Positions 1 through 64,000 of a DNA stretch of 64,000 bases are shown here, one piece after another. The stretch comes from an uncultured Bacilli bacterium (GTDB taxonomy: Bacteria > Bacillota_I > Bacilli_A > RFN20 > CAG-826). Position 1 is the first letter of the stretch; every line of letters begins with the position of its first letter. The notes below the pieces were generated by a model. That model saw only the letters and a program-made list of their open reading frames with translations, was not told where the DNA came from and did not search any database. A program made the translations under genes and the position numbers. The stretch is from positions 102,359-166,358 of the forward strand of contig CALWDE010000004.1 of NCBI GenBank assembly GCA_944376605.1. Direction: 5' to 3'.

Positions 1-9
1 GTTCCCACT

Positions 10-726
10 ATGAAAGAACATGTTCATGAAGCTTTCATGCGGAAAAACGGGCTTAAAGTCTTAGCAAACACTGTTCTTGTCATTGTTTATGCTGCCTGTC
101 TTGCTGTCTTGATCTTTGCTGCCTACTCAAGAGCCTCAGGTGAAACATTTGCCTTTGGTAACACAACATGCCTTATTGTAAGAACAGGCAGTATGGAAGA
201 GGCAAACGCAGCGAATTCCTATTTAGAAGAAAACAATTTAACTGATCGCATTGAAACAATGTCTTTGATTGGCATTGATAAGGTGGATTCTATCGCGGAT
301 ATGGAACAATATAAAATTTACGCATTTGAAGGAGATGACCGCGTTTTAGTTCACCGCTTAATCTCCATTAATTTAGAAGGAGAGGAACCCGTTTACACCT
401 TTAGAGGAGATGCAAACTCTGCAAGTTTTGTCGAAGAGATTGATGTTCCCTTCTCCAAAATCATCGGAGAATATAACGGGTTCCAAAATGTTGGGCTTGG
501 CATGTCTGTAGCCTATTTGCAAAGCGATATTGGCATTATTGCTGTTTGCTTCGGTCTTATTCTTGTCGGAGCTTATGACGTTTTTGAAATTGCTCTTGGA
601 AAACGCATCGAAAAGAGAAAAGAAGAAATTTATCCTCTTATTGATAGTGAAACCAAACACCACATTAAAGAATTATCTGAAGTGGAAGGCACAATTGCTG
701 TTGAACAAGAAGAGAAGCAAAACTAA
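10..726 (+). CDS. Signal peptidase I, ER/archaeal (SipW-like) type, with C-terminal TM anchor
   Basis: N-terminal TM, then RTGSMEE (SPase box B with catalytic Ser) and RVLVHRLISI (box D with His, not Lys), indicating a Ser/His ER-type SPase. A C-terminal hydrophobic segment is followed by a charged tail. Confidence 0.6.
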   Translation: MKEHVHEAFMRKNGLKVLANTVLVIVYAACLAVLIFAAYSRASGETFAFGNTTCLIVRTGSMEEANAANSYLEENNLTDRIETMSLIGIDKVDSIADMEQYKIYAFEGDDRVLVHRLISINLEGEEPVYTFRGDANSASFVEEIDVPFSKIIGEYNGFQNVGLGMSVAYLQSDIGIIAVCFGLILVGAYDVFEIALGKRIEKRKEEIYPLIDSETKHHIKELSEVEGTIAVEQEEKQN

Positions 727-740
727 AGAATCACTTTTAC

Positions 741-777
741 AAAAGAAAAGGCCGCTTACGAAGAAGCGACCTTTTTC
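741..777. terminator. Bidirectional rho-independent terminator between convergent genes
   Basis: Hairpin GGCCGCTT-ACGAAG-AAGCGACC flanked by an A-run on the left and a T-run on the right. Confidence 0.5.
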
Positions 778-795
778 CTTATTTGTAGCAGAAAT

Positions 796-1992
796 CTATT
801 CTGCAATAGGACCTCTCATGGTCTTGAAGATGGTGTAAATAACTCTCACCGCAATGACCATCATAAAGATAGTCATAGACATAACATAATTGCTGCCACC
901 AAACATGAAGCCAAGAATCATAGCGATTAAAGCACAAGTGAAAGATTCAAAATAAGCCACTTGTTGAGCGTCCCAGAAATTCAATGGACGATAAGGGTTA
1001 TTCTTGCCTCTTGTCGCTAAGAAAATAATTAAGCCCATTACAAAGATGGTCGCGACAATAATCGCGCTTAAAATGCCTACATTTGTCCATCCTGCTGTCC
1101 ATTTTGTGGAAGCATATCCTTCATCAAAGAAAGTGCCCCACAAACTGCGAGATGCCTGGCGATATTCATAAGAATCTAGAGAAGGAGTTTCACCAGTAAA
1201 GGTAGGAGTAAGTAAATCAGTTAAATACTCCCCTTGATAAGAAGAAGCGTCCCAAGAATAACGGATTGCTGTTGATAAAGAGTTTGTAGAAGAATCTGTA
1301 GAAGTGTTAGGTAAAATAGCAAGAATGTAGCCATCCGAATCTAAGAACAAGGTGGTGACGCTATAGGTTTCTTTGCCGTTAGGATCATCTAAAGTGTCAT
1401 CCTCGACGATTCTTTGATACATCGTAGCGACATTGTCATAAAGACCGGAATAATCATAGAAAACAGCAAAATCAACGATGGTCTCTTCTTCCACAACTGC
1501 ATTCCCATCATTTACGCTAGTATCTAACGCAGAAGAGGAGGCAGAGGAAGAACTGTTATCTTCTTCCGGCGGAAGAGTTACAACATCACGAGTCACTGTG
1601 TGGTAATAGGCACCATTTTGATTGGCCCCATAGGCAGCAGACCAGCTGTCATTTTCATCAAATAGCTCATTGTCTTCGATATGAAGAAGAACATTCTTTT
1701 CCTTCATATCCGTGATAAAGGCAGCAGTAGGAGTGACAAGTCCATAATCGGAATTCGTAATAAAACTCGATGCGTTCATTTGACCCATCGCTACCGAAGT
1801 GGGGATTAAAGCAATAATGATTGCTAAAATCACAACAGGAATGGAACTCCACCAAGGTTTTTCTCTCGCCAAAAGACAAGCGCCGTTGCTATATAACGTC
1901 TTAAACCAGTAACGGAATCCGTACCAGACTCTACCCCAGAAAGCTTTTGCTTTACTAGGTGCTTTATTTTGTTTCTTTTTCTTATTCGCCAT
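796..1992 (-). CDS. Hypothetical membrane protein (1 N-terminal TM, ~230-aa extracytoplasmic Ser/Asp-rich domain, 3 C-terminal TMs)
   Basis: Long ORF. Lys-rich N-terminus, hydrophobic segment, then 3 hydrophobic helices at the C-terminus. No recognisable catalytic motif. Confidence 0.5.
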   Translation of the reverse strand: MANKKKKQNKAPSKAKAFWGRVWYGFRYWFKTLYSNGACLLAREKPWWSSIPVVILAIIIALIPTSVAMGQMNASSFITNSDYGLVTPTAAFITDMKEKNVLLHIEDNELFDENDSWSAAYGANQNGAYYHTVTRDVVTLPPEEDNSSSSASSSALDTSVNDGNAVVEEETIVDFAVFYDYSGLYDNVATMYQRIVEDDTLDDPNGKETYSVTTLFLDSDGYILAILPNTSTDSSTNSLSTAIRYSWDASSYQGEYLTDLLTPTFTGETPSLDSYEYRQASRSLWGTFFDEGYASTKWTAGWTNVGILSAIIVATIFVMGLIIFLATRGKNNPYRPLNFWDAQQVAYFESFTCALIAMILGFMFGGSNYVMSMTIFMMVIAVRVIYTIFKTMRGPIAE

Positions 1993-2168
1993 GTATTTTT
2001 ATCCTTACGCTTCTTATAGAAGCGACTTGCATGCTAAAAGATACGCCAAGAAGAGCATTCTTTCCACTAAAGATACAAGAAAGAAGGAAAAATGATTAAT
2101 TCTTTCTCTATTTAATAGGCTGTAATTTTATAGAAAACCGAAAAATTTATCCCCTTATTTCTTGTTAA

Positions 2169-2198
2169 ACAAAAAAGAGCACCTTATTCAGGTGCCCT
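2169..2198 (-). terminator. Rho-independent terminator downstream of lipoprotein gene
   Basis: On the minus strand: GGGCACCT-GAATA-AGGTGCTC followed by TTTTTTGTTT. Confidence 0.6.
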
Positions 2199-2222
2199 TT
2201 GGTGTAAACATGAAGATTGTTT

Positions 2223-4550
2223 TTATATTCCAAACTGGCTACGATCAAGGATACGGATATCCAGCATGGAATCGCTATTGAAGGTGAGCCTCACAGCAAA
2301 AGGTAATCCTTCTTTGACATAATAGGTATAGCTTCCTCTCACTACTACTTCATAACCGCTTTCTAAAAGATAAGCTTTGTAGTCTTCTGCGTATTTCTCA
2401 AACACATCTGAACCAATAAGAGAGTAGTTGTTGCTAATTATAAATTCAATATAGCCAGCGTTCCCAACAAACCAGTAGTCATCAAGAGTAGCGTTATACA
2501 AATAAGGAACCTCACTTGCATACTCCCCAATAAAGCTCTCTTCCGCAAGTTGGGCGTGGATGGAAGGATGTGCTTCTTCCCATGTGGTTGGAGCAACAAA
2601 AGCATCCTCAATGCCTGAGAAGTCAATGGATTCAGGAAGAGCGACACCATAAGAAATCGTCGCTACATCTTCTGAAGTAATTTCGTTTTCATATTGATAA
2701 GAAGTGATTGTGCTTGTTTCACTATCAAAAGTAAAAGTAAGGGTAGGTTCTAAAATAAAGTCTCCGTTTGGCCCAAGAGGGAACACTTCATCAAGTCCTC
2801 TGACAAAGGTGTTTGCCTTTAAGGATGTATCACTCATAAACACAAAAGCTTGAGGAGCAATATTTTGAATTCCGATATAGTCATCAATCGATTCATATTC
2901 CCCACTAGCAGAATCAGTCGTACGGGCAATCATATCTTCCCCAACAGTGAAGGGCGCTACTCCGCCTTCTTGGAAGACATATCCAGAATAACTATGAATA
3001 TAGTCATAAGTGCCACCAGCAGCAGTATTCATATGTACATTGTCCACAAGCAAGATATTGTCTTTCACCGTGTAAGTTGTGGTTAAAACAGAGTTACTCA
3101 CGTTATGCGTAACAATTTGATAACCATTAGCAGAATCAAACTTTGCTAAAGCATTACTTATACGGACATCAGCCTCTTCTTCATGAACCGTTACCTCTTC
3201 AATCGCAACTGGCTCTTTAAAGGTAACATCAAACTCATAGTGGAATGTGTTATCCCCAATGATGGTAGACCAAGAAGTTGCGTGGATATTGGTCACTTCT
3301 CCTTCCGCATTTGTGTTAGCTTCTAAATCAATAATCACACCCATGCCGTCATAATATTGAGAGAATTTCTCCACAAGCTCATTGGCTTTATAGCCAAAAT
3401 AACGATAGGTGTCTTCATCCACTTTACGGAAAGCGGAAAGTTCTATTAATGAAGAGACAGAAGGCGCAACATCATCATACATAGATCCAGTAGGAACCTC
3501 TGCTAAAGTGTTCGCACTAGAAATAAATTGTTCCAGCGCCTCTCCTTCGCTTCCCTTCTTTAAATAAGTTGTTTCATCCACGCCATAAGCATGAGTAATA
3601 ACTCTTGCCCTGTTATTTTGATAATCGAAAGTATTCTCTTTATTTACATAAGTTACTTCTGCTTGACCGTTTAAATAACGGGTGAGAGAAACTTCATAAG
3701 TAACAACGTCTGCATTTAAATAAGAAAGGTTCTCACTTGTTAGAGCAGTTTCTGGTAAAGCAAAAGAGGCAACAAAGTCTTCCACCTCTTTCAGTGAAGA
3801 GGTTCCGACATTCCTAATCACACCTGTTGTTGCAGAAATCATTTCTGAAATAGAACCATCAGAATCGGTGTAATTCGGCGCAAAACCAATATGAATTTCT
3901 TCATTTTCAATTGGATTAATAAATATGCGAAGAATGTTGCTCACATAATTGCCCAAATTAAACATAGAGGCAAAAACTTGAATAACGTTTTGATCTTCAA
4001 TCACAAAATAGCCGCTTTGATGAATCAAATCTTCTGCAGTAAAGGCAACATCTTCCCTATCTAACAAAGAAAGATAACTTAACTCACTTGTGGAGTAATA
4101 AGGATGCGTGACCCCGTCTTCTTCGTAAGATAAAGCATTAAGAACAACATAACTTCCATTTTGTTTTTCAACAGAATATAGAAGTGTCTCTCCTTCTTTT
4201 TCATAGCTAGGTAAGGCAACAGAAGCAGTCGCACCAGAAGCGTCTGCAATATAGGTTGAAGTGAGAATTCTTCCTCCTGTAACAGTCCCGTCCTCGCTTA
4301 AAAATCCATACGTATAGTTTGTGGACGTTTTGGCTTCATTCAGAAGATTCATAATCTTCGTACGTTCTGCCTCAACATCAATAGAGGGTCCAGGAGGCAA
4401 GGTAGAAGAGGAAGAAGAACCTCCAGAAGAGGTGTTAGAACTACTAGAACTCTCGCTAGAGTTAGAAGTGCTGCTCGAAGAGGTAGTGCCTCCACAAGAA
4501 CTTAAAATAAGCAGGGAGGCTGCCGCGATAAGTAGAAGTTGCTTTTTCAT
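2223..4550 (-). CDS. Large surface lipoprotein (775 aa) with Ser-rich linker
   Basis: MKKQLLLIAAASLLILSSCGG signal peptide with lipobox, then a poly-Ser/Thr low-complexity linker and a large unknown domain. The ORF-track start (4640) is a spurious extension; the start is placed at the ATG at 4550. Confidence 0.7.
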   Translation of the reverse strand: MKKQLLLIAAASLLILSSCGGTTSSSSTSNSSESSSSSNTSSGGSSSSSTLPPGPSIDVEAERTKIMNLLNEAKTSTNYTYGFLSEDGTVTGGRILTSTYIADASGATASVALPSYEKEGETLLYSVEKQNGSYVVLNALSYEEDGVTHPYYSTSELSYLSLLDREDVAFTAEDLIHQSGYFVIEDQNVIQVFASMFNLGNYVSNILRIFINPIENEEIHIGFAPNYTDSDGSISEMISATTGVIRNVGTSSLKEVEDFVASFALPETALTSENLSYLNADVVTYEVSLTRYLNGQAEVTYVNKENTFDYQNNRARVITHAYGVDETTYLKKGSEGEALEQFISSANTLAEVPTGSMYDDVAPSVSSLIELSAFRKVDEDTYRYFGYKANELVEKFSQYYDGMGVIIDLEANTNAEGEVTNIHATSWSTIIGDNTFHYEFDVTFKEPVAIEEVTVHEEEADVRISNALAKFDSANGYQIVTHNVSNSVLTTTYTVKDNILLVDNVHMNTAAGGTYDYIHSYSGYVFQEGGVAPFTVGEDMIARTTDSASGEYESIDDYIGIQNIAPQAFVFMSDTSLKANTFVRGLDEVFPLGPNGDFILEPTLTFTFDSETSTITSYQYENEITSEDVATISYGVALPESIDFSGIEDAFVAPTTWEEAHPSIHAQLAEESFIGEYASEVPYLYNATLDDYWFVGNAGYIEFIISNNYSLIGSDVFEKYAEDYKAYLLESGYEVVVRGSYTYYVKEGLPFAVRLTFNSDSMLDIRILDRSQFGI

Positions 4551-4623
4551 GTTCACTAAATATTCCCTTCGGCTCAAAATCATTATGGAAATATCGAGAA
4601 AGTCAAGGAAAGAAGAAAACTCT

Positions 4624-5685
4624 TTACTGTCTATTAACAATCCTTAAAGGTAAGGCATTTTCAACTGCTTCCTCTTTTTTAAGAAACACGCGAACAAAAG
4701 AAAGCTGCTTTTTAAATGATCTCGCATTCTTCTCAATGGAGTCATAGGCGCGAACTTCATACCCCTTTTCATGGAAAAATTTCGCCATAGAAAGTGCGTC
4801 TTCTCGAATGATACAAGCCTCTTCTCCAACACCAAGCAGCGTAATAGGAGAAGGCGCTTTTTCTAGAAGAGAAGAATAGTAAGAGAGGAAAAATTGAAGA
4901 TTTTCTTCCCTTTCTGCAGGGTATTTATCTCCTTCTAGCCACTGCAAAGCAAAAATGCCTTCTTCACCGCGTGGAAAAAGACAAAAATCGAGGCCGATAC
5001 GCGACATAAAGGGGGTATAACCAATATTCTTTGCAACAATATCTCCGTTAAAGTCATCTCTTTTTCCTATTTTTCGAATATGAAGCGCGAACTCATTTTT
5101 CTTGCAGTAATAAGCTTCTGCACTTAAACGGTACGCTTCTGCCTCTTTATAAGGCAAAGAAATGACGTTTACTCCTTTTTGGAGCAAGGGACGCGTTATT
5201 TTTTCTAAAAATTCATCATAAAGAACATCTAATTTGCCTGCTAAAAAGATAGAAGGATCTTCTTCCTCTAAAACCTCAAATCCTGCACGAGAAAAGGAAG
5301 GGATGTAATAGAAGGAAGAATGTCTCTCTTTCCATCTTTTGGCAATCTCATCACTTGTGCCCGGAAGAAGCAATCCGCGGAAAATGACAATTTTATTTTC
5401 TGCGAGATATGAAAAGTATTCTTCTCGCCAAAAAGGACTGCAAAAAATAAGAACATCCGCTTCTTTCATAGCAAAAGAAGCATCATTAAGAAAGATAGTG
5501 CCTTTTCTTCTTGTTTCCTTTTCTAGTAAAGGGTCATAACCTTTTAAAAACTGTGCTTTTGCACATCTTTCATGTTCTTCCCTAGATAAAAAGTATAGAA
5601 AGCGTTCTTTTGCCTTGAGGATCTTTCTTGCAAAGGCAAGAGATCTTAGAAGGTATTTTTCTTCTCCAATCAGTAACGCTTTCAT
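4624..5685 (-). CDS. Divergent UDP-glucose/GDP-mannose dehydrogenase-family-like protein (Rossmann GxGxxG motif not conserved)
   Basis: IPSFSRAG resembles UDPGDH NPEFLREG. PSIFLAG, AEAYRLSAEAY and SRIGLDFCLFPRGEEG resemble the UDPGDH central-domain motifs RIG..G.GGxCFPKD. N-terminal MKALLIGEEKYLL lacks the glycines. Pattern-level similarity only. Confidence 0.35.
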   Translation of the reverse strand: MKALLIGEEKYLLRSLAFARKILKAKERFLYFLSREEHERCAKAQFLKGYDPLLEKETRRKGTIFLNDASFAMKEADVLIFCSPFWREEYFSYLAENKIVIFRGLLLPGTSDEIAKRWKERHSSFYYIPSFSRAGFEVLEEEDPSIFLAGKLDVLYDEFLEKITRPLLQKGVNVISLPYKEAEAYRLSAEAYYCKKNEFALHIRKIGKRDDFNGDIVAKNIGYTPFMSRIGLDFCLFPRGEEGIFALQWLEGDKYPAEREENLQFFLSYYSSLLEKAPSPITLLGVGEEACIIREDALSMAKFFHEKGYEVRAYDSIEKNARSFKKQLSFVRVFLKKEEAVENALPLRIVNRQ

Positions 5686-6024
5686 TTAATCTCCATAATC
5701 GCTTCCGCGACTTTTATCTTCGACAAAAATATTTAAAGGATCGGTAATATCGGTAATCTCACGGTAAATATATCCTTCCATTTCTAAGAAGGGAGTTTCG
5801 TAATTAGCTGTAAACACGACTTTATGATTTTCTTTAATCTCTTCGTCCATCTTCTTTAAGATTCTTGGAAAATCCTCGCGTTTTTTCTCTTTCATACTTT
5901 CTAAAGCATAAAGAAAACCTGGTTCCACATAGAAACGATTCCCGAGATTATCTTCGTAGCAAAGAACAAGAGGATGAAGGGGGTCATGAATTAGTTGATA
6001 TTGATTTAAGTCCTGGCATTCCAT
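5686..6024 (-). CDS. Hypothetical protein (112 aa), abuts the UDPGDH-like gene (its stop lies directly upstream of that gene's start)
   Basis: ORF end is adjacent to the downstream gene start. A TACAAT -10-like element lies 9 nt upstream of the ATG (likely leaderless). No motif recognised. Confidence 0.45.
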   Translation of the reverse strand: MECQDLNQYQLIHDPLHPLVLCYEDNLGNRFYVEPGFLYALESMKEKKREDFPRILKKMDEEIKENHKVVFTANYETPFLEMEGYIYREITDITDPLNIFVEDKSRGSDYGD

Positions 6025-6064
6025 AACATGATTGTAACGCGTGGTATCATTTTAAGCACAGACT

Positions 6065-6862
6065 ATGATTAAATACTTATTTACAGACATTGATGGAACT
6101 CTGTTCTCACACACAAAGCACAAGGTACCTGAATCCGCTTTAAAGGCAATTCAAGCGGTGAAAAAGAAAGGTATCCGTGTTTTCTTATCAAGCGGGAGAA
6201 ATTTTTATTTAATCCGCAAAACAGGAATTTTAGATATTGTCCATCCAGATGGTCTCGTCATGATGAATGGTGCAGCAGTAGCGATTGGTGATACCCTTAT
6301 TTATAAATACCCCATTCCTAGAGATGTTGTAGATGCGATGATCATGTTCTCTTATCGCTTAAAATTTGGTCTCACCTTAATTGAAGAAAAAGAAGGACAT
6401 ATTAATTTTATTGATGATCGTGTCATTGATGCGCACGCTAAATACGGCACACGCTTTCCTCAACCAAGAAAATTTCCTATCCCTTACGACAGAACGGTTT
6501 ATCAAATGATTGCTTTCTGCGACTCTTTTGATGAAGCTTTATTTCTTCCTCACCTTCATAACTGCAAAGCCGCCAGGTGGGATGAGTTTGCTGTAGATAT
6601 CATGCCTAAAGATAGCGACAAAGCGAAAGGAATTGCTGCCGCCTTAGAATGTCTTAATGGAAGTAAAGAAGAAGCCTTATCTATTGGAGATGGCACTAAC
6701 GATAAGGAAATGCTCCAATACACAGGAACTTCTGTAGCAATGGGGAATGCTTCGGAAGAGATTAAAAAAATAGCAACTTTTATTACAGATGATATTGATG
6801 AAGATGGCTGGGCAAAAGCTTTAATCCATTTTGGCTTAATTGAAGAAAAAGACGTTTTCTAA
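6065..6862 (+). CDS. Cof-type HAD-IIB family hydrolase/phosphatase
   Basis: FTDIDGTL motif I at the N-terminus, and GDGTNDKEML ... SVAMGNASEEIK motifs typical of Cof/YidA phosphatases. Confidence 0.8.
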   Translation: MIKYLFTDIDGTLFSHTKHKVPESALKAIQAVKKKGIRVFLSSGRNFYLIRKTGILDIVHPDGLVMMNGAAVAIGDTLIYKYPIPRDVVDAMIMFSYRLKFGLTLIEEKEGHINFIDDRVIDAHAKYGTRFPQPRKFPIPYDRTVYQMIAFCDSFDEALFLPHLHNCKAARWDEFAVDIMPKDSDKAKGIAAALECLNGSKEEALSIGDGTNDKEMLQYTGTSVAMGNASEEIKKIATFITDDIDEDGWAKALIHFGLIEEKDVF

Positions 6863-6866
6863 TCGC

Positions 6867-7352
6867 TTACTTGTGATAGGGTTCGTGATTTGCAATTTTG
6901 AACGCGCGATAAATCTGTTCTAAAAGGACAATTCGGCATAATTGATGCGGTAAGGTTAATTTTCCAAAGGACAAAAAAGCGTTCCCTCTTTTACGAAGTG
7001 CTTCTCCCACACCAAGAGAACCGCCAATTGCAAAGCTGACCGTTCCATCTCCTCTTCGATAAGAATCCATCAAAAAAGAAGAAAACTCTTCCGAAGTTAA
7101 CTCTTTTTGGTTCAAATCCAAAACAATTAAAAATTCGCGCGGTTTGATCTTTATTAATAAAGATTCTGCTTCCTTATCTTTAATCAAAATCTCATCTTTT
7201 AATGAAGTTTTGCTGGGAATTTTTAAATCTGGTACTTCGATTACTTCAATCTGAGAATAGCTTGATATTCTTTTGCAATATTCTTTTTCCGCTTCTTCCA
7301 AAAAGGACTCTTTTAAATGGCCTATGGTTAATATCCTTGTTTTCATCGCCAA
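6867..7352 (-). CDS. rlmH: 23S rRNA (pseudouridine1915-N3)-methyltransferase RlmH
   Basis: ~155-aa SPOUT protein. ILTIGHLKE start, GEALRK, C-terminal NHEPYHK (RlmH NHPYHR-like). Confidence 0.85.
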   Translation of the reverse strand: MAMKTRILTIGHLKESFLEEAEKEYCKRISSYSQIEVIEVPDLKIPSKTSLKDEILIKDKEAESLLIKIKPREFLIVLDLNQKELTSEEFSSFLMDSYRRGDGTVSFAIGGSLGVGEALRKRGNAFLSFGKLTLPHQLCRIVLLEQIYRAFKIANHEPYHK

Positions 7353-8107
7353 GGGTGTCCTCCTTCTACATTTTCATATTGTCGAAAAGCTTTTAATAAA
7401 ATATCGCTTCGCCCTAACTCCTCTAAACTTCTTCTTGCGCTTTCTAAAGCAAATTCTTCTTTATTACACTCCTCCGATAAATGGGCTAGATAAATCTCTT
7501 TTGTGTTATCTCCTACCATCTCTTTTAAATAACTCGCACACTGCTCATTCGATAAATGGCCTTTGTTCCCCTTTATTCTGCGCTTTAATGCAGCTGGACG
7601 CGAAGAAGCTTTAAGCATCATAAGATCATGGTTCGATTCTAAAACAAAATAAGTTTTGTTTTTTAAATAAGAAAAATCGGAAGGAGGGATAAGACCAGTA
7701 TCGGTTAAGTAAGCAAGAGATTCTTCTTCGTCTTCAAAAATATAGCCAAGCGTATTAGGACTATCATGCGAAGCTAAAATTGGAGTAACTTTTATTTTTC
7801 CAAAAATAAGCGTTTCAAAAGGAGTGAGATAGTAATCCGCTTCTTGATAACTTTGATCTCCAATATAGACTTTAGGCCCTCTCTTTTTACTTCTTGCATC
7901 CATCGTTTTCACTGTGCCAATATGATCAAAATGCGTATGGGTAATAAATAGAGCATCAATATCTTTCACCTGTTTCTGATGGGCGCACAAAAAAGCTTCT
8001 AATACTTCTCGAGGCCTTCCCATATCCACTTGAAGAAGCGTCTCTCCATCACTTAAAAGAAAGGCGTTTCCTTTACTCCCTGAACCAAGTGAAACAAAAG
8101 AAAACAT
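7343..8107 (-). CDS. MBL-fold metallo-hydrolase (YycJ/WalJ-like)
   Basis: MFSFVSLGSGSKGNAF start and HTHFDHIG motif. Overlaps the rlmH start. Confidence 0.7.
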   Translation of the reverse strand: MFSFVSLGSGSKGNAFLLSDGETLLQVDMGRPREVLEAFLCAHQKQVKDIDALFITHTHFDHIGTVKTMDARSKKRGPKVYIGDQSYQEADYYLTPFETLIFGKIKVTPILASHDSPNTLGYIFEDEEESLAYLTDTGLIPPSDFSYLKNKTYFVLESNHDLMMLKASSRPAALKRRIKGNKGHLSNEQCASYLKEMVGDNTKEIYLAHLSEECNKEEFALESARRSLEELGRSDILLKAFRQYENVEGGHPWR

Positions 8108-8112
8108 ATTGG

Positions 8113-9588
8113 TTACTCGTCTAATTCTGGAATAGGCTGCTTATTCACTTCGGCAATAGAACGCATCATCTCTTTATCGGGTGTATCAAAGCGAGAATAT
8201 GCTTTACTGAATAAGAAGTAACAAGTTCCCATTCTTCCATTTCTATTTTTGGCGATATTTACTTCTGTAACAGACATAGATGCCTTATCAGAAGTTTCTT
8301 GTTTGCCTTGATCCACACTTTCTTGAAGTTTCGAAGCAAAACTAGAAGCGTCTTGTTTCCCTTTTTTGTTATTGTAGTAATCTTGCCGATACATAAGCAA
8401 AACAAGGTCCGCGTCCGCTTCAATAGAGCCTGACTCTCGAATGTTACTTAGATTCGGTACGCCATTAGGATTGTTGTCTGCGGCACGGTTTAACTGACAA
8501 AGTGCAATAACAGGAATCTTTAAAGAACGCGCTAATTCTTTTAATGATTGACTGATATATTGCACCTCTAAAGCTCTATTTTCTAAATGTTCTGTGCTAA
8601 GCAAATTTAAATAGTCGATGACAATGAGGCCTAAATCATCATGCGCAGCTTTTAACTTTCGTGCTTTGGCTAATAATTCTCCTAAAGGAATATTTGGCGT
8701 GTCATCAAAATAGATTTGCAGAGTAGAAATGTCATTAATGGCTTCGTTAATTTGTGCTTTCTTTCTAGCGTCTAAATAAATTGGGTTAATTAAATCATCA
8801 CCAGAAACATGCGCTTCCATCGAAACAATTCGCTTCATAATCTCTTCCGCGGACATTTCTGCAGAAAAGAAGGCAACAGACTTATTCGATCTTTTTGCCG
8901 CATTTACAGCTAAATTAATCGCAAAGGCGGTTTTTCCAACCGATGGTCTAGCAGCAATGATAATCAAATTACCCTTCTGCCACCCATGCGTATATTGATT
9001 GAGATAGGTATACCCTGTATCAATTCCTGTGATGCCGTTTTGGCTTCTTTTACTTTGTGCTTCTAAAATCTTTTGCACTGTTTTTGCAACAACTTCTGCT
9101 GTGCGGAACTCCCCTACAGAGCGTTTAGAAGCAATTTCCATAAACTGCTGAGAATAACGAGAAAGATATTCTCCAATATCTTTAAACTCTCCTTCTTTTT
9201 TGTATTCGTCTTTTGCTTCGTCCATCTTCGCTAAAAAGTCACGAAGTACCGCTTGATCCGATACAATTTTAATGTAGTGATCAACGTTATCTGGAGAAAC
9301 AACAGTCTCAATTAAATCAAGAAGATAAGAGTTTCCTCCTGCCTCTTCTAAACAGTGAGCGTTTAGCAGTTCATTTACCACTGCTTGAACGTCAACTGGT
9401 TCTCTTCTCCCTGCAATAGAGGCAATTGCGCGAAAAATTAAAATGTTGCGCATATCAAGCCCAGAGAAAGTCTCTTCGCGCAAAGAAGCTAAACCCATCG
9501 CGCAAGCATCAGGGTCCACCATCATGGTGCCCAAAACAGCCTGCTCTGCAAAAAGGTTAGCAGGAACAGAGTAAGACTTTTGTGCCAC
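8113..9588 (-). CDS. dnaB: Replicative DNA helicase DnaB (DnaC in B. subtilis nomenclature)
   Basis: Walker A GKTAFAINLA, RecA-like C-terminal domain, DnaB N-terminal domain. GTG start. Conserved position upstream of rplI. Confidence 0.9.
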   Translation of the reverse strand: MAQKSYSVPANLFAEQAVLGTMMVDPDACAMGLASLREETFSGLDMRNILIFRAIASIAGRREPVDVQAVVNELLNAHCLEEAGGNSYLLDLIETVVSPDNVDHYIKIVSDQAVLRDFLAKMDEAKDEYKKEGEFKDIGEYLSRYSQQFMEIASKRSVGEFRTAEVVAKTVQKILEAQSKRSQNGITGIDTGYTYLNQYTHGWQKGNLIIIAARPSVGKTAFAINLAVNAAKRSNKSVAFFSAEMSAEEIMKRIVSMEAHVSGDDLINPIYLDARKKAQINEAINDISTLQIYFDDTPNIPLGELLAKARKLKAAHDDLGLIVIDYLNLLSTEHLENRALEVQYISQSLKELARSLKIPVIALCQLNRAADNNPNGVPNLSNIRESGSIEADADLVLLMYRQDYYNNKKGKQDASSFASKLQESVDQGKQETSDKASMSVTEVNIAKNRNGRMGTCYFLFSKAYSRFDTPDKEMMRSIAEVNKQPIPELDE

Positions 9589-10050
9589 TTACTTCTCCTC
9601 CTCAATGTGAACACTGACAGTGCCAATTACTTGACCAGCGCTTCCTTTATAAAGTTCAATTTTCAAACGGGTATAACCAAAAGCGTTCGCAGGATATTTA
9701 TCGATAAACTTTCTTTTATCAATGGTGATACCCCACTGCTTTTTCATTCCTTCTTCGATTTCTTTGGGAGAAATTGTGCCAAACATTCTTCCATCTTTCC
9801 CTGCTTTTGCAGTGAATTTTACTTCAATATGTTCTAGTCTTTTGGCAATCTCTTCCGCTTCTTCTTTTAAAGCAACTTGCCGTTTGGCTTCTTGGGCTTC
9901 TTCCGCTTTTAAGCGGTTTAAAGATTCAGGAGAAGCTAAAACTGCAAGACCTCGAGGAATTAAAAAGTTTGCCCCATATCCATCAGATACTTGGACTACT
10001 TCTCCCTTCTTTCCTACCCCTTTGACATCTTTTAACATAATAATTTGCAT
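9589..10050 (-). CDS. rplI: 50S ribosomal protein L9
   Basis: MQIIMLKDVKGVGKKGEVVQVSDGYGANFLIPRGLA. Strong RBS AAGGAG upstream of the ATG at 10050; the longer ORF-track start would overlap gdpP. Confidence 0.9.
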   Translation of the reverse strand: MQIIMLKDVKGVGKKGEVVQVSDGYGANFLIPRGLAVLASPESLNRLKAEEAQEAKRQVALKEEAEEIAKRLEHIEVKFTAKAGKDGRMFGTISPKEIEEGMKKQWGITIDKRKFIDKYPANAFGYTRLKIELYKGSAGQVIGTVSVHIEEEK

Positions 10051-10063
10051 ATACTTCTCCTTT

Positions 10064-12130
10064 CTATTTTTCGCTTTGTAATCCTTCACTTGTTGTTGCA
10101 GAAACTAAATGTTCATCAAGCACTCCTTGCAAAGCAATTTTGACCTCATGAATAGTTTTAGCAGGACATACATCATTAGGAAATTTGCATCCTGACATTT
10201 GGAAGTGGCCACCTCCTCCAAGCTTTTCCGAAAGAAGCTGTACGTTAATCGTTCCATCACTTCTTCCGGATAAAGAAATACTTTGCGAGTCAATTTTTCC
10301 CGCAACAAAACAAGCATGAACATCTTTAATTTGCATGATTTGGTTCGCAGCTTTTGCAAGACTTGCTCTTTGAACAATATCTTTTTCATCTAAAGCACAC
10401 CAAATCACTCCTGTTGTGAGTGTAACAGCAGAAGCAAGAATTCTTGTTGTGAGATTAAACTCTTCTAATCCGTCTTTTAAGAACTCGTCTGCGCGGGCGT
10501 TATCTGCCCCATAATCTTTTAAAACTTCAGAAGCTTCAAAAGTCATCGCACCAGTCGCTTTGCTCTTAAAATAATTGGAATCTAAGAAAATACCAGACAG
10601 CATAATCGTTGCAGAGGCAGAAGGAAGATCAATTTTAGGATTAGCAGTTGCGTAGCGAATAAGCATGGCAATCAGTTCAGAGGCAGAAGAAGCGCTAGGC
10701 TCAATTTGTGATAAAACAGGATGCTCGATAAACTTCTGACTTCTACGGTGATGATCAATCACAACGACCTTATTACTTTGTTCTAAAAGCTTAGGATTTA
10801 ACGTTCTTTCTGGATCAGAAACGTCCACAACCACAACTAAGGTGGTTGCCTTACATTCTTTTAAGGCTGCTTCAGGAGCGATCGTCATCTTATTAAATTC
10901 TTCTTTGGAATAAGAACTACAGAAAGCAAGTCTCGCCTTCGTTTCAAACCGTTTTTGATTGTAGAGAATTTGGCATTTAATCTTCTTTTCTTTGCTATTT
11001 GCGTTCACCCAGTCAACAATCGCTTTAATACCAAGGCAACTACCAATCGCATCCATATCTGCCTCTTCATGCCCCATAACTAAAACGTTCGAAGAACTCT
11101 TAATTAAAGAAACAAGAGAATCTGCAATTGCGCGGTATTTTACTTTCGAAGTTGCTTCTTGCGCCACCGTCTTTCCACCAAAGAAACGGAACTCATGTCC
11201 AAACTGTGAAACAATTACTTGGTCACCACCTCTAGACATCGCAATATCTAAAGCGGTCGCGGCCATATCATTTAAACGAATAATATCTGGCATATCGTAA
11301 GCAAAGCCGCACGACAGAGTGAGACGATTAACATCGCCTTTTACCTTCTCTCTTACCTCATCTAAAATCTTAAAACCATCTTCTTCCATTTTTCTTAAAT
11401 GAGCAGCGTTAGTGATACAAAAATAAGAAGAACTTCTTACTCTGCGTAGCACCGCTCCATTGTTACGGAAATAAGTGGTAATTAAACTGCGGATTTCATT
11501 AATAGCGTCTGCAGTTTCGTCCGTATCTCCAACTGAATCATTAAAGTTATCAATAGAAATGATGCCAATTACTAAAGTCTGGTCTCTGTTATAAGCCAAA
11601 GCTTGTTCTACTTCTGTAATATCTTTGAGAATAAACATTCTAGGATCAGATAAAAAGCAAGCGCTATAAATGGCTCCGCCAAGTTCTACCTTAACCGATT
11701 TTGTAGAAGGACCATTCACCAAAGGGCGTAAATCAGGAATAGAAGAGAAAACTTCTGTATCGATCAAATCAATTTGTCTTTCGTGAAATAAACTGCTCGA
11801 CCATAAAACGACGTTATCTTCATCTACAATGATGATGCCAACTTGGCCAAAATCATATGCTTCTTGTAAATCACTACCAATTAAGGAAGCTGCAGTAAAA
11901 TCACTTCTTGTCCTTACTTTTGCTAAATGCGACAAGGCGAAAAAGAACAAAAGACAATCGATAATTAGGAACAAGCCAAGTCCGCCTGCAAGAAACATCA
12001 AAGAATATCGCAAACTTTGAAAGCCATATAAATCAAAATAGTAAAAGACAAGCGCAATCGCAGAAACGACCGCTTCGAATAGCACAATCGCTAAGGCTGT
12101 TATCCGGTATTTACGAAGACTATCAATCAT
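10064..12130 (-). CDS. gdpP: Cyclic-di-AMP phosphodiesterase GdpP (DHH/DHHA1 family)
   Basis: 2 N-terminal TMs, a PAS/GGDEF-like middle region, DHH motif GHEEADMDAIGS and C-terminal GGGH (DHHA1). Conserved gdpP-rplI-dnaB order. Confidence 0.85.
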   Translation of the reverse strand: MIDSLRKYRITALAIVLFEAVVSAIALVFYYFDLYGFQSLRYSLMFLAGGLGLFLIIDCLLFFFALSHLAKVRTRSDFTAASLIGSDLQEAYDFGQVGIIIVDEDNVVLWSSSLFHERQIDLIDTEVFSSIPDLRPLVNGPSTKSVKVELGGAIYSACFLSDPRMFILKDITEVEQALAYNRDQTLVIGIISIDNFNDSVGDTDETADAINEIRSLITTYFRNNGAVLRRVRSSSYFCITNAAHLRKMEEDGFKILDEVREKVKGDVNRLTLSCGFAYDMPDIIRLNDMAATALDIAMSRGGDQVIVSQFGHEFRFFGGKTVAQEATSKVKYRAIADSLVSLIKSSSNVLVMGHEEADMDAIGSCLGIKAIVDWVNANSKEKKIKCQILYNQKRFETKARLAFCSSYSKEEFNKMTIAPEAALKECKATTLVVVVDVSDPERTLNPKLLEQSNKVVVIDHHRRSQKFIEHPVLSQIEPSASSASELIAMLIRYATANPKIDLPSASATIMLSGIFLDSNYFKSKATGAMTFEASEVLKDYGADNARADEFLKDGLEEFNLTTRILASAVTLTTGVIWCALDEKDIVQRASLAKAANQIMQIKDVHACFVAGKIDSQSISLSGRSDGTINVQLLSEKLGGGGHFQMSGCKFPNDVCPAKTIHEVKIALQGVLDEHLVSATTSEGLQSEK

Positions 12131-12142
12131 AGCAAGGGATAT

Positions 12143-12171
12143 TATAAACGAAAGGCACCTTAAGGTGCCTC
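12143..12171 (-). terminator. Rho-independent terminator after lipoprotein gene
   Basis: Perfect hairpin AGGCACC-TTAA-GGTGCCT followed by a U-rich stretch on the minus strand. Confidence 0.6.
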
Positions 12172-12207
12172 TAAAGCGTTATAAGAAAGAGAATTCTCTT
12201 CTTTTTT

Positions 12208-12945
12208 TCAATCAATAGAAGAAATTTGCGGATAAACAAAAGGCCTGTAATTACTTTCTATTCCTTCTTTTAATGCTTCGTATAACTGGTGACGAACTAC
12301 AGCAACCTCTTCCGCAGTAGCCTCTTCTAAGTCAGAGGCTTCATCATGGAAAGGTGAAATAGCGTTGGAATAGAAACGAGGATCTCTTGTGTAATAAGAA
12401 AGTAGTGCCTCCTCATCTAAAAGGTCACCGGAATAAAGCTCTTTGTCATCCTGGAGCAAGAAGGAAAGCGTATAAGCCCCATGAGAAGGAGTCACAACCG
12501 CAACTTGAAACAAATAACAAAATAAGCGCATGCATTCATTCGAATTTGCATGCTCTTCCCATAAATTAATATCTGGTATTGTGCAGTCAAAAAAGCAAGG
12601 ATCTACGCCAAATACACGGTAGTAAGGTGTATAGCCTTCAGGAAAAGTCGGCTCAACAAAAGGGACCGAATAGACATTTGCTTCCTCATAGTTTGTTTCT
12701 CGTAAGTTATCTACATTTTCCTTGCAAAAATTATATATTTTTCCGAAATTTTCAACAGGACGAATGTTCGAACGATAAATCCCTACTGCCCCCACATCAC
12801 AAATAGAATCGCTAGAAGTATTAGAAACTGTGGAAGAAAGAGAAGAGCCACATCCTGCAAACATCAAAGAAGAAAGGCATAAGACGAGAATGAGAGAAGT
12901 TCTTTCTTTTCTTAACATATCAGTCCCCTTTTGAAAAGAAATCAA
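12208..12945 (-). CDS. Hypothetical lipoprotein
   Basis: LILVLCLSSLMFAGCGSS signal peptide with lipobox; Cys-rich mature part. The start may be the internal Met at ~12918. Confidence 0.55.
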   Translation of the reverse strand: MISFQKGTDMLRKERTSLILVLCLSSLMFAGCGSSLSSTVSNTSSDSICDVGAVGIYRSNIRPVENFGKIYNFCKENVDNLRETNYEEANVYSVPFVEPTFPEGYTPYYRVFGVDPCFFDCTIPDINLWEEHANSNECMRLFCYLFQVAVVTPSHGAYTLSFLLQDDKELYSGDLLDEEALLSYYTRDPRFYSNAISPFHDEASDLEEATAEEVAVVRHQLYEALKEGIESNYRPFVYPQISSID

Positions 12946-13020
12946 GAAAGTTTATTTTTTCTTTTTATGAATAGTTATTTCTTTTCATACCTCATTTTAT
13001 CTCTCTCTAGAAAATAAAAA

Positions 13021-13617
13021 TTATTTTTCTAATTCATAATTTTCATTAACGCGAATCAATATAGCCCGGTCACTATGCACCTTCATCGCTTGCGTAATAT
13101 CAATGTCCCTACCTACATGCATATGCATGGGTACAAGATGCTTGCAATCAATAATCTCTGCAGCCTTAGCGGCGTCCTCTGGGCTCATTGTGTAAAAGCC
13201 GTCAATAGGCAATAAAGCGTAATCAATGTGTTTCTCTTTTAAGTTTTTCATCTCAGGAATTAAATCCGTATCACCCGCGTGATAAATCGTAAAACCGTCT
13301 ACCTGAATGATGTAACCTACCGTTTCTTCTTTTTTATGATGGGAGTTATAGGCTGGTACAGCCTCAATGTGAAAACCAAAATAATCAAAGGAACGGTAAA
13401 TCCCTCCATCTAGAGCTTGTGCTACACGGATTACAACCGTCTGACTCTTACGCTTAATCTTTTCAATCGCGTTATGATCATAATGTTCGTGGGTAATTAA
13501 AACTAAATCCGCAGGGGTTTCATAGCCAACTCCCGCATAAGGGTCAATAAAACATACCCTTCCATCATTAGAAGTGATTCTCCAAGAAGCGTGCCCTTGA
13601 TAAAAAAGTTTAGTCAT
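13021..13617 (-). CDS. MBL-fold metallo-hydrolase (COG2220-like)
   Basis: ITHEHYDH (HxHxDH) and downstream His/Asp ligands (HAGDTD, MHMH). Confidence 0.65.
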   Translation of the reverse strand: MTKLFYQGHASWRITSNDGRVCFIDPYAGVGYETPADLVLITHEHYDHNAIEKIKRKSQTVVIRVAQALDGGIYRSFDYFGFHIEAVPAYNSHHKKEETVGYIIQVDGFTIYHAGDTDLIPEMKNLKEKHIDYALLPIDGFYTMSPEDAAKAAEIIDCKHLVPMHMHVGRDIDITQAMKVHSDRAILIRVNENYELEK

Positions 13618-14278
13618 TGTCCTTCTCCTTTTGGTAATGAAGCAGTTCCCCTTTTAAGTATCCTTCTTTGTAGGAAGAAGGAAAGAATTTTTCAGGTAAA
13701 AAGAAAATCTCTTTTGATAGATTGGGCGCACAAACAACAAGGTTGTAGCCAAGATGAAAAGAAGATATATGCGTAAGAATCCAGTCTGTCACGGACAAAT
13801 AAACAGGAAAGCGTTTTTCTATCGAAGAAGGAATTTCAAAGTATTTAGGACGCGATAAAGGTTCTCTTACATAATGGATTAATTGATTTTCTTCTTTTGT
13901 AAGACCTTCAATTTTTCCTTTTAAATCCCCTATCTTTTTTGCAATTTCTTCTAATATTTCAGGATTATCTTGTAACGATAAAGAAGGAGAGAATAAAACC
14001 CAAACAGGATGTTCCATACTTCCTCTATGAAACTCCCATTCCTGAAAAGCGTAAGCAAGATAAATATGTCCTTCATGAAAAAGTTTCTTCCTCTTGTAGT
14101 AATCTGCTGTCAGAAAACCAAGCATCTTATTACGGAAAGTTAAACGATTTGTTAAAAAGGCATCGTCTTTTTTAGAAAAAGTGGTTCTTTTTTCTAAAAA
14201 CTCTTTCTCCGCTTTTTGAACTTCTTCCTTCAAATTCATAAAAAGATTATGCCTATCCTTTCTTTTTAAGTGAAGCAC
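13610..14278 (-). CDS. Hypothetical protein, overlaps and is co-transcribed with the MBL hydrolase gene
   Basis: 8-nt overlap with the downstream MBL gene. No recognisable motif. The start is likely the internal Met near 14239. Confidence 0.45.
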   Translation of the reverse strand: MLHLKRKDRHNLFMNLKEEVQKAEKEFLEKRTTFSKKDDAFLTNRLTFRNKMLGFLTADYYKRKKLFHEGHIYLAYAFQEWEFHRGSMEHPVWVLFSPSLSLQDNPEILEEIAKKIGDLKGKIEGLTKEENQLIHYVREPLSRPKYFEIPSSIEKRFPVYLSVTDWILTHISSFHLGYNLVVCAPNLSKEIFFLPEKFFPSSYKEGYLKGELLHYQKEKDND

Positions 14279-14322
14279 TACTGATTTAGTGATACATTGC
14301 TCCCTAGAAATGGAGGTAATTC

Positions 14323-15726
14323 ATGGTTAGTAAAAATCTCGCATTACTCACATTGAACGCAGCTTTAGCAACCGGCGGAGATTATGCTGAACTTTATGTA
14401 GAAGATACTCGAGAAGAGAGAATGTCTCTTGATACAGGAAAGATGGAATATTCTACTCATCGCAACACTTATGGAGCAGGCATACGCATTTTAAAAGGCC
14501 TTCAGTCGGTTTATGGTTATACTTCGGACTTATCAAAAAACGGTCTTTTATCTTTAGCCTCCTCTCTTTCTCTTGCTTTTGAAGGAGAGAGATTAATCGA
14601 GGTAAAAGAGGTAAAAAAGCGTCGCACCCCTAAAATTTGCCCAAGCGTGAATCCTGTAATAGATGTTCCAAGCGAAGAAAAGGCAAATTGTTTAAAAGCG
14701 ATGGATAAAACTGCAAGAGAAGACGAGCGAATTATTCGCACCACTTGCACTTTTTTATCGGAAGAGAGAAAAATAGAAATTTTTAATGCAGAATCTTCTG
14801 TAGCATCCTTTTTCACAAATGAAGAACACCACGCAAGAGTCATTGTTTCTGCAACAGCAAAAGACGACAAAAACATGGAAACCTCTTCCGAAAATTATGG
14901 TATTCATGGAGGGTGGTCCTTTTTCTTAAAGGAATGCGATCCTATTCAGCTTGCCAAAAAGGCTGCAAAAACCGCTATAGCTTTATTAACAGCAAAAGAA
15001 TGTCCTTCTGGAAAATTCCCTGTTGTTATTGGTAATGGTTGGGGTGGAGTTCTTTTCCATGAAGCTTCCGGTCATGGACTAGAAGCTGCCGCGACAGCAA
15101 AAGGGCAATCTGTTTTTTCTAACTGTATCGGTAAGCAAATTGCTTCTCCCTTAGTTACCGCTTACGACAATGGCGTTATTCCAAATGCTTGGGGAAGCAA
15201 CAATCTTGATTCAGAAGGAATTCCTACAAAGAAAAATTTATTAATCAAAAACGGCATTTGCACTGGTTATCTTGTAGACCGTTTTAATGGAAGAAGATTA
15301 AACATGGCGCCAAATGGTTGTTCTCGTAGAGAGGGTTATTGGTATGAACCTACCTCAAGAATGAGCAATACCTATATTGCGCCCGGAAAGGATGACCCTG
15401 AAGATATTATCCGCGACACCAAACTTGGTTTATATGTTGTTAACTTTGGTGGAGGGTCTGTTGATACTGCAACGGGAGAATTTAACTTCGCTGCCAATGA
15501 GGCCTATATCATTCGAGACGGCAAGGTAGAGGAGTTAGTTAAGGGCTGTATTCTTATAGGAACAGGAAAAGAAGTCCTTATGAACATTGACCGTGTTGGA
15601 AATGATTTAAATTTAGGATGCGGTTTTTGTGGAGCCTCGTCAGGAAGCGTTCCTGTAACTGTTGGACAACCAACTATTCGTGTCAAAGAAATCACAGTAG
15701 GAGGTAGAGGAGGTAAATTACAATGA
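14323..15726 (+). CDS. tldD: Metalloprotease TldD
   Basis: HEASGHGLE (HExxxH) and a Gly-rich C-terminus typical of the TldD/PmbA family. GGAGG RBS. Confidence 0.85.
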   Translation: MVSKNLALLTLNAALATGGDYAELYVEDTREERMSLDTGKMEYSTHRNTYGAGIRILKGLQSVYGYTSDLSKNGLLSLASSLSLAFEGERLIEVKEVKKRRTPKICPSVNPVIDVPSEEKANCLKAMDKTAREDERIIRTTCTFLSEERKIEIFNAESSVASFFTNEEHHARVIVSATAKDDKNMETSSENYGIHGGWSFFLKECDPIQLAKKAAKTAIALLTAKECPSGKFPVVIGNGWGGVLFHEASGHGLEAAATAKGQSVFSNCIGKQIASPLVTAYDNGVIPNAWGSNNLDSEGIPTKKNLLIKNGICTGYLVDRFNGRRLNMAPNGCSRREGYWYEPTSRMSNTYIAPGKDDPEDIIRDTKLGLYVVNFGGGSVDTATGEFNFAANEAYIIRDGKVEELVKGCILIGTGKEVLMNIDRVGNDLNLGCGFCGASSGSVPVTVGQPTIRVKEITVGGRGGKLQ

Positions 15727-17042
15727 ACATAAAAAGATTTTTTGAAGAAGCAAAAAAGGACGGTTTAGAAGAGTGCCAAATTATCATTAATAAATCTTCT
15801 TCTTTCTCTTATACCCTTTATCACGAGAAACTCGATAACTATTCTGTTTCTCAAAGTGAAAAAATGACTGCATCTGGCATTTATCACGGAAAGTATGTGG
15901 CAGCATCTACAGAAAAGTGCAACAACAACGGCCTTACCTATCTAATTCAAACAATGTTAGACGCTTCTGCAGTTGTAGAAAAAGAAAGCGAAATTGGTTT
16001 ATTCCCTGGTTCAAAGAAATATCACAAAAGAAACGTTTATTCTGCAGAGATTTTAGAAACTACTCCTACTTTCAAAATTAACTTAGGTAAGAGGGTAGAA
16101 AGTCTTTTAAAACAAGAAGAAGGAGTCAACGATATTGCCGAAATTTCTTACTCAGAAGAGGATAACCACTCAGAGTTTTATAATTCCTATGGTTTACATT
16201 TAAAAGATAAAGCAAACGACTGGGCATTAGTTGCTTTTGTTTTAGGGAAGGACGGAGAGAGAACAATTGACGCAGGAGATATTTACTTTGGTAACAGTTT
16301 CTCTTCTTTTCACCCAGAAGAGTTTGCGCACAAAATTGGTGAAGAGCTACGAAAAAAGATTGGCGCTACTTCTTATCAAAGCGGCAAATATCCCGTCATT
16401 ATTGATCGAGAAGTTTTTGCTACATTCGTCTCTTCTTATATCCGAACAACATCTGCAGAACTTGTGCAAAAGCATCTCAGTCCTCTGGCAAATCATTTAG
16501 GTGAAAAGATTGCCTCTTCTCGTCTTACTATTGAAGAAAGACCTTTAGATAAGACTATCTTTCATCAATACTTTGATGATGAAGGCGTGGCAACACAAAA
16601 CAAAGCCATCATTAAAAATGGAGTGTTAACCACTTATCTTCATAACCGCGAAACAGCTAAAAAAGACGGAACAGAATCTACTGGAAACGCTGTTCTTGCA
16701 GGAGGAAAGTTGTCCGTCAAAGCGGGTTATCTAAAAGTAAAAGCAGGACACACTTCTCTTGATGAATTAGCTAAAAAAGCAAATAAGGGAGTTTATATTA
16801 CTAGCATTGCCGGATATGGAACTGGGCTCAACCCCTATAATGGCGATTTCTCGTGTCAAGCCCAAGGCTTTGCTATTGAAGAGGGTAAAATCTCTCGCCC
16901 TTTAACGCTGATCACCTTAAGCGGAAATCTTTTACAACTTATGAAGGATATCTTGATGCTAGACTCTAGAGCGAAACTGAATATAAACGCAGTAGAGTGC
17001 CCTGATGTTCTCATTAAAAAACTCTCCATTGGCGGAGAGTAA
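15723..17042 (+). CDS. tldE: TldE/PmbA partner protein
   Basis: TldD/PmbA-family architecture lacking HExxxH. 4-nt overlap with tldD. Confidence 0.8.
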   Translation: MNIKRFFEEAKKDGLEECQIIINKSSSFSYTLYHEKLDNYSVSQSEKMTASGIYHGKYVAASTEKCNNNGLTYLIQTMLDASAVVEKESEIGLFPGSKKYHKRNVYSAEILETTPTFKINLGKRVESLLKQEEGVNDIAEISYSEEDNHSEFYNSYGLHLKDKANDWALVAFVLGKDGERTIDAGDIYFGNSFSSFHPEEFAHKIGEELRKKIGATSYQSGKYPVIIDREVFATFVSSYIRTTSAELVQKHLSPLANHLGEKIASSRLTIEERPLDKTIFHQYFDDEGVATQNKAIIKNGVLTTYLHNRETAKKDGTESTGNAVLAGGKLSVKAGYLKVKAGHTSLDELAKKANKGVYITSIAGYGTGLNPYNGDFSCQAQGFAIEEGKISRPLTLITLSGNLLQLMKDILMLDSRAKLNINAVECPDVLIKKLSIGGE

Positions 17043-17051
17043 CTTATCTAT

Positions 17052-17078
17052 AAAAGGCCGGCAAAACCGGCCTTTTTT
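17052..17078. terminator. Bidirectional rho-independent terminator
   Basis: AAAAGGCCGG-CAAAA-CCGGCCTTTTTT between convergent tldE and the M50-like gene. Confidence 0.7.
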
Positions 17079-17079
17079 C

Positions 17080-18303
17080 TTACTTATCTTCTTTCTCTTC
17101 ACTAGAAGGAGTTTCTTCTGGAGCAGGCGCTTCTTCTTTCTTGTCTGTTACAGGTTCTTCTACGTTATAAGCGGATAAGTCCCAATCAGGATTTGCTTCG
17201 TGAATTAGATGAAGCGCTTCTAAGATTAATTTCTCTTCAATGCTGCGCTTCCCTTGCGGTGATTTACGAATAATGCGGTCTCCGTTATCTAACGCGCGAA
17301 GCGTTTCTTGATAAGATTTATCGAGTAATCCAGAGATGCAAAGGTGCGCTCGCAAAGCAGGCGCGCTATTCATATTAGAAGCGTACTTTTTCGCTTCCAT
17401 GCTCATTTCTTTGTAGGCTTCTTCCCCTTTTTCTTTTTCACCCGCTAGTAAATAAAGAGAGAGCTTTTGACAAGCAGCTTCTTTCAGAAGACGTTCCGAA
17501 ATGCTCTCTTTACTAAGAACGGCTTTGTTTGCAATTTCTGCAGCTTCCACTAGCTTCCCTTCTTCTAATTTACGGTACAAGGTAATGTCATTCACGTTAT
17601 ACGTAAAATCTGTAACTGCGTCGTAAACTTCTACTTCCACAGTAGGTAAACCCATCGCAATTTGATAGTTGCCAAGAAGAAGCTGGTTATACGCGATTCG
17701 GTTCGTTTTATTTGTTAATACCGTTAAAAGATAGCCGTCGTTTTTGCTATCAAGCGCGGCAGGGAAAATATCATATAAATAAAGCATCGCCCCAACCGTG
17801 AGAATAGTAATACAAAACACTTCCCAAGAAATAAGACTTGGATTATCTACTCTAGCCCCATCAAAAATGCCAATCAAAACGCTTAAAGCAATCACCTCAA
17901 CAAGGAATAAAACAAGAGGCATGTACACCATCGCTTGAGGTTTATTTTTTTCAATATTTTTTGGGTAAACGCAAGTTTCTCCTGTTAAACCATCGAAAGA
18001 ATGGAATGAGAAAGAGAACTTTTGATTTTCCTTGTGCCTTGCAAAACAGAAATAAAGGATATTGACCGAATAAATGCCATATCCTCCAATTTTAGCGCCA
18101 AGGATGTGCCCTAGTTCGATAAAGGCGGCATTAGCAAGAAGACCAGCAATAATGGCAATAATGATGAGTAAAATCGGATTCATCACCATTTCAACATCAC
18201 TTTGTCCTTGCACTAAAGGTTGAATAACACCAAAGCCAATACCAATGGCGATGGCAAGCATGGCGATATAGACCACCCAACCAAAGATTTCGTTTTTCTT
18301 CAT
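17080..18303 (-). CDS. Membrane protein with site-2-protease (M50)-like core, degenerate HExxH (IELGH), and C-terminal helical/acidic domain
   Basis: Multi-TM N-terminus. FIELGHILGAK has the M50 HEXXH with the first His replaced by Ile. LDSKNDGYLL resembles the M50 LDG motif. C-terminal soluble domain and acidic tail. Confidence 0.45.
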   Translation of the reverse strand: MKKNEIFGWVVYIAMLAIAIGIGFGVIQPLVQGQSDVEMVMNPILLIIIAIIAGLLANAAFIELGHILGAKIGGYGIYSVNILYFCFARHKENQKFSFSFHSFDGLTGETCVYPKNIEKNKPQAMVYMPLVLFLVEVIALSVLIGIFDGARVDNPSLISWEVFCITILTVGAMLYLYDIFPAALDSKNDGYLLTVLTNKTNRIAYNQLLLGNYQIAMGLPTVEVEVYDAVTDFTYNVNDITLYRKLEEGKLVEAAEIANKAVLSKESISERLLKEAACQKLSLYLLAGEKEKGEEAYKEMSMEAKKYASNMNSAPALRAHLCISGLLDKSYQETLRALDNGDRIIRKSPQGKRSIEEKLILEALHLIHEANPDWDLSAYNVEEPVTDKKEEAPAPEETPSSEEKEDK

Positions 18304-18321
18304 CTTTTCTCCTTTTTCTTT

Positions 18322-19488
18322 TTAGTAGGAAGCGCGATAGATTTCTTCGCATTCCTCTTTTGATAGCGCTTGGTGACAGCGACCAACCGCACGTGTACCG
18401 CTGCCCGTTACTTGATTGGCGAAGCAAGAGAGGTCTTCCTCTTTTACTCCGCATTCTTTTAAGCTTCCTCTTAATGAGAAAGAAGAGGCGAACTCTTTCC
18501 AAGAGTTGATACACATTATAGCGGCCTCTTCTTCATTATTAGATACAACTTGAAACACTTCTTTGCCAAGTAAGGCTAATTTCTTTTGGTTTCGCGCAAA
18601 AGTCACCTTTGCCCAAGCAGGGAATAAAATAGCAATTCCTTCTCCATGAGCAATGTCAGGATAAAAAGCAGAAACAGCGTGCTCTAAGGGATGAATCACA
18701 AAAGATTGAATTTTTCCTACACCAGTAAGGCCATTATGGGCAAAAGAACTTAATAAAAGATGAGAAGAACGCGCTTTGACATCGTGCAAATTATTCCGTA
18801 AGGAAATACCTGCTTGATATAGCTGCTTCACTACCGCTAAAGCAAGGCAGTCCGCGACAGGACTATCTCCTTCTTCAAAATACCTTTCTAAGGAATGCAT
18901 CATAGAATCAATAAGGCCACATCCGGTTTGAAAAAGAGAGACGTCAAGCGTTAAAAGGGGATCTTCAATAGCCATGAAAGGTCGAATTACATCGGAATTA
19001 AAACCGCTTTTGAAATTGTCTTTATAAGAAGAAATCACACAGGAGTCGGAGCATTCAGATCCTGCAGAAGCAATAGTAGGAATTGCTATAACTGGCAATG
19101 ACGCTTTTGCTTCTTCCTTCTTTTTGTTAAAGCGTAAAGGGTCAGAGCCTTTAGAAGCAAGATTAACCGCAATACATTTAGCAACATCAATCACAGAGCC
19201 GCCGCCAATTGCAACAATCGCTTCCACCCCTTCCCCCTTACTAATTTCAAGCCCTTTTTCTACATAAGAAATATCTGGATTTGGTGATATTCCACCACAT
19301 TCAATATAAGAAATTCCATGCAAATCTAGGCTATTTTTTATGATTTTATCAAGTCCAGATCTAATAAAATGTTTTTGTCCATAGACAAGAAGTACTTTTT
19401 TATATTGTGAAAAATAAGAAGCAATATCTTTACTAACTCCTTCACCAAAAATAATTTTTGTTTTAGGGTAAAAGATAAACGGTTCCAT
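18322..19488 (-). CDS. Iron-containing alcohol dehydrogenase family protein
   Basis: GGGSVIDVAKCIA NAD-binding motif and Fe-ADH fold-length protein (388 aa). Confidence 0.8.
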   Translation of the reverse strand: MEPFIFYPKTKIIFGEGVSKDIASYFSQYKKVLLVYGQKHFIRSGLDKIIKNSLDLHGISYIECGGISPNPDISYVEKGLEISKGEGVEAIVAIGGGSVIDVAKCIAVNLASKGSDPLRFNKKKEEAKASLPVIAIPTIASAGSECSDSCVISSYKDNFKSGFNSDVIRPFMAIEDPLLTLDVSLFQTGCGLIDSMMHSLERYFEEGDSPVADCLALAVVKQLYQAGISLRNNLHDVKARSSHLLLSSFAHNGLTGVGKIQSFVIHPLEHAVSAFYPDIAHGEGIAILFPAWAKVTFARNQKKLALLGKEVFQVVSNNEEEAAIMCINSWKEFASSFSLRGSLKECGVKEEDLSCFANQVTGSGTRAVGRCHQALSKEECEEIYRASY

Positions 19489-20042
19489 TAGGCTCTTTCT
19501 TCCTTTGCCATCGCCACTAAAGCGGGATAGAGCTTATCCGCCGCAAGAGAAGCAAACTTCTTCATCCGCTTTTCAAAACGAGCAGGAGTAATGTCTAAAT
19601 CTCTAAAGACAAAGCGGAACTCGTCTTCAATAATTGAACCAATTCTTCTGGCTAAAATTCTTGCTCCTTTTTTATCGAGTGAACCTTGTTCTTTTAAAAC
19701 GGCAATATCAAGGAACTTTGTCATCATTTTAGATAACACAAAACTATCTACAAGGTCGTGAGCGGAAGAGGCATAAGTTGCCTTTAAAAAGGCAAAATGG
19801 TTCTTTGCGTACGCTACCAACTTCAAAATTGCACTTTTAGGATCGTTTGCTCTATCTAAATCAGGAATTTTTTCATCCAAAAAGATTTCCCCAATAAGGT
19901 CATAAATATTCCGGTAATGGTAGTAAAAAGTTTGACGATGAACACCGCACTTTTCACAAAGTGTCGTGACGTTAATTTCATCTAGCGGCATTTGTTCCAT
20001 CATTTGATGTAATGCTTCTTTAAACTTTGCACTCGTTCTCAT
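19488..20042 (-). CDS. TetR-family transcriptional regulator (DhaS-like)
   Basis: N-terminal HTH INVTTLCEKCGVHRQTFYYHYRNIYDL, as in the DhaS/TetR subfamily. Confidence 0.7.
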   Translation of the reverse strand: MRTSAKFKEALHQMMEQMPLDEINVTTLCEKCGVHRQTFYYHYRNIYDLIGEIFLDEKIPDLDRANDPKSAILKLVAYAKNHFAFLKATYASSAHDLVDSFVLSKMMTKFLDIAVLKEQGSLDKKGARILARRIGSIIEDEFRFVFRDLDITPARFEKRMKKFASLAADKLYPALVAMAKEERA

Positions 20043-20944
20043 AAAGATTGCTCCGCAATAGCCTTCGCTATTTTAGCCCCTAAAGATGCATTCGAGATAG
20101 CAAGAGCAATATTTGTTTCTAATGATTTGCCTTTGCTTAACTCCACAATCTTCCCTAAAAGGAAGGGAGTGGAAGCTTTTCCGTGAATTCCTTTTTCTTC
20201 CGCCTCTTTTAAAGCTTCTTCAATAACTGGATCTATATCTTTGTGATCTAAGGCTAATTCTTTGGGACAAGGGTTTGATACTAATATTCCACCTTTTAAT
20301 TTTAGTTTTCGCCTAGCCAAAATAATTTTTGCAGCCTCATTTACGTTCTCAAAAACGTAATCCACTGGTAAACCAGAATCTTGGCTATAAAAGTCCGCTA
20401 AGTGAGGGAGTTGGTAAGATAAAACAGTAACTCCTTCCGTTTCAAGAACTTCTACTGTTTTTGGTAAATCCAAAATAGCTTTTACACCAGAAGAGACAAC
20501 GGTGATGTTGCTATTACCAAGTTCAAGTAAATCGCGAGAAATATCAAAAGTTTCTTCCGCTCCACGATGAACTCCGCCAATTCCGCCTGTTGCAAACACT
20601 TCAATACCGGCTTCTTCTGCAAAAATAATTGTGGCACTCACTGTTGTTGCGCCCCATCTTCCTAAAGCAACGCAAACTGCTAAATCGCGACGCGATACTT
20701 TCATAACATCTTTTCGTGTCGCCATTTCTAATAATTCATCTTTATTTAAACCAACAACAGGTTCCCCGTTCACAATGCCGATGGTAGCAGGTATTGCACC
20801 TTCTTTTCTAACCGCTTCTTCTAACGCTAAAGCGGTCTCGTAGTTTTTAGGATACGGCATCCCGTGAGCAATAATCGTGCTTTCTAAAGCCACTACAGGG
20901 AAACCATCTTTCAAAGCTTTTTGAATATCGTCACGAATTCTCAT
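20039..20944 (-). CDS. psuG: Pseudouridine-5'-phosphate glycosidase
   Basis: VVALESTIIAHGMPYP and overall IndA/PsuG pattern (~300 aa). Confidence 0.85.
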   Translation of the reverse strand: MRIRDDIQKALKDGFPVVALESTIIAHGMPYPKNYETALALEEAVRKEGAIPATIGIVNGEPVVGLNKDELLEMATRKDVMKVSRRDLAVCVALGRWGATTVSATIIFAEEAGIEVFATGGIGGVHRGAEETFDISRDLLELGNSNITVVSSGVKAILDLPKTVEVLETEGVTVLSYQLPHLADFYSQDSGLPVDYVFENVNEAAKIILARRKLKLKGGILVSNPCPKELALDHKDIDPVIEEALKEAEEKGIHGKASTPFLLGKIVELSKGKSLETNIALAISNASLGAKIAKAIAEQSL

Positions 20945-23429
20945 GAGATTCCTCCTTTCCTAAATTTATTCTCTTTTTCATTTTAAGCGAGAAAAGGGCA
21001 TTGATAGCAAGATAAAGTAAACCAGTTCCAATCGATAAACATAAAACCAAGATTAAATGCCACCCATTCATACCATCAATCACAATATCAAAGAAGTGAA
21101 GGTTACAGCCAACATCAATACCAAAAGCAATCGCTCCGCACGCTAAAAGCCCAAAGAAAACAAGAGAACGATATAAATCCAGCGGCAAGCAAACTTGGAA
21201 TAAAATAAAGTAGGCCATAATAGAGAAACCAATTACCGCGCAGTTTTTAGCAATATCTAAACTCATAAAAGAAGGGTTTGCCCATGCTACGCAATAAATC
21301 ACTAACACAATAAGCACAGAACAAATTCCAGAAGGTACGGCCTTTTTTAAGATATTTTGTACAAAAGAACCTTGTAGTTTTTCATTGGTCGGCTGCAAGG
21401 CTAAAAAGAAGCCACCCGCGCCAATAGTGCCTACTTCCCAAATAAACATATTTTTTGTAGAGAAGGGGTAATCTGGTCCACCAAACCAAGATACCATTAA
21501 AAAGATTAGAGAAAGCACAACCGCAAAAACAGTTTTAGAAAGAAATAAAGAAGCTGTTCTTTGCAAGTTATTAATAACTCTTCTACCTTCCGCCACAACA
21601 TCAGGTAATTTAGAAAAATCATTATCTAAAGATACTAGATGAGCAGCGTTTCTTGCTGCGCTAGAACCTGAGGCCATAGCAATAGAACAATCCGCTTTCT
21701 TTAAAGCGATAATGTCATTTACTCCGTCGCCTGTCATAGCTACCTTATGTCCTGCTTCTTGTAAGCTTTCAATAAGCATGGCTTTTTGCTCTGGACGCAC
21801 TCTTCCAAAAACTGCATACTCACTTGCAACTTCAGGAATCTTTTCATCAGGAACATCGACTAAAGAAAGATAACTTTCTGCATGAGGGACCCCGCACTCT
21901 TCCGCAATACGCGAAACAGTTAAGGGGTTATCACCAGAGATAACTTTTATCTCCACCCCGTTTTTCACAAACCATTCAATATTTGCTCTTGCGTCTTCTT
22001 TAATATGATCACCTAAAACAGCAAGACCGATCATAGAAAGTTTAGAGGGCATCTCTCCTGGCTTCATAACATCTTTTGAAAAATACAAACCAACTGTTCT
22101 TAACCCTTGTTTTGATAAGGAAAGAATTCTAGCTTCTGCTTCCTCGTTCTTTTTTGCAATCACCATTTCAGGAGCACCAATTAAAAATGTGCCAATACCA
22201 GCAAAACTTGCCGCACTCCATTTTCGTTCCGAATCAAAGGGAATTGCAGCGATTTTACTGTACTCTGTTCCGTCTCCTGCATAATGAGACAAAGCTAAAG
22301 CGGTGCTATTCCCGTCGCCTGTTGCAAGAAACAAAGAACGAAGCAAACGCTTCACTTCTACTTCTGTAAAGTCGTTCCAAATATAAACATCTTTTAGTTT
22401 TAGTGCCCCATCTGTTAAGGTTCCTGTTTTGTCAAAACATAACACGTCGACCCTTGCTAACATTTCAATACAATAAAGTTCTTGAACGTTCATTCTCTTT
22501 TGGGCCAAGTTAATAATTCCGATGGTAAGCGTTAGGGAAGTTAATAAATAAAGTCCAGCAGGGATCATTGCAGTTAACGATCCTGAAAAGCGAATCATGA
22601 ATTCTTGATAGGAGGAATAGTTAACGCCAATTCCGTCCAAATACGACTGCGTAACCCAAGTAAGGATTGTCATTACTCCAATAAAAATGGCGACAATTCC
22701 GCATACAAGAAAGAGTTTTAAATAGGTTCCTTTTAATTCACTATTGGGTCTTTTAAACTGCTTAGCAGCATCTCTTAATCCTTCTAAATAATTCGCAGCG
22801 CCTACTCTATTTGCTTCACACCAAACCTTCCCTGCTTTCACATAAGAACCAGATAAAAGTTGGTCCCCTATCTTTTTAGGAACACTGTCGCTTTCTCCAG
22901 TTAAAAGCGATTCATCCACATCACATCTGCCGTTTACTACAAGGCAATCAGTAGGAACTTGATCACCTGCACTTAACAGTAAAATATCAGATAAAACAAT
23001 ATCTCTAGGCTCAATTTTTTCTTCTTTTCCATTTCGAATAACTCTTGCTTTTGGGTCAGTTAAAAGGCGCATTTTGTCCACAAGTCTTCTTGCATTAATG
23101 TCTGCTAAAACACCCAAAATGATGTTACACAAAATAGGTACTAAAAAGAAAAAGTAGGTAATATTTGTGTTTGCTACCGCCATCATAATTGCGATAGCAA
23201 AGAACACTAAGTTAAAAAAGGAAAAGATGTTGTCGCAAAATATTTGCCAATAGGTTTTGGTTACCTTTTTTGGCGTTTTATTTGTTAAACCTTCTTTTTC
23301 ACGAACACTAACTTGATTGCTGGTTAAACCTACAGAAAAATCAACATCAAAACTCTCAGCGTTTTGAATTTTCTTCAATAATTCTTCTTTCTTGGTCGGC
23401 CGTTCCTTCATCGCCAAAAATTGTAACAT
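20931..23429 (-). CDS. Cation-transporting P-type ATPase (type II-like)
   Basis: DKTGTLT phosphorylation motif, TGDGVNDIIALKKAD hinge motif, ~10 TM segments. Confidence 0.85.
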   Translation of the reverse strand: MLQFLAMKERPTKKEELLKKIQNAESFDVDFSVGLTSNQVSVREKEGLTNKTPKKVTKTYWQIFCDNIFSFFNLVFFAIAIMMAVANTNITYFFFLVPILCNIILGVLADINARRLVDKMRLLTDPKARVIRNGKEEKIEPRDIVLSDILLLSAGDQVPTDCLVVNGRCDVDESLLTGESDSVPKKIGDQLLSGSYVKAGKVWCEANRVGAANYLEGLRDAAKQFKRPNSELKGTYLKLFLVCGIVAIFIGVMTILTWVTQSYLDGIGVNYSSYQEFMIRFSGSLTAMIPAGLYLLTSLTLTIGIINLAQKRMNVQELYCIEMLARVDVLCFDKTGTLTDGALKLKDVYIWNDFTEVEVKRLLRSLFLATGDGNSTALALSHYAGDGTEYSKIAAIPFDSERKWSAASFAGIGTFLIGAPEMVIAKKNEEAEARILSLSKQGLRTVGLYFSKDVMKPGEMPSKLSMIGLAVLGDHIKEDARANIEWFVKNGVEIKVISGDNPLTVSRIAEECGVPHAESYLSLVDVPDEKIPEVASEYAVFGRVRPEQKAMLIESLQEAGHKVAMTGDGVNDIIALKKADCSIAMASGSSAARNAAHLVSLDNDFSKLPDVVAEGRRVINNLQRTASLFLSKTVFAVVLSLIFLMVSWFGGPDYPFSTKNMFIWEVGTIGAGGFFLALQPTNEKLQGSFVQNILKKAVPSGICSVLIVLVIYCVAWANPSFMSLDIAKNCAVIGFSIMAYFILFQVCLPLDLYRSLVFFGLLACGAIAFGIDVGCNLHFFDIVIDGMNGWHLILVLCLSIGTGLLYLAINALFSLKMKKRINLGKEESHENS

Positions 23430-23431
23430 AC

Positions 23432-26320
23432 TTACTCACTTCTTAGGGCAGCGACTGGATCCTTTTTTGCAGCTATTCTGCTAGGAATAAACCCTGCTAA
23501 CCAAGAAAGCAAAGTTGATATCACAATCATAATCAAGGCGCTATACCAAGCTAAAACCGCAATCGTTCCAAGTCTTTGATCCGTAAATATGGAATTAATC
23601 ATTGCGTTAATTGGTAAGCAAAGAACAAGAGTCAAAAGGACACCGATTACACCAGAAGCAAAGCCAACTAATAGGCACTCCGCTTCAAATAAATGACCAA
23701 CATCTTTTTTCCGTGCCCCACACGCTCTTAAAACACCTATCTCTTTCGTTCTCTCTAACACAGAAACATAAGTGGTGACCGCAGTCATAATCGAGGAAAC
23801 AATCAGTGATAAAGAAGCAAACACAATAAGAACTAGAGAAATCATATCAATTAGCATTGATAAGGCGTCGGTAAAGTTTCCCATTAAATCGGTGTATAGA
23901 ATTTGATCCTGTGTTGACTTTCCTTCGTTATAAGAATCTAAACGTTCCAAAATAGCGGGTTTTGTCGTCAAAGATTCAGGGAAAATTAAAATGGAAGTAA
24001 TGTTAGAGTAACTGTTTGTATAGGCTAAAAAATCGCTAAGACGTAATGCGCTAGAAGTGGAGTCAAAGAAGTCAGGTGTAATAAGTTCAGTTAAAAGAGA
24101 AAGGATTTCCAAAAGAGATAAATCACTATCTTCTTGGAGACTTTCCATGATGCTTGCAACTTCGTCTTGACGAAAGTTCGCACCAATCGCTTGAGCATTG
24201 GCTAAGAAAGAGTTACAGGAGGTGGAATAACGATAAGAAACGCTGTCGCCTGTATCTTCGTAATAAGAGAAATCGACCCAACAAACTGCACTAGAAACGT
24301 TATTGATGGCTGACTGCAATGACTGCGCAACAGCAAGTTGACTGTTTTGAGATCCTTCGCTTGCACTAACTACACTTTGCACACTAGTAACCGCTTCTTG
24401 AATTTTCTCATTAAGATAGGCAAGGCCGTCTCTACCTTCGCCATTAATGTTGATTGTTTCAGGAATATACCATGCCTCTGTGGCAGCTTTTTGAATTGCT
24501 TTTGTTTCTTCTTGATTTATGTCTTCAACAAAATAGTCTGTCAAAGAAGAAAGATAACCAATCGAACTGGGCATTAAAGTAATGTAGGTATCTTCAGAGG
24601 GACGAATTACCCCAACAATTTCTAATTCCATACCTTCATAAGAAGGGTCGTTATAAATCGAAGCAAAATCTTCGCTAGTGGGTTTATCGTACAAGGTAAT
24701 AGTTTTATCAATAACTTTTCCTTCTACGTAAATGCCACTAGATGCACCGCTTAAAAGAGAAACGTCATCAATTTGATAAGAAGGAATGGTAATTTCTTTC
24801 GGATTTTTATAGTAAGAAGAGACAGAAAATACTTTGAAAGTTTTTCCTTGATGGGAAGAGGTTGTCACGATATCTGCAAAAGAAATACTAGTGGGAGCAT
24901 CTTCTTGAGAAGCGTAAAAGCCAAGATCTACCAAAGTTGCAACATCAACGCGGTTATATTCATCTGTAATGAGTACAACTTCATTTGGATTAGTAGGAAA
25001 TTTCCCATAAATAAGGTCGTACATATCACTTAATCCTTCTTCTTCCATATATAACTCATGGAAAATAGTAGAAGGAACAGGAGATAATCCGCTTACAAGA
25101 GAAGCACCAAGTGAAGCGTCATCATATTGATTCACCTCAACATATTCCCCAGAACCAGGTGTTACACCTAACTCGGTAATCATGTTGAAATCAAGCCCTT
25201 CGCGGTTAATCAAAATAGATTTTGCTAATCCATCATCTATAAGAGGATTTAAAACCTGGTTGATATAATCTGAATTATTTAAATCGTTTGTATGACTGAT
25301 ATAACTGTGAACGTATCCGTTATAAACATAAAGATTGTCATCTTCCGGATAAAGAACAGGATCTTCGTTTTCTTCTCCAATTAAACTAACTTGGCTTCTG
25401 CTGATAGTAATTGGCATAGAAGAAGCGATAGAAGACTCAACATTTGTAACAAAATTACTAAAACCATTTGTAATAGCAAGCACTAAAGAAACACCAATAA
25501 CCCCAAAACAAGTCGCCAAAATGGTAAGAAACGTTCTCCCTTTCTTTGTAGAAAGAGAACCAAAACTAGTTCTAATGGCAGTCCAAAGACTCATAGAAGT
25601 GCGTTTTTGCAAATTATCTTCCTTTTTTGCAGGGATATTGGAAGTGTAAGGGTTAGAATCTTTAACGATTTTCCCATCTTCCATCTCAATAATTCTTGAA
25701 GCGTACTTTTCTGCCAAAAGAGCGTTATGGGTAACCATAATAACAAGTCTCTTTTTGGAAATTTCTTTTAATAAATCCATGACTTGCACTGAGGTTTTGC
25801 TATCTAACGCTCCTGTTGGTTCGTCTGCCAAAATGACCGCCGGTTCATTTACCATAGCGCGCGCAATAGCAACGCGTTGCATCTGTCCTCCTGATAGCTC
25901 GGTAGGCTTTTTCTCTTCCTCACTCTCTAAACCAACTAACGCTAACGCTTTTTTTGCTTTTTGTTTTCTTTCTTCTCTTTTGGCTCCATTTAACATCAAA
26001 GGAACCTCAACGTTTTCTAAAACAGAAAAATGGGTAATAAGGTTATAGTTTTGAAACACAAATCCGATATGAGTGTTTCGATAAGCGTCCCAATCTTTGT
26101 CTTGATAGTTTTTGGTGCTGGCCTTATTAACAAGAAGGTCGCCTTCTTGATACTGATCTAAGCCCCCTATCACATTTAATAAGGTTGTTTTTCCGCATCC
26201 AGAAGGACCTAATATGGCAACAAATCCGTTATCAGGGAACATTAAATTAATTTCACCAAGCGTGAAAGCAGACTCTCCTTTTAGAAGATATGATTTCTTA
26301 ATCCCTTTTAACTCAATCAT
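23432..26320 (-). CDS. Fused ABC transporter ATP-binding/permease protein (MacB/FtsX-like) with large extracytoplasmic domain
   Basis: N-terminal Walker [10 protein letters not shown], signature [14 protein letters not shown], then TM, a ~600-aa extracellular domain and C-terminal FtsX-type TMs. Confidence 0.8.
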
Positions 26321-26364
26321 TTGTTTTTTATTCTCAAAGATATTGGGAGGATGTCACGTAAAAA

Positions 26365-26820
26365 TTATTGTCTTTTTCTTATACTTTCAAAGTAACTAGA
26401 AAGCAAGTCGCTGCATTCTTTTTCTTTGATACCAAAATCAATTAAAGGCCGCTCGTGCAAAGAAGGAACGTCATAGACACGGTAACGAGAAATAATTGCT
26501 CCATCTTTGTTATCTCTTGCCCCAAAAACAACCCTTTTTACTCGTGCTTGTAAAATCGCTCCTGCACACATCAAGCAAGGTTCCAATGTAACATACAAAG
26601 TGCAATCTTTGCATTGCCAAGAATTGAGAGTTTGCGCTGCTTTTTCTAAAACAACAATTTCTGCATGAGCGCTTATTTTTTTACCTTTTTCTCTTTCGTT
26701 ATGACCTTGTGCAACTACCTTATTATCAAGCACTAAAACTGCCCCTACAGGGATTTCGCCTTCTTCTAGCGCAAGCCTTGCCTCTTTTAAGGCAATATCC
26801 ATGTAATGTTCGTCCGTCAT
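26365..26820 (-). CDS. tadA: tRNA-specific adenosine deaminase
   Basis: HAEIVVL and PCLMCAGAI zinc-ligand motifs. Confidence 0.85.
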   Translation of the reverse strand: MTDEHYMDIALKEARLALEEGEIPVGAVLVLDNKVVAQGHNEREKGKKISAHAEIVVLEKAAQTLNSWQCKDCTLYVTLEPCLMCAGAILQARVKRVVFGARDNKDGAIISRYRVYDVPSLHERPLIDFGIKEKECSDLLSSYFESIRKRQ

Positions 26821-28091
26821 ATTTCAATATCACCAAAAGGAGAATTTAAGTTTAACTTTTCTAGCGCTAAAGCTTCATAAGGAGTTTTAACATCGTGCTT
26901 TTTTGCTAAATCGTAACACTTTTGAAAATATAGGGTCGCTTGATACGTATCTTGCTTCACTCCGAATCCTTCTTCGTAGCAAAATCCCACTTTATAAAGA
27001 GCTTCCGGAAAAGGATTTCTTTCGCAAGCTTTTCGATAATAAGTGAAAGCAAGAGCTGGGTTTTTATTTACAATTCCGTAACCGTTTTTGTAATAATCAC
27101 CCATTCTTGTCATAGCAAGGGAGTCACCTTGAAAATAAGCACTTTTTCTTGTTGTGGAAGCATCTCTAAAATAGGAAAAAGCTTTTTTCTTATCCATTAA
27201 AACACCATTCCCGCCTTCAAAATAACATTCCCCAATGTTTGTAAAAATGTTCTGATTTCGTTTATCCTTTTTTAACGAAATAGAATAGTGTTTTATCGCT
27301 AAATCGTAACGTTTTTTGCCGTATTTCCCGTAAAAATAGTCGTCCGCTAAATGGTAATTATTTGCGTAGTAAGAATTACAAAATCCATCATAAGCAGAGG
27401 AGATGAAGGCCGCTTTTCTTGCACATTCTTCTGCTTTTACTAAATCAATGGGAAATCCGCGATACCCCCATTTGTAATTAACGCCAACCGTGCTTAATGC
27501 TTCCGAAAAACCCCCTTCAGCACTCCGCTTTAAATATTCAAGACCCGCCTCATCTTCCACAAAGCGGTAATAATCAGAAAAATACATGCCGTATAAAGAA
27601 CCGCGTTTTGCACTTTCAACAATTAGCGCTTCATAATCTGGATAAGAAGGGGAGGAGAAATAACCGTAATTAAGCCTTGCTAAGCGGTATGGAGCATCAG
27701 GATTACCTTCTCTTGTTAGTTTCCAAGCTTCTTCCTTTTGCCTTTCTAATTCTTTATGACACTCTTCATAAGCCCATTCACAGTATTTTCGAATCTCTTC
27801 ACTCGCCTCGTTCATTTTTCCATATTCAAAATGACGTAAGGCTAACTGCAAACTTTGTGGAGTACCAAGTCCATTTCTTTCTAAATAACCAAGTCTCATG
27901 TTTGTTTCGTAACAGATTCCAACATGATGTTGGTCAGCAAAGGTATACCAGTAGTAGGCTTCCTCATAATCTTTTTCTACATTTTTCCCAAAATCATAAA
28001 TATGGCCAAGTTCTAGAGCAGAAGAAAAATCTTCTTCAAATAATGCTTTTTCAACAAAAGGAATGAGATTTGCAGGGTAATTAAGGATCAT
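26817..28091 (-). CDS. Sel1/TPR-like repeat protein (cytoplasmic)
   Basis: Multiple Sel1-like repeats (GxGV..D...A..WY.KAA pattern). No signal peptide. Confidence 0.65.
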   Translation of the reverse strand: MILNYPANLIPFVEKALFEEDFSSALELGHIYDFGKNVEKDYEEAYYWYTFADQHHVGICYETNMRLGYLERNGLGTPQSLQLALRHFEYGKMNEASEEIRKYCEWAYEECHKELERQKEEAWKLTREGNPDAPYRLARLNYGYFSSPSYPDYEALIVESAKRGSLYGMYFSDYYRFVEDEAGLEYLKRSAEGGFSEALSTVGVNYKWGYRGFPIDLVKAEECARKAAFISSAYDGFCNSYYANNYHLADDYFYGKYGKKRYDLAIKHYSISLKKDKRNQNIFTNIGECYFEGGNGVLMDKKKAFSYFRDASTTRKSAYFQGDSLAMTRMGDYYKNGYGIVNKNPALAFTYYRKACERNPFPEALYKVGFCYEEGFGVKQDTYQATLYFQKCYDLAKKHDVKTPYEALALEKLNLNSPFGDIEI

Positions 28092-28135
28092 ATCAACTCC
28101 GAGAAAAGTGTAACAAATTTAAGAAAAAATGAAAA

Positions 28136-28222
28136 TAAAAAACCACCGCGCAGAGCGAGTGACCTTAAGGCTGCTTGGTTCCCCACCTGACCTGGTTCGA
28201 TCATCTTCTCTCGCGATGGCTT
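28136..28222 (-). ncRNA. ffs: Signal recognition particle RNA (small bacterial 4.5S/scRNA type)
   Basis: Minus strand reads CCAGGUCAGGUGGGGAACCAAGCAGCC, matching the conserved SRP domain IV (E. coli CCAGGUCAGGUCCGGAAGGAAGCAGCC). 5' and 3' ends pair. TGcTATAAT extended -10 lies just upstream and a U-tract downstream. Position between tadA and serS, as in Bacillus (scr). Confidence 0.8.
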
Positions 28223-28238
28223 TTGTATTATAGCAATT

Positions 28239-29522
28239 TTATTTTTTAGGAAGGATTCTTTCTTTTCCACCCATAAACGGACGTAACACCTCTGGAATAA
28301 GAACGGAGCCATCTTCTTGCTGGCACTGCTCTAATAAAGCAGGGAATACCCGGGATGTAGCAAGCCCGGAGCCATTTAGTGTGTGGCAATAGTGGACTTT
28401 CCCGTCTTTATCTTTATAACGGACCATTCCTCTTCTTGCTTGATAATCTCTTGCATTAGAAACACTACTAACCTCTTTATAGATACCCATAGAAGGAATC
28501 CACACTTCGATATCATAAGTTCTAGCCATAGAATGGCTGCAGTCACCTGCTGCAAGTTTATCTAAGCGGTAGGTAAGACCTAATCCTTGTAAAAGGCGTT
28601 CCGCCTTTTCTACCATTTCTGCAAACGCAATGTCGCTCTTGTCGTCTTCTGTATACTGAACCATCTCGACCTTATTAAATTGATAGCCGCGAATCATTCC
28701 TCTCTCTTCTGTTCGGTAGCTGCCTGCTTCTTTTCGGTAACACGGGGTGTACGCAAAATATTTTTTAGGAAGTTCATCAAGAGAAAGGATTTCGTTTCTA
28801 TGAAGATTTACTAAAGCAGTTTCTGCAGTAGGAAGTAAAAACTTCTTTGGTTCCACTCCCTCTAAATAAAACACTTCATCACGGAATTTTGGAAATTGTC
28901 CTGAAGTATAGCCAGATTCCACATTTAATAAATGAGGTGGTAAAACAAACTGATAACCATCTTTTAAATGAGAAGAAATGAAGTAGTTGAGAAGCGCCCA
29001 TTCAAGTTCTGCACCTTCTCCTACATATATCCAAGTTCCCGAACCAGAAATTTTTGCTGCTCTTTTATAGTCAATAATGCCAAGAGACTCTGCTAAAGCA
29101 ACATGGTCTTTTGCTTGAAAAGAGAATTGAGGCTTTTCTCCCCATTCTTTAATGGGGTGGTTATTTTCTTTTCCTCCACCGACTAAATCATCGTCAGGTA
29201 AATTCGGAAGTACTTCAATTCTTGCTTGAATCTCGTTTTCTACTGTTTTTAATTCTTCCTCTTTTGCTTTGTTATTTGCTGCTAATTCACGAACTTTAGC
29301 AAAAATAGGAGCAGGATCTTTGCCTTCTTTTTTAAAAGAAGGAACGGAAGAGGTAAGACGATTTTGTTCTGCTTTATTACTTTCTACCTCTTTCCGTAAA
29401 CTTCTTCTTCTCTGGAATAAAGAAAGAAGAGGTTCTGGGTCAAAATCCCATAACTTCTTTTTTAACGCTTCTTTCACGTATTCTGGTTTTTCTTCAATTA
29501 ATTTTGGGTCGATCATAATCAT
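28239..29522 (-). CDS. serS: Seryl-tRNA synthetase
   Basis: Class II aaRS motifs (TPCYRKEAGSYRTEERGMIRGYQFNKVE), N-terminal coiled coil. Confidence 0.9.
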   Translation of the reverse strand: MIMIDPKLIEEKPEYVKEALKKKLWDFDPEPLLSLFQRRRSLRKEVESNKAEQNRLTSSVPSFKKEGKDPAPIFAKVRELAANNKAKEEELKTVENEIQARIEVLPNLPDDDLVGGGKENNHPIKEWGEKPQFSFQAKDHVALAESLGIIDYKRAAKISGSGTWIYVGEGAELEWALLNYFISSHLKDGYQFVLPPHLLNVESGYTSGQFPKFRDEVFYLEGVEPKKFLLPTAETALVNLHRNEILSLDELPKKYFAYTPCYRKEAGSYRTEERGMIRGYQFNKVEMVQYTEDDKSDIAFAEMVEKAERLLQGLGLTYRLDKLAAGDCSHSMARTYDIEVWIPSMGIYKEVSSVSNARDYQARRGMVRYKDKDGKVHYCHTLNGSGLATSRVFPALLEQCQQEDGSVLIPEVLRPFMGGKERILPKK

Positions 29523-30535
29523 TCCCTCTCTAATATTTTTTCATATCGAGTAACAACTTTTTTGCCAAGATGTAAGAGAGATTCTTCTCTTGCGCGACGA
29601 TAAGCCCGCTCGATATAAGAATCATAACCCTTACTAGCCCTTCCGTGCATAGCTTCTATAAGGCTTTTTTCTTCTTCAAAAACAAAACAGTCGTTTCCTT
29701 TTCGAAGATAGGATCCTGCGGGTAAATTACCATAGACGAAAATAGGAGTTTTGGAGGCCATTGCTTCTAATGCAGCGATAGGATTAGGCTCTCCTAAAAA
29801 GAGTAAAAAACTTGCGTCTTTTAAAGCGCTACGATAAACATCATCAGGCCATACCCCTTCGTAAGAAATATTACCTGGGCCTTTCTTAACAAGACGCTTT
29901 CTTAAACTAAAAAGGCGCCGCTTTTCATAACTTATCACCAAAAAGCGATATTCTCTTGCTTCATTTGCAAAAGAGGAGATTAGTTTCAATTCTTTATTAT
30001 CTCTGCAATTCGCAAAGATAATTGCGGTTTTTTCGTTTTCGCGGATATTAAAATATTGACGAAACACATCTTTTTCTAACTGATCTAACCCTTCAAAACG
30101 CGAAACATTTACTCCCGGAGAAAGGATCTCAATTTTGTCTGCATTTTGTCCGGAATCAATTAAAATTCCTTTTGCTCTAGCACTTGGAACAAAGATGAAA
30201 TCAGCACTCTTTAAAAGATGAACCGCTTTATTTTTTAAAGACTGGTAGCCGTCTTCCTCTTTTTCTAATAAGTAGGAAGCGGGAAGATCTTCTTCTGTAT
30301 ATAAGGCGCTGACTACCACTTTCGCGCCAGCCTCTTTCGCTTTTAGAGCAAAAGAGTCATCTTCTGGTGAGATAAGATGAACAATAGAAGGGCTTGCGTC
30401 TAAAGAATCAACAAGCTGCTCTCCTTGGCTTTCTAAAGCACCTTTTAAGTTTTTCCTAAGGCGGGAGGCGAGATAACTAGGCTCCCCCCTCCCTTCTAGA
30501 TAACGAACACAGATTTTCAATTTATTCCACCTCAT
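29519..30535 (-). CDS. GT4-family (group 1) glycosyltransferase, possible glycolipid synthase
   Basis: C-terminal EAMASKTPIF (GT4 E-x7-E region) and Rossmann GT-B halves. Start placed at the internal Met, since the longer ORF would overlap gyrA by 56 nt. 4-nt overlap with serS. Confidence 0.6.
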   Translation of the reverse strand: MRWNKLKICVRYLEGRGEPSYLASRLRKNLKGALESQGEQLVDSLDASPSIVHLISPEDDSFALKAKEAGAKVVVSALYTEEDLPASYLLEKEEDGYQSLKNKAVHLLKSADFIFVPSARAKGILIDSGQNADKIEILSPGVNVSRFEGLDQLEKDVFRQYFNIRENEKTAIIFANCRDNKELKLISSFANEAREYRFLVISYEKRRLFSLRKRLVKKGPGNISYEGVWPDDVYRSALKDASFLLFLGEPNPIAALEAMASKTPIFVYGNLPAGSYLRKGNDCFVFEEEKSLIEAMHGRASKGYDSYIERAYRRAREESLLHLGKKVVTRYEKILERE

Positions 30536-33161
30536 CTGGAGTTGGATTATGAGGTGCCTCTTCGCTTTCTGGTGCAACTAAGGAAGGGTTTATCTCTTCA
30601 TCCGTCGCTTCTTCCTCTTCTAGTTCGTTTTCATCAACATGAGGAAGAATTGTTAAAGAAGCAACCTTTTGTCTTCCTTCAAGGCGAATAATTTTTACTC
30701 CTTGTGTGTTTCTACCAGCAATTTTCACTTGGCTAAGAGGAGTACGAATTACAATACCTTGTGTTGTAATGACCATTAAATCCTCATCGCCGTGCACTGC
30801 GCGCATTGCGGTTAACTCACCGTTCTTCTCGCCCATTTTGAGCGATAAAACACCTTTCGCGCCACGGGAAGTAAGACGATATCCGTCATAATGCCTTGTA
30901 GAGCCATCTTCTTCTGTGATGGTCGTCTCTTTTGCGTAGCTAATCTTTCCGTATCCTTTATCTGTTAAAACAAGAATCTTATCCCCTTCTTCTGAAGTGG
31001 TGATATCTACCGCAATCTCGTCATCTTCTAAAGCAATACCTCTTACACCTGCTGCGCTTCTACCCATATCACGGACATCGTTTTCATAGAAGCTACAAAC
31101 TCTACCAGAAGAAGAAGCAAGAGAAATAATAGCGTTCCCGCTTGTGCGTTTTACATCGAGTAAGGCATCTCCTTCTTTTAAAGTTAAAGCACGTTTACCG
31201 CTGACATTAATGCGTTCAAACTCTTTTAAGGCAGTACGTTTTACTGTGCCTTTTACGGTTGCAAAGAAGAGATAATCTGTTTCAGGATAGTCGTCACAGG
31301 CAACAATAGAAACGATTTTTTCTTCTTGTTCTAACTTTAATAAGTTAATGACTGGAAGACCTTTCGCGTCGCGGTTTCCTTCTGGGATCATGTATCCTCT
31401 CATTCGATACACTTTCCCGTAAGAAGAGAAGAAGAGAAGGTCAGTGTGTGTTTTGGTGTACACCATAATGTTCACCATGTCACCGGCAGTTGTTTTAATG
31501 CCCGTTACTCCTCTTCCACCACGATTTTGTGTACGGAAAGTATCATCATCCATTCGTTTGATATATCCGTTTTTTGTTAAAACAACAACGATATCTTTTT
31601 CTGGAATCAAAGACTCTGAATCGATATCTGCAGCGTCATTTGAAATTTCAGTTAAACGCTTGTCACCATACTTTCTCTTGATTTCACTTAATTCATCAAC
31701 CAAGACAGCAACAATGTTTTCTTTGCTCGATAAAATCCGTTCATATTCGGCAATAGCAGCGCTTAAAGCAGCTTTTTCTTCGTGGAGTTTTCCTTGCTCT
31801 AAGCCTTGTAATCTTCTAAGTGTCATCGATAAGATAGCTTGGCATTGATCGTTAGTTAAGCCAAAGCGTTCTTCGAGTTTTCTTGTAGATTCTTCATCGC
31901 TGCTAGAACTGCGGATAATTGCAATCACCTCATCAATTTCGTCATGAGCAAGAATTAATCCATCAACAATATGTGCTCTTTTTGAATCGCGGTTTAAGCG
32001 GTAGTTGGTTCTTCTTGTAATGACCTCAATTTGGAAATCGATGTAATTTTGCAGAAGCTCTTTCATTCCTAGTGTCTTTGGTTCGCCATTTACAAGACAC
32101 AAATTGATGACGCCAAAATTCACTTGTAACTGAGTGTGTTTAAGAAGATTATTCATCACCACTTCAGGAATGAAACCATGCTTAATTTCAATTACAACGC
32201 GAATACCTTTTTTGTTAGATTCATCGCGTAAATCAGAAATGCCGTCTACTACCTTATCACGGACGAGTTTGGCAATTTCTTCCACCATGGAAGATTTATT
32301 CACTTGATAAGGAATCTCTTCCACAATAATGCGGGAACGATTTCCATTTTCTTCCACCTGATAACGAGAACGGATAGAGAAGGTACCGATACCTGTTTCA
32401 AAATAGTCACGGATGCCTTTTCTTCCTAGCAATACACCGCCTGTTGGAAAATCTGGACCAGGAAGATATTGCTGCATAATTTCTAGAGGGGTAAGTTCAG
32501 GATTTGTCGCTAAAGCAATGAGTGCGTCCACTGTCTCTGATAAGTTATGAGGAGGCATGTTGGTTGCCATACCTACAGCAATACCCTGTGTGCCGTTGAC
32601 AATTAAATTTGGGAAACGAGATGGAAGAACAACTGGTTCTTTTTCACTTCCATCATAGTTATCCATCCAGTCAACAGTGTTCTCATCTAAATCACGAACC
32701 ATTTCTACCGCTAAACGAGACATTCTCGCTTCGGTGTAACGCATAGCAGCAGCTTCATCTCCGTCGATAGAGCCAAAGTTTCCGTGTCCATCCACTAAGG
32801 GGTAACGTAAAGAGAAACTTTGAGCCATACGGACTAAGGTTAAATAAAGAGCAGAGTCGCCGTGAGGATGGAAACGCCCCATAACATCACCAACCACCTT
32901 GGCACTTTTGCGGTAAGGCTTACCAGGAAGCATTCCTGTATTTTCCATACCGTAGATAACTCTACGCTGAACTGGTTTTAAGCCGTCTCGAACATCTGGA
33001 ATAGCCCGGGAGGTGATAACAGACATGGAGTAGGCTAAAAAGGCAGAACGAACCTCGTCAATAATCTCTCGGTCGCTTAAACCAGTATCAATACCTGCTT
33101 TTGGTAAATTTTCTTCACTAGAAGGCTCTAGTCCTTCTTCTTTCTTGTCTTCGTTTTCCAT
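30522..33161 (-). CDS. gyrA: DNA gyrase subunit A
   Basis: [16 protein letters not shown] and active-site AAMRYTE region; 879 aa with acidic C-terminal tail. Confidence 0.95.
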
Positions 33162-33174
33162 GAATGAGGCCTCC

Positions 33175-35232
<2,058 letters not shown>

Positions 35233-36270
35233 TTATTTCATAACAATCTCGTGAGATTGATAAATATGTTCTTCTGTGCCAGTAATGAAACACTGGCCGA
35301 GTTTTGGTAATAAGCGAACAAGGTTTTTTGCGTGTTCTTTATCTAATTCCCCGAATACATCATCTAAGATGGCGACAGGTTTTTTGTCCCCCTCTTCCAA
35401 GAAGGAAGGAGAGATTTTAAGGGCGAGAGATAAAATCCTTCCCTCTCCTTGTGATGCAAAATTAGCAGCATTTTCTCTTTCTAAACTGACTTCAAAGTCC
35501 TCCCGGTGAATTCCGTTTTGTGTACTTCCAAGAAGGTAATCTCTTTCCTTGCTTTTTTGATAGAAATCTCTAGCTTCTTGCACAAAGTTTTCTTCTTTCA
35601 GAAATGGGTGATAAACAAATTCCACTTTCCTTTCTTCTCCAAGCAAGAACTGTGAAGTTTTTTGAAAGACGGGAATGAGACGCTTTAAGAATAAATTTCT
35701 TTCCTTAACAAGCGGTTCTTCGCTCAAGATTAACTGTTCTGTTAAGGTTTCAAGAAGCGCATCATCTCGTCTCTCTTTTAAGGCGGCATTTCTTTCTTGA
35801 AGAATATGACGGAACTGCCTTAAGTTATGAAGATAGGCCGGAGAAGTGCGGGAGAGAGTTTCATCAAGAAACAGCCTCCTTACTCCAGGCGAGTCACGAA
35901 AGAAGAGAGAATCTTCTGGCGTGAAAAGAACACAATTGAAGAGACCAGATAATTGCGAGAGTTTTGCAAGAGGCTTTCCGTTTACTAAAGCAACTCTTCC
36001 TTCTTTTTGTAAGACTACTTCAATTTTTCTTTGAAGCGATCCTTCTTCCACTTCTCCACCCACATAAGCTTCATTTTTATCTTTTTGGATGAGCTTTTTA
36101 TTTTCTGCTGTTCGCCAACTTCTTGCTAAGCATAGCAAGTGTATCGCTTCCACCAGATTTGTTTTCCCTGTCCCGTTTCGCCCTACGATTTCATTAATAG
36201 AGGGTGAGAAGAGATAGTTTTTGTGAGTGTGATTACGGAACTGACGCAAGGTCAAGTTCTTTAGGATCAT
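35233..36270 (-). CDS. recF: DNA replication/repair protein RecF
   Basis: Walker A GRNGTGKTNLVEAI and SMC-like signature. Start set at MILKNLTLRQFRNH, the typical RecF N-terminus. Confidence 0.9.
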   Translation of the reverse strand: MILKNLTLRQFRNHTHKNYLFSPSINEIVGRNGTGKTNLVEAIHLLCLARSWRTAENKKLIQKDKNEAYVGGEVEEGSLQRKIEVVLQKEGRVALVNGKPLAKLSQLSGLFNCVLFTPEDSLFFRDSPGVRRLFLDETLSRTSPAYLHNLRQFRHILQERNAALKERRDDALLETLTEQLILSEEPLVKERNLFLKRLIPVFQKTSQFLLGEERKVEFVYHPFLKEENFVQEARDFYQKSKERDYLLGSTQNGIHREDFEVSLERENAANFASQGEGRILSLALKISPSFLEEGDKKPVAILDDVFGELDKEHAKNLVRLLPKLGQCFITGTEEHIYQSHEIVMK

Positions 36271-36500
36271 TCGTCTATCCTCTCTTTGAGAAGTAAAACG
36301 CAATCAGGAAGAGTAATTTCATCACCAGGATGAAGTTTTCTCCCTCTTCTTTCTTCCTTATCACCGTTTACAAGAACTTGGTGAGTAGCAAGAAAGAGTT
36401 TTGCCTCTCCCCCTTCACTAATTACATCAGCAAACTTTAATAGCTGCCCTAATGTAATTTCTGGGGTGTGAATTTCAACAATTTCTCTTTTTCTCTCCAC
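36267..36500 (-). CDS. yaaA: S4-domain RNA-binding protein YaaA
   Basis: Small S4 domain (ITLGQLLKFADVISEGGEAKLFLATHQVLVNGDKEERRGRKLHPGDEI). Conserved dnaN-yaaA-recF order. Confidence 0.75.
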   Translation of the reverse strand: MERKREIVEIHTPEITLGQLLKFADVISEGGEAKLFLATHQVLVNGDKEERRGRKLHPGDEITLPDCVLLLKERIDE

Positions 36501-36507
36501 GCGATTA

Positions 36508-36528
36508 TTTTACTACGTAGTAGTAAAA
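36508..36528. promoter_or_regulatory. Palindrome TTTTACTAC-GTA-GTAGTAAAA in yaaA/recF upstream region (candidate operator)
   Basis: 9-bp perfect inverted repeat with a 3-nt spacer, immediately upstream of the yaaA start. Confidence 0.3.
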
Positions 36529-36542
36529 AAGACTAGCAAAAG

Positions 36543-36567
36543 AAAAAAGGCGTTTCTTACGCCTTTT
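36543..36567 (-). terminator. Rho-independent terminator downstream of dnaN
   Basis: GGCGT-TTCTT-ACGCC stem flanked by A/T runs. Confidence 0.6.
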
Positions 36568-36587
36568 AGAATGCTTTAAGAGAGGTT

Positions 36588-37721
36588 TTATCTTGTCCTC
36601 ATTGGGGTAATAAGTTCTACAATCGCTTCATCATCTGGATTGCGAACAATAAAAGGCTTCATTTCACCTGCAAAAGAAATCGTAATAGATTCAGAACCTA
36701 GAGCCCTAATGGCAGCAATAACAAAGTCCGCATTAAAGGCAATACTTAAAGGTTCTCCGTTAAACTCAAAAGTCTCAATACTTTCTTTTGCAGAACCGTT
36801 TGTATCCGAAGAAGAAGAAACAACAACGGATTCTTCCTCCATCGTAAGACGCACCACCCTTGTCTTTTCGTTTGCTGTCATTGCGGAAACGCGCTCAATC
36901 GCCGCAATTAGTTGACGTGAAGAAACGTCTAAATAGCGGGTAAAGCTCTTCGGGATAACAGAATCACTAAAAGGATAGTTACCGGAAATAAGGCGCGTTG
37001 CTGCAACTGTGTTTCCGAAAGAGAATACTGCGCGGTCTTCTGTTGCAGACAAACTAACCTCACTCACTCCATCAAACATCTTCACAATTTCTTTTAAGGC
37101 ATCAGCAGGAACATTAGCGTTTAGCATGAGTTCCTCATCACAAGGAATAGATTTTCTAGAGACTCTTGCTCCATCGGTTGCAATAGCAATTAATTGCCCG
37201 TTTACTGCTTTTAAATTGACTGCACGCAAAACGTCAGTAACAAGTCTCATAGCAGAAGCTGCCGCAAAGGCTGTTTCGTCAACAAGTTCGGTAAGATGTG
37301 GAGCGGGAAGGGTGAAAGAATTCCCTGCAGGCTCTAAGTCAATATCGGGGTATTCTTCCGCATCTTGGCAATTGGTGAGTTTGAATTCACTTTTGCCCGC
37401 AATAAGGCGCGCATAAGTACCATCAATTACTTCAAAGGTAATTTCATCAGAATCAAGCTTATGAACGACATCATTCAAGAAACGTGCATTCGCTAAAATA
37501 GCCCCTTCTGTTGTGTCACGGAGCACTTCTTCACCGTTCATTTCAAAAGGAATGTAGGTCCAAATAGAAATATTTCCATTGCTAGAAGTTATTTCTAAGC
37601 CTTTTGAAGTTACTTCTAATCGGTAATTCAAAAGTAAGGCATTTGTGGCAGCATTAGGGATTGCTCTAGAAGCCATGCTAAGTGCTTTTGTGAATTGCTC
37701 TCTTTTGATTGTGAATCGCAT
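36588..37721 (-). CDS. dnaN: DNA polymerase III beta sliding clamp
   Basis: MRFTIKREQFTKAL start and 3-domain clamp length (377 aa). Conserved position after dnaA. Confidence 0.95.
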   Translation of the reverse strand: MRFTIKREQFTKALSMASRAIPNAATNALLLNYRLEVTSKGLEITSSNGNISIWTYIPFEMNGEEVLRDTTEGAILANARFLNDVVHKLDSDEITFEVIDGTYARLIAGKSEFKLTNCQDAEEYPDIDLEPAGNSFTLPAPHLTELVDETAFAAASAMRLVTDVLRAVNLKAVNGQLIAIATDGARVSRKSIPCDEELMLNANVPADALKEIVKMFDGVSEVSLSATEDRAVFSFGNTVAATRLISGNYPFSDSVIPKSFTRYLDVSSRQLIAAIERVSAMTANEKTRVVRLTMEEESVVVSSSSDTNGSAKESIETFEFNGEPLSIAFNADFVIAAIRALGSESITISFAGEMKPFIVRNPDDEAIVELITPMRTR

Positions 37722-37868
37722 AGCTATCCTCCTGTTTTTATTCTTTTATATTTTATTCTTATTTAATAGTAATAATAAGAGTGAGACGAATTGTGGATAA
37801 GTTAGTGGATAACTCCTTTTCCTTAACATTTTAATCTTTTTCAAAAAATACCTTTTTATTAGATATCG
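37722..37868. other. oriC part 2 (dnaA-dnaN intergenic): DnaA boxes plus AT-rich putative DNA-unwinding element
   Basis: TGTGGATAA (perfect, ~37792-37800) and AGTGGATAA (~37804-37812) follow a very AT-rich tract (TTTATATTTTATTCTTATTTAATAGTAATAATAAG). Confidence 0.7.
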
Positions 37869-39224
37869 TCAGCCTTTTAACTTTGTTTCCAAACGTTTCA
37901 CGACCTTGCGTAAGTCAGGGTCATCTTTCAACGATTTTTCCACTTTTTCTACACCATTTATCACAGTTGTGTGATCGCGTCCTCCGAAAGCGGCACCGAT
38001 TTTAGCAAAAGGGGCATCAAGTAAAGAACGACACATATACATAGCAATATGTCTTGCTAAGGCAATTTGCGCGGTGCGGATTTTCCCTGTTAATTGAGAT
38101 GAGGTAAGTCCGTACATCGAGGCAACAGTAGAAATTACTTTCTCGATAGAAAGAGTTTCTAAATCGTCGCGGACATCTGCTAAAGGATTTACTGCAGCGA
38201 TTGCGGTTTTTAAATCAATGTGTTTAGTTGGGAATAAATTGACCGCATGGAACAAAAGCCTTGCAAAAGCCCCCTCTAATTCACGAATATTCTTGCCAAA
38301 CTTCTCGGCAAAATAAGAAATAACCTCAGGGTCAAAGTTATTGATATCAAGGTTGTTCGCTTCAATTTTTAATTTAAGAATGGTTTCACAAACTTCTTTT
38401 TCTGGTGCTGAAATGGAAACGGGCAAGCCAGCAACAAAACGTGTTTTTAAACGGTCGCTAAGTCCGTCTATTTTGTAGGGGTGCTGATCGCTTGTTAAAA
38501 CGATTTGTTTTCCGCTTCCCTGGAATGCGTTGAAAATAGCAAAGAAGGTTTCTTCCGTGCTTGGCTTTTTTGCAAAAAACTGGATATCATCGACTAAAAG
38601 AACATCTACTTCCTGCTTAAACCAATCTACGAAAGATTGTGTTTTTTCTCCTCGTAAATAACGTGTATATTCCTCAACAAAGTCGTGACTTGTAATGTAC
38701 AAAGCGTTTAAATCAGGGCGTTTTTCTCTGATTGCATTTCCTATTGCTTGTAACAAATGTGTTTTTCCAAGGCCTGAATTACCGTAAATAAGAACTGGGT
38801 TGTATAGCTCACCAGGACGTTCAGAGGCAACAATTGCTGCTCCATATGCTTCACGATTACTAGCGCCAGCAACAAAATTTTTGAAAGTATAAGCAGAGTT
38901 CAAACGCGAAAAAGCAAAATACTCGCAATTTAAGGATTTTTTATCAGATTTTGTGGCCTCAACTGGTGTAATGTATTGAACGACGAAGTCACTTTCTGTC
39001 ACTTCTTGAAGGGCTTGATTGGCTAAATCAAGAAAGGTAGAGGATGAGAGAGTTTTCGCGGCAACTTCAGTGCCTGCTACAACATAAACTACCTTACCTT
39101 CAATATGATCAATATGAGTGTCTTGAAAGAAAGGTTCAAAATAAATTGGGTCAGACATTCTTTCTTTAATGAGAGCTAAGGTTCTGCTCCAAGTGTCTGC
39201 GATGGTGGCGGCAACATTTTCCAT
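37869..39224 (-). CDS. dnaA: Chromosomal replication initiator DnaA
   Basis: AAA+ Walker A GNSGLGKTHLL, Walker B LLVDDIQF, C-terminal DnaA box-binding domain (TTVINGVEKV). Start set at MENVAATIADTW; the longer ORF-track start would read through DnaA boxes. Confidence 0.95.
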   Translation of the reverse strand: MENVAATIADTWSRTLALIKERMSDPIYFEPFFQDTHIDHIEGKVVYVVAGTEVAAKTLSSSTFLDLANQALQEVTESDFVVQYITPVEATKSDKKSLNCEYFAFSRLNSAYTFKNFVAGASNREAYGAAIVASERPGELYNPVLIYGNSGLGKTHLLQAIGNAIREKRPDLNALYITSHDFVEEYTRYLRGEKTQSFVDWFKQEVDVLLVDDIQFFAKKPSTEETFFAIFNAFQGSGKQIVLTSDQHPYKIDGLSDRLKTRFVAGLPVSISAPEKEVCETILKLKIEANNLDINNFDPEVISYFAEKFGKNIRELEGAFARLLFHAVNLFPTKHIDLKTAIAAVNPLADVRDDLETLSIEKVISTVASMYGLTSSQLTGKIRTAQIALARHIAMYMCRSLLDAPFAKIGAAFGGRDHTTVINGVEKVEKSLKDDPDLRKVVKRLETKLKG

Positions 39225-39560
39225 AACGGCCTTGAGTGTATCACGCAGGGGCGCGTTAGGCGATACAATCCGTGGATAACTTACACTTATCCACACAATG
39301 TAAAGAAAAAAGATGCGATTTTATCGTAAAAAGAAACATTTCAACAAAATATAACTGTGGATAAGTAGGTCTTTACAAAACTGTGGATAACTTTTTGGTG
39401 GAAAACTAGTGGTTTTGGCACATTATCCCCAAAGTAGCACCCTAATTTTTCCTGCGTGAAACCAAATGTTTTAAGTTTTTTCCACCGAATTGTGGAAAAT
39501 GAATCCACCTTACTGTGGAAAAGTGGAAAACTTCTCTTTTAGAGAAAAGAAAAAAAGAAA
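39225..39560. other. oriC part 1 (dnaA-rpmH intergenic): DnaA-box cluster
   Basis: Perfect boxes TTATCCACA (~39287-95) and TGTGGATAA (~39356-64, ~39382-90). 1-mismatch boxes at ~39272-80, 39424-32, 39491-99, 39514-22. AT-rich tract at 39301-39355. Confidence 0.8.
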
Positions 39561-39576
39561 GATGTGATTTTGTTTA

Positions 39577-39605
39577 TTGAGTTGATGCGCGCGCGTCCGT
39601 ATAAT
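39577..39605 (+). promoter_or_regulatory. Sigma-70-type promoter of rpmH operon
   Basis: -35 TTGAGT, 17-nt spacer, -10 TATAAT, ~36 nt upstream of the rpmH ATG. Confidence 0.5.
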
Positions 39606-39641
39606 CGGCAACGCTACTAAGCCACTTCGGAGGAAATAAAT

Positions 39642-39776
39642 ATGAAAAAGACGTATCAACCATCCAAAATTAAACACGCACACATGGCAGGGTTCCGTGC
39701 CCGCATGGCCACTCATAACGGAAGAAAAGTGCTCGCCCGTCGCCGTGCAAAAGGACGCGCTAGAATTTGTGCTTAA
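39642..39776 (+). CDS. rpmH: 50S ribosomal protein L34
   Basis: [44 protein letters not shown] (44 aa; absent from the ORF track because <60 aa). GGAGG RBS. Confidence 0.9.
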
Positions 39777-39815
39777 TCCTGCCTTTTGGCAGGCTTTTTG
39801 TATTAAGGTAGTATT

Positions 39816-40160
39816 GTGAAAAAAATATTCCGAATTAAGAAGCATGAAGAATTCCTTCAAATTAAACAAGAAGGAGTGTGTCTTCGTTCGGAAACCTTAA
39901 CGCTTCATTACCAAAAAAACTCTCTCACACACTCACGCGTTGGTATTCAAGTTACCAAAAAATGTGGTAATGCAGTAAAAAGAAATCGCATCAAACGCCA
40001 AATTCGTGCGATATTAGGAAAGGGTTTTGATTTTTCGAAACAAATTGACCTTATCATTACCGCTCGTCCTTCTTTCCGAACTGACTCTTTTACAAAAGAG
40101 CAAGAGGAACTATTAAAGCTGCTCAAGCAGCTGGAGATTCAAAGTGAAGAAAAGCACTAA
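39816..40160 (+). CDS. rnpA: Ribonuclease P protein component
   Basis: Small basic protein with RVGIQVTKKCGNAVKRNRIKRQIR (RnpA RNR motif). GTG start. Follows rpmH. Confidence 0.85.
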   Translation: MKKIFRIKKHEEFLQIKQEGVCLRSETLTLHYQKNSLTHSRVGIQVTKKCGNAVKRNRIKRQIRAILGKGFDFSKQIDLIITARPSFRTDSFTKEQEELLKLLKQLEIQSEEKH

Positions 40161-41724
40161 AGCGAAATTTTTAGGGGTAATGGCTCTAATTGTAGGAGGA
40201 GTCCTTTTATCAAGTTGTACGGCTAGTTTTTGTACAGATCTTGATAGAGCCAATATGGCTTATCCCTATGACACAGGTGTTACTGTGTATGTCAACAAAG
40301 ACGATGTTCCTACCATTTATGAAGATGTAGCTTGGCCGGTTTATGGCGAAGAAGGCAATGACAACCTTTACGCTTATATTCCAGTTGATTCTTCAGGCAA
40401 TTTTACTGCTGCAAACGCTACATTAATTAACGGTCTCATAACAAGTTTTGAAGCACAAGGGCTTCTTACACCTAGTTATGACTATTTTAAAGCAATTGAC
40501 CAACTTGTTCTTGATGCTGCTGTAGAGGCTTCTGGATTAGACAAAGCAACCTTAGTTGCAGAAGATATCAACCCTTGGTCAGAACCGAATGTTTTAGGGA
40601 ACGAAAACGGGATTACCGCTAACGAAAACAGTATTTTAAGACAGCACGGTTACTTAAAATTTTACGGGCATGATAGTAATGGAAATGCTCTTTTATGGGG
40701 TAACTATGATGAATGGAACGAGCAACTAGCCTTAGAACTAGGCGCTAGTAACGTTCCTTCTTTTGACTGGATTAATAGTTATAAAACACAAATCAACAAC
40801 GCCATTGCTACAAGTACATCTTGTATTACCAATATTGATGGCAGTTTTGGACACTATGGACCTCAAGAAAACTGGGAAGTGCCTATTGAGGTAAAAGACT
40901 GGGGATATGCTTGGAGCAAAGGCTTCCTTGAAGGACTAATTGTCTATCCTGTCGCCTGGCTTTTAGATACCTTATCTGTTTCTTTTGAACCAGCATTAAC
41001 TGGTTTTGGACAAATTTGGGCATTAATTTTAGTTACTATTATCGTACGTATTGTGGTCTTAGGATTGACTTTCAAATCAACTATGGACCAGCAAAAAATG
41101 CAGGCGTTACAGCCTCAACTTGCCAAAATTCAAGCAAAGTATCCTAACAGCGACAGCAATCAAGCTGAAAAGATGAGATTAGGACAAGAACAGCTGGCCT
41201 TATACAAACGTAACCACGTTTCTATGTGGTCGATGATTTTAATTTTAGTAGTCCAATTCCCTGTCTTTATTGCGGTTTGGGGTGCTTTACAAGGATCCGC
41301 CGCTTTGGCTACAGGTGAATTCTTAAATCTCTCCTTATCAGCTAGAGTATCTACTGCCCTGCTTGATTTTTCTGAAGGGTGGTATGTGAACGCGAACGGC
41401 TGGTGGACGATGGCGGTCATCTTTATTTTGATGGTCGCGCTACAAATTGTTTCTGTTCTTTTGCCACAATGGCTCAACAAAAGAAGAACAAAGAATTTAA
41501 CCAAAACAGGTACAAATCCTGCTGCCGATCGCAATGCAAAAATGATGAAGTGGGTAAATATTATTATGCTTGCTTTCACCATTTTAATCTCCTTTAGTTT
41601 ACCAAGTGCTATGGCGGTATACTGGGCCATTGGTTCCCTTATGAGTATTGCGCAAACATTATTCACCCAGCTTTATCTTTCTAAGCACTTTATGAAAAAA
41701 GCTCAGAAGAAAGGATTTAAATAA
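40144..41724 (+). CDS. yidC: Membrane protein insertase YidC (long form with lipoprotein N-terminal domain)
   Basis: LLSSCTASFC lipobox, ~250-aa extracytoplasmic domain, then a conserved YidC/Oxa1 5-TM core and basic C-terminus. Confidence 0.85.
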   Translation: MKKSTKAKFLGVMALIVGGVLLSSCTASFCTDLDRANMAYPYDTGVTVYVNKDDVPTIYEDVAWPVYGEEGNDNLYAYIPVDSSGNFTAANATLINGLITSFEAQGLLTPSYDYFKAIDQLVLDAAVEASGLDKATLVAEDINPWSEPNVLGNENGITANENSILRQHGYLKFYGHDSNGNALLWGNYDEWNEQLALELGASNVPSFDWINSYKTQINNAIATSTSCITNIDGSFGHYGPQENWEVPIEVKDWGYAWSKGFLEGLIVYPVAWLLDTLSVSFEPALTGFGQIWALILVTIIVRIVVLGLTFKSTMDQQKMQALQPQLAKIQAKYPNSDSNQAEKMRLGQEQLALYKRNHVSMWSMILILVVQFPVFIAVWGALQGSAALATGEFLNLSLSARVSTALLDFSEGWYVNANGWWTMAVIFILMVALQIVSVLLPQWLNKRRTKNLTKTGTNPAADRNAKMMKWVNIIMLAFTILISFSLPSAMAVYWAIGSLMSIAQTLFTQLYLSKHFMKKAQKKGFK

Positions 41725-42323
41725 TGAAGGAATTTAACGGTAAAACATTAGAAAAAGCGTTAGAAGAAGCTTCCAAAGAACTTGGAGTTCCTGCTGAAAA
41801 AATCGAATATACAGTTATTGAAGAGAAAAAAGGTTTATTTAGTAAAAGTGTAACCATTGCTGTTCCTTCTATTGAAGATGCTCTGGAATATGCAAAAAGC
41901 TATTTGTCTGAATCGATTTCTCTTTTAGGGGTTGAAGTAGAGTTAGATGGTTATGTAGATGGAGACATCATCCACCTCACCATCAAGAGCGAAAGGAATC
42001 CAATATTAATTGGAACGGGCGGAAAAACACTTCAGGCGTTTAATGAATTAACCCGTTTAGCTGTCAGCGCCCATTTCAAGCATCGCTACCGCGTGCTTCT
42101 TGATGTTGGCGGATACAAAGAAGAACGCTATGAAAAAGTAGCAAGAATTGCTCGTAGAGAAGCAAAAAGCGTTCAAAAAACCAAAGGAAGTGCAAAACTT
42201 AATCCCATGACTCCTGATGAAAGAAGAATTGTGCATAACGCTTTAAACGGAATGCCACACATCACCACTGAATCAGAAGGAGAAGGGGGCAATCGCGCAG
42301 TTGTGATTAAGTACGTAGACTAA
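41724..42323 (+). CDS. khpB: Jag/KhpB RNA-binding protein (KH + R3H)
   Basis: Jag_N, KH-like and C-terminal R3H (MTPDERRIVHNALNG). Conserved position after yidC. Confidence 0.8.
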   Translation: MKEFNGKTLEKALEEASKELGVPAEKIEYTVIEEKKGLFSKSVTIAVPSIEDALEYAKSYLSESISLLGVEVELDGYVDGDIIHLTIKSERNPILIGTGGKTLQAFNELTRLAVSAHFKHRYRVLLDVGGYKEERYEKVARIARREAKSVQKTKGSAKLNPMTPDERRIVHNALNGMPHITTESEGEGGNRAVVIKYVD

Positions 42324-42346
42324 CAAAATCATTCAATTTGATAACT

Positions 42347-42371
42347 AGCGGGGCAAAAAGCTCCGCTTTTC
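42347..42371 (+). terminator. Putative rho-independent terminator after jag
   Basis: AGCGGGGC-AAAAA-GCTCCGCT followed by TTTTCTT. Confidence 0.45.
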
Positions 42372-42422
42372 TTGAGCAAAAAATGCATTATCGTAAAATA
42401 GAAGCGGAAAGGAGGGCGTTTC

Positions 42423-43535
42423 ATGAAGTTGGTAAGTCGTATTGGTTCTTTAACTATTAATGCTGTTCTCTTTGTGTTAATTGCTTTTTTAAGCATGAAC
42501 GCTTTCTTTGGCTGGTGGAATCCTTTAGGCACTGTGATTGCTTCTGGTGCAAATGCGTTTAGTGATTTTACCCTCGATGCTGCAATGCTTTACGCTGTAT
42601 CTGCTTTACTAACTGTTATTTATGAAAGTATATGTCTTTCTTCTCGCGCAAAAGAAATACCGCACTACGTCCGTACCTTTAAACTTATTACGGTTGCTAG
42701 TTTAATGGTTTCCTTCTTCTTTTCTCTTATTTATTTATACCCAATGACTGCGGATGGTTTATCTGCGGTATTTAATCCTGTTGACACTTTATGGATTCGT
42801 TTCCTTATTCCTTTAATTGCGTTAGTTAGTTTTTTAGTTTTTGAACATGAAACAAAATTAAATTTATTAGAAAGCTTGTTTTCTATTATTCCTTCTCTTT
42901 GCTATTTTGTTGCTATTTGGCTACTAATTTATAGAGGAGTAATTGGTGATCCTTATCCTATTTTGAACACAGATAGTCCAAATACATTAATGCCAATTAT
43001 TTACGGATTAATGATTACTCTTGGTGTGTTTATTATAGCTTTAATCATTATTCCCGTTCGCAACGCAATTGATTCGCTATGGTGCCGCTCTGTAACGATT
43101 GCATCAGCGGAATCTACTCAGTTAAATGCTGCTTTAAAAAGAGCAAGCGAGAAAGCAGCAGAAATGAATAACGAAACATTAGTTCGCCCTGAAGTGGCTG
43201 CTCCAGAAGAAACGGAAAACAAAGAGAGCAATAATGACGAAGAACTTGCGATTAGTTACGCTCCAGAAGACTCGGAAGAAGAGGAAGAAACCATAGAGCG
43301 AGAGAAATTACAGTCGCAAATTCGAAAAGGAAACTATAAAGGCGGTATCCGTGTTTACCATATCAGCAAACAAAAAAATGGCGTGCGTTGGCAAGTTCGC
43401 TTAGCTACAAGCAAACGTGCAATCAAACTTTTTAACACCCAAAAAGAAGCGATATCTTACGCAAAAGAATTAGTAAAGAAAAATGGCGGCAGCATCCGTA
43501 TCCACTCTTTAAAAGGAAAGATGAGGAAAGAATAG
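42423..43535 (+). CDS. Polytopic membrane protein with acidic linker and C-terminal DUF2188-like domain
   Basis: ~7 hydrophobic helices, a Glu-rich linker, and C-terminal YHISKQKNGVRWQVRLATSKRAIKLFNTQKEAISYAKELVKKNGGSIRIH matching the DUF2188 pattern (Y.V.p...GW.V......rA...F.Tk.EAi..A....). Confidence 0.45.
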   Translation: MKLVSRIGSLTINAVLFVLIAFLSMNAFFGWWNPLGTVIASGANAFSDFTLDAAMLYAVSALLTVIYESICLSSRAKEIPHYVRTFKLITVASLMVSFFFSLIYLYPMTADGLSAVFNPVDTLWIRFLIPLIALVSFLVFEHETKLNLLESLFSIIPSLCYFVAIWLLIYRGVIGDPYPILNTDSPNTLMPIIYGLMITLGVFIIALIIIPVRNAIDSLWCRSVTIASAESTQLNAALKRASEKAAEMNNETLVRPEVAAPEETENKESNNDEELAISYAPEDSEEEEETIEREKLQSQIRKGNYKGGIRVYHISKQKNGVRWQVRLATSKRAIKLFNTQKEAISYAKELVKKNGGSIRIHSLKGKMRKE

Positions 43536-44860
43536 TGAGAAAATTAGATGACGTTATTGTATCGCTTGCTACTCCTCCTTTAAGAAGTGCTTTACTTGTT
43601 GTTCGTGTTGCAGGAAATGGTGCTTTCTCTCTTACAGATCAGTTATTTTCAAAAAAGATAAGCGGGATTTGCAGCAGAAAATCTTATGTAGGAATTATTT
43701 CTAATCACAAAAAAGAAGCGATTGATGAAGTGGTTTTACTCGCCTATCCCGCTGGAAAATCTCCCACTGGAGAAGAAACGGTGGAGATTATGGCGCACGG
43801 CTCCCCTCTTATTGGGGAAAATATCGTCAATGCTTATTTGTCATTAGGTGCAAGACAAGCAGAACGCGGCGAATTCTCTCTCCGGTCTTATTTAAATGGA
43901 AAAATGGACTTGGTAGAGGCTGAGGCTGTTAATGACATGATTAATGCTCAGACGGAAGAGAGCAGAAAAAAAGTTTTCTTATCTCTTAAAGGAGAAACAT
44001 CGGAGCTACTTTCTCCTATTATGGAAGAGCTTGGAAAACTTGTAGCATCTACAGAAGTAAGCATAGATTTTCCTGAATATAACGAGTTTGAAGAAAATGC
44101 GACCGGGGGCTCAAAAGACAGTGTTTGTCGGCTAATTTCTAACCTAGACGAGTTGTTAGATGGCGCAAAAAAGGGTCATTTGTATCAAAACGGAGTGACA
44201 GTTGCTTTAGTGGGTAAACCAAATGTTGGTAAATCGTCTCTATTAAACGCTCTTTTAGGAGAAGAGAAAGCGATTGTGACAGATATCCCTGGTACTACAA
44301 GAGACATTGTGGAAGGAACCTTGTCCTACAAAGGGGTTCCACTTCACTTTTTAGACACTGCAGGCATCCGGGAAAGTAATGATCAGATTGAATCAATAGG
44401 CGTTTCTCTAACCTTAAAAGCGATTGATAAGGCGGATGTTGTAGTGGAAGTTTTGGATGCTTCTTGTCCTGTATCAGTAGAGACTAAGAAAGATGGCAGA
44501 GTGACTATTGTAGTAGAAAACAAAGCCGATCTTGTTAAAGATAAGAAAGATGGTGTCATTTATATTTCTGCAAAAGAAGGCGATGTTGCTGCATTACTGG
44601 AAGCAATTTATCAAAATCTTGGTTTTACTTCTGCAGATTGTGTCACCCCTTCTTTTTCTTCAGAAAGGCAAATATCCCTTCTTTATAAAATGAAAAACGC
44701 TTTAGTTGAGGCAAAAAACGCTATAGAAGATGAGCAGCCCATATCTATTGTTTCTATCAATTATTTAGATGCTTATAACTGCTGCAAAGAATTGCTTGGT
44801 TTAGAGGCAGATAGAGATGTAGAAGATGAAGTATTTTCACGTTTTTGTGTAGGTAAATAA
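43535..44860 (+). CDS. mnmE: tRNA modification GTPase MnmE
   Basis: G-domain GKPNVGKSSLLNAL, DTAG, NKAD; C-terminal CVGK. Confidence 0.9.
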   Translation: MRKLDDVIVSLATPPLRSALLVVRVAGNGAFSLTDQLFSKKISGICSRKSYVGIISNHKKEAIDEVVLLAYPAGKSPTGEETVEIMAHGSPLIGENIVNAYLSLGARQAERGEFSLRSYLNGKMDLVEAEAVNDMINAQTEESRKKVFLSLKGETSELLSPIMEELGKLVASTEVSIDFPEYNEFEENATGGSKDSVCRLISNLDELLDGAKKGHLYQNGVTVALVGKPNVGKSSLLNALLGEEKAIVTDIPGTTRDIVEGTLSYKGVPLHFLDTAGIRESNDQIESIGVSLTLKAIDKADVVVEVLDASCPVSVETKKDGRVTIVVENKADLVKDKKDGVIYISAKEGDVAALLEAIYQNLGFTSADCVTPSFSSERQISLLYKMKNALVEAKNAIEDEQPISIVSINYLDAYNCCKELLGLEADRDVEDEVFSRFCVGK

Positions 44861-44861
44861 T

Positions 44862-45641
44862 ATGATTTTTATTGATTCACACACTCATTTAAACGACCCA
44901 GAACTTTATTCTTTTCTTGAGGAAGAGATGAGCTATTCAAGAGAGAATAATCTTAAGTTTATTTTGGTTGCTAGTTACGACCTAGAAAGTGCGAAACGCG
45001 CTATTTTAATTTCTCAAAAATATCCTGAATGCCACGCAGCAATTGGATTACATCCTGAAAATATGCAAGAGGCAAAAGAAGGTGATTGGGATGAAATCAA
45101 AAGCCTAATGCAAGACAAAAATTGCGTTGCCATAGGTGAAACAGGGCTTGATTACCACTGGGTAAAGGATTTAAAAGAAAGAGAAAAACAAAAAAGATTA
45201 TTTATCGAACATATCGAGCTTGCTAATAAATTACATCTCCCCTTAACGATTCATTCCCGTGATGCGGCGCAAGATACTTACCAAATTTTGTCAGAACATG
45301 TGCCTGAACAAGGAGCGATCCTTCATTGCTATTCTTATAGCGTGGAAATGATGGAACAATTTCTAAAACTACCTATATGGTTTGGATTTGGTGGCACATT
45401 GACATTTAAAAATGCGAAATTAGTAAAAGAGGTTTTGTCTTCTTGTCCACTTGAGAGAGTCGTAACAGAGACAGACGCCCCTTACTTAACTCCAGAACCT
45501 TTTCGAGGAAAAAGAAACGAACCAAAAAATGTAATTTATGTGGCAAAAAAGATTGCAGAAATAACCTCTTTACCTCTTGAAGAAGTAACAAAACAAATTG
45601 CCAAAAACATTGAGAAAATATTTCACGTGAAACTACTATGA
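44862..45641 (+). CDS. tatD: TatD-family metal-dependent DNase/hydrolase
   Basis: FIDSHTHL at the N-terminus and TIM-barrel TatD length. Confidence 0.85.
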   Translation: MIFIDSHTHLNDPELYSFLEEEMSYSRENNLKFILVASYDLESAKRAILISQKYPECHAAIGLHPENMQEAKEGDWDEIKSLMQDKNCVAIGETGLDYHWVKDLKEREKQKRLFIEHIELANKLHLPLTIHSRDAAQDTYQILSEHVPEQGAILHCYSYSVEMMEQFLKLPIWFGFGGTLTFKNAKLVKEVLSSCPLERVVTETDAPYLTPEPFRGKRNEPKNVIYVAKKIAEITSLPLEEVTKQIAKNIEKIFHVKLL

Positions 45642-46180
45642 ACAACGCTAAAACCTTAATAATTGTTGAAGGAAAGACGGATATACAATTTCTTGAAACT
45701 TTTCTCGACGCTGAATTTGTCTCAGTGAACGGTTCTGCTATTTCACGTGAAACAATTTCCTTCATTAAAGAAGCCTCGAAACAAAGAAAATGTATTGTTC
45801 TCACTGATCCCGATGCTCCTGGAGCAAGGATTCGAAAAATACTGAATGAAGCTGTACCTAATTTACTTCATGCCTACGTTCCGAAAGAAAAATGTATCGC
45901 GCACGGTAAAGTAGGTATTGCTGAAAGTGATAAACAAAGTGTTTTAGAAGCATTGAATCATTTAATTCCAAATGAGGTAAATATCAACGTCTCTAACATC
46001 TCCATTCAAGACCTCTACGAACTTGGATTATTAGGACAAGATAATTCTTCCTTTTTAAGAGATAAAGTTTCTCATTTTTTTCATCTTGGAAAAACGAATG
46101 GAAAAACATTTTTAAAACGCTGCATAGTACTAGGTATTACAAAAAACGATTTGGAAAGGGCAGTTCATGAATGTCGATAA
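45638..46180 (+). CDS. rnmV: Ribonuclease M5 (Toprim)
   Basis: LIIVEGKTDIQFL and LTDPDAPG Toprim motifs. Confidence 0.85.
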   Translation: MNNAKTLIIVEGKTDIQFLETFLDAEFVSVNGSAISRETISFIKEASKQRKCIVLTDPDAPGARIRKILNEAVPNLLHAYVPKEKCIAHGKVGIAESDKQSVLEALNHLIPNEVNINVSNISIQDLYELGLLGQDNSSFLRDKVSHFFHLGKTNGKTFLKRCIVLGITKNDLERAVHECR

Positions 46181-46970
46181 GTATTTTGAAACAATTAAGA
46201 GCTATCGTTTGCTAGCTAATCACGATTTGGGACAGAATTTTCTTATTGATCAATCTTTAGCAAGAAAAATTGTCGATTTATTAGAAATAGATAAAGACGA
46301 TCAAGTACTAGAAATTGGTCCTGGAGCGGGTTCATTATCTTATTTCCTAAATGAAAGCAAAGCAGATTGCACGCTAATGGATATCGATGAACGTTTTGTG
46401 CTGAAATTACAAAATGATTTTAAGGAAAACAAAAACATAAAACCTATACTTTTCAATGCATTAGATGCAGATTTGCAGGGTTATTCAAAAATTATTGGCA
46501 ATCTTCCTTACTATATTACAAGCCAATTGATTTTAAATGTAATTGTGAAAGCTACAGCCTGTAAAAAAGCGGTTTTTATGATTCAAAAAGAAGCTTATGA
46601 CCGCTTAATATCTTTACCGAACTCTAAAGATTATGGGCCATTATCAATCTTGCTTGCCTTCTTCGGAAAAGTTAAAAAAGAGTTTACTGTTTCTCCCAGT
46701 TCCTTTAGTCCTGCGCCCCACGTTGAAAGTGTTGTATTTTCCTATACTTTCTTTGAGAACAGAAATGTTAATGCCGCTGATTTCTATCGCATCTTAAGCG
46801 CATTATTCTTACACAGAAGAAAAACGATTTATTCCAATATATCGCTTTTCCTCCAAGATAAACAAAAAGCAAAATTAATTTTAGAAAAAGCAGAAATTGA
46901 CGGACAAAAGCGGCCAGAACAATTGAGTTTGAGTAACTTTTTTACCATTTATTCTTTATTGAAAGATTGA
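46167..46970 (+). CDS. rsmA: 16S rRNA (adenine1518/1519-N6)-dimethyltransferase RsmA/KsgA
   Basis: GQNFL and LEIGPGAGSLS SAM-binding motifs. Confidence 0.9.
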   Translation: MNVDKYFETIKSYRLLANHDLGQNFLIDQSLARKIVDLLEIDKDDQVLEIGPGAGSLSYFLNESKADCTLMDIDERFVLKLQNDFKENKNIKPILFNALDADLQGYSKIIGNLPYYITSQLILNVIVKATACKKAVFMIQKEAYDRLISLPNSKDYGPLSILLAFFGKVKKEFTVSPSSFSPAPHVESVVFSYTFFENRNVNAADFYRILSALFLHRRKTIYSNISLFLQDKQKAKLILEKAEIDGQKRPEQLSLSNFFTIYSLLKD

Positions 46971-47017
46971 GGTAATTTCTTTGTGCGTTACAATCCTTAT
47001 ATAAGGAGGAAAGAAAA

Positions 47018-47860
47018 GTGGAACTGCGCCCCGTTGCCAAGATAAATATCACTCTCAAAGTAAAAGGTCTTCGAGAAGATGGTTATCACTACATCGAAAG
47101 CCTTTGTCTTCCTGTGGACTTGAAAGATGATTTATCGGTTGAAACTATTAACGACAACAAAGATGTTCTTGAAGTAAATGATAGCTCTTTGGCTGACCCT
47201 GCTCACAACCTAGTAACAAAAGCTTTTGCTGCTTTTAGAAAAGAGTTTGGTCTTAATACATACTTTCGTGCTGTTTTACAGAAGAGAATACCTACTGAAG
47301 CAGGACTTGGAGGGGGTTCCTCTGATTGCGCTTATGCCTTAAAGGCTGCTGCCAAGTTGTGCTCTATTGAAGATGAAAATAGATTAAGAAAAGTGGCATT
47401 AACATTAGGCGCGGATGTTCCATATTTCCTCAATCCAAAACCCGCAATTATTACAGGAATTGGAGAATTTAAGACGGAAATTGCAGGGATTTTGCCATAT
47501 AAGGTACTTATTGCAAAGCCTGTTCAAGGCTTAAGTACGAAAGAGGTTTATCAAACTTCCGACGGTTTAAAAAAGACCAAAATCAATTTAGGCAAGGTAA
47601 TATCCGCTTTAAAAAGGCGCGATTTAGAACTTGCGGGTTTTTATGCTGGCAACGATTTAGAACTTGCAGCAGAAACGCTTTTACCAGAAGTAAAACGCTT
47701 AATAAATAATATGAAAGGCTTAGGGTTTGCTTTTGTGCAAATGACAGGGTCTGGCACTTCAGTGTTTGCTATAGATGAAGATGAGGAGCGTTTAGAAGCT
47801 GGACGAAGAAAATTACGTGAAGATGGTTATATGGCTTTTATTACTAGTACCCTAAATTAA
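47018..47860 (+). CDS. ispE: 4-diphosphocytidyl-2-C-methyl-D-erythritol kinase
   Basis: GHMP kinase motif PTEAGLGGGSSDCAYAL. GTG start with AAGGAGG RBS. Confidence 0.85.
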   Translation: MELRPVAKINITLKVKGLREDGYHYIESLCLPVDLKDDLSVETINDNKDVLEVNDSSLADPAHNLVTKAFAAFRKEFGLNTYFRAVLQKRIPTEAGLGGGSSDCAYALKAAAKLCSIEDENRLRKVALTLGADVPYFLNPKPAIITGIGEFKTEIAGILPYKVLIAKPVQGLSTKEVYQTSDGLKKTKINLGKVISALKRRDLELAGFYAGNDLELAAETLLPEVKRLINNMKGLGFAFVQMTGSGTSVFAIDEDEERLEAGRRKLREDGYMAFITSTLN

Positions 47861-47883
47861 AAATATTATTCAGAAAGGATATT

Positions 47884-49260
47884 ATGGATCGATACGCAAT
47901 TATTCTTGCTGCAGGAAAAGGTTCCCGCATGAAAAGCAAAAGAGAGGATATTAGCAAAGTCTCTTTTCCTATATTAGGGAGACCACTTGTAAAGTGGATT
48001 ATTGAAGCCCTCAAACCGCTATCTCCTAAAAAATTAATCGCCATTATCGGTTTTGGTGGGGCAACTTCAGAGCCTATTGTGAAAGAGGATTGTGAAGTTA
48101 TATGGCAAAAAGAACAAAAAGGCGCAGGTCACGCCGTGATGCAAGTAGCACCCATTTTAGAGGGTGTAGAAGGGGAAACTATTATTTGTTGTGGTGATAC
48201 ACCGCTTATCACAACCGAACTTTACGAAGGGCTATTTCAAAAACACGAAAGTTCGCATAATTCTTTAACTATTATGACCTCTGTTTTAGATGCTCCTCAT
48301 GGCTATGGGCGTATTGTTCGCGATAATCATGGTAATGTAGTAAAAATTACTGAACAGAAGGACTGCGATGATTTGGCAGAACAAATTAAAGAAGTAAATG
48401 CTGGAGTTTATGTCTTTGATAACAAAGAACTTTTTGAAGCTCTTCATCATATCAACACAAATAATGCTGCTGGCGAATATTATTTAACCGATGTTATCGA
48501 ACTTTTTGCTAAAAAAGGATTAAAAGTTGGAACATATGAAGTAGCAGATATTGATGAAACAATGGGCGTTAATGATCGTTATCAACTATCTATTGCTGAG
48601 AAAAATTTAAAAGCCAGAATCAATAAAGGCCACATGTTACGCGGTGTAACTATCGAAGATTCCGACTCTGTGTTTATTGGTCCTGATGTCACAATCGGTC
48701 CTGATACCGTGATCAAACCTGGCTGCTATATTGTTGGTAAAACGTATATTGGCGAAGACAATGTAATTGGGCCTAATACTTACTTAGAAAATTGCGTCGT
48801 TGGAAATGGTAACAAAATTCTTACTTCATATTTAACGGATACTGTAGTAGGTAGTGACAATGAAATCGGGCCATATTTCCATTCGAGAGGAAATACCATT
48901 ATTCATGACAACACCCACTTAGGTAATTTTGTAGAAATTAAAAAATCAACGATAGATTCGGGAGTTAAAGCTCATCATTTGTCGTATTTAGGCGATGCGG
49001 TAATTGCGAAGAACGCAAATATTGGGTGCGGAGTGGTTACTGCAAACTACGATGGATCGCACAAAAACACCACAAACATTGGCGAAAATGCCTTTATCGG
49101 TTGCAACTCTACCTTGATAGCTCCTGTAAATGTTGGTAAGGATACTTTAATTGCCGCAGGAAGCACCATTACAGAAGATGTTAGCGATGGAGATGCTGCC
49201 TTCGCTAGAGAAAGACAAGTTACAAAAGAAGGCGCCGCAAAGAAAATTCTTAAAAAGTAA
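47884..49260 (+). CDS. glmU: Bifunctional UDP-GlcNAc pyrophosphorylase / GlcN-1-P acetyltransferase GlmU
   Basis: LAAGKGSRMKS nucleotidyltransferase motif and C-terminal left-handed beta-helix hexapeptide repeats. Confidence 0.9.
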   Translation: MDRYAIILAAGKGSRMKSKREDISKVSFPILGRPLVKWIIEALKPLSPKKLIAIIGFGGATSEPIVKEDCEVIWQKEQKGAGHAVMQVAPILEGVEGETIICCGDTPLITTELYEGLFQKHESSHNSLTIMTSVLDAPHGYGRIVRDNHGNVVKITEQKDCDDLAEQIKEVNAGVYVFDNKELFEALHHINTNNAAGEYYLTDVIELFAKKGLKVGTYEVADIDETMGVNDRYQLSIAEKNLKARINKGHMLRGVTIEDSDSVFIGPDVTIGPDTVIKPGCYIVGKTYIGEDNVIGPNTYLENCVVGNGNKILTSYLTDTVVGSDNEIGPYFHSRGNTIIHDNTHLGNFVEIKKSTIDSGVKAHHLSYLGDAVIAKNANIGCGVVTANYDGSHKNTTNIGENAFIGCNSTLIAPVNVGKDTLIAAGSTITEDVSDGDAAFARERQVTKEGAAKKILKK

Positions 49261-49262
49261 TT

Positions 49263-49386
49263 TTGCGTTACAAATTTATGAAGTGTAATGCAATATGCGT
49301 TACACTTTTTATTATAAATTTATGTCAATAAAATTTGATAACATCGAAAAAATATCTTTATAAGTAACGCTAAATGCGTTACAATT
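49263..49386. promoter_or_regulatory. Cluster of GTAACGC/GCGTTAC inverted-repeat operator-like sites overlapping the promoter of the DinJ-like gene
   Basis: Near-palindrome GTGTAATGCA-ATA-TGCGTTACAC (~49283-49305), perfect GTAACGC-TAAAT-GCGTTAC (~49364-49382), and an extra half-site TGCGTTACA (~49264-72). Candidate -35 TTGATA and -10 TATAAG, or TACAAT with leaderless ATG. Confidence 0.4.
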
Positions 49387-49676
49387 TAGATATGAGTAAA
49401 ACAACATTAAATTTACGTGTAGATGCAGACCTTAAAAAGGAAGCAGAAAAGGTTATTGAAAAGCTTGGCTTGTCTACAACTGCTTGCATTATCTTGTTTT
49501 TAAAGGCCCTTTGCAGAGAACGCAAATTACCATTTGCTATTTCTGCAGAAACAAAAACCAAAAAGCAACGCGTTATTCATTCTATTGTTAAAAAGGACCC
49601 TCAACCCGCTCTTAATGATAAAGAATCAAAATCTAGTGATTCTTTGTCTTTAGAAAAAGCAATTGATTTACTCTAA
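49374..49676 (+). CDS. RelB/DinJ-family ribbon-helix-helix protein (antitoxin-like)
   Basis: TLNLRVDADLKKEAEKVIEKLGLSTTACIILFLKALCRERKLPF parallels DinJ (RIDEDLKNQAADVLAGMGLTISDLVRITLTKVAREKALPF). Alternative start at 49392 (MSKTT). 100-aa antitoxin-like size. Confidence 0.55.
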   Translation: MRYNLDMSKTTLNLRVDADLKKEAEKVIEKLGLSTTACIILFLKALCRERKLPFAISAETKTKKQRVIHSIVKKDPQPALNDKESKSSDSLSLEKAIDLL

Positions 49677-49680
49677 GTTT

Positions 49681-50466
49681 ATGACCGTTGATGAGGCTAT
49701 TAGCGAATTAATATCTATCCTTCTCTCTGCCCATCCAGAACATTCTTTTTTAATGCGTTCTTATTCGAATTCTTTAAAAGGAAAGCGCGAACTTCTTCGA
49801 GGATTAATGAATCTCTGCCCTGCGCACACTCTTCCCAAGAGGTTTTATGAGTTAGAGAGCGCTCTTTTAGAGTTTGAAAATCGAAATAGAACACGTGTTT
49901 CCTCGATGAGACTTCCTGTTTCGAATCTTGATAAAATCGCACACTATCACGGAAATATTGTTGATTTGGAAGTTGATGCAATTGTAAATTCAGCAAGCAG
50001 CGAATTCTTGGGATGTTTTGTTCCTGGCCACAAGTGTCTAGAAAATGAAATACATTCTTTTACAGGCATGGAACTTCGTGATGCTTGTGATGATATTTTA
50101 AAGAAAGAGAAAAAACAGTTTCGCCCTGGTTATGCCGCTATTACAAGTGGTTTTCACCTTTTTAGCCGTCATGTGATTCATGTCATAATTCCGCATACCT
50201 CAAACCGTGTAACAAATTTAGCTTTATCCGAATTAAAGCTCTGTTATAAAAGCGCTCTGCGTTTGGCAGAAAATTATCACCTTAAAAGTATAGCCTTCCC
50301 CGCTTTAGCGACTGGATCTGCTGGTTTTTCTAAGGAGCTAGGAGCAAGCCTTGCTATTGATACGTGTCATGAATATCTTGTTCATCACCCTTCTTCCCCG
50401 GTGATTATCTTTGTTACCAATAACGATAGTGATAAAAAATATTACGAATCTTACTTAGGAATTTAA
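49681..50466 (+). CDS. Macro-domain protein (protein-ADP-ribose hydrolase-like, Cys/His-substituted catalytic loop), possible Zn-dependent SirTM-associated class
   Basis: VDAIVNSASSEF..., AAITSGFHLF, HVIHVIIPHT and SIAFPALATGSAGF match macro-domain core blocks. The usual GGGGV loop is replaced by GCFVPGHKC. ~85-aa N-terminal extension. First ATG is 5 nt after the RHH gene stop. Confidence 0.6.
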   Translation: MTVDEAISELISILLSAHPEHSFLMRSYSNSLKGKRELLRGLMNLCPAHTLPKRFYELESALLEFENRNRTRVSSMRLPVSNLDKIAHYHGNIVDLEVDAIVNSASSEFLGCFVPGHKCLENEIHSFTGMELRDACDDILKKEKKQFRPGYAAITSGFHLFSRHVIHVIIPHTSNRVTNLALSELKLCYKSALRLAENYHLKSIAFPALATGSAGFSKELGASLAIDTCHEYLVHHPSSPVIIFVTNNDSDKKYYESYLGI

Positions 50467-50525
50467 GCAATAGAAACAAAAATAGCCCTCCAGAAGGAAG
50501 GCTATTTTGTTATTTAGAAAGAGAG

Positions 50526-53186
50526 TTATTTCTTTCTTGCTGCACGCATCTTGAGGATGTTTGCCTGGGCCGCAGCAAGGCGGGCAAGAGGCACACGGAA
50601 TGGGGAACAAGAGACATAATCAAGTCCAACACCATCATAGAATGCGATAGAAGCAGGATCGCCACCAGTTTCACCGCAAACACCAACAACGAGATCTTTG
50701 CGAGTAGCGCGTCCTCTTTCGAAAGCAATCTTTACTAATTCGCCAACACCGTCGACATCAACTGTCTGGAATGGATCGAATTCATAAATCTTGCGCTCAT
50801 AGTAATAAGGTAAGAATTGACCAGAGTCATCACGAGAGAAGCCCATGGTGAGCTGAGTGAGGTCGTTTGTACCAAAGGAGAAGAATTCTGCTTCTTTGGC
50901 GATATCACCAGCACGGAGACATGCTCTCGGAATTTCAATCATGGTACCAATCTTGTAGCTAAGACGGTGTCCTTCTTTGACGAATTCACCTTCTACTGCA
51001 GCGGTTACCACATCTTTTGCCCACTTGAACTCTTTGAGTTCGCCAGCAAGAGGAATCATGATTTCGGGTTCGATATCATGGCCGAGTTCTTTGCTTGCCT
51101 TTAAGGCAGCTTGGACAATAGCAGTGGCCTGCATACGGTAGATTTCTGGATAAGCAACGCATAAACGGCATCCACGGAATCCCATCATTGGGTTGGCTTG
51201 ATGGAGTTGGTTGATGCGGTCTTTTACCTTTTCAACTGTAACGTTGAGAGCCTTGGCAATGCCTTCAATCTTTTCTTCTTCATGAATTTCAGGAAGGAAT
51301 TCGTGGAGAGGTGGGTCAAGAAGACGGATGCAAACGTGGCTATCAGGATTTGCCATATACATGGCATAGAAGTCACTTACTTGATATGGACGAAGTCTTT
51401 CAAGAGCGGCCTCTCTTTGCTCGGTTGTATCGCTGAGAATCATGCTTCTCATATTGAGAATACGATCATCTGCAAAGAACATACGTTCTGTACGGCAAAG
51501 ACCAATACCTTCAGCACCGAGATTACGGGCATTTTCTGCATCTAATGGAGTGTTGCAGTTGGCACGAATCTTTAAGCGGCGATACTTATCGGCCCATTCC
51601 ATCATGCGTCCGAAATATCCGCCTAAATCAGCAGGAACCATGCCGATGGAACCTTCATAAACTTGACCAGTTGTACCATCAACAGAGACAACGTCTTTTG
51701 CTGTGTACACCTTATCACCGATTGTTAAAGTTCCTTTTTCTTCGTTAATAATGGCATCGGTGCAGCCGACAGTGCAGCACTTACCCATGGAACGAGCAAC
51801 AACAGCGGCGTGAGAAGTCATACCACCACGAGAAGTGATGATTGCTTCTGCGTTGACCATACCAATGATATCTTCTGGAGAAGTTTCAGAACGGGCAAGA
51901 ACAACCTTGTGTCCAGCCTCATGCTCTGCTTTTGCTTCTTCAGCAGTGAAAACAAGATGACCAGTACCAGCACCTGGAGATGCAGGAAGTCCCTTGAAAA
52001 TAGCAGTTTTCTTCTTTAACTCGTTGGGGTCAAAGGTTGGGTGGAGAAGGTCGTTGAGCATCTTTGGCTCAACACGAAGAGTTGCTTCTTCCTCATCAAT
52101 TAAACCTTCATCAACAAGGTCACATGCAACCTTTAAAGCTGCGCGAGCGGTACGCTTTCCGTTACGAGTTTGTAAGAAATAGAGTTTTCCCTTTTCGATG
52201 GTGTACTCCATATCTTGCATATCCTTGAAGTAATGCTCCATATTTTTGATGGACTTAACAAATTCCTTGTAAACTTCAGGCATACGCTTTGCAAGCTCAT
52301 CAATGTGGAGAGGAGTACGAACACCAGCAACAACGTCTTCCCCTTGTGCGTTGGGTAAGAATTCGGCATAGATTTCGTTTTCACCGGTAGATGGATTTCT
52401 CGAGAAAGCAACACCAGTGCCGCAATCTTCGCCCATGTTGCCAAATACCATGGTTTGGACGTTAACAGCGGTGCCCCAGCTATAAGGAATGCCGTTCATT
52501 TGACGATAAACGTTGGCACGTTCATTGTCCCAGCTGCGGAAGACAGCAGCGACAGCTTCCTTTAATTGGGTGTAAGGATCAACAGGGAAGTCTTCACCAA
52601 AGACTTTCTTGTAGTAGGCTTTGTACTCTTTTACTAAGCCCTTTAATTGTTCCGCGGTCACCTCGGTATCGAGTTTATAACCGTGCTTTTCTTTAATTTC
52701 ATCTAACATGTGGTCCATGTCAGTTCTTGGATGGCCCTTAGCGATGTTAGTGAACATTAAAATGAAACGACGATAAGAGTCATAAGCAAATCTTTCATTG
52801 CCAGTTGCTTTTACCATTGCTTCACAAGTCTCGTCATTTAAACCAAGATTAAGGATGGTGTCCATCATACCAGGCATCGAAACACGTGCACCGGAACGAA
52901 CAGAGACGAGAAGTGGCATACCTTTGCCACCAAATTCTTTTCCAGAGACCTTTTCAATCTCGTGGATGTGAGCGACGACATCGCTCCAAACCTCATCGGG
53001 GATTTTCTTTCCCGATTGATAATAGAGGTTACAGGCTTCAGTAGAGATGGTAAAACCAGCAGGAATATTCATCCCTGCAGCAGTCATCTCGGCAAGCCCT
53101 GCTCCTTTTCCTCCAAGGATATCTTTTCCAAGCCCAAGTTCGTGAGCTTCCTTGAAGGAGAAGACATACTTCTTATTGTCTGCCAT
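50526..53186 (-). CDS. ppdK: Pyruvate, phosphate dikinase
   Basis: ~890 aa. PEP-utilising enzyme motifs (GGMTSHAAVVARSMGKCCTVGC phospho-His domain), ATP-grasp N-terminus, C-terminal TIM barrel. Start set at MADNKKYVF with GGAGG RBS; the ORF-track extension was rejected. Confidence 0.9.
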   Translation of the reverse strand: MADNKKYVFSFKEAHELGLGKDILGGKGAGLAEMTAAGMNIPAGFTISTEACNLYYQSGKKIPDEVWSDVVAHIHEIEKVSGKEFGGKGMPLLVSVRSGARVSMPGMMDTILNLGLNDETCEAMVKATGNERFAYDSYRRFILMFTNIAKGHPRTDMDHMLDEIKEKHGYKLDTEVTAEQLKGLVKEYKAYYKKVFGEDFPVDPYTQLKEAVAAVFRSWDNERANVYRQMNGIPYSWGTAVNVQTMVFGNMGEDCGTGVAFSRNPSTGENEIYAEFLPNAQGEDVVAGVRTPLHIDELAKRMPEVYKEFVKSIKNMEHYFKDMQDMEYTIEKGKLYFLQTRNGKRTARAALKVACDLVDEGLIDEEEATLRVEPKMLNDLLHPTFDPNELKKKTAIFKGLPASPGAGTGHLVFTAEEAKAEHEAGHKVVLARSETSPEDIIGMVNAEAIITSRGGMTSHAAVVARSMGKCCTVGCTDAIINEEKGTLTIGDKVYTAKDVVSVDGTTGQVYEGSIGMVPADLGGYFGRMMEWADKYRRLKIRANCNTPLDAENARNLGAEGIGLCRTERMFFADDRILNMRSMILSDTTEQREAALERLRPYQVSDFYAMYMANPDSHVCIRLLDPPLHEFLPEIHEEEKIEGIAKALNVTVEKVKDRINQLHQANPMMGFRGCRLCVAYPEIYRMQATAIVQAALKASKELGHDIEPEIMIPLAGELKEFKWAKDVVTAAVEGEFVKEGHRLSYKIGTMIEIPRACLRAGDIAKEAEFFSFGTNDLTQLTMGFSRDDSGQFLPYYYERKIYEFDPFQTVDVDGVGELVKIAFERGRATRKDLVVGVCGETGGDPASIAFYDGVGLDYVSCSPFRVPLARLAAAQANILKMRAARKK

Positions 53187-53337
53187 TGATTCCTCCTGAG
53201 ACAAAATAATTATGGACCGAAGGCCCAGCGCATTAAATATACCATGCGCGGGCGCGCCTTGGGGAAAGAACACACCTTTTTCTCGTTGCTAATTTTGAAT
53301 ATTTGTTTCTAAATTATGAAACATAGGAGCAAATACT

Positions 53338-54927
53338 ATGGATGAAGCCCTGTTTCTAACCATTGACTTTGGTACGCAAAGCGTTCGTGTAGGACTTTTT
53401 GATAAGCGTGGACATCAGGTAGCAATGGAAAAGGAAGAATATACTCCTCCTTACTTTAGCCGCCATCCTAACTATGCGGAGCAAAACGCAGATACTTATG
53501 TGGAATATCTTGCAAAAGCGTCTCGGCGATTAATTAAAAATAATCCTGATTATATCGGAAGAATTGTTGGTGCTACGCTATCTTGTTTTCGTGATACGGC
53601 AGTTTTATTAGATAAGGATAAAAAGCCCTTAAGACCTTGTATTTTATGGCTTGACCAAAGAATGGCCGAGAACGCAAAGCCTTTACCTTTCTTTTCTCGT
53701 CTTGCTTTCCGTATCGTCGGAATGACGGACACAGTAAACTTTAATAGGGCTCGCTGTGTAGCAAACTGGATTCGTGAAAACGAACCAGAAACTTGGAAAA
53801 AAGTAGATAAATATGTTGGTATCTCAACCTATTTTGTTTATCGCTTAACAGGGAATTTAATTGACTGTGCTTCCGCTTTAGCGGGACATTATCCCATTAA
53901 CATGAAAAAACAAGCGTGGTATCCAAACCCCATGCATCATTTAAAAGGACAAATTTTTGGAATTGAAGAAAGAATGCTTCCAGATTTAGTCCCCTCTGGC
54001 ACCTTGTTTGGCACCATAACGCATGAAGCGCATGAGTTAACGGGTTTACCAGAAGGGTTAAAACTATATTCTGCAGGAAGCGACAAATCATGTGAGACTC
54101 TTGGTCTAGGAGTAATCGATACCACAAACGCAGCAATTTCTTATGGCACTGCTTCTACCGTTGAAACTACTAGAGATTGCTATGCCGTTTCAGAACCTTT
54201 TTTACCTGGTTATCCTTCTTGCGTTCCTGGTTATTACAACATGGATATTCAAGTGTATCGCGGGTACTGGATGATTAACTGGTTTTTAAAAGAATTTGGT
54301 GGAAGAAGTGATATTCCCAATTTAGAAGGCCCTTCTGCTGCGGATTTTGATAAAAAGCTTCCATTAGTCCCGCCCGGATGCGATGGACTTGTCTTACAGC
54401 CTTATTGGGGTCCGCCTCTTTCTCGCCCCTTAGCAAAAGGAGCGATTATCGGTTTTTCCGATTCTATTACACAGGAACATTTTTATCGCGCGATCGTGGA
54501 AGGAATCGGTTACGCATTACGCGAGGGTCTAGAAAAATTTGAGCGAAAACTTCATCACAGAATTCCAGCATTAAGAGTGTCTGGTGGCGGCTCACGTTCT
54601 GATGAAATCTGTCAGATAACAGCGGATATTTTTGGAAAGCCTGTGACGAGAGTTCAAACGTATGAATCTTCTTCTCTTGGCGCTGCAATTGCGGGCTTTT
54701 TAGCTGCAGGAGAGTTTAACAATTTAAAAGAAGCTGTTTCTGCAATGGTGGAAACGCAAGAAACTTTCTATCCAGATGCTGAAACGCATGAAAAATATAA
54801 TGTTTTATATGAGAACGTATATTTGAAGATTTATCCTCATTTAAAGGGAATCTATCGCGAGATTAAGAATTTTAATTTCAATGAAGAAAAACGCCTTTCT
54901 GCAAAAGAGAAAGATAAAAACAAATAA
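53338..54927 (+). CDS. FGGY-family carbohydrate kinase
   Basis: N-terminal LTIDFGTQSVRVGLFD and C-terminal GGGSRSDEICQITADIFGKPV, typical of FGGY sugar kinases. Confidence 0.75.
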   Translation: MDEALFLTIDFGTQSVRVGLFDKRGHQVAMEKEEYTPPYFSRHPNYAEQNADTYVEYLAKASRRLIKNNPDYIGRIVGATLSCFRDTAVLLDKDKKPLRPCILWLDQRMAENAKPLPFFSRLAFRIVGMTDTVNFNRARCVANWIRENEPETWKKVDKYVGISTYFVYRLTGNLIDCASALAGHYPINMKKQAWYPNPMHHLKGQIFGIEERMLPDLVPSGTLFGTITHEAHELTGLPEGLKLYSAGSDKSCETLGLGVIDTTNAAISYGTASTVETTRDCYAVSEPFLPGYPSCVPGYYNMDIQVYRGYWMINWFLKEFGGRSDIPNLEGPSAADFDKKLPLVPPGCDGLVLQPYWGPPLSRPLAKGAIIGFSDSITQEHFYRAIVEGIGYALREGLEKFERKLHHRIPALRVSGGGSRSDEICQITADIFGKPVTRVQTYESSSLGAAIAGFLAAGEFNNLKEAVSAMVETQETFYPDAETHEKYNVLYENVYLKIYPHLKGIYREIKNFNFNEEKRLSAKEKDKNK

Positions 54928-55077
54928 AATATATTAGTTCTGCGCAGTTTTTCTTATCAAAACAGAAAAATTATTTTTAATTCATCTCTATTATCTTTCT
55001 AAGTGCTCTTTGTTTTTCTTATTAAAAATAAGAAGCAGAAGGAGTTTATTTTTCTAACGTGATACAATCCCCATGCC

Positions 55078-55638
55078 ATGAAAACATTAATTATTTATAA
55101 AAGTTACCAAGGCAATACGGAGAAGTATGCCAAAGCAATTGCAGAAAATGTTCACGCTGATGTAATGAAACTTAGCAGAAAAGCATTACGTGCTACCAAA
55201 AAGTATGACACGATTATTTTTGGTGGCTGGGTTAGAGGAGGAGTCATTCAAGGCTTAGACAATTTTCTTGCTATCTATGATTCTCTAGAAGGAAAAAATA
55301 TTATCGTCTATTCGGTAGGGATGTCCTTTCCTACTAAGTCTGGTCGTGCAGATTTAATTAGCCGCAATCTTCTTGATTTGTACCATGTTCGTTTTTATCA
55401 ATTCCGTGGTTCTTTTGACTACCATAAATTGAAGTTTCCGCAAAACATTATGATGAGAAAATCCATTGAGTTAATGTTAAAAGATCCCTCTTTAGCACCA
55501 GAAAGTGATCCTCAAGCCTTATCTTCTCTATTAGATCGCCCCTTGGAATATTACGACCAAGAAAAGGTTGATCGTGTGGTTAGTGTACTTCACGTTTTAG
55601 AAAGAGAAGAAAGCCAAAAAGAGACAAATAAACAATAA
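55078..55638 (+). CDS. Flavodoxin-like fold protein
   Basis: MKTLIIYKSYQGNTEKYAKAIAE ... TIIFGGWV pattern of flavodoxin-domain proteins. TGaTACAAT extended -10 upstream. Confidence 0.45.
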   Translation: MKTLIIYKSYQGNTEKYAKAIAENVHADVMKLSRKALRATKKYDTIIFGGWVRGGVIQGLDNFLAIYDSLEGKNIIVYSVGMSFPTKSGRADLISRNLLDLYHVRFYQFRGSFDYHKLKFPQNIMMRKSIELMLKDPSLAPESDPQALSSLLDRPLEYYDQEKVDRVVSVLHVLEREESQKETNKQ

Positions 55639-55644
55639 GAAGTT

Positions 55645-56211
55645 ATGAAATTATTTGTTGGATTAGGTAATCCTGGGAAAGAATACGAAGGCACAAGACA
55701 TAATTTGGGTTTCGATGTTATCGATGCTTTTGCTTTAAAGATTGGTGCGGATATCAATCGAACTGGTTTTAAGGGAGAATACGGCATTGTTAAAAACCCC
55801 GCTTTTTCTGATACTGTGATTTTGTTAAAGCCCACCACATTCATGAACTTATCTGGTGAGTCAGTACGTGAGATTGCTTCCTATTTTAAAATTCCGCAAA
55901 GCGATATTTTTGTAGCCTATGATGAAATGGCGCTTCCTGAAGGTAGTTTACGTATTCGTCCGGGCGGATCTTCTGGAGGGCATAAAGGGATTGGGTCAAT
56001 TATTCAATGTCTTGGAACCGACCACATTGCCCGCATTCGTATTGGTATTGGGGAACCTCCTTTTCATAATCCCATTGATTACGTACTTGGAAAACCAAGT
56101 AAAGAAGGAAGAGAAAAAATTAATCACGCGATTGATACTGCCGTGGAAGCTTTCTTGCTTATTGCTTCCAAAGGGCTAGAAACAGCCATGTCACAGTGCA
56201 ATGGAAAATAA
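55645..56211 (+). CDS. pth: Peptidyl-tRNA hydrolase
   Basis: MKLFVGLGNPGKEYEGTRHNLGF. Confidence 0.9.
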   Translation: MKLFVGLGNPGKEYEGTRHNLGFDVIDAFALKIGADINRTGFKGEYGIVKNPAFSDTVILLKPTTFMNLSGESVREIASYFKIPQSDIFVAYDEMALPEGSLRIRPGGSSGGHKGIGSIIQCLGTDHIARIRIGIGEPPFHNPIDYVLGKPSKEGREKINHAIDTAVEAFLLIASKGLETAMSQCNGK

Positions 56212-59200
56212 AATGAGAAAGGATCTTTTTAACCTACTTGATGAACAAAAGATTCCTGATCTTCTTTTGTCTAAAAGAAGACTTGTTTTAAATTCGCCCA
56301 TTGGAACTGCTTTGCTTTTTGCCTCATTATTTAAAAAAAGAGAGGGGAATTACGCGATTCTCGCACCTAATCAATATAGTGCGCAGAAGATTTATGAAGC
56401 ATTATTATCTTTCTTAAGTGAAGACAAAGTTGCCTTTTTTCCTTCAGACGAACTTTTAAGAGCAGAAGCAGTTTCTTCTTCAAAAGAGTTGATGGCTCAG
56501 CGTCTATACGCAATGGATTTACTTCTTCAAGAAGGAGGAAAAATCTTAGTTACCCATCCTTCGGCAGCCTTACGCTTTTTAATGGATCCTGCCTATTTCA
56601 AAAAGCAAACTATTACCATAAAAAAGGGACAAAACTACGATTTAGTACATCTTTGTGAACAGTTAATTGCTCTTGGTTATAAGAAAGTAAATAAGATTGA
56701 TCAAACTCTTCAATTTGCGCTTAGGGGAGATGTTTTGGATATCTTTTCCGTCAATGAGAGGAAACCAATTCGTCTTGAATTTTTTGATGAGGAATGTGAA
56801 TCGATTCGCGAGTTTGATATCGAAACCCAAACTTCTTTAAATTCTAGAGATGTATTTCGTATTCTTCCTGCTGCTGAAGTGCTTTTTGATGACGAGACAC
56901 TCAATGATTTTGCTCTCAAAGCAAAAAAGGAAGTAGATAAACAAGCCGCGAAACTTTCTATAGCAGATGCCGAAGAGTTAGAAAATCATTTTTCTAACGA
57001 TTTATCGAACATTATTGAAAGAAACTTTAATCCTTCTAGTTACCGGTATTTTGGCTATGGCAGTAAGTCTGCTTACTCCATCTTTCATTACCAGAACCCT
57101 TCTCTTTTATTCATTCTTGATGAAGAAGGAACAAAAGAGGCAATCGATCATCTTTTACTTGAGGCAAGTGAATATTATGGAGAACTTGCGGCAAGTCACC
57201 GCATTCCATATGGTTTAAGACATTACATGAATTTTCTTGAAGCGGTGCCAAATACTTCTGCCTTACGCTTTTCCACACGCTTCTATCAAAGAGATAGCGA
57301 TTATGTTATTCAAATGAGGGAGGCAATATCTACTGGGACAGGTATTGCTGCTATGGACCCTACCATTGAAACGTACTTGCAAGCAGGAGATAAGGTTGTT
57401 ATTTGTGGCGGAGAAGGGGAACGCCATGAACTCATCGCTAACTATTTTGAAGAAAACCATATTGCTTACGAAGAAACAGAAGGCTTTGAATTACCAGATG
57501 CGCCGGCAGCAATCTCTCATCTCTTTTTATCTACTGGATTTGAAGTTCCAGAAGCAAAGGTAGTCTTTCTTGCCCCTAATGAATTATTTGGCAGAAGAAG
57601 CGTTTCAACGCGCTTTACCGCTCGCTTTAAAAATGCAACGATCTTACGTTCTGCAGAAGAGCTAAGACCCGGCGATTATGTGGTGCATGAGTATCGCGGG
57701 ATTGGACAATTTCTTTCCATGGAAAACAAAGAAATGGACGGAGTGCATCGCGACTATATCAAAATTGCTTACGCGGGCGGGGAAACTTTATATGTACCTT
57801 TAGAGCAGTTCCGTCTCTTGCGGAAATATTCAGGAAGAGAAGGAGTTGCCCCAAAACTTTCTCATCTTGCAGGAAATGATTGGAAAAAGAAAAAAGAGCA
57901 TATTGAAGCCAAGGTAGGAGAACTTGCTGACCGTCTTTATAACTTATATAAAGAAAGAGCGTCAGAACCTGGCTTTGCCTTTCCAAAAGATGATGAACTT
58001 CAAAAGGCGTTTGAAGATGAATTCCCTTATGAACTGACTCCAGATCAGGCAAAAGCATTAGAAGAAATTAAAGCTGATATGGAATCACCAAAAATCATGG
58101 ACCGCCTTTTGTGTGGTGATGTGGGTTTTGGGAAAACAGAAGTTGCCTTCCGCGCTGCTTATAAGGCATTACTTGCAGGAAAGCAGGTAGCTTTACTCTG
58201 CCCTACTACTTTGCTTGCCAGACAACATTTTGAACTCGCAGAAACTCGTTTTCTTTCAAAAGGAGTAAGAATTGCGCAGTTTTCTCGTTTGGTTCCCAAA
58301 AAAGAAATGAAAGAACAAAGCGAGGATTTAAAAAACGGAAAAATTGATTTAGCAATTGGAACACATTCTCTTTTATCTTCCTCTATTTCTTTTAAAGATT
58401 TAGGTCTTCTTATTATTGATGAAGAGCAGCGTTTTGGTGTGGAACAAAAAGAGAAAATCAAAGAGATGAAAAGGCGTGTAGATGTTTTAACCTTATCCGC
58501 TACACCCATCCCGCGCACTCTTCAAATGTCTCTTCTTGGAGTAAGGGCCTTATCTGAAATTACGACGGCTCCAGAAGGCAGAATGCCTATTCAAACTTAC
58601 GTTATTCCTTATAACGAGAATGTTGTTGGAGAGCTTCTTGCTAGGGAATTAGCAAGAGGAGGTCAGGCTTTTTATGTTCACAATCAAGTCGTTTCGATTT
58701 ACCAAAAAGCAGCCGCCTTACAAAAATTACTTCCTACAGCACAAATTGGGGTAATCCATGGCCAAATGCCTAAGGAAGAAACCGAAGATATCATGGGGCA
58801 ATTTTATGAAGGAAAAATTCAAATTTTGGTTGCAACTTCCATCATTGAAAACGGAATTGATATTCCCAAAGCGAACTTAATTATTGTTGAATCTGCTGAT
58901 CATTTTGGCTTGTCTCAGCTTTATCAAATTAAAGGTAGAGTTGGAAGAGGAGACACAATTGCCTACGCTTATTTAACTTATCGCCCTGGTAAAAAGATGA
59001 CGGAAGAAGGAGAAAAGCGTCTTAAAGCTATCCAAGAATTTACGGATTTAGGATCCGGTTACAAAATTGCGCAAAGAGATTTGATGATACGTGGTGCTGG
59101 GGATATTTTAGGTCCAGAACAGGCCGGCTTTATCGACGCAATTGGTCTAGATTTATATTTATCAATGCTTTCAGAGGCAGTCGAAGAGAGAAAGACTGGG

Positions 59201-59680
59201 AAAAAGAAAGAAGAGAGAAAACCAAACAAACTACTTGGTATCGATGCTTATATTCCTGACGATTACGCCATTAATAGCGACAAATTGCAGATGTACCGTG
59301 AAATTGAAAACATCAAAAATAATGAGGAATTGCAGGAATATATGAAGAAAACAAGGGATATATATGGCCGCTTCCCCTTACCTTTAGAGCGTTTATTTGA
59401 AAAGAAAAGACTCGATATTTTATTAGCAGGAGAAGAATTTGGTTCTTTAGAAGAGCAATCGGATTCTGTGGATTTATATTTATCCAACTCTTTCTCTAAA
59501 ATTTCCGGAATTGGTGTTGCTTTGTTTGATGCTTTAACACCTTTATTGCCTTTTATTCGTGTTAGCTTTGCAGACCGTAAATTGCGCGTTAGTTTGAGGA
59601 AAGAAGATGACTGGTTTGCGAACCTAATTCGTCTTGTCCACCTTATCCATAAGGTGTATCGAAATAAAATCGATGCGTAA
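56201..59680 (+). CDS. mfd: Transcription-repair coupling factor
   Basis: 1159 aa. UvrB-homology N-terminus, RNAP-interacting domain, SF2 helicase motifs (GDVGFGKTEVA, DEEQRFG), TRG motif. Confidence 0.95.
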   Translation: MENKMRKDLFNLLDEQKIPDLLLSKRRLVLNSPIGTALLFASLFKKREGNYAILAPNQYSAQKIYEALLSFLSEDKVAFFPSDELLRAEAVSSSKELMAQRLYAMDLLLQEGGKILVTHPSAALRFLMDPAYFKKQTITIKKGQNYDLVHLCEQLIALGYKKVNKIDQTLQFALRGDVLDIFSVNERKPIRLEFFDEECESIREFDIETQTSLNSRDVFRILPAAEVLFDDETLNDFALKAKKEVDKQAAKLSIADAEELENHFSNDLSNIIERNFNPSSYRYFGYGSKSAYSIFHYQNPSLLFILDEEGTKEAIDHLLLEASEYYGELAASHRIPYGLRHYMNFLEAVPNTSALRFSTRFYQRDSDYVIQMREAISTGTGIAAMDPTIETYLQAGDKVVICGGEGERHELIANYFEENHIAYEETEGFELPDAPAAISHLFLSTGFEVPEAKVVFLAPNELFGRRSVSTRFTARFKNATILRSAEELRPGDYVVHEYRGIGQFLSMENKEMDGVHRDYIKIAYAGGETLYVPLEQFRLLRKYSGREGVAPKLSHLAGNDWKKKKEHIEAKVGELADRLYNLYKERASEPGFAFPKDDELQKAFEDEFPYELTPDQAKALEEIKADMESPKIMDRLLCGDVGFGKTEVAFRAAYKALLAGKQVALLCPTTLLARQHFELAETRFLSKGVRIAQFSRLVPKKEMKEQSEDLKNGKIDLAIGTHSLLSSSISFKDLGLLIIDEEQRFGVEQKEKIKEMKRRVDVLTLSATPIPRTLQMSLLGVRALSEITTAPEGRMPIQTYVIPYNENVVGELLARELARGGQAFYVHNQVVSIYQKAAALQKLLPTAQIGVIHGQMPKEETEDIMGQFYEGKIQILVATSIIENGIDIPKANLIIVESADHFGLSQLYQIKGRVGRGDTIAYAYLTYRPGKKMTEEGEKRLKAIQEFTDLGSGYKIAQRDLMIRGAGDILGPEQAGFIDAIGLDLYLSMLSEAVEERKTGKKKEERKPNKLLGIDAYIPDDYAINSDKLQMYREIENIKNNEELQEYMKKTRDIYGRFPLPLERLFEKKRLDILLAGEEFGSLEEQSDSVDLYLSNSFSKISGIGVALFDALTPLLPFIRVSFADRKLRVSLRKEDDWFANLIRLVHLIHKVYRNKIDA

Positions 59681-59719
59681 TTAGCCTTTTGCGCGCTCTT
59701 TTGCATGGTAAGATAAGCC

Positions 59720-59992
59720 ATGCGAATTGACAAATTTCTAAAAGTTTCACGATTAATCAAAAGAAGAGAAATTGCAAAACAGCTTTGCGAAGATGAGGAT
59801 GTCTTTCTAAATGGTAAAATTGCGAAGGCAATGAGCGAAGTTCATGAAGGCGACTTGCTTACCTTGAAACTTGGGAAGAAAACGATTCTTGCAAAGATAT
59901 GTGAAGTTCGTCCTTACGCAAAAAAAGAAGAAGCAACTGAAATGGTTGAAATCTTGGAAGTGAAAGAAGAACAAAGGGAGGCGGATTTATGA
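59720..59992 (+). CDS. rqcP: S4-domain protein YabO/RqcP (Hsp15-like)
   Basis: MRIDKFLKVSRLIKRREIAKQLCEDEDVFLNGKIAKAMSEVHEGDLL S4 fold. Conserved position after mfd. Confidence 0.7.
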   Translation: MRIDKFLKVSRLIKRREIAKQLCEDEDVFLNGKIAKAMSEVHEGDLLTLKLGKKTILAKICEVRPYAKKEEATEMVEILEVKEEQREADL

Positions 59993-61248
59993 GTCTACTC
60001 AATTATGAATTTGGTCCAAAAAATGTTTATCTTGCGGCTTGTACTTTTGGCCCGGACTCCATGGCTTTACTTGATATGATGCAGCAAGATGGAGTTTCTC
60101 CTGTTGTGTGCTTTGTTGATTACCATTTAGGGAACAATTTAGCGACAGCAAGAAAAGAGGTAGAAAAGTACTGCAAAGAAAAACATTTAATTTTGGAGAT
60201 TAAAGATGCTTATCCTCCCGAGGGGAAAAGCGAAAAGGAAGTAGCAGATTGGGCAAGACAGCTTCGTTATAAATTCTTTTTAGAATGTTTCTTAAAACAT
60301 CACGCCGCAGCTCTATTTATTGCTCACCACATTGATGATGTTATTGAAAATTACCTCCTTTTAAAGCAGCACGGTGTTAAAGGGCAACATTATGGTTGGA
60401 GCCGAGTATCCACTTACGAAGAAATGATTATTGTTCGCCCCCTTCTTCAATACTCTAGAGAAGATTTAAAAAACTACTGTGATGAACACAATATTCCCTA
60501 TAACGATTCTTATTCTAATTATGAAGAAGCTAGCCAACGTTCTTTAATTCGCCGTGATGTTGTAAGCAAATTAAATGAGGTCGAACGCGATCAAATCTTA
60601 GAAGAAATGAAGAAAAAAGAAGCGGAGATTTCTTCCTTAAATGCAACAGTCAAAAAAGATTTAAGCCAAACAGGGGAACTTGGTATCCGTTCTCTTATTG
60701 CTTTGCCAGAAGGCGATTTTGCTGAAACAATTATTGAATTTGTAAACGCAAGATGCCCAACACATGTCACAGTGACGCCACGCCTTTTAAAAGACATTCG
60801 CGCTTTATGTTTAGCGCCAGAAGTGAACAAAACATTAAAGTTAGAAGGCAACAACTATATTGTGAAAGAATATGATGTTCTCTCTATTGATACAGATGGA
60901 CTTCATCTTCCTTATTCTTACGTTTTAGAAAAACCTTGTAAATTCTCTTGTCCAGCTTTTGATTTAGATTTCACTATGGGCGCAGAAGATAGAAGGATTT
61001 TGCCAGAAGATTATCCCATTACAGTTCGTAGCGCTTTGCCTGCGGATGTGACTACATATGGGGGATATTTAGTTCCTGTAAGAAGAATGCTTTCCGCAGC
61101 AGGTTGCCCTGCTGAAATGATGCGTATTTGGCCTGTTTTCATTGGAAAGAATAAAAAGATACTTTATGTTCCTCGATATGATAGAAATTTTGTGGAATAC
61201 CATAAGTCAAAATTAACAATCCATATCCCTGAAGAGGAAAACAAGTAA
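59989..61248 (+). CDS. tilS: tRNA(Ile)-lysidine synthetase TilS (variant PP-loop, no fused HprT)
   Basis: N-terminal PP-loop region YLAACTFGPDSMALL (canonical SGGxDS), substrate-binding and TilS C-terminal domain. Conserved position upstream of ftsH. Confidence 0.75.
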   Translation: MSLLNYEFGPKNVYLAACTFGPDSMALLDMMQQDGVSPVVCFVDYHLGNNLATARKEVEKYCKEKHLILEIKDAYPPEGKSEKEVADWARQLRYKFFLECFLKHHAAALFIAHHIDDVIENYLLLKQHGVKGQHYGWSRVSTYEEMIIVRPLLQYSREDLKNYCDEHNIPYNDSYSNYEEASQRSLIRRDVVSKLNEVERDQILEEMKKKEAEISSLNATVKKDLSQTGELGIRSLIALPEGDFAETIIEFVNARCPTHVTVTPRLLKDIRALCLAPEVNKTLKLEGNNYIVKEYDVLSIDTDGLHLPYSYVLEKPCKFSCPAFDLDFTMGAEDRRILPEDYPITVRSALPADVTTYGGYLVPVRRMLSAAGCPAEMMRIWPVFIGKNKKILYVPRYDRNFVEYHKSKLTIHIPEEENK

Positions 61249-61354
61249 TTTTTCGTGACAAAACGCCTTTCCCTAGTATCTTATTCAAAGCGGTAGAGGA
61301 TACCGCAATTTCAAAACATGATGATTACCTTTGTAATATGTCCGGAGGAGAAAA

Positions 61355-63553
61355 ATGAACGATAATCCTGAAAAGCAAGGTAGGAGCTGGACTAGTTTCT
61401 TACCTTATATTGTTGGTGCCGTATTAATCGGCCTTATTATCTGGTGGATTGTCTCAGCAATGAGTGGTGGTTCTACCACTGTTTATCCGAATCAAGTAGA
61501 TGCTCTATTTGGTTATGTGGAAGATAGCAACACTACTTCTGCTGGTGAAACAGACGGTCTAGATAAAGGCTCTCTTGCTGGGAGAAATATTGATGATCCA
61601 GATGGAGTATATTTCTATATTCCTCAATATAACGTTTCCGAGGGAGAAAAAGTGGTGAACGTTTCTTTCACTGGTTTTGCGTTAAATGAAAGTGTTGCTT
61701 CTCCCTACGCAACTCGCTACTCCATTGTTGTTACTTTTGAGGCAAATGAATGGCATAACGATTTTGCCAATCACGATGCTTATAGCGAAATTTTCCGTGC
61801 AAAAGTGGAAGAGTGGAAAGCAACTCCTGAGCTTTATGAGAAGGGGTATATCACCCAAGCAGAATGGAGAAATTATGCTATCGGCCCTATTGTTTCTGAT
61901 GCTTACCAAGTATCTTTCTGGGATTCTTGGGGACCCACAATTTTGTGGCTTGTTATTTTTGGCGGATTAACCATTTTCCTTATTTACCGCATGAGTGCGA
62001 TTTCTCGTCAAGGCGGAGCAGGATCTGCAATGGATTTCAACCGTTCTCCTGCTCGCAGAGAAAAGAGCAACGTTCATTTTAATGATGTTGCAGGGTGCGA
62101 CGAAGAAAAAGCCGAAATGGTGGAAATGGTTGACTACTTAAAGGAACCAAAGAAGTATAGCCAGTTTGGCGCTAGATTACCCAAAGGTGTTTTACTCATT
62201 GGCCCTCCGGGTACAGGCAAAACCTTACTTGCAAAAGCAGTAGCGGGTGAAGCGGGCGTTCCTTTCTTTAGCATTTCCGGTTCCGACTTTGTTGAAATGT
62301 TTGTCGGTGTTGGCGCGGGAAGAGTTCGTGATTTGTTCCGCAAAGCCAAACAAAACGCTCCTTGCGTCATTTTCATTGATGAAATTGATGCTGTTGGTAG
62401 ACAAAGAGGAGCTGGACTTGGTGGTGGAAACGATGAAAGAGAACAGACCTTAAATCAGCTTCTTGTTGAGATGGACGGCTTCTCTTATAACGCTGGTATT
62501 TTGGTAATGGCTGCTACAAACCGTGACGACGTGTTAGATCCCGCTCTTTTACGTCCGGGAAGATTTGATCGTATCATTACGGTTGGTTTACCTGATAAAG
62601 AAGGCAGAGAGGCAATCTTTAAAGTTCACGCAAGGAATAAAACTGTAGATCCTTCCGTTGACTTTAAGGCATTAGCGCAAAGAACAGTGGGATTCTCTGG
62701 CGCAGACATTGAAAACATCATGAATGAAGCTGCCATCTTAGCGGTTCGTTTCCATAAATCTTCTGTTGGTATGGCAGAAATTGATGAAGCCATTGACCGC
62801 AGAATCGCAGGCCCTGCGAAAAACGGAAAAGGAATGAACGCTTTAGAAAGAAGACAAGTTGCCTATCATGAGTCTGGGCATGCCATTATTGGGCTAGTGT
62901 TGCCTCATTCGGAAAAAGTGCAAAAAATTACCATTATTCCGAGAGGAAGAACGGGCGGCCATGTACTTATGACGCCAGAAGATGATCGTTTCTTGCTTAC
63001 CAAAAAGGAACTTCTTGCCCAAATTACTGGATTACTTGGTGGAAGATCTTCGGAAGAAATTTTCTTTGATGATATTTCTACTGGTGCAGAAAATGACATT
63101 CAACAAGCTACACGTCTTGCTCGTCTTATGGTTACAACATACGGCATGTCCGAGCTTGGACCTGTACAATATGAAAACTCTTCTACTTCCGTGTTCTTAG
63201 GAAGAGATTACACAGATACGCAAAAGAATTTCTCTGCGAAAGTTGCTTACGAAATTGACTCTGCGGTTCGTCAGATTATTGAGCAGTGTCACCAAGAAGC
63301 ACGGAGAATTATTTCTGAACACCGCGAACAAGTGAACCTTATCGCGAATACGCTTCTTGAAAAAGAAACGATTACAGCAGAAGAAATTGATTCCCTTGTG
63401 AAAACAGGGAAGCTTCCCGAAAAGAAAGTAGAAACCCCTACTTTTGTGGAAAAAGTTGCCCCTTCTGTTAGTGATAAGGCAGAAGATACTCCTTCTGCTT
63501 CCACTCCAGATTCCTCTCTTACGAATGAGGAAAAAGAGGAGAAAAAAGAATAA
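61355..63553 (+). CDS. ftsH: ATP-dependent zinc metalloprotease FtsH
   Basis: 2 TMs, AAA+ [27 protein letters not shown] zinc site. Confidence 0.95.
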
Positions 63554-63587
63554 AATCTAAGGCCTGGAGGAATCCAGGTCTTATTTT

Positions 63588-64000
63588 TATGAGTGATATT
63601 CGTTTTCCTTACCCTGCTTCAATAGGAGATGTTTCTTTAGACGGCCGTCTTATTTTGGGCCCTATGGCAGGAGTTACTTATCTTCCTTATCGGGAATTTA
63701 TGCGTCCTTACGGGATTGCTTTAAGCGTAAGCGAGATGATTTCTGATTGCGGGATTGTTTATCATAATCAAAGAACATTTGAATATTTTGCCTCCTCTCC
63801 CTCTGATCATCCCTTTGCCTTGCAGCTTTTTGGAAGTCAGCTAGATAAGACTCTTGCCGCAATTGCGATTTTAGAAAAAGAAGCTCAATATGAGATTTTA
63901 GATTTGAACTTTGGCTGCCCCGTACCAAAGGTAACAAAAACAGGTGCAGGTTCTTCCTGGCTTTCTCGTCCAGAAGAACTTTACTCTTATGTACGGGCAA
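63588..64000 (+). CDS. dusB: tRNA-dihydrouridine synthase (5' partial, continues beyond window)
   Basis: MSDIRFPYPASIGDVSLDGRLILGPMAGVTYLPYREF... LNFGCP (Dus family). No stop within the window. Confidence 0.75.

Follow-up and report, generated by a model that had tools for sequence, protein, structure and literature searches.

The interval between positions 10 and 6,024 of the window (the whole stretch of 64,000 nt that was analysed) is best read as the junction of four functionally independent units, namely a peptidase operon, a lipoprotein, a pair of genes encoding proteins of 112 and 353 aa, and a membrane protein. We put the probability of this reading at roughly 60%; gene structure, homologies, motif loss and synteny are demonstrated here. 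The original prediction had correctly located all five ORFs of the interval, whose features are as follows.

10..726, plus strand: truncated peptidase ORF, 238 aa
190..192, plus strand: catalytic Ser codon of the peptidase (S152 in full-length numbering; box B, S-M-E)
352..354, plus strand: catalytic His codon of the peptidase (H206; box D, H-R, with His and not Lys)
409..411, plus strand: conserved Asp codon of the peptidase (D225; box E, G-D-x-N)
746..775, both strands: bidirectional terminator hairpin, G+C-rich, flanked by T-runs on both strands
796..1992, minus strand: membrane-protein ORF (gene B), 398 aa
2174..2200, minus strand: intrinsic terminator, 11-bp stem plus T-run, directly 3′ of the lipoprotein gene
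2223..4640, minus strand: lipoprotein ORF (gene C), 805 aa, with a 775-aa product from the start at 4550 (2223..4550)
4624..5685, minus strand: pseudo-dehydrogenase ORF (gene D), 353 aa
5686..6024, minus strand: 112-aa ORF (gene E), cytoplasmic product
6065..6862, plus strand: Cof-type HAD-IIB phosphatase gene, divergent from gene E across a 40-nt spacer

The four minus-strand genes had been taken for one operon. Because of the strong terminator at 2200..2174 and a gap of 231 nt ahead of the 398-aa gene, on its lipoprotein-gene side, they do not constitute one uninterrupted operon, and the bidirectional terminator at 746..775 sits between the convergent peptidase and membrane-protein genes. 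The lipoprotein gene would share its transcript with the two genes preceding it, and the 398-aa gene, a conserved neighbour of the 112-aa gene, would be transcribed separately. The stop codon of the 112-aa gene abuts the ATG of the 353-aa gene (TAAATG), and these two genes are translationally coupled.

The coordinates proposed for the peptidase ORF stood but its completeness did not, since the ORF is cut by the start of the window. Bases 1-9 (GTTCCCACT, encoding VPT) are in frame with it, so that positions 1..726 (plus strand) represent the 3′ 241 codons of the gene, the first 88 codons lying upstream of the window. Contig L001, which is identical to the window across 9,422 nt (0 mismatches) and extends past the window start, revealed a full-length protein of 329 aa, with its start located 273 nt ahead of window position 1 and overlapping the stop of a 766-aa gene.

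The assignment of this enzyme to the ER/SipW type was confirmed by a match to the NCBIfam SipW model, by invariant Ser, His and Asp residues, and by a match of its family profile to human SEC11A and SEC11C. More specifically, it aligned with NF046067 (E 1.8e-13, model positions 2-176 of 189) and TIGR02228 (E 1.4e-6), both under the curated cut-offs (50.5 bits versus 190, and 28.3 versus 51.85, respectively), and had no Pfam match, S24 and S26 included. Its homologues fall into at least 54 clusters, none of which has a precomputed Pfam domain, and the family members sourced from NCBI are unnamed. Across 27 aligned homologues, S152, M153, H206, R207, G224, D225 and N227 were invariant. The family profile matched SEC11C at E 2.5e-6 and SEC11A at 6e-5, aligning H206/R207 with IVHRV of SEC11A/C and G224/D225/N227 with KGDNN of SEC11, while S152/M153 aligned with SGSMEP of SEC11C in a weaker match segment that was separately non-significant. 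SEC11 was found only with the family profile, the single peptidase sequence yielding no match among PDB sequences. Judging from these residues, the signal peptidase would use a Ser-His(-Asp) active site.

Like B. subtilis SipW and Sec11 (MEROPS S26B), the window peptidase thus combines GSME, HR and GDxN boxes, holds its catalytic domain between N-terminal and C-terminal membrane segments, and is encoded in one operon with secreted proteins that are rich in small residues, followed by aromatics, around their cleavage site. It differs from them not only in scoring far under the curated cut-offs and lacking a Pfam match, but also in an N-terminal extension of ~105 aa with an extra membrane segment (kept in 27 of 27 homologues), in an insertion of ~14 aa separating the Ser and His boxes and, in some homologues, in a further C-terminal domain of ~200 aa.

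In L001, the peptidase gene proved to be the last of a four-gene operon that is convergent with the membrane-protein gene and lies mostly outside the window, encoding in order secreted proteins of ~218, ~205 and ~766 aa and the 329-aa peptidase. The same four genes were found in L003, L005 and L009. In the distant relatives L006, L007 and L008, where the peptidase is 32-44% identical, it always lies among two to five paralogous proteins of 200-260 aa and one protein of 770-870 aa. The motif G[ST][GA]F[SG]x[WF]x[FY] occurs at residues ~20-30 in 13 of the 14 small cargo proteins, the exception (205 aa, from L003) having the looser GVGYASGWYF, and the large cargo proteins likewise carry a looser form. 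In L001, L003, L005, L006, L007, L008 and L009 alike, the peptidase gene is thus co-operonic with motif-sharing secreted proteins, which supports the idea that the enzyme is dedicated to specific cargo. No further proteins with this motif were present in the 64-kb window.

Most likely, the peptidase removes the unusual signal peptides from the products of the three preceding genes. The cut would be expected after VG[ST]GFSA and before W-x-F, following the hydrophobic core, and the aromatics just past the expected cut resemble the site of TasA, which ordinary signal peptidases handle poorly. TasA, which requires the ER-type SipW, is cleaved between VGGGTWA and AFND (PMC10269814), resembling the VGSGFSA and W.F that flank the cut in the operon cargo. 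Also in its composition the operon is like tapA-sipW-tasA of B. subtilis and sipW-bsaA-bsaB-bsaC of C. perfringens, the latter encoding two small matrix proteins and one large protein (PMC11580942), as each joins an ER-type peptidase to at least two small (~200 aa) secreted proteins and a larger one. Unlike in those operons, however, the cargo did not match TasA/camelysin (PF12389) or the NCBIfam SipW-cargo models, the peptidase gene is last in the clade of the window, neither first nor in the middle, and the ~770-aa protein has no recognisable domain, in particular no vWA. The predicted fold of the cargo is a generic beta-sandwich, and TasA was not retrieved from the PDB with it.

The peptidase operon and the genes facing it part company outside one narrow clade, to which their adjacency is confined and in which the whole region, including housekeeping genes, is collinear. 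HMMs of genes B, C, D and E yielded no match in the peptidase loci of L006-L008. Conversely, 31 loci from metagenomes and two additional contigs have the 112-aa gene and its dehydrogenase neighbour but neither peptidase nor cargo nor lipoprotein genes, and tblastn with the peptidase and cargo gave no match in the 31 metagenomic loci. Synteny of the two gene sets held within the narrow clade only, and failed in L006-L008 and in the 33 loci that contain gene E. The clustering of peptidase and cargo in L006-L008 without the lipoprotein, 353-aa, 112-aa and 398-aa genes also speaks against the claim that the enzyme is dedicated to the neighbouring operon. The conserved adjacency of both operons in the three species of the clade could nevertheless reflect a functional link.

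As to what the cargo does, the released beta-sandwich proteins would probably assemble into an extracellular matrix or fibre, to which the large ~766-aa protein would contribute as an accessory or adhesive component. A bolder reading, which we consider possible but tentative, is that the operon encodes an undescribed extracellular fibre or pilus-like system of uncultured gut and rumen Firmicutes. Small beta-sandwich subunits with no relationship to TasA would then be freed by a long-form ER-type peptidase with an extra membrane segment, and the ~770-aa protein would be a tip, anchor or adhesin. The mature N-terminus of the small cargo proteins (residues 28-49) is conserved (ITGxIxVTP) and unpacked in the monomer model (pLDDT below 50), and it is via this strand that the subunits might polymerise. 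Independently of this, the dead dehydrogenase may have taken on a new, non-catalytic function alongside the 112-aa protein.

Returning to the four units, the 353-aa protein of the 112-aa/353-aa pair had been described as resembling the UDP-glucose dehydrogenase family without its GxGxxG motif, and both parts of this description hold. On its own, the protein gave weak matches to NDP-sugar dehydrogenase models, under the Pfam and NCBIfam cut-offs (TIGR03026, 2e-4; PF03720, 0.04). The relationship was upheld by its family profile, which, in an exhaustive search of 1.84 billion representative proteins, retrieved three close members and 13 weak hits (E 1.6e-11 to 7e-4); all nine of the 13 that were scanned against Pfam were UDPG_MGDP_dh proteins. 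Against PDB sequences, the same profile gave no match. The homology to UDP-glucose 6-dehydrogenase and GDP-mannose dehydrogenase (PF03721, PF00984, PF03720) extends over the N-terminal, the central and part of the C-terminal domain. Moreover, the 353-aa protein is the positional orthologue of intact family members that likewise adjoin the 112-aa gene: the same-position gene was intact in 13 of 15 tabulated metagenomic loci and, more generally, most related lineages have it intact and some in decayed form; it is missing from at least six loci. The protein would thus descend from a functional UDP-sugar 6-dehydrogenase still found at this position in most related lineages.

Intact orthologues carry GLGYVGL, PEFLxEG, AELxKYASN and GYGGSCFPKD, motifs that have given way to other residues in the window protein as well as in its two relatives. 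The NAD loop (GLGYVG in intact orthologues, GxGxxG in the family) reads GEEKYL in the window protein and GKGPNF and GGGTLL in the other two, and the Cys motif GGxCxxKD (GGSCFPKD) has become LDFCLFPRG, NKYVLFPYG and LSLAPFPRG, the Cys not being kept in the two relatives. Within AExxKxxxN, the catalytic Lys is replaced by R, M and R, and the Asn by E, L and E (Arg and Glu in the window protein), while PEFxxEG with its Glu residues is PSFSRAG in the window protein. The latter also ends ~60-80 residues before its intact orthologues (353 versus 412-437 aa), such that the final ~70 or more residues of the UDP-binding domain are gone. Having lost the NAD loop, the catalytic Cys, Lys, Asn, Asp and Glu and ~70 or more residues at its end, the 353-aa protein would not be able to oxidise a UDP-sugar, and by its sequence it is a pseudoenzyme, that is, a degenerate and C-terminally truncated orthologue. 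Our literature search for a UDP-glucose dehydrogenase pseudoenzyme found nothing relevant.

Loss of every catalytic motif and of the C-terminus, together with repeated decay or deletion of the orthologue in related lineages and an identity between species of 40% versus 52-85% for neighbouring proteins, might also indicate a functionless relic nearing deletion, intact only through its place between the 112-aa and lipoprotein genes in one transcript. We regard this as unlikely, as three species keep the ORF intact and near-constant in length (352-358 aa), more than 100 positions are invariant and patches specific to the family are conserved (RSLAFARK, FPxGEEG, ENLQFF, VRAYD), its start is coupled to the 112-aa gene, and its dN/dS among close strains is about 0.19 (29 substitutions, 17 synonymous and 12 non-synonymous); the corresponding values for housekeeping neighbours are 0-0.05. 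Given this purifying selection, a non-catalytic function of the pseudoenzyme has most likely been retained, perhaps in conjunction with the 112-aa protein.

Within the neighbourhood, the 112-aa gene itself is the most constant one, the C-terminus of its product (SRGSDYGD) being invariant, and the Cof-type HAD-IIB phosphatase gene is its conserved neighbour in most relatives. No Pfam, NCBIfam or PDB-sequence match was found for the 112-aa protein. The same held for the 398-aa protein and for six further diverse homologues of it. In many relatives, members of the uncharacterised family of this membrane protein are encoded beside the 112-aa gene, as a rule on the other strand. The protein has a basic N-terminus and a first TM segment at residues 51-69; a loop of ~235 aa on the outside, part of it Ser-rich, then leads to three TM segments at the C-terminus. 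An FtsX-like topology with four TM segments was considered for it and rejected, being unsupported by any model. A metagenome scan with patterns of the 398-aa protein revealed no relatives in a collection that did yield matches with the 112-aa protein.

The remaining unit, the 775-aa protein, is indeed a Ser-rich lipoprotein, as proposed, with a signal peptide, the lipobox LSSC and a Ser/Thr-rich linker. Its start is the internal ATG at 4550, which is preceded by a ribosome-binding site (GAAGGGA) that the ATG at 4583, chosen by gene callers, lacks. The resulting protein begins with MKKQLLLIAAASLLILSSC, directly followed by GG and then by ~30 Ser/Thr residues. The lipobox pattern [LVI][ASTVI][GAS]C, behind a basic n-region and a hydrophobic h-region, was found both in this N-terminus and in L003 (LLLLTAC). 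Pfam, NCBIfam and PDB-sequence searches gave no match beyond the signal-peptide parts of lipoprotein models, to which its N-terminus matched weakly. The lipoprotein is clade-specific and varies in length (342 aa in L009). Ser/Thr-rich lipoproteins near the distant peptidase loci were considered as its homologues and rejected, since its HMM did not match them. Because of its lipobox, the protein should be processed by signal peptidase II and not by a type I enzyme; it would be an ordinary Lgt/LspA substrate acquired only in the clade of the window. Neither lgt nor lspA was among those window ORFs of at least 150 aa that were scanned against Pfam.

In archaea, the housekeeping signal peptidases are ER-type enzymes. 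The SipW-type enzyme might be the general and possibly sole type I signal peptidase of the organism, whose lineage comprises uncultured gut and rumen Firmicutes, possibly with reduced genomes. Its place beside secreted-protein genes would then be incidental or only partly meaningful. A LepB-type peptidase was not found with a B. subtilis SipS sequence as query, in a search that covered only the 64 kb of the window. We judge a housekeeping function to be rather improbable, given that in seven of seven independent loci the peptidase is embedded in an operon of proteins with one peculiar signal-peptide end, as is typical of dedicated SipW enzymes. The 33 loci containing gene E are neutral on this question, and a literature search on SipW in Erysipelotrichia or Mollicutes found nothing relevant.

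Very improbable, finally, and largely refuted by synteny, is the proposal of a single surface or glycoconjugate module, with a peptidase reserved for the lipoprotein and the membrane protein encoded next to it and a pseudo-dehydrogenase that helps to modify these two, for the likely cargo is encoded upstream outside the window, the peptidase-cargo cluster is found without the E(-D)-B genes in L006-L008 and the latter without the peptidase in 33 loci, the lipoprotein has a lipobox, the 398-aa protein lacks a cargo-type cleavable signal, and the dehydrogenase homologue retains no catalytic residue. The Ser-rich linkers could be glycosylation sites, and the gene sets are adjacent and convergent in three of three species-level relatives having the 353-aa family (window/L001, L003/L005 and L009/L010), but the flanking housekeeping genes are equally collinear in these species, so this synteny is not specific. 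Within the window, the proposed search for SipW-cognate signal peptides turned out negative, with no cargo motif and a lipobox in the lipoprotein.

Adjacency in one genome is thus an unsafe basis for functional modules, as here it joins four units of differing evolutionary depth. The locus further reveals an ER-type peptidase family (at least 54 clusters, no Pfam match) and an accompanying family of secreted proteins, both of them unannotated and both from uncultured gut and rumen Firmicutes. The dehydrogenase series at one chromosomal position (intact, decayed, truncated and deleted) is a clean natural example of the passage from enzyme to pseudoenzyme, and supplies matched active and inactive orthologues for experiments. 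If the cargo forms fibres, the peptidase operon would represent a new matrix or adhesion system in abundant uncultured gut bacteria.

All five ORFs of the original prediction were found in the window sequence, and a Pfam scan of the five proteins gave no significant family for any. The peptidase ORF was present as predicted but runs off the start of the window, bases 1–9 staying in frame; contig L001, which matches the window without a difference for 9,422 nt, carries the 329-aa peptidase gene, the ATG of which overlaps the stop of a 766-aa gene upstream. The convergent peptidase and 398-aa genes are separated by a bidirectional hairpin, a strong intrinsic terminator stands directly after the lipoprotein gene, and a 231-nt spacer lies ahead of the 398-aa gene. 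The window comes from the chromosome of an uncultured Firmicute and takes in its replication origin region (28130..39296; dnaA, dnaN, recF, gyrB, gyrA and serS), with yidC, mnmE, tatD, rnmV, ksgA, ispE, glmU, mfd, tilS and ftsH further along.

746..775, no strand, bidirectional hairpin separating peptidase from 398-aa gene
2200..2174, minus strand, intrinsic terminator after lipoprotein gene
28130..28227, minus strand, small SRP RNA
37869..39296, minus strand, dnaA

Against the NCBIfam SipW equivalog, the first ORF covered nearly the whole model (E 1.8e-13) and scored 50.5 bits, the cut-off being 190. The full-length peptidase yielded 54 homologue clusters in a collection of 5.8 billion proteins, none of which (0/54) had a Pfam domain or name. 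When 27 diverse members (29–72% identity) were aligned, S152-M153, H206-R207 and G224-D225-x-N227 proved invariant, and a profile from this alignment matched the human signal-peptidase-complex subunits SEC11C (E 2.5e-6) and SEC11A (6e-5). This match paired HR with IVHRV and GDxN with KGDNN, while the pairing of GSME with SGSMEP fell in a weaker segment of the SEC11C match that was non-significant on its own. Because of these invariant motifs and SEC11 matches, the window peptidase is, as judged from sequence, an ER/SipW-type Ser-His(-Asp) signal peptidase and a divergent long form of that type. Its predicted membrane segments comprise an extra N-terminal one (18–36), the usual anchor (108–126) and a C-terminal one (265–283), so that a charged loop and the extra segment stand before the usual anchor. 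Sharing the catalytic-motif criteria of SipW/Sec11, it is proposed to work alike, although it falls below all curated score thresholds and has the added N-terminal segment. Some members of the long SipW-like family, namely P0012, P0050 and other homologues of 506–549 aa, have an additional C-terminal domain of ~200 aa, which even distantly related members share and which would follow the last membrane segment. An approximate SipS query found no other type I signal peptidase within the 64-kb window.

The peptidase gene comes last in a four-gene order (~218 aa, ~205 aa, ~766 aa, peptidase) in the window's genome and three relatives. At the distant loci L006–L008, where the peptidase is 32–44% identical, it always lies among two to five paralogous 200–260-aa proteins and one 770–870-aa protein. 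After a basic n-region and hydrophobic core, 13 of the 14 small proteins examined carry G[ST][GA]F[SG]x[WF]x[FY]; a looser GVGYASGWYF is found in the last of them (205 aa, from clade relative L003), and the large cargo proteins also show a looser form, e.g. GGAAFFY. This signal-peptide end has the layout of the TasA cleavage region VGGGTWA/AFND, which ordinary LepB processes poorly and ER-type SipW cleaves (PMC10269814). Gene content parallels C. perfringens sipW-bsaA-bsaB-bsaC (PMC11580942), and by analogy the operon may work like tapA-sipW-tasA and sipW-bsaABC. The cargo, however, fails the TasA-family tests and at the sequence level includes no recognisable TasA relative, with no match in Pfam and NCBIfam or among PDB sequences. 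Its conserved mature N-terminus (ITGxIxVTP) is unpacked in the predicted model, which would be compatible with a donor strand and proves nothing. One or two Ser/Thr-rich lipoprotein genes occur near each distant peptidase-cargo locus (L006 4236..6899, L007 14497..16227, L008 18816..20801), for which no homology to the window lipoprotein was found; they could mark a loose functional link or be coincidental in genomes rich in lipoproteins.

The distant peptidase loci gave no hit to HMMs built for the 398-aa, 775-aa, 353-aa and 112-aa proteins. Conversely, the 112-aa protein as probe recovered 31 metagenomic loci plus two further contigs, the usual order being rlmH, a leftward Cof-HAD gene, rightward 112-aa and dehydrogenase (412–437 aa) genes, and an opposite-strand gene of the 398-aa family; none of these loci had homologues of the peptidase, cargo or lipoprotein within 8 kb. 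Since the three fully adjacent species are also collinear over the flanking tldD/pmbA, gdpP, rplI, dnaB, yycJ and rlmH, their adjacency carries no specific functional signal. The single surface or glycoconjugate module originally proposed was thus not upheld, its adjacency being clade-limited, its flanks collinear and its gene sets found apart elsewhere. The idea of a dedicated peptidase holds in part, as an ER-type enzyme whose probable cargo is encoded in its own operon; the other four genes, those for the lipoprotein and the membrane protein included, do not belong to that system.

The 112-aa, 398-aa and 775-aa proteins had no match in Pfam, NCBIfam or PDB sequences. The lipoprotein, confined to the window's clade and 342 to 777 aa long, starts at the ATG at 4550 (RBS GAAGGGA; an alternative ATG at 4583 has no RBS) with MKKQLLLIAAASLLILSSC/GG, followed by ~30 Ser/Thr residues. 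The 398-aa protein (796..1992) crosses the membrane in four segments and has a large loop on the outside; its family (window and L011–L042 homologues) shows a polybasic N-terminus and a strictly conserved TRGK(N/T/R)NP(Y/F)R just after the second segment. In most lineages its gene and the 112-aa gene converge, but in the window clade an inversion has put both on one strand. The 112-aa gene (5686..6024), whose product ends in an invariant SRGSDYGD, is the most constant of the neighbourhood, being found in 33 loci beside rlmH and a Cof-HAD gene, and at L019 it occurs without a dehydrogenase or membrane protein gene. Between it and the divergent HAD gene lie 40 nt (6025..6064); a TACAAT hexamer ends 6 nt upstream of its ATG, so its mRNA may be leaderless.

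The 353-aa protein matched NCBIfam NDP-sugar dehydrogenases weakly (E 2e-4). A word-indexed search gave just two relatives, and HMMER, run exhaustively over 1.84 billion representatives, gave three close members plus 13 weak matches (E 1.6e-11 to 7e-4); all nine of those 13 scanned against Pfam were UDP-glucose/GDP-mannose dehydrogenases. The family's sole species representative is an "uncultured Firmicutes bacterium" MAG. Of 15 tabulated metagenomic loci, 13 have an intact orthologue in the same position, with GLGYVGL, PEFLxEG, AELxKYASNxFL and GYGGSCFPKD, whereas the 353-aa protein has GEEKYL, PSFSRAG, AEAYRLSAEAYY and LDFCLFPRG and a C-terminus short by ~60–80 residues; its two relatives in addition lack the Cys of the GYGGSCFPKD-type motif. 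The protein is therefore homologous to this family but fails every catalytic criterion, and the predicted UDPGDH-like protein without GxGxxG was borne out in homology and motif loss, the pseudo-dehydrogenase idea being right in part.

Similar decay was seen in P0068, P0073 and L031/L032, and the dehydrogenase gene is missing at at least six loci. Across L011–L043, the 112-aa-gene loci, a single chromosomal position holds a UDP-sugar dehydrogenase that is intact, decayed, truncated or deleted by lineage. In a tree built by neighbour joining from the 112-aa protein, decayed and missing states are scattered among intact-enzyme lineages, suggesting repeated and independent loss across these loci, the tree resting on a short protein. 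The 353-aa ORF itself is intact, conserved in length in three species and has its own conserved patches, and its ATG abuts the 112-aa stop (TAAATG, with GGAG upstream). Relative to a 97%-identical strain it carries 17 synonymous substitutions and 12 non-synonymous ones (dN/dS 0.19, against 0–0.05 for its neighbours). The most fitting description of the 353-aa protein is a pseudoenzyme, catalytically dead yet still under selection.

Follow-up and report, generated by a model that had tools for sequence, protein, structure and literature searches.

A RelB/DinJ-family ribbon-helix-helix gene and a divergent zinc-loop macrodomain gene form a putative reduced operon in an uncultured Bacilli bacterium

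What is a gene with the appearance of an antitoxin doing directly upstream of a macrodomain gene? In a 64,000-nucleotide stretch of DNA from an uncultured Bacilli bacterium (referred to here as the window), a ribbon-helix-helix (RHH) gene and a macrodomain gene are the only two genes between glmU and ppdK (Table 1), which leaves no space for a RelE/YafQ toxin. The initial annotation of this DNA had likewise seen no RelE/YafQ-like toxin nearby, and indeed no further open reading frame lies between glmU and ppdK. It nonetheless proposed that the pair might be a new toxin-antitoxin (TA)-like or stress-switch module, carried by an accessory insertion between glmU and pth.

Table 1. Features of the RHH-macrodomain locus, in window coordinates
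Feature	Position	Strand	Description
Isolated operator half-site GCGTTAC	49265..49271		Exact motif; directly 3' of the glmU stop codon
Operator O1, imperfect palindrome	49281..49307		Core GTAATGC-N5-GCGTTAC, 49285-49303
Predicted sigma-70-type promoter	49357..49385	+	-35 TTTATA 49357-49362, 17-nt spacer, -10 TACAAT 49380-49385
Operator O2, perfect palindrome GTAACGC-TAAAT-GCGTTAC	49364..49382		0 mismatches; right arm overlaps the -10 box
RelB/DinJ-family RHH gene	49392..49676	+	94 aa; PF04221 and TIGR02384 above cutoff
Divergent Zn-loop macrodomain gene	49681..50466	+	261 aa; N-terminal bundle of three helices followed by a macro fold of the MacroD type
Hairpin separating the convergent genes macro and ppdK	50479..50508		Terminator-like match, 13 pairs

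The first gene is a member of the RelB/DinJ family, as its sequence pattern had suggested: the open reading frame matches Pfam RelB PF04221 (E 3e-11, 43.4 bits against a cutoff of 22.4) and TIGR02384 RelB_DinJ (62.2 bits, cutoff 45.65), and DinJ/RelB structures align to residues 10-71. The length of 100 aa first attributed to it has to be revised, however. An upstream ATG at 49374, which would add 'MRYNLD', sits within an operator half-site (aTGCGTTAC). Since every orthologue opens with MSKTT or MPKTT, we take ATG 49392 to be the real start and the extension to be spurious, giving a protein of 94 aa with its stop codon at 49674-49676. In the protein, an N-terminal RHH DNA-binding domain is joined through a disordered linker rich in Lys, Ser and Glu to a conserved helix, LSLEKAIDLL, at the C-terminus; in the AF2 monomer, helices 12-25 and 29-43 have a pLDDT of about 90, residues 50-85 are mostly below 60, and a further helix spans residues 86-93. 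A single-sequence search recovered only 6 proteins, while a profile search recovered about 95 members of its subfamily, from uncultured Bacilli (the taxonomy being that of the 'Bacilli bacterium' labels on related MAG proteins), with a common C-terminal helix S[IL][KR]xAIxK[LF]. Outside the subfamily, the closest relatives, 42-48% identical over the RHH, are encoded upstream of YafQ/ParE toxins, with YafQ_toxin genes adjacent in the case of P0154 and P0156. The LSLEKAIDLL C-terminus could not be aligned with the C-termini of these YafQ-partnered proteins.

The palindromic operators built from GTAACGC/GCGTTAC half-sites, noticed when the DNA was first read, are confirmed: two palindromes and one additional half-site precede the RHH gene, and they are conserved in relatives. 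The 64-kb window has nine GTAACGC sites, four of them within 49265-49382, and the full palindrome, allowing one mismatch or none, occurs in the window only at 49285-49303 and 49364-49382. The two arms of the O1 inverted repeat are 12 nt long and 92% complementary. Both palindromes lie at the same distances from the ATG in the related locus L003, where the macro protein is only 49% identical (107 nt from the start of the O1 core to the RHH ATG in the window and L001, 106 nt in L003), and a half-site is also at the equivalent position in L003. The L179 operator has a compensatory change in both arms (GTAATGC-N5-GCATTAC). In 1.4 Mb of loci scanned with a degenerate operator pattern, every match except two loose ones fell just upstream of a subfamily RHH gene. 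The operator is common to the RHH subfamily and overlaps the -10 box, a composite GCGTTAYAAT (half-site plus -10) being found upstream of the RHH gene in L004, L089-L096, L171, L173 and L177 as well. On sequence grounds, the palindromes are strong candidates for autoregulatory sites. A regulon search of the 64-kb window detected no full operator beyond O1 and O2, the only operator-related site elsewhere in it being a single GCGTTACAAT upstream of ispE.

Within 49100-50700, the + strand has no promoter-like site other than the predicted promoter. The RHH ATG is only 6 nt past its -10 box, and so the transcript may be leaderless, judging by this spacing. As RNA, O1 would form a 13-bp hairpin followed by a U tract (-15.4 kcal/mol, z -5.7) and matched in a scan for terminator-like structures; O1 therefore probably doubles as the glmU terminator. 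The hairpin beyond the macro gene (-16.3 kcal/mol, z -4.9) is likely a bidirectional terminator closing the two-gene operon. No Rfam RNA family was found in the region.

The second gene starts at an ATG (49681) 4 nt after the RHH stop codon, and the two genes overlap by 4 nt in L003 and L004. The tight coupling described initially is thus real, although the gap and protein length are 4 nt and 261 aa, rather than 5 nt and 262 aa. The protein matches PF01661 (E 5e-23), in agreement with its assignment as a macro domain, and aligns end-to-end with NF003163 'protein-ADP-ribose hydrolase' at 218.1 bits, below the cutoff of 272. A resemblance to the macro domains of SirTM operons had been suggested; the best solved relatives are indeed the Zn-Macros 8RSM, 8RSI, 5KIV and 8RSL. 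The AF2 model (pLDDT 94, pTM 0.90) has N-terminal helices at 3-17, 19-27, 32-45 and 53-69 and matches 8RSM in Foldseek with TM 0.91/0.93 and an rmsd of 1.5 Å (TM 0.89-0.92 across 8RSM, 8RSI, 8RSL and 5KIV). The GCFVPGHKC segment that had been seen to replace the Gly-rich loop corresponds to the published Zn-Macro motif, the Zn-loop Cx(4)HxC (PMC11490716), in the form C112-FVPG-H117-K-C119; C112, H117 and C119 are retained in the predicted Zn-Macro fold, and His125 is also kept.

The residues that handle ADP-ribose have fared very differently from the zinc site. Their roles are taken from crystal structures, in which the adenine-contact Asp, the Asn/Asp holding the distal ribose and the arene have ligand or catalytic functions (PMC11490716). 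The GDI Asp, NAAN and dyad Asp are present in 133/133 SirTM-linked Zn-Macros and are all changed in the window protein: the adenine-contact Asp is N92, NAAN is N103-S104-A105-S106 and the catalytic dyad Dx3H is E121-x3-H125. Two further canonical contacts are also replaced. The loop 2 arene motif TGxF reads T211-G212-S213-A214 (Phe in all 133-134 SirTM-linked proteins scored) and the stacking position, F/Y/W in all 133, is Asn (N247). In total, the protein deviates at 15 of 54 columns that are near-invariant in SirTM-linked Zn-Macros, compared to 0.3 on average and at most 6 in the reference proteins. Because residues invariant in 133/133 proteins are lost, activity as an ADP-ribose hydrolase should not be taken for granted; judging by its sequence, the protein is probably a macrodomain of a non-canonical or non-catalytic kind. 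It may have kept some activity or acquired an altered one, since the Glu-for-Asp and Ser-for-Asn changes are conservative and the zinc site is intact. The gene itself is under purifying selection (dN/dS 0.16 vs. L001), with a dN/dS exceeding that of all neighbouring genes. It is intact in 13 strain variants, the protein or close variants of it being encoded on contigs of 178-831 kb, its reading frame is full length in lineages that are only 39-49% identical, and the hydrophobic core of the protein is retained.

The initial annotation found no sirtuin, GcvH-L or LplA2 gene in the window, and homology searches agree: a jackhmmer SirTM profile seeded from the extended operon of L026 revealed no SirTM homologue in the 64 kb, and phmmer searches of the same 64 kb for GcvH-L, LplA2, LLM and DUF362 gave nothing significant. 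The sole match to the SirTM profile, at 7343-8107 and of 10 bits, was rejected, being a metallo-beta-lactamase-fold protein. No SirTM-like reading frame was found in L001, L003 or L004 either. These absences cover the 64-kb window, and SirTM or another ADP-ribosyltransferase could be encoded elsewhere in the genome. PADLOC, covering TA/defence systems and DarTG, returned no match for either the RHH or the macro protein.

Related loci place the pair in a series of operon variants. The fullest arrangement, RelB-DUF362(Fe-S)-ZnMacro-SirTM, is found in L089-L094, L096 and L098; in these sister operons of the same clade, SirTM lies directly 3' of the macro gene, and the DUF362 protein of the relatives has two 4Fe-4S clusters. 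RelB-DUF362-ZnMacro occurs without an adjacent SirTM in L100, and with additional MFS, VIT1 or flavodoxin genes in L175 and L177. The two-gene RelB-ZnMacro form is that of the window, L001-L005 and L179, and a solo RelB gene sits between glmU and ppdK in L169 and L173, where tblastn detected no macro remnant. Whenever an operon form carries cargo, the macro gene is part of it, and of no other cargo gene is this true. L175 and L177 keep the canonical macro residues with no SirTM gene next to them; the lack of a neighbouring writer is therefore not, on its own, the cause of the erosion. By analogy with L175, the fragment upstream of P0004 is probably DUF362, and not RelB. The RelB-linked macros form one clade with a common GCFVPGH / FP / P[IV]V[IV]F signature, with neighbour-joining (NJ) support of 52% for exact monophyly and of 74-98% if as many as three additional taxa are admitted; long-branch attraction could contribute to this grouping of divergent macros. 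At other Zn-Macro loci, SirTM is found within 6 kb in 68/80 cases and this RHH in 0/80.

Since the RHH gene heads variable cargo, or none at all, its product is most likely the operon autorepressor, as far as gene order and operators can indicate. A solo autorepressor without cargo is nevertheless odd, and suggests that the RHH protein has further targets or partners. The accessory insertion envisaged between glmU and pth finds little support: the GC content of the RHH-macro locus is that of its neighbours, and related genera share the gene order glmU-RHH-(macro)-ppdK-FGGY, on which grounds a recent horizontal insertion is rejected. The locus is vertically inherited core synteny and not a mobile island, with the two genes conserved as neighbours in L001-L005 and L179.

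Our interpretation, which we hold to be probable rather than firm, is that the pair is a two-gene operon, a reduced, lineage-specific form of an RHH-controlled redox/ADP-ribosylation operon and not a TA system, and that its macrodomain is probably non-catalytic or re-purposed. The RHH protein would be a descendant of DinJ/RelB antitoxins that now serves as a dedicated autorepressor, its dimers binding GTAACGC-N5-GCGTTAC. O2 would cover the -10 box, with O1, about 80 bp upstream, acting also as the glmU terminator, and the RHH and macro genes would be co-transcribed and closely coupled. The ancestral cargo would have been lost, leaving the macrodomain gene alone in this genome; that evolution went by reduction and not by growth is suggested by NJ trees of modest support. 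The macro protein would have kept its Zn-Macro fold and zinc site and lost the residues that hold and hydrolyse ADP-ribose, becoming non-catalytic or re-purposed while still being maintained by selection.

An alternative explanation is that the macrodomain is still an active zinc-dependent ADP-ribosylhydrolase, which reverses the action of a writer encoded elsewhere or of an incoming toxin, the RHH protein setting its level. The intact zinc ligands and His125, the confidently predicted fold and the purifying selection are all compatible with this idea. The zinc site is, moreover, essential for catalysis in SauMacro, where zinc coordination is strictly tied to activity (PMC11490716), and L175 and L177 provide examples of RelB-linked canonical Zn-Macros with no SirTM alongside. 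However, the five changed contact or catalytic positions are fixed (aromatic, for the stacking position) in all 133 SirTM-linked proteins, and no writer was found within 64 kb. Furthermore, sister lineages differ at the same positions (CSHS/E/S in L003, NPAS/M in L179) and some relatives have lost zinc ligands too. Such varied replacements and lost ligands make a relaxed constraint on the pocket more likely than a new, defined specificity, and we consider continued hydrolase activity unlikely.

The macrodomain might instead have been put to a new use as a non-toxic partner of the RHH protein; docked on the C-terminal helix of the latter, it would adjust operator binding according to a ligand, zinc or the redox state. 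The antitoxin-like gene order, with the two genes 4 nt apart here and overlapping by 4 nt in L003 and L004, would fit, as would a disordered linker and conserved terminal helix like those of toxin-binding antitoxins, the presence of the macro gene in every cargo-bearing operon form, and the retention of divergent macros over long evolutionary times in several lineages. On the other hand, solo RHH genes, which have no macro partner, conserve the C-terminal helix just as well, and the macrodomain is therefore not the sole or necessary partner of the RHH; nor was there any sign of RHH/macro co-variation. We regard this proposal as distinctly improbable. A more elaborate version, rather unlikely in our view, is that a DinJ/RelB antitoxin and a Zn-Macro were co-opted as a non-toxic two-protein switch, the dead macrodomain sensing an NAD-derived nucleotide, zinc or redox state, docking on the C-terminal helix and tuning repression in a manner similar to conditional cooperativity, in which case RHH-DUF362-ZnMacro-SirTM would be a so far undescribed circuit for the ADP-ribosylation of an Fe-S protein.

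Could the pair be a genuine type II TA system after all, with the macrodomain as toxin and the RHH protein as antitoxin? The RelB/DinJ family membership, the antitoxin-first order and the putatively autoregulatory palindromes at the promoter are what one would expect, but the downstream protein is not RelE/YafQ/ParE-like, neither protein has a PADLOC match, and the active site of the putative toxin is eroded. The Zn-Macros characterised in PMC4518038 and PMC11490716 are hydrolases of a signalling pair, and neither study calls them toxins. The same RHH subfamily heads multi-gene metabolic operons of the DUF362-ZnMacro(-SirTM) type or stands alone at glmU/ppdK, its C-terminus is unlike that of its YafQ-partnered relatives, and the locus has native GC and conserved core synteny. 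A TA pair is thus highly improbable, and the TA-like half of the original proposal is not supported; 'stress-switch module' still describes the ancestral operon fairly. We give equally little credence to the macro gene being a slowly decaying, functionless relic on its way to the loss seen in solo-RHH genomes: the operon series does end in complete loss at this locus, the window and L003 proteins are heavily eroded and on long branches, a related cluster contains copies that are truncated or fused (P0280, P0282) and the dN/dS is above that of all neighbouring genes, but at 0.16 it is far from 1, the frame is full length in the 13 strain variants and in the 39-49%-identical lineages, and the hydrophobic core and zinc site are retained in a model with a pLDDT of 94.

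If the locus is indeed a reduced RHH-controlled operon, it extends what is known of Zn-Macros, which PMC4518038 and PMC11490716 describe only beside SirTM, in eraser-writer pairs, in the extended GcvH-L/LplA2 operon or as fusions, and discuss as antimicrobial targets. It adds a candidate dedicated RHH repressor, with a defined operator, to the Zn-Macro/SirTM operon family. It also brings in the DUF362 protein, with its two 4Fe-4S clusters, as a new candidate partner or substrate; its occurrence among iron and redox genes fits the proposed role in oxidative stress. In a literature search, we found no link of DUF362, RHH or RelB with macrodomains or SirTM, and the terms RelB, ribbon-helix-helix and antitoxin are absent from the text of PMC4518038 and PMC11490716 outside the reference lists. 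Lastly, the loci make up a natural series: the operon becomes smaller, and the macrodomain retains its zinc site but not the residues that handle ADP-ribose. This series should help in studying what roles other than catalysis the zinc site and the bundle of three helices have, and by what route RHH proteins of the antitoxin type turn into ordinary regulators. The locus also calls for caution in annotation, as the labels 'RelB/DinJ antitoxin' and 'protein-ADP-ribose hydrolase' would both be misleading here.

How does the locus compare with known systems? DarTG is similar in having a bacterial macrodomain in a compact, TA-resembling operon. The window, however, has no DarT, its neighbours being glmU and ppdK, and no PADLOC match; its macrodomain occupies the 'toxin' position behind the RHH gene and is closest to MacroD-type Zn-Macros in both sequence and fold, with no match to the DarG family found. 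There is also a likeness to DinJ-YafQ/RelBE: the window protein has the same RHH domain (TIGR02384, PF04221), its nearest non-subfamily relatives are true YafQ-partnered antitoxins, and in both cases the RHH gene is first in the operon, palindromes overlap the promoter and a disordered tail ends in a short helix. The window differs in having no RelE/YafQ/ParE-fold gene, and its subfamily in having S[IL]KxAIxK[LF] in place of the C-terminal partner-binding region and a variable metabolic or signalling cargo, or none. DinJ-YafQ/RelBE systems have a patchy, mobile distribution, whereas this RHH gene has a conserved chromosomal position.

The SirTM/Zn-Macro operons (SauMacro, SpyMacro, MorMacro; Rack et al. 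2015, PMC4518038; Ariza et al. 2024, PMC11490716) share with the window macro the three-helix bundle and MacroD-type fold, the Cx(4)HxC Zn-loop that substitutes for the Gly-rich catalytic loop, and the end-to-end NF003163 match, although the window score is below the equivalog cutoff. The window operon differs from them in lacking SirTM, GcvH-L, LplA2, LLM and OYE genes, in having a putative RHH repressor gene at its head and in the replacement of NAAN, the dyad Asp, the arene, the adenine-contact Asp and the stacking Phe. A further likeness, one of sequence and fold only, is to the catalytically silent GDAP2-like macrodomains, in which NAAN, the catalytic residues and the active-site arene have been lost (PMC11490716) from the same MacroD-type fold. 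The losses in the window protein are independent of these, having occurred inside the Zn-Macro branch, in a bacterial, operon-encoded protein that still has its zinc site.

The interval between glmU and ppdK holds two genes in the same orientation, the RHH gene and the macro gene, the ATG of the latter lying 4 nt past the RHH stop codon (see table). The initial annotation had this tight coupling right, and its measures slightly wrong (5 nt for the gap, 262 rather than 261 residues for the macro protein and 100 rather than 94, counted from ATG 49392, for the RHH protein). It also placed the RHH protein in the RelB/DinJ family, and profile matches agree (Pfam RelB PF04221, E 3e-11; NCBIfam TIGR02384 RelB_DinJ, 62.2 bits, above the 45.65 cutoff); DinJ and RelB are its closest solved relatives, over residues 10-71. 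The orthologues all begin with MSKTT or MPKTT, a uniformity indicating that ATG 49392 is the true start. An ATG at 49374, in frame with the gene (49374-49391), is part of an operator half-site (aTGCGTTAC), which accounts for the spurious 'MRY...' N-terminal extensions in several database calls (P0151, P0172, P0181, P0194 and P0228). Elsewhere in the window, the SRP RNA is the sole Rfam family to reach its gathering threshold, and positions 40144-44860 hold a yidC-jag-DUF2188-mnmE cluster, by comparison with the Pfam calls of the related locus L001. Clusters of this type are typical of the origin-proximal region, which would put the gene pair no more than about 10 kb from the presumed origin of replication.

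Features of the window and of loci fetched from related genomes (L numbers)
Feature	Locus	Position	Strand	Remark
Bacterial small SRP RNA	window	28130-28227	-	Rfam RF00169, 56.9 bits
glmU	window	47884-49260		5' neighbour of gene pair
Isolated operator half-site	window	49265-49271		
O1, imperfect palindrome	window	arms 49281-49292 and 49296-49307		
O2, perfect palindrome	window	49364-49382		GTAACGC-TAAAT-GCGTTAC
-10 box TACAAT	window	49380-49385	+	sole promoter-like site on that strand
RHH gene	window	start ATG 49392	+	94 aa
Macro gene	window	start 49681		same orientation as RHH gene; 261 aa
Hairpin	window	50479-50508		between macro gene and ppdK
ppdK (pyruvate phosphate dikinase)	window	50526-53186 (longer span 50526-53273)	-	convergent, 3' of pair
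RHH, form 1	L092	2538-2816		
DUF362, form 1	L092	2860-3987		
Zn-Macro, form 1	L092	about 4000-4780		
SirTM, form 1	L092	4638-5618		
Form 3 locus	L179	1056-2122 and the 80 nt 5' of it		ispE, RHH, divergent Zn-Macro (NPAS; loop-2 GVGEMGF), then TetR on minus strand
Solo RHH, form 4	L169	5001-5288		
Solo RHH, form 4	L173/L174	5001-5291		
Solo RHH, form 4	L171	5001-5276		

Nine GTAACGC sites occur in the 64-kb window, four of them inside 49265-49382, and a full palindrome (at most one mismatch) is absent elsewhere in it. O2 overlaps the -10 box, and the RHH ATG lies 6 nt past that box, making a leaderless transcript plausible. As RNA, O1 folds into a hairpin of 13 bp with a U tract after it (-15.4 kcal/mol, z -5.7), and it probably serves additionally as the glmU terminator. 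The stacked palindromes and extra half-site initially described in this promoter are confirmed, and the palindromes keep their positions in L003, where the macro is 49% and the RHH about 61% identical to that of the window: they start 106 and 28 nt 5' of the ATG in L003, compared with 107 and 28 nt for both the window and L001. Over 1.4 Mb of fetched loci, all matches to a degenerate operator pattern, save two loose ones, lie just 5' of subfamily RHH genes, and the composite GCGTTAYAAT (half-site plus -10) is found again in distant subfamily members. The L179 operator reads GTAATGC-N5-GCATTAC, both arms being altered and symmetry kept, a change that appears compensatory in a putative protein-binding palindrome. 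This phylogenetic footprinting supports the prediction that the operators are functional. L179 also has a third half-site, CATTAC. In the window, GCGTTACAAT at 46985-46994, in the 47-nt gap 5' of ispE, is a half-site/-10 composite as in O2; this single half-site could have arisen by chance or be a secondary, weak site for the RHH.

The macro protein matches Pfam Macro (E 5e-23) and, over the full length, NF003163 ('protein-ADP-ribose hydrolase'), the latter at 218 bits, below the 272-bit cutoff. Its best sequence matches in the PDB are zinc macrodomains (8RSM, 8RSI, 5KIV and 8RSL), and its AlphaFold2 model (79 sequences; pLDDT 94, pTM 0.90) superposes on SpyMacro 8RSM with a TM of 0.91 and an rmsd of 1.5 Å, N-terminal helical bundle included. 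The GCFVPGHKC loop, initially judged to be of the zinc type, indeed fits the published Cx(4)HxC motif (PMC11490716), and C112, H117, C119 and H125 are retained. As reference we used 134 SirTM-linked Zn-Macros, with invariance counted over aligning sequences (133 or 134 per position). Invariant among them are the GDI Asp, which contacts adenine N6 in crystal structures, all NAAN residues, the last Asn of which holds the distal ribose together with the dyad Asp, also invariant, the three zinc ligands, and the loop-2 Phe, which swings in and fixes the ribose; the adenine-stacking position, occupied by a C-terminal Phe in the structures, is F, Y or W without exception (contacts from PMC11490716). 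At the reference contact positions, the window macro has N92, N103-S104-A105-S106, E121, A214 and N247. Of 54 near-invariant columns, it deviates in 15, whereas reference proteins deviate in 0.3 on average and in 6 at most; the corresponding counts are 17 in L003, 9 in the database homologue P0004, 1 each in L004 and L175, and 0 in L177. The same positions carry different replacements by lineage (CSHS/E/S in L003, NPAS/M in L179). Judged by these residues, the window macrodomain is not a canonical Zn-Macro, and we favour a present role that would be non-catalytic or altered. With the zinc ligands kept and the ribose contacts changed, some remaining hydrolase activity, directed at modifications made by a foreign writer or one encoded far away, is conceivable and, in our view, unlikely.

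With a SirTM seed taken from the LLM-GcvH-L-Macro-X-LplA2 operon of L026, a SirTM-like ORF was found within 6 kb in 68 of 80 Zn-Macro loci (one genome per species), and a subfamily RHH gene at 0/80. Searches of the 64 kb confirmed that sirtuin, GcvH-L and LplA2 genes are missing from the window, as are LLM and DUF362; SirTM-like ORFs and DUF362 are likewise absent from L001, L003 and L004. A profile search returned about 95 RHH subfamily proteins, the named ones labelled 'Bacilli bacterium' MAGs, and a minority of their genes, in the window and at the loci named below, define a series of four forms. Form 1 is RHH-DUF362-ZnMacro-SirTM (L089-L094, L096 and L098), its DUF362 protein (PF04015, E 7e-56) carrying two 4Fe-4S motifs. 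Form 2 is RHH-DUF362-ZnMacro with SirTM not adjoining: a minus-strand gene comes next in L100, an MFS transporter and a rubrerythrin-VIT1 protein in L175/L176 (5001-10074; FUR close by on the opposite strand), and VIT1 with two flavodoxin/ferredoxin genes in L177 (5001-9826). SirTM is absent within 5 kb in L175/L176 and L177, whose macro residues are nonetheless canonical; the cargo of these loci has an iron/redox theme. Form 3, RHH-ZnMacro, comprises the window, L001/L002, L003, L004/L005 and L179, the two genes being neighbours in these related genomes as well. Form 4 is RHH alone. Here L169 and L173/L174 have the flanks of the window (mnmE-tatD-rnmV-ksgA-ispE-glmU-RHH, then convergent ppdK) and no detectable macro remnant; the operator is kept in L171 and L173/L174, and L169 has two direct half-sites only. 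Form 2 in L175 also lies 3' of glmU, so that forms 2, 3 and 4 occupy one common chromosomal neighbourhood. We also observed that ppdK (GC 45% vs. about 35%) either adjoins the RHH gene convergently on its 3' side or lies close to it in L001, L003, L004, L169, L171 and L173 as well as in the window, even where the 5' genes change (L004, L171); this association is probably plain synteny.

Common to all ~95 subfamily members are the RHH domain, a linker of low complexity and, at the C-terminus, the motif S[IL][KR]xAIxK[LF]; in the AF2 monomer, the RHH helices have a pLDDT of about 90, residues 50-85 are disordered and 86-93 form a short helix. The macro protein might be a sensor partner docking on this tail, but the motif is retained in all the solo RHH genes (L169, L171 and L173/L174), and we find this idea rather improbable. 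The nearest relatives outside the subfamily, P0154 and P0156 (42-48% identity across the RHH domain), are classical antitoxins with YafQ/ParE toxin genes next 3', and their C-terminal halves are unrelated to that of the window RHH. The new toxin-antitoxin-like module suggested at first, and with it the idea of an 'antitoxin plus macro toxin', had to be abandoned, because the RHH gene is also kept without a partner, stands first in metabolic operons of four to six genes and lies in a conserved core gene order, and because the C-terminus of its product is unlike that of the YafQ-partnered relatives; PADLOC recognized neither protein, and the GC of the pair is native to its surroundings. We regard a true toxin-antitoxin pair as very improbable, and a functionless macro relic as no less so: its dN/dS relative to L001 is 0.16 (15 synonymous and 9 non-synonymous changes; neighbouring genes 0-0.10), it is full length in 13/13 strain variants, and N247 alone varies among 15 key positions, 13 of the 22 variable positions falling within the N-terminal 90 residues. 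The macro gene is not a pseudogene. For RHH, the dN/dS is 0.34, based on just 9 changes.

In NJ trees, which are distance-based and contain long branches, the RelB-linked macros all fall in one clade and share the signature GCFVPGH / FP / P[IV]V[IV]F; exact monophyly was supported at 52% in a first tree (98% with three extra taxa allowed) and at 28% in a second, wider one (74% with three extra taxa). The canonical DUF362-linked macros have short branches, and the two-gene members window/L003 and L179 (P0275) long ones, together with several other relatives. A scan of 1.84 billion representatives yielded more long-branch relatives of the window macro, some without zinc ligands (C..H..S in P0274; lost in P0318 and P0319). 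Two further proteins of the P0274 type, P0280 and P0282, are copies that are truncated or fused and could be pseudogenes or assembly chimeras.

Our explanation, held with moderate confidence from comparative sequence evidence, is that RHH would descend from a DinJ/RelB antitoxin and act as an autorepressor. The ancestral operon under its control would have encoded a Zn-Macro and a DUF362 Fe-S protein, joined in at least one branch by SirTM, forming an iron/redox-linked ADP-ribosylation circuit. In the window lineage this operon would have shrunk to the RHH and macro genes, the macrodomain afterwards evolving rapidly, losing the canonical ADP-ribose contacts and becoming non-catalytic or altered.

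Both the RHH and macrodomain families are already known, and the most fitting description of this locus is a reduced, putatively RHH-regulated Zn-Macro operon with an apparently degenerate macrodomain. The searchable literature contained no paper linking RHH/RelB regulators with Zn-Macro/SirTM operons, nor one linking DUF362 with SirTM, macrodomains or such operons. The operon family behind this locus offers concrete, testable leads on bacterial ADP-ribosylation signalling. An iron/redox-linked circuit would fit the proposal that SirTM operons act in oxidative stress (PMC4518038), and the DUF362 Fe-S protein of the four-gene operon is, by analogy with GcvH-L, a candidate SirTM substrate.
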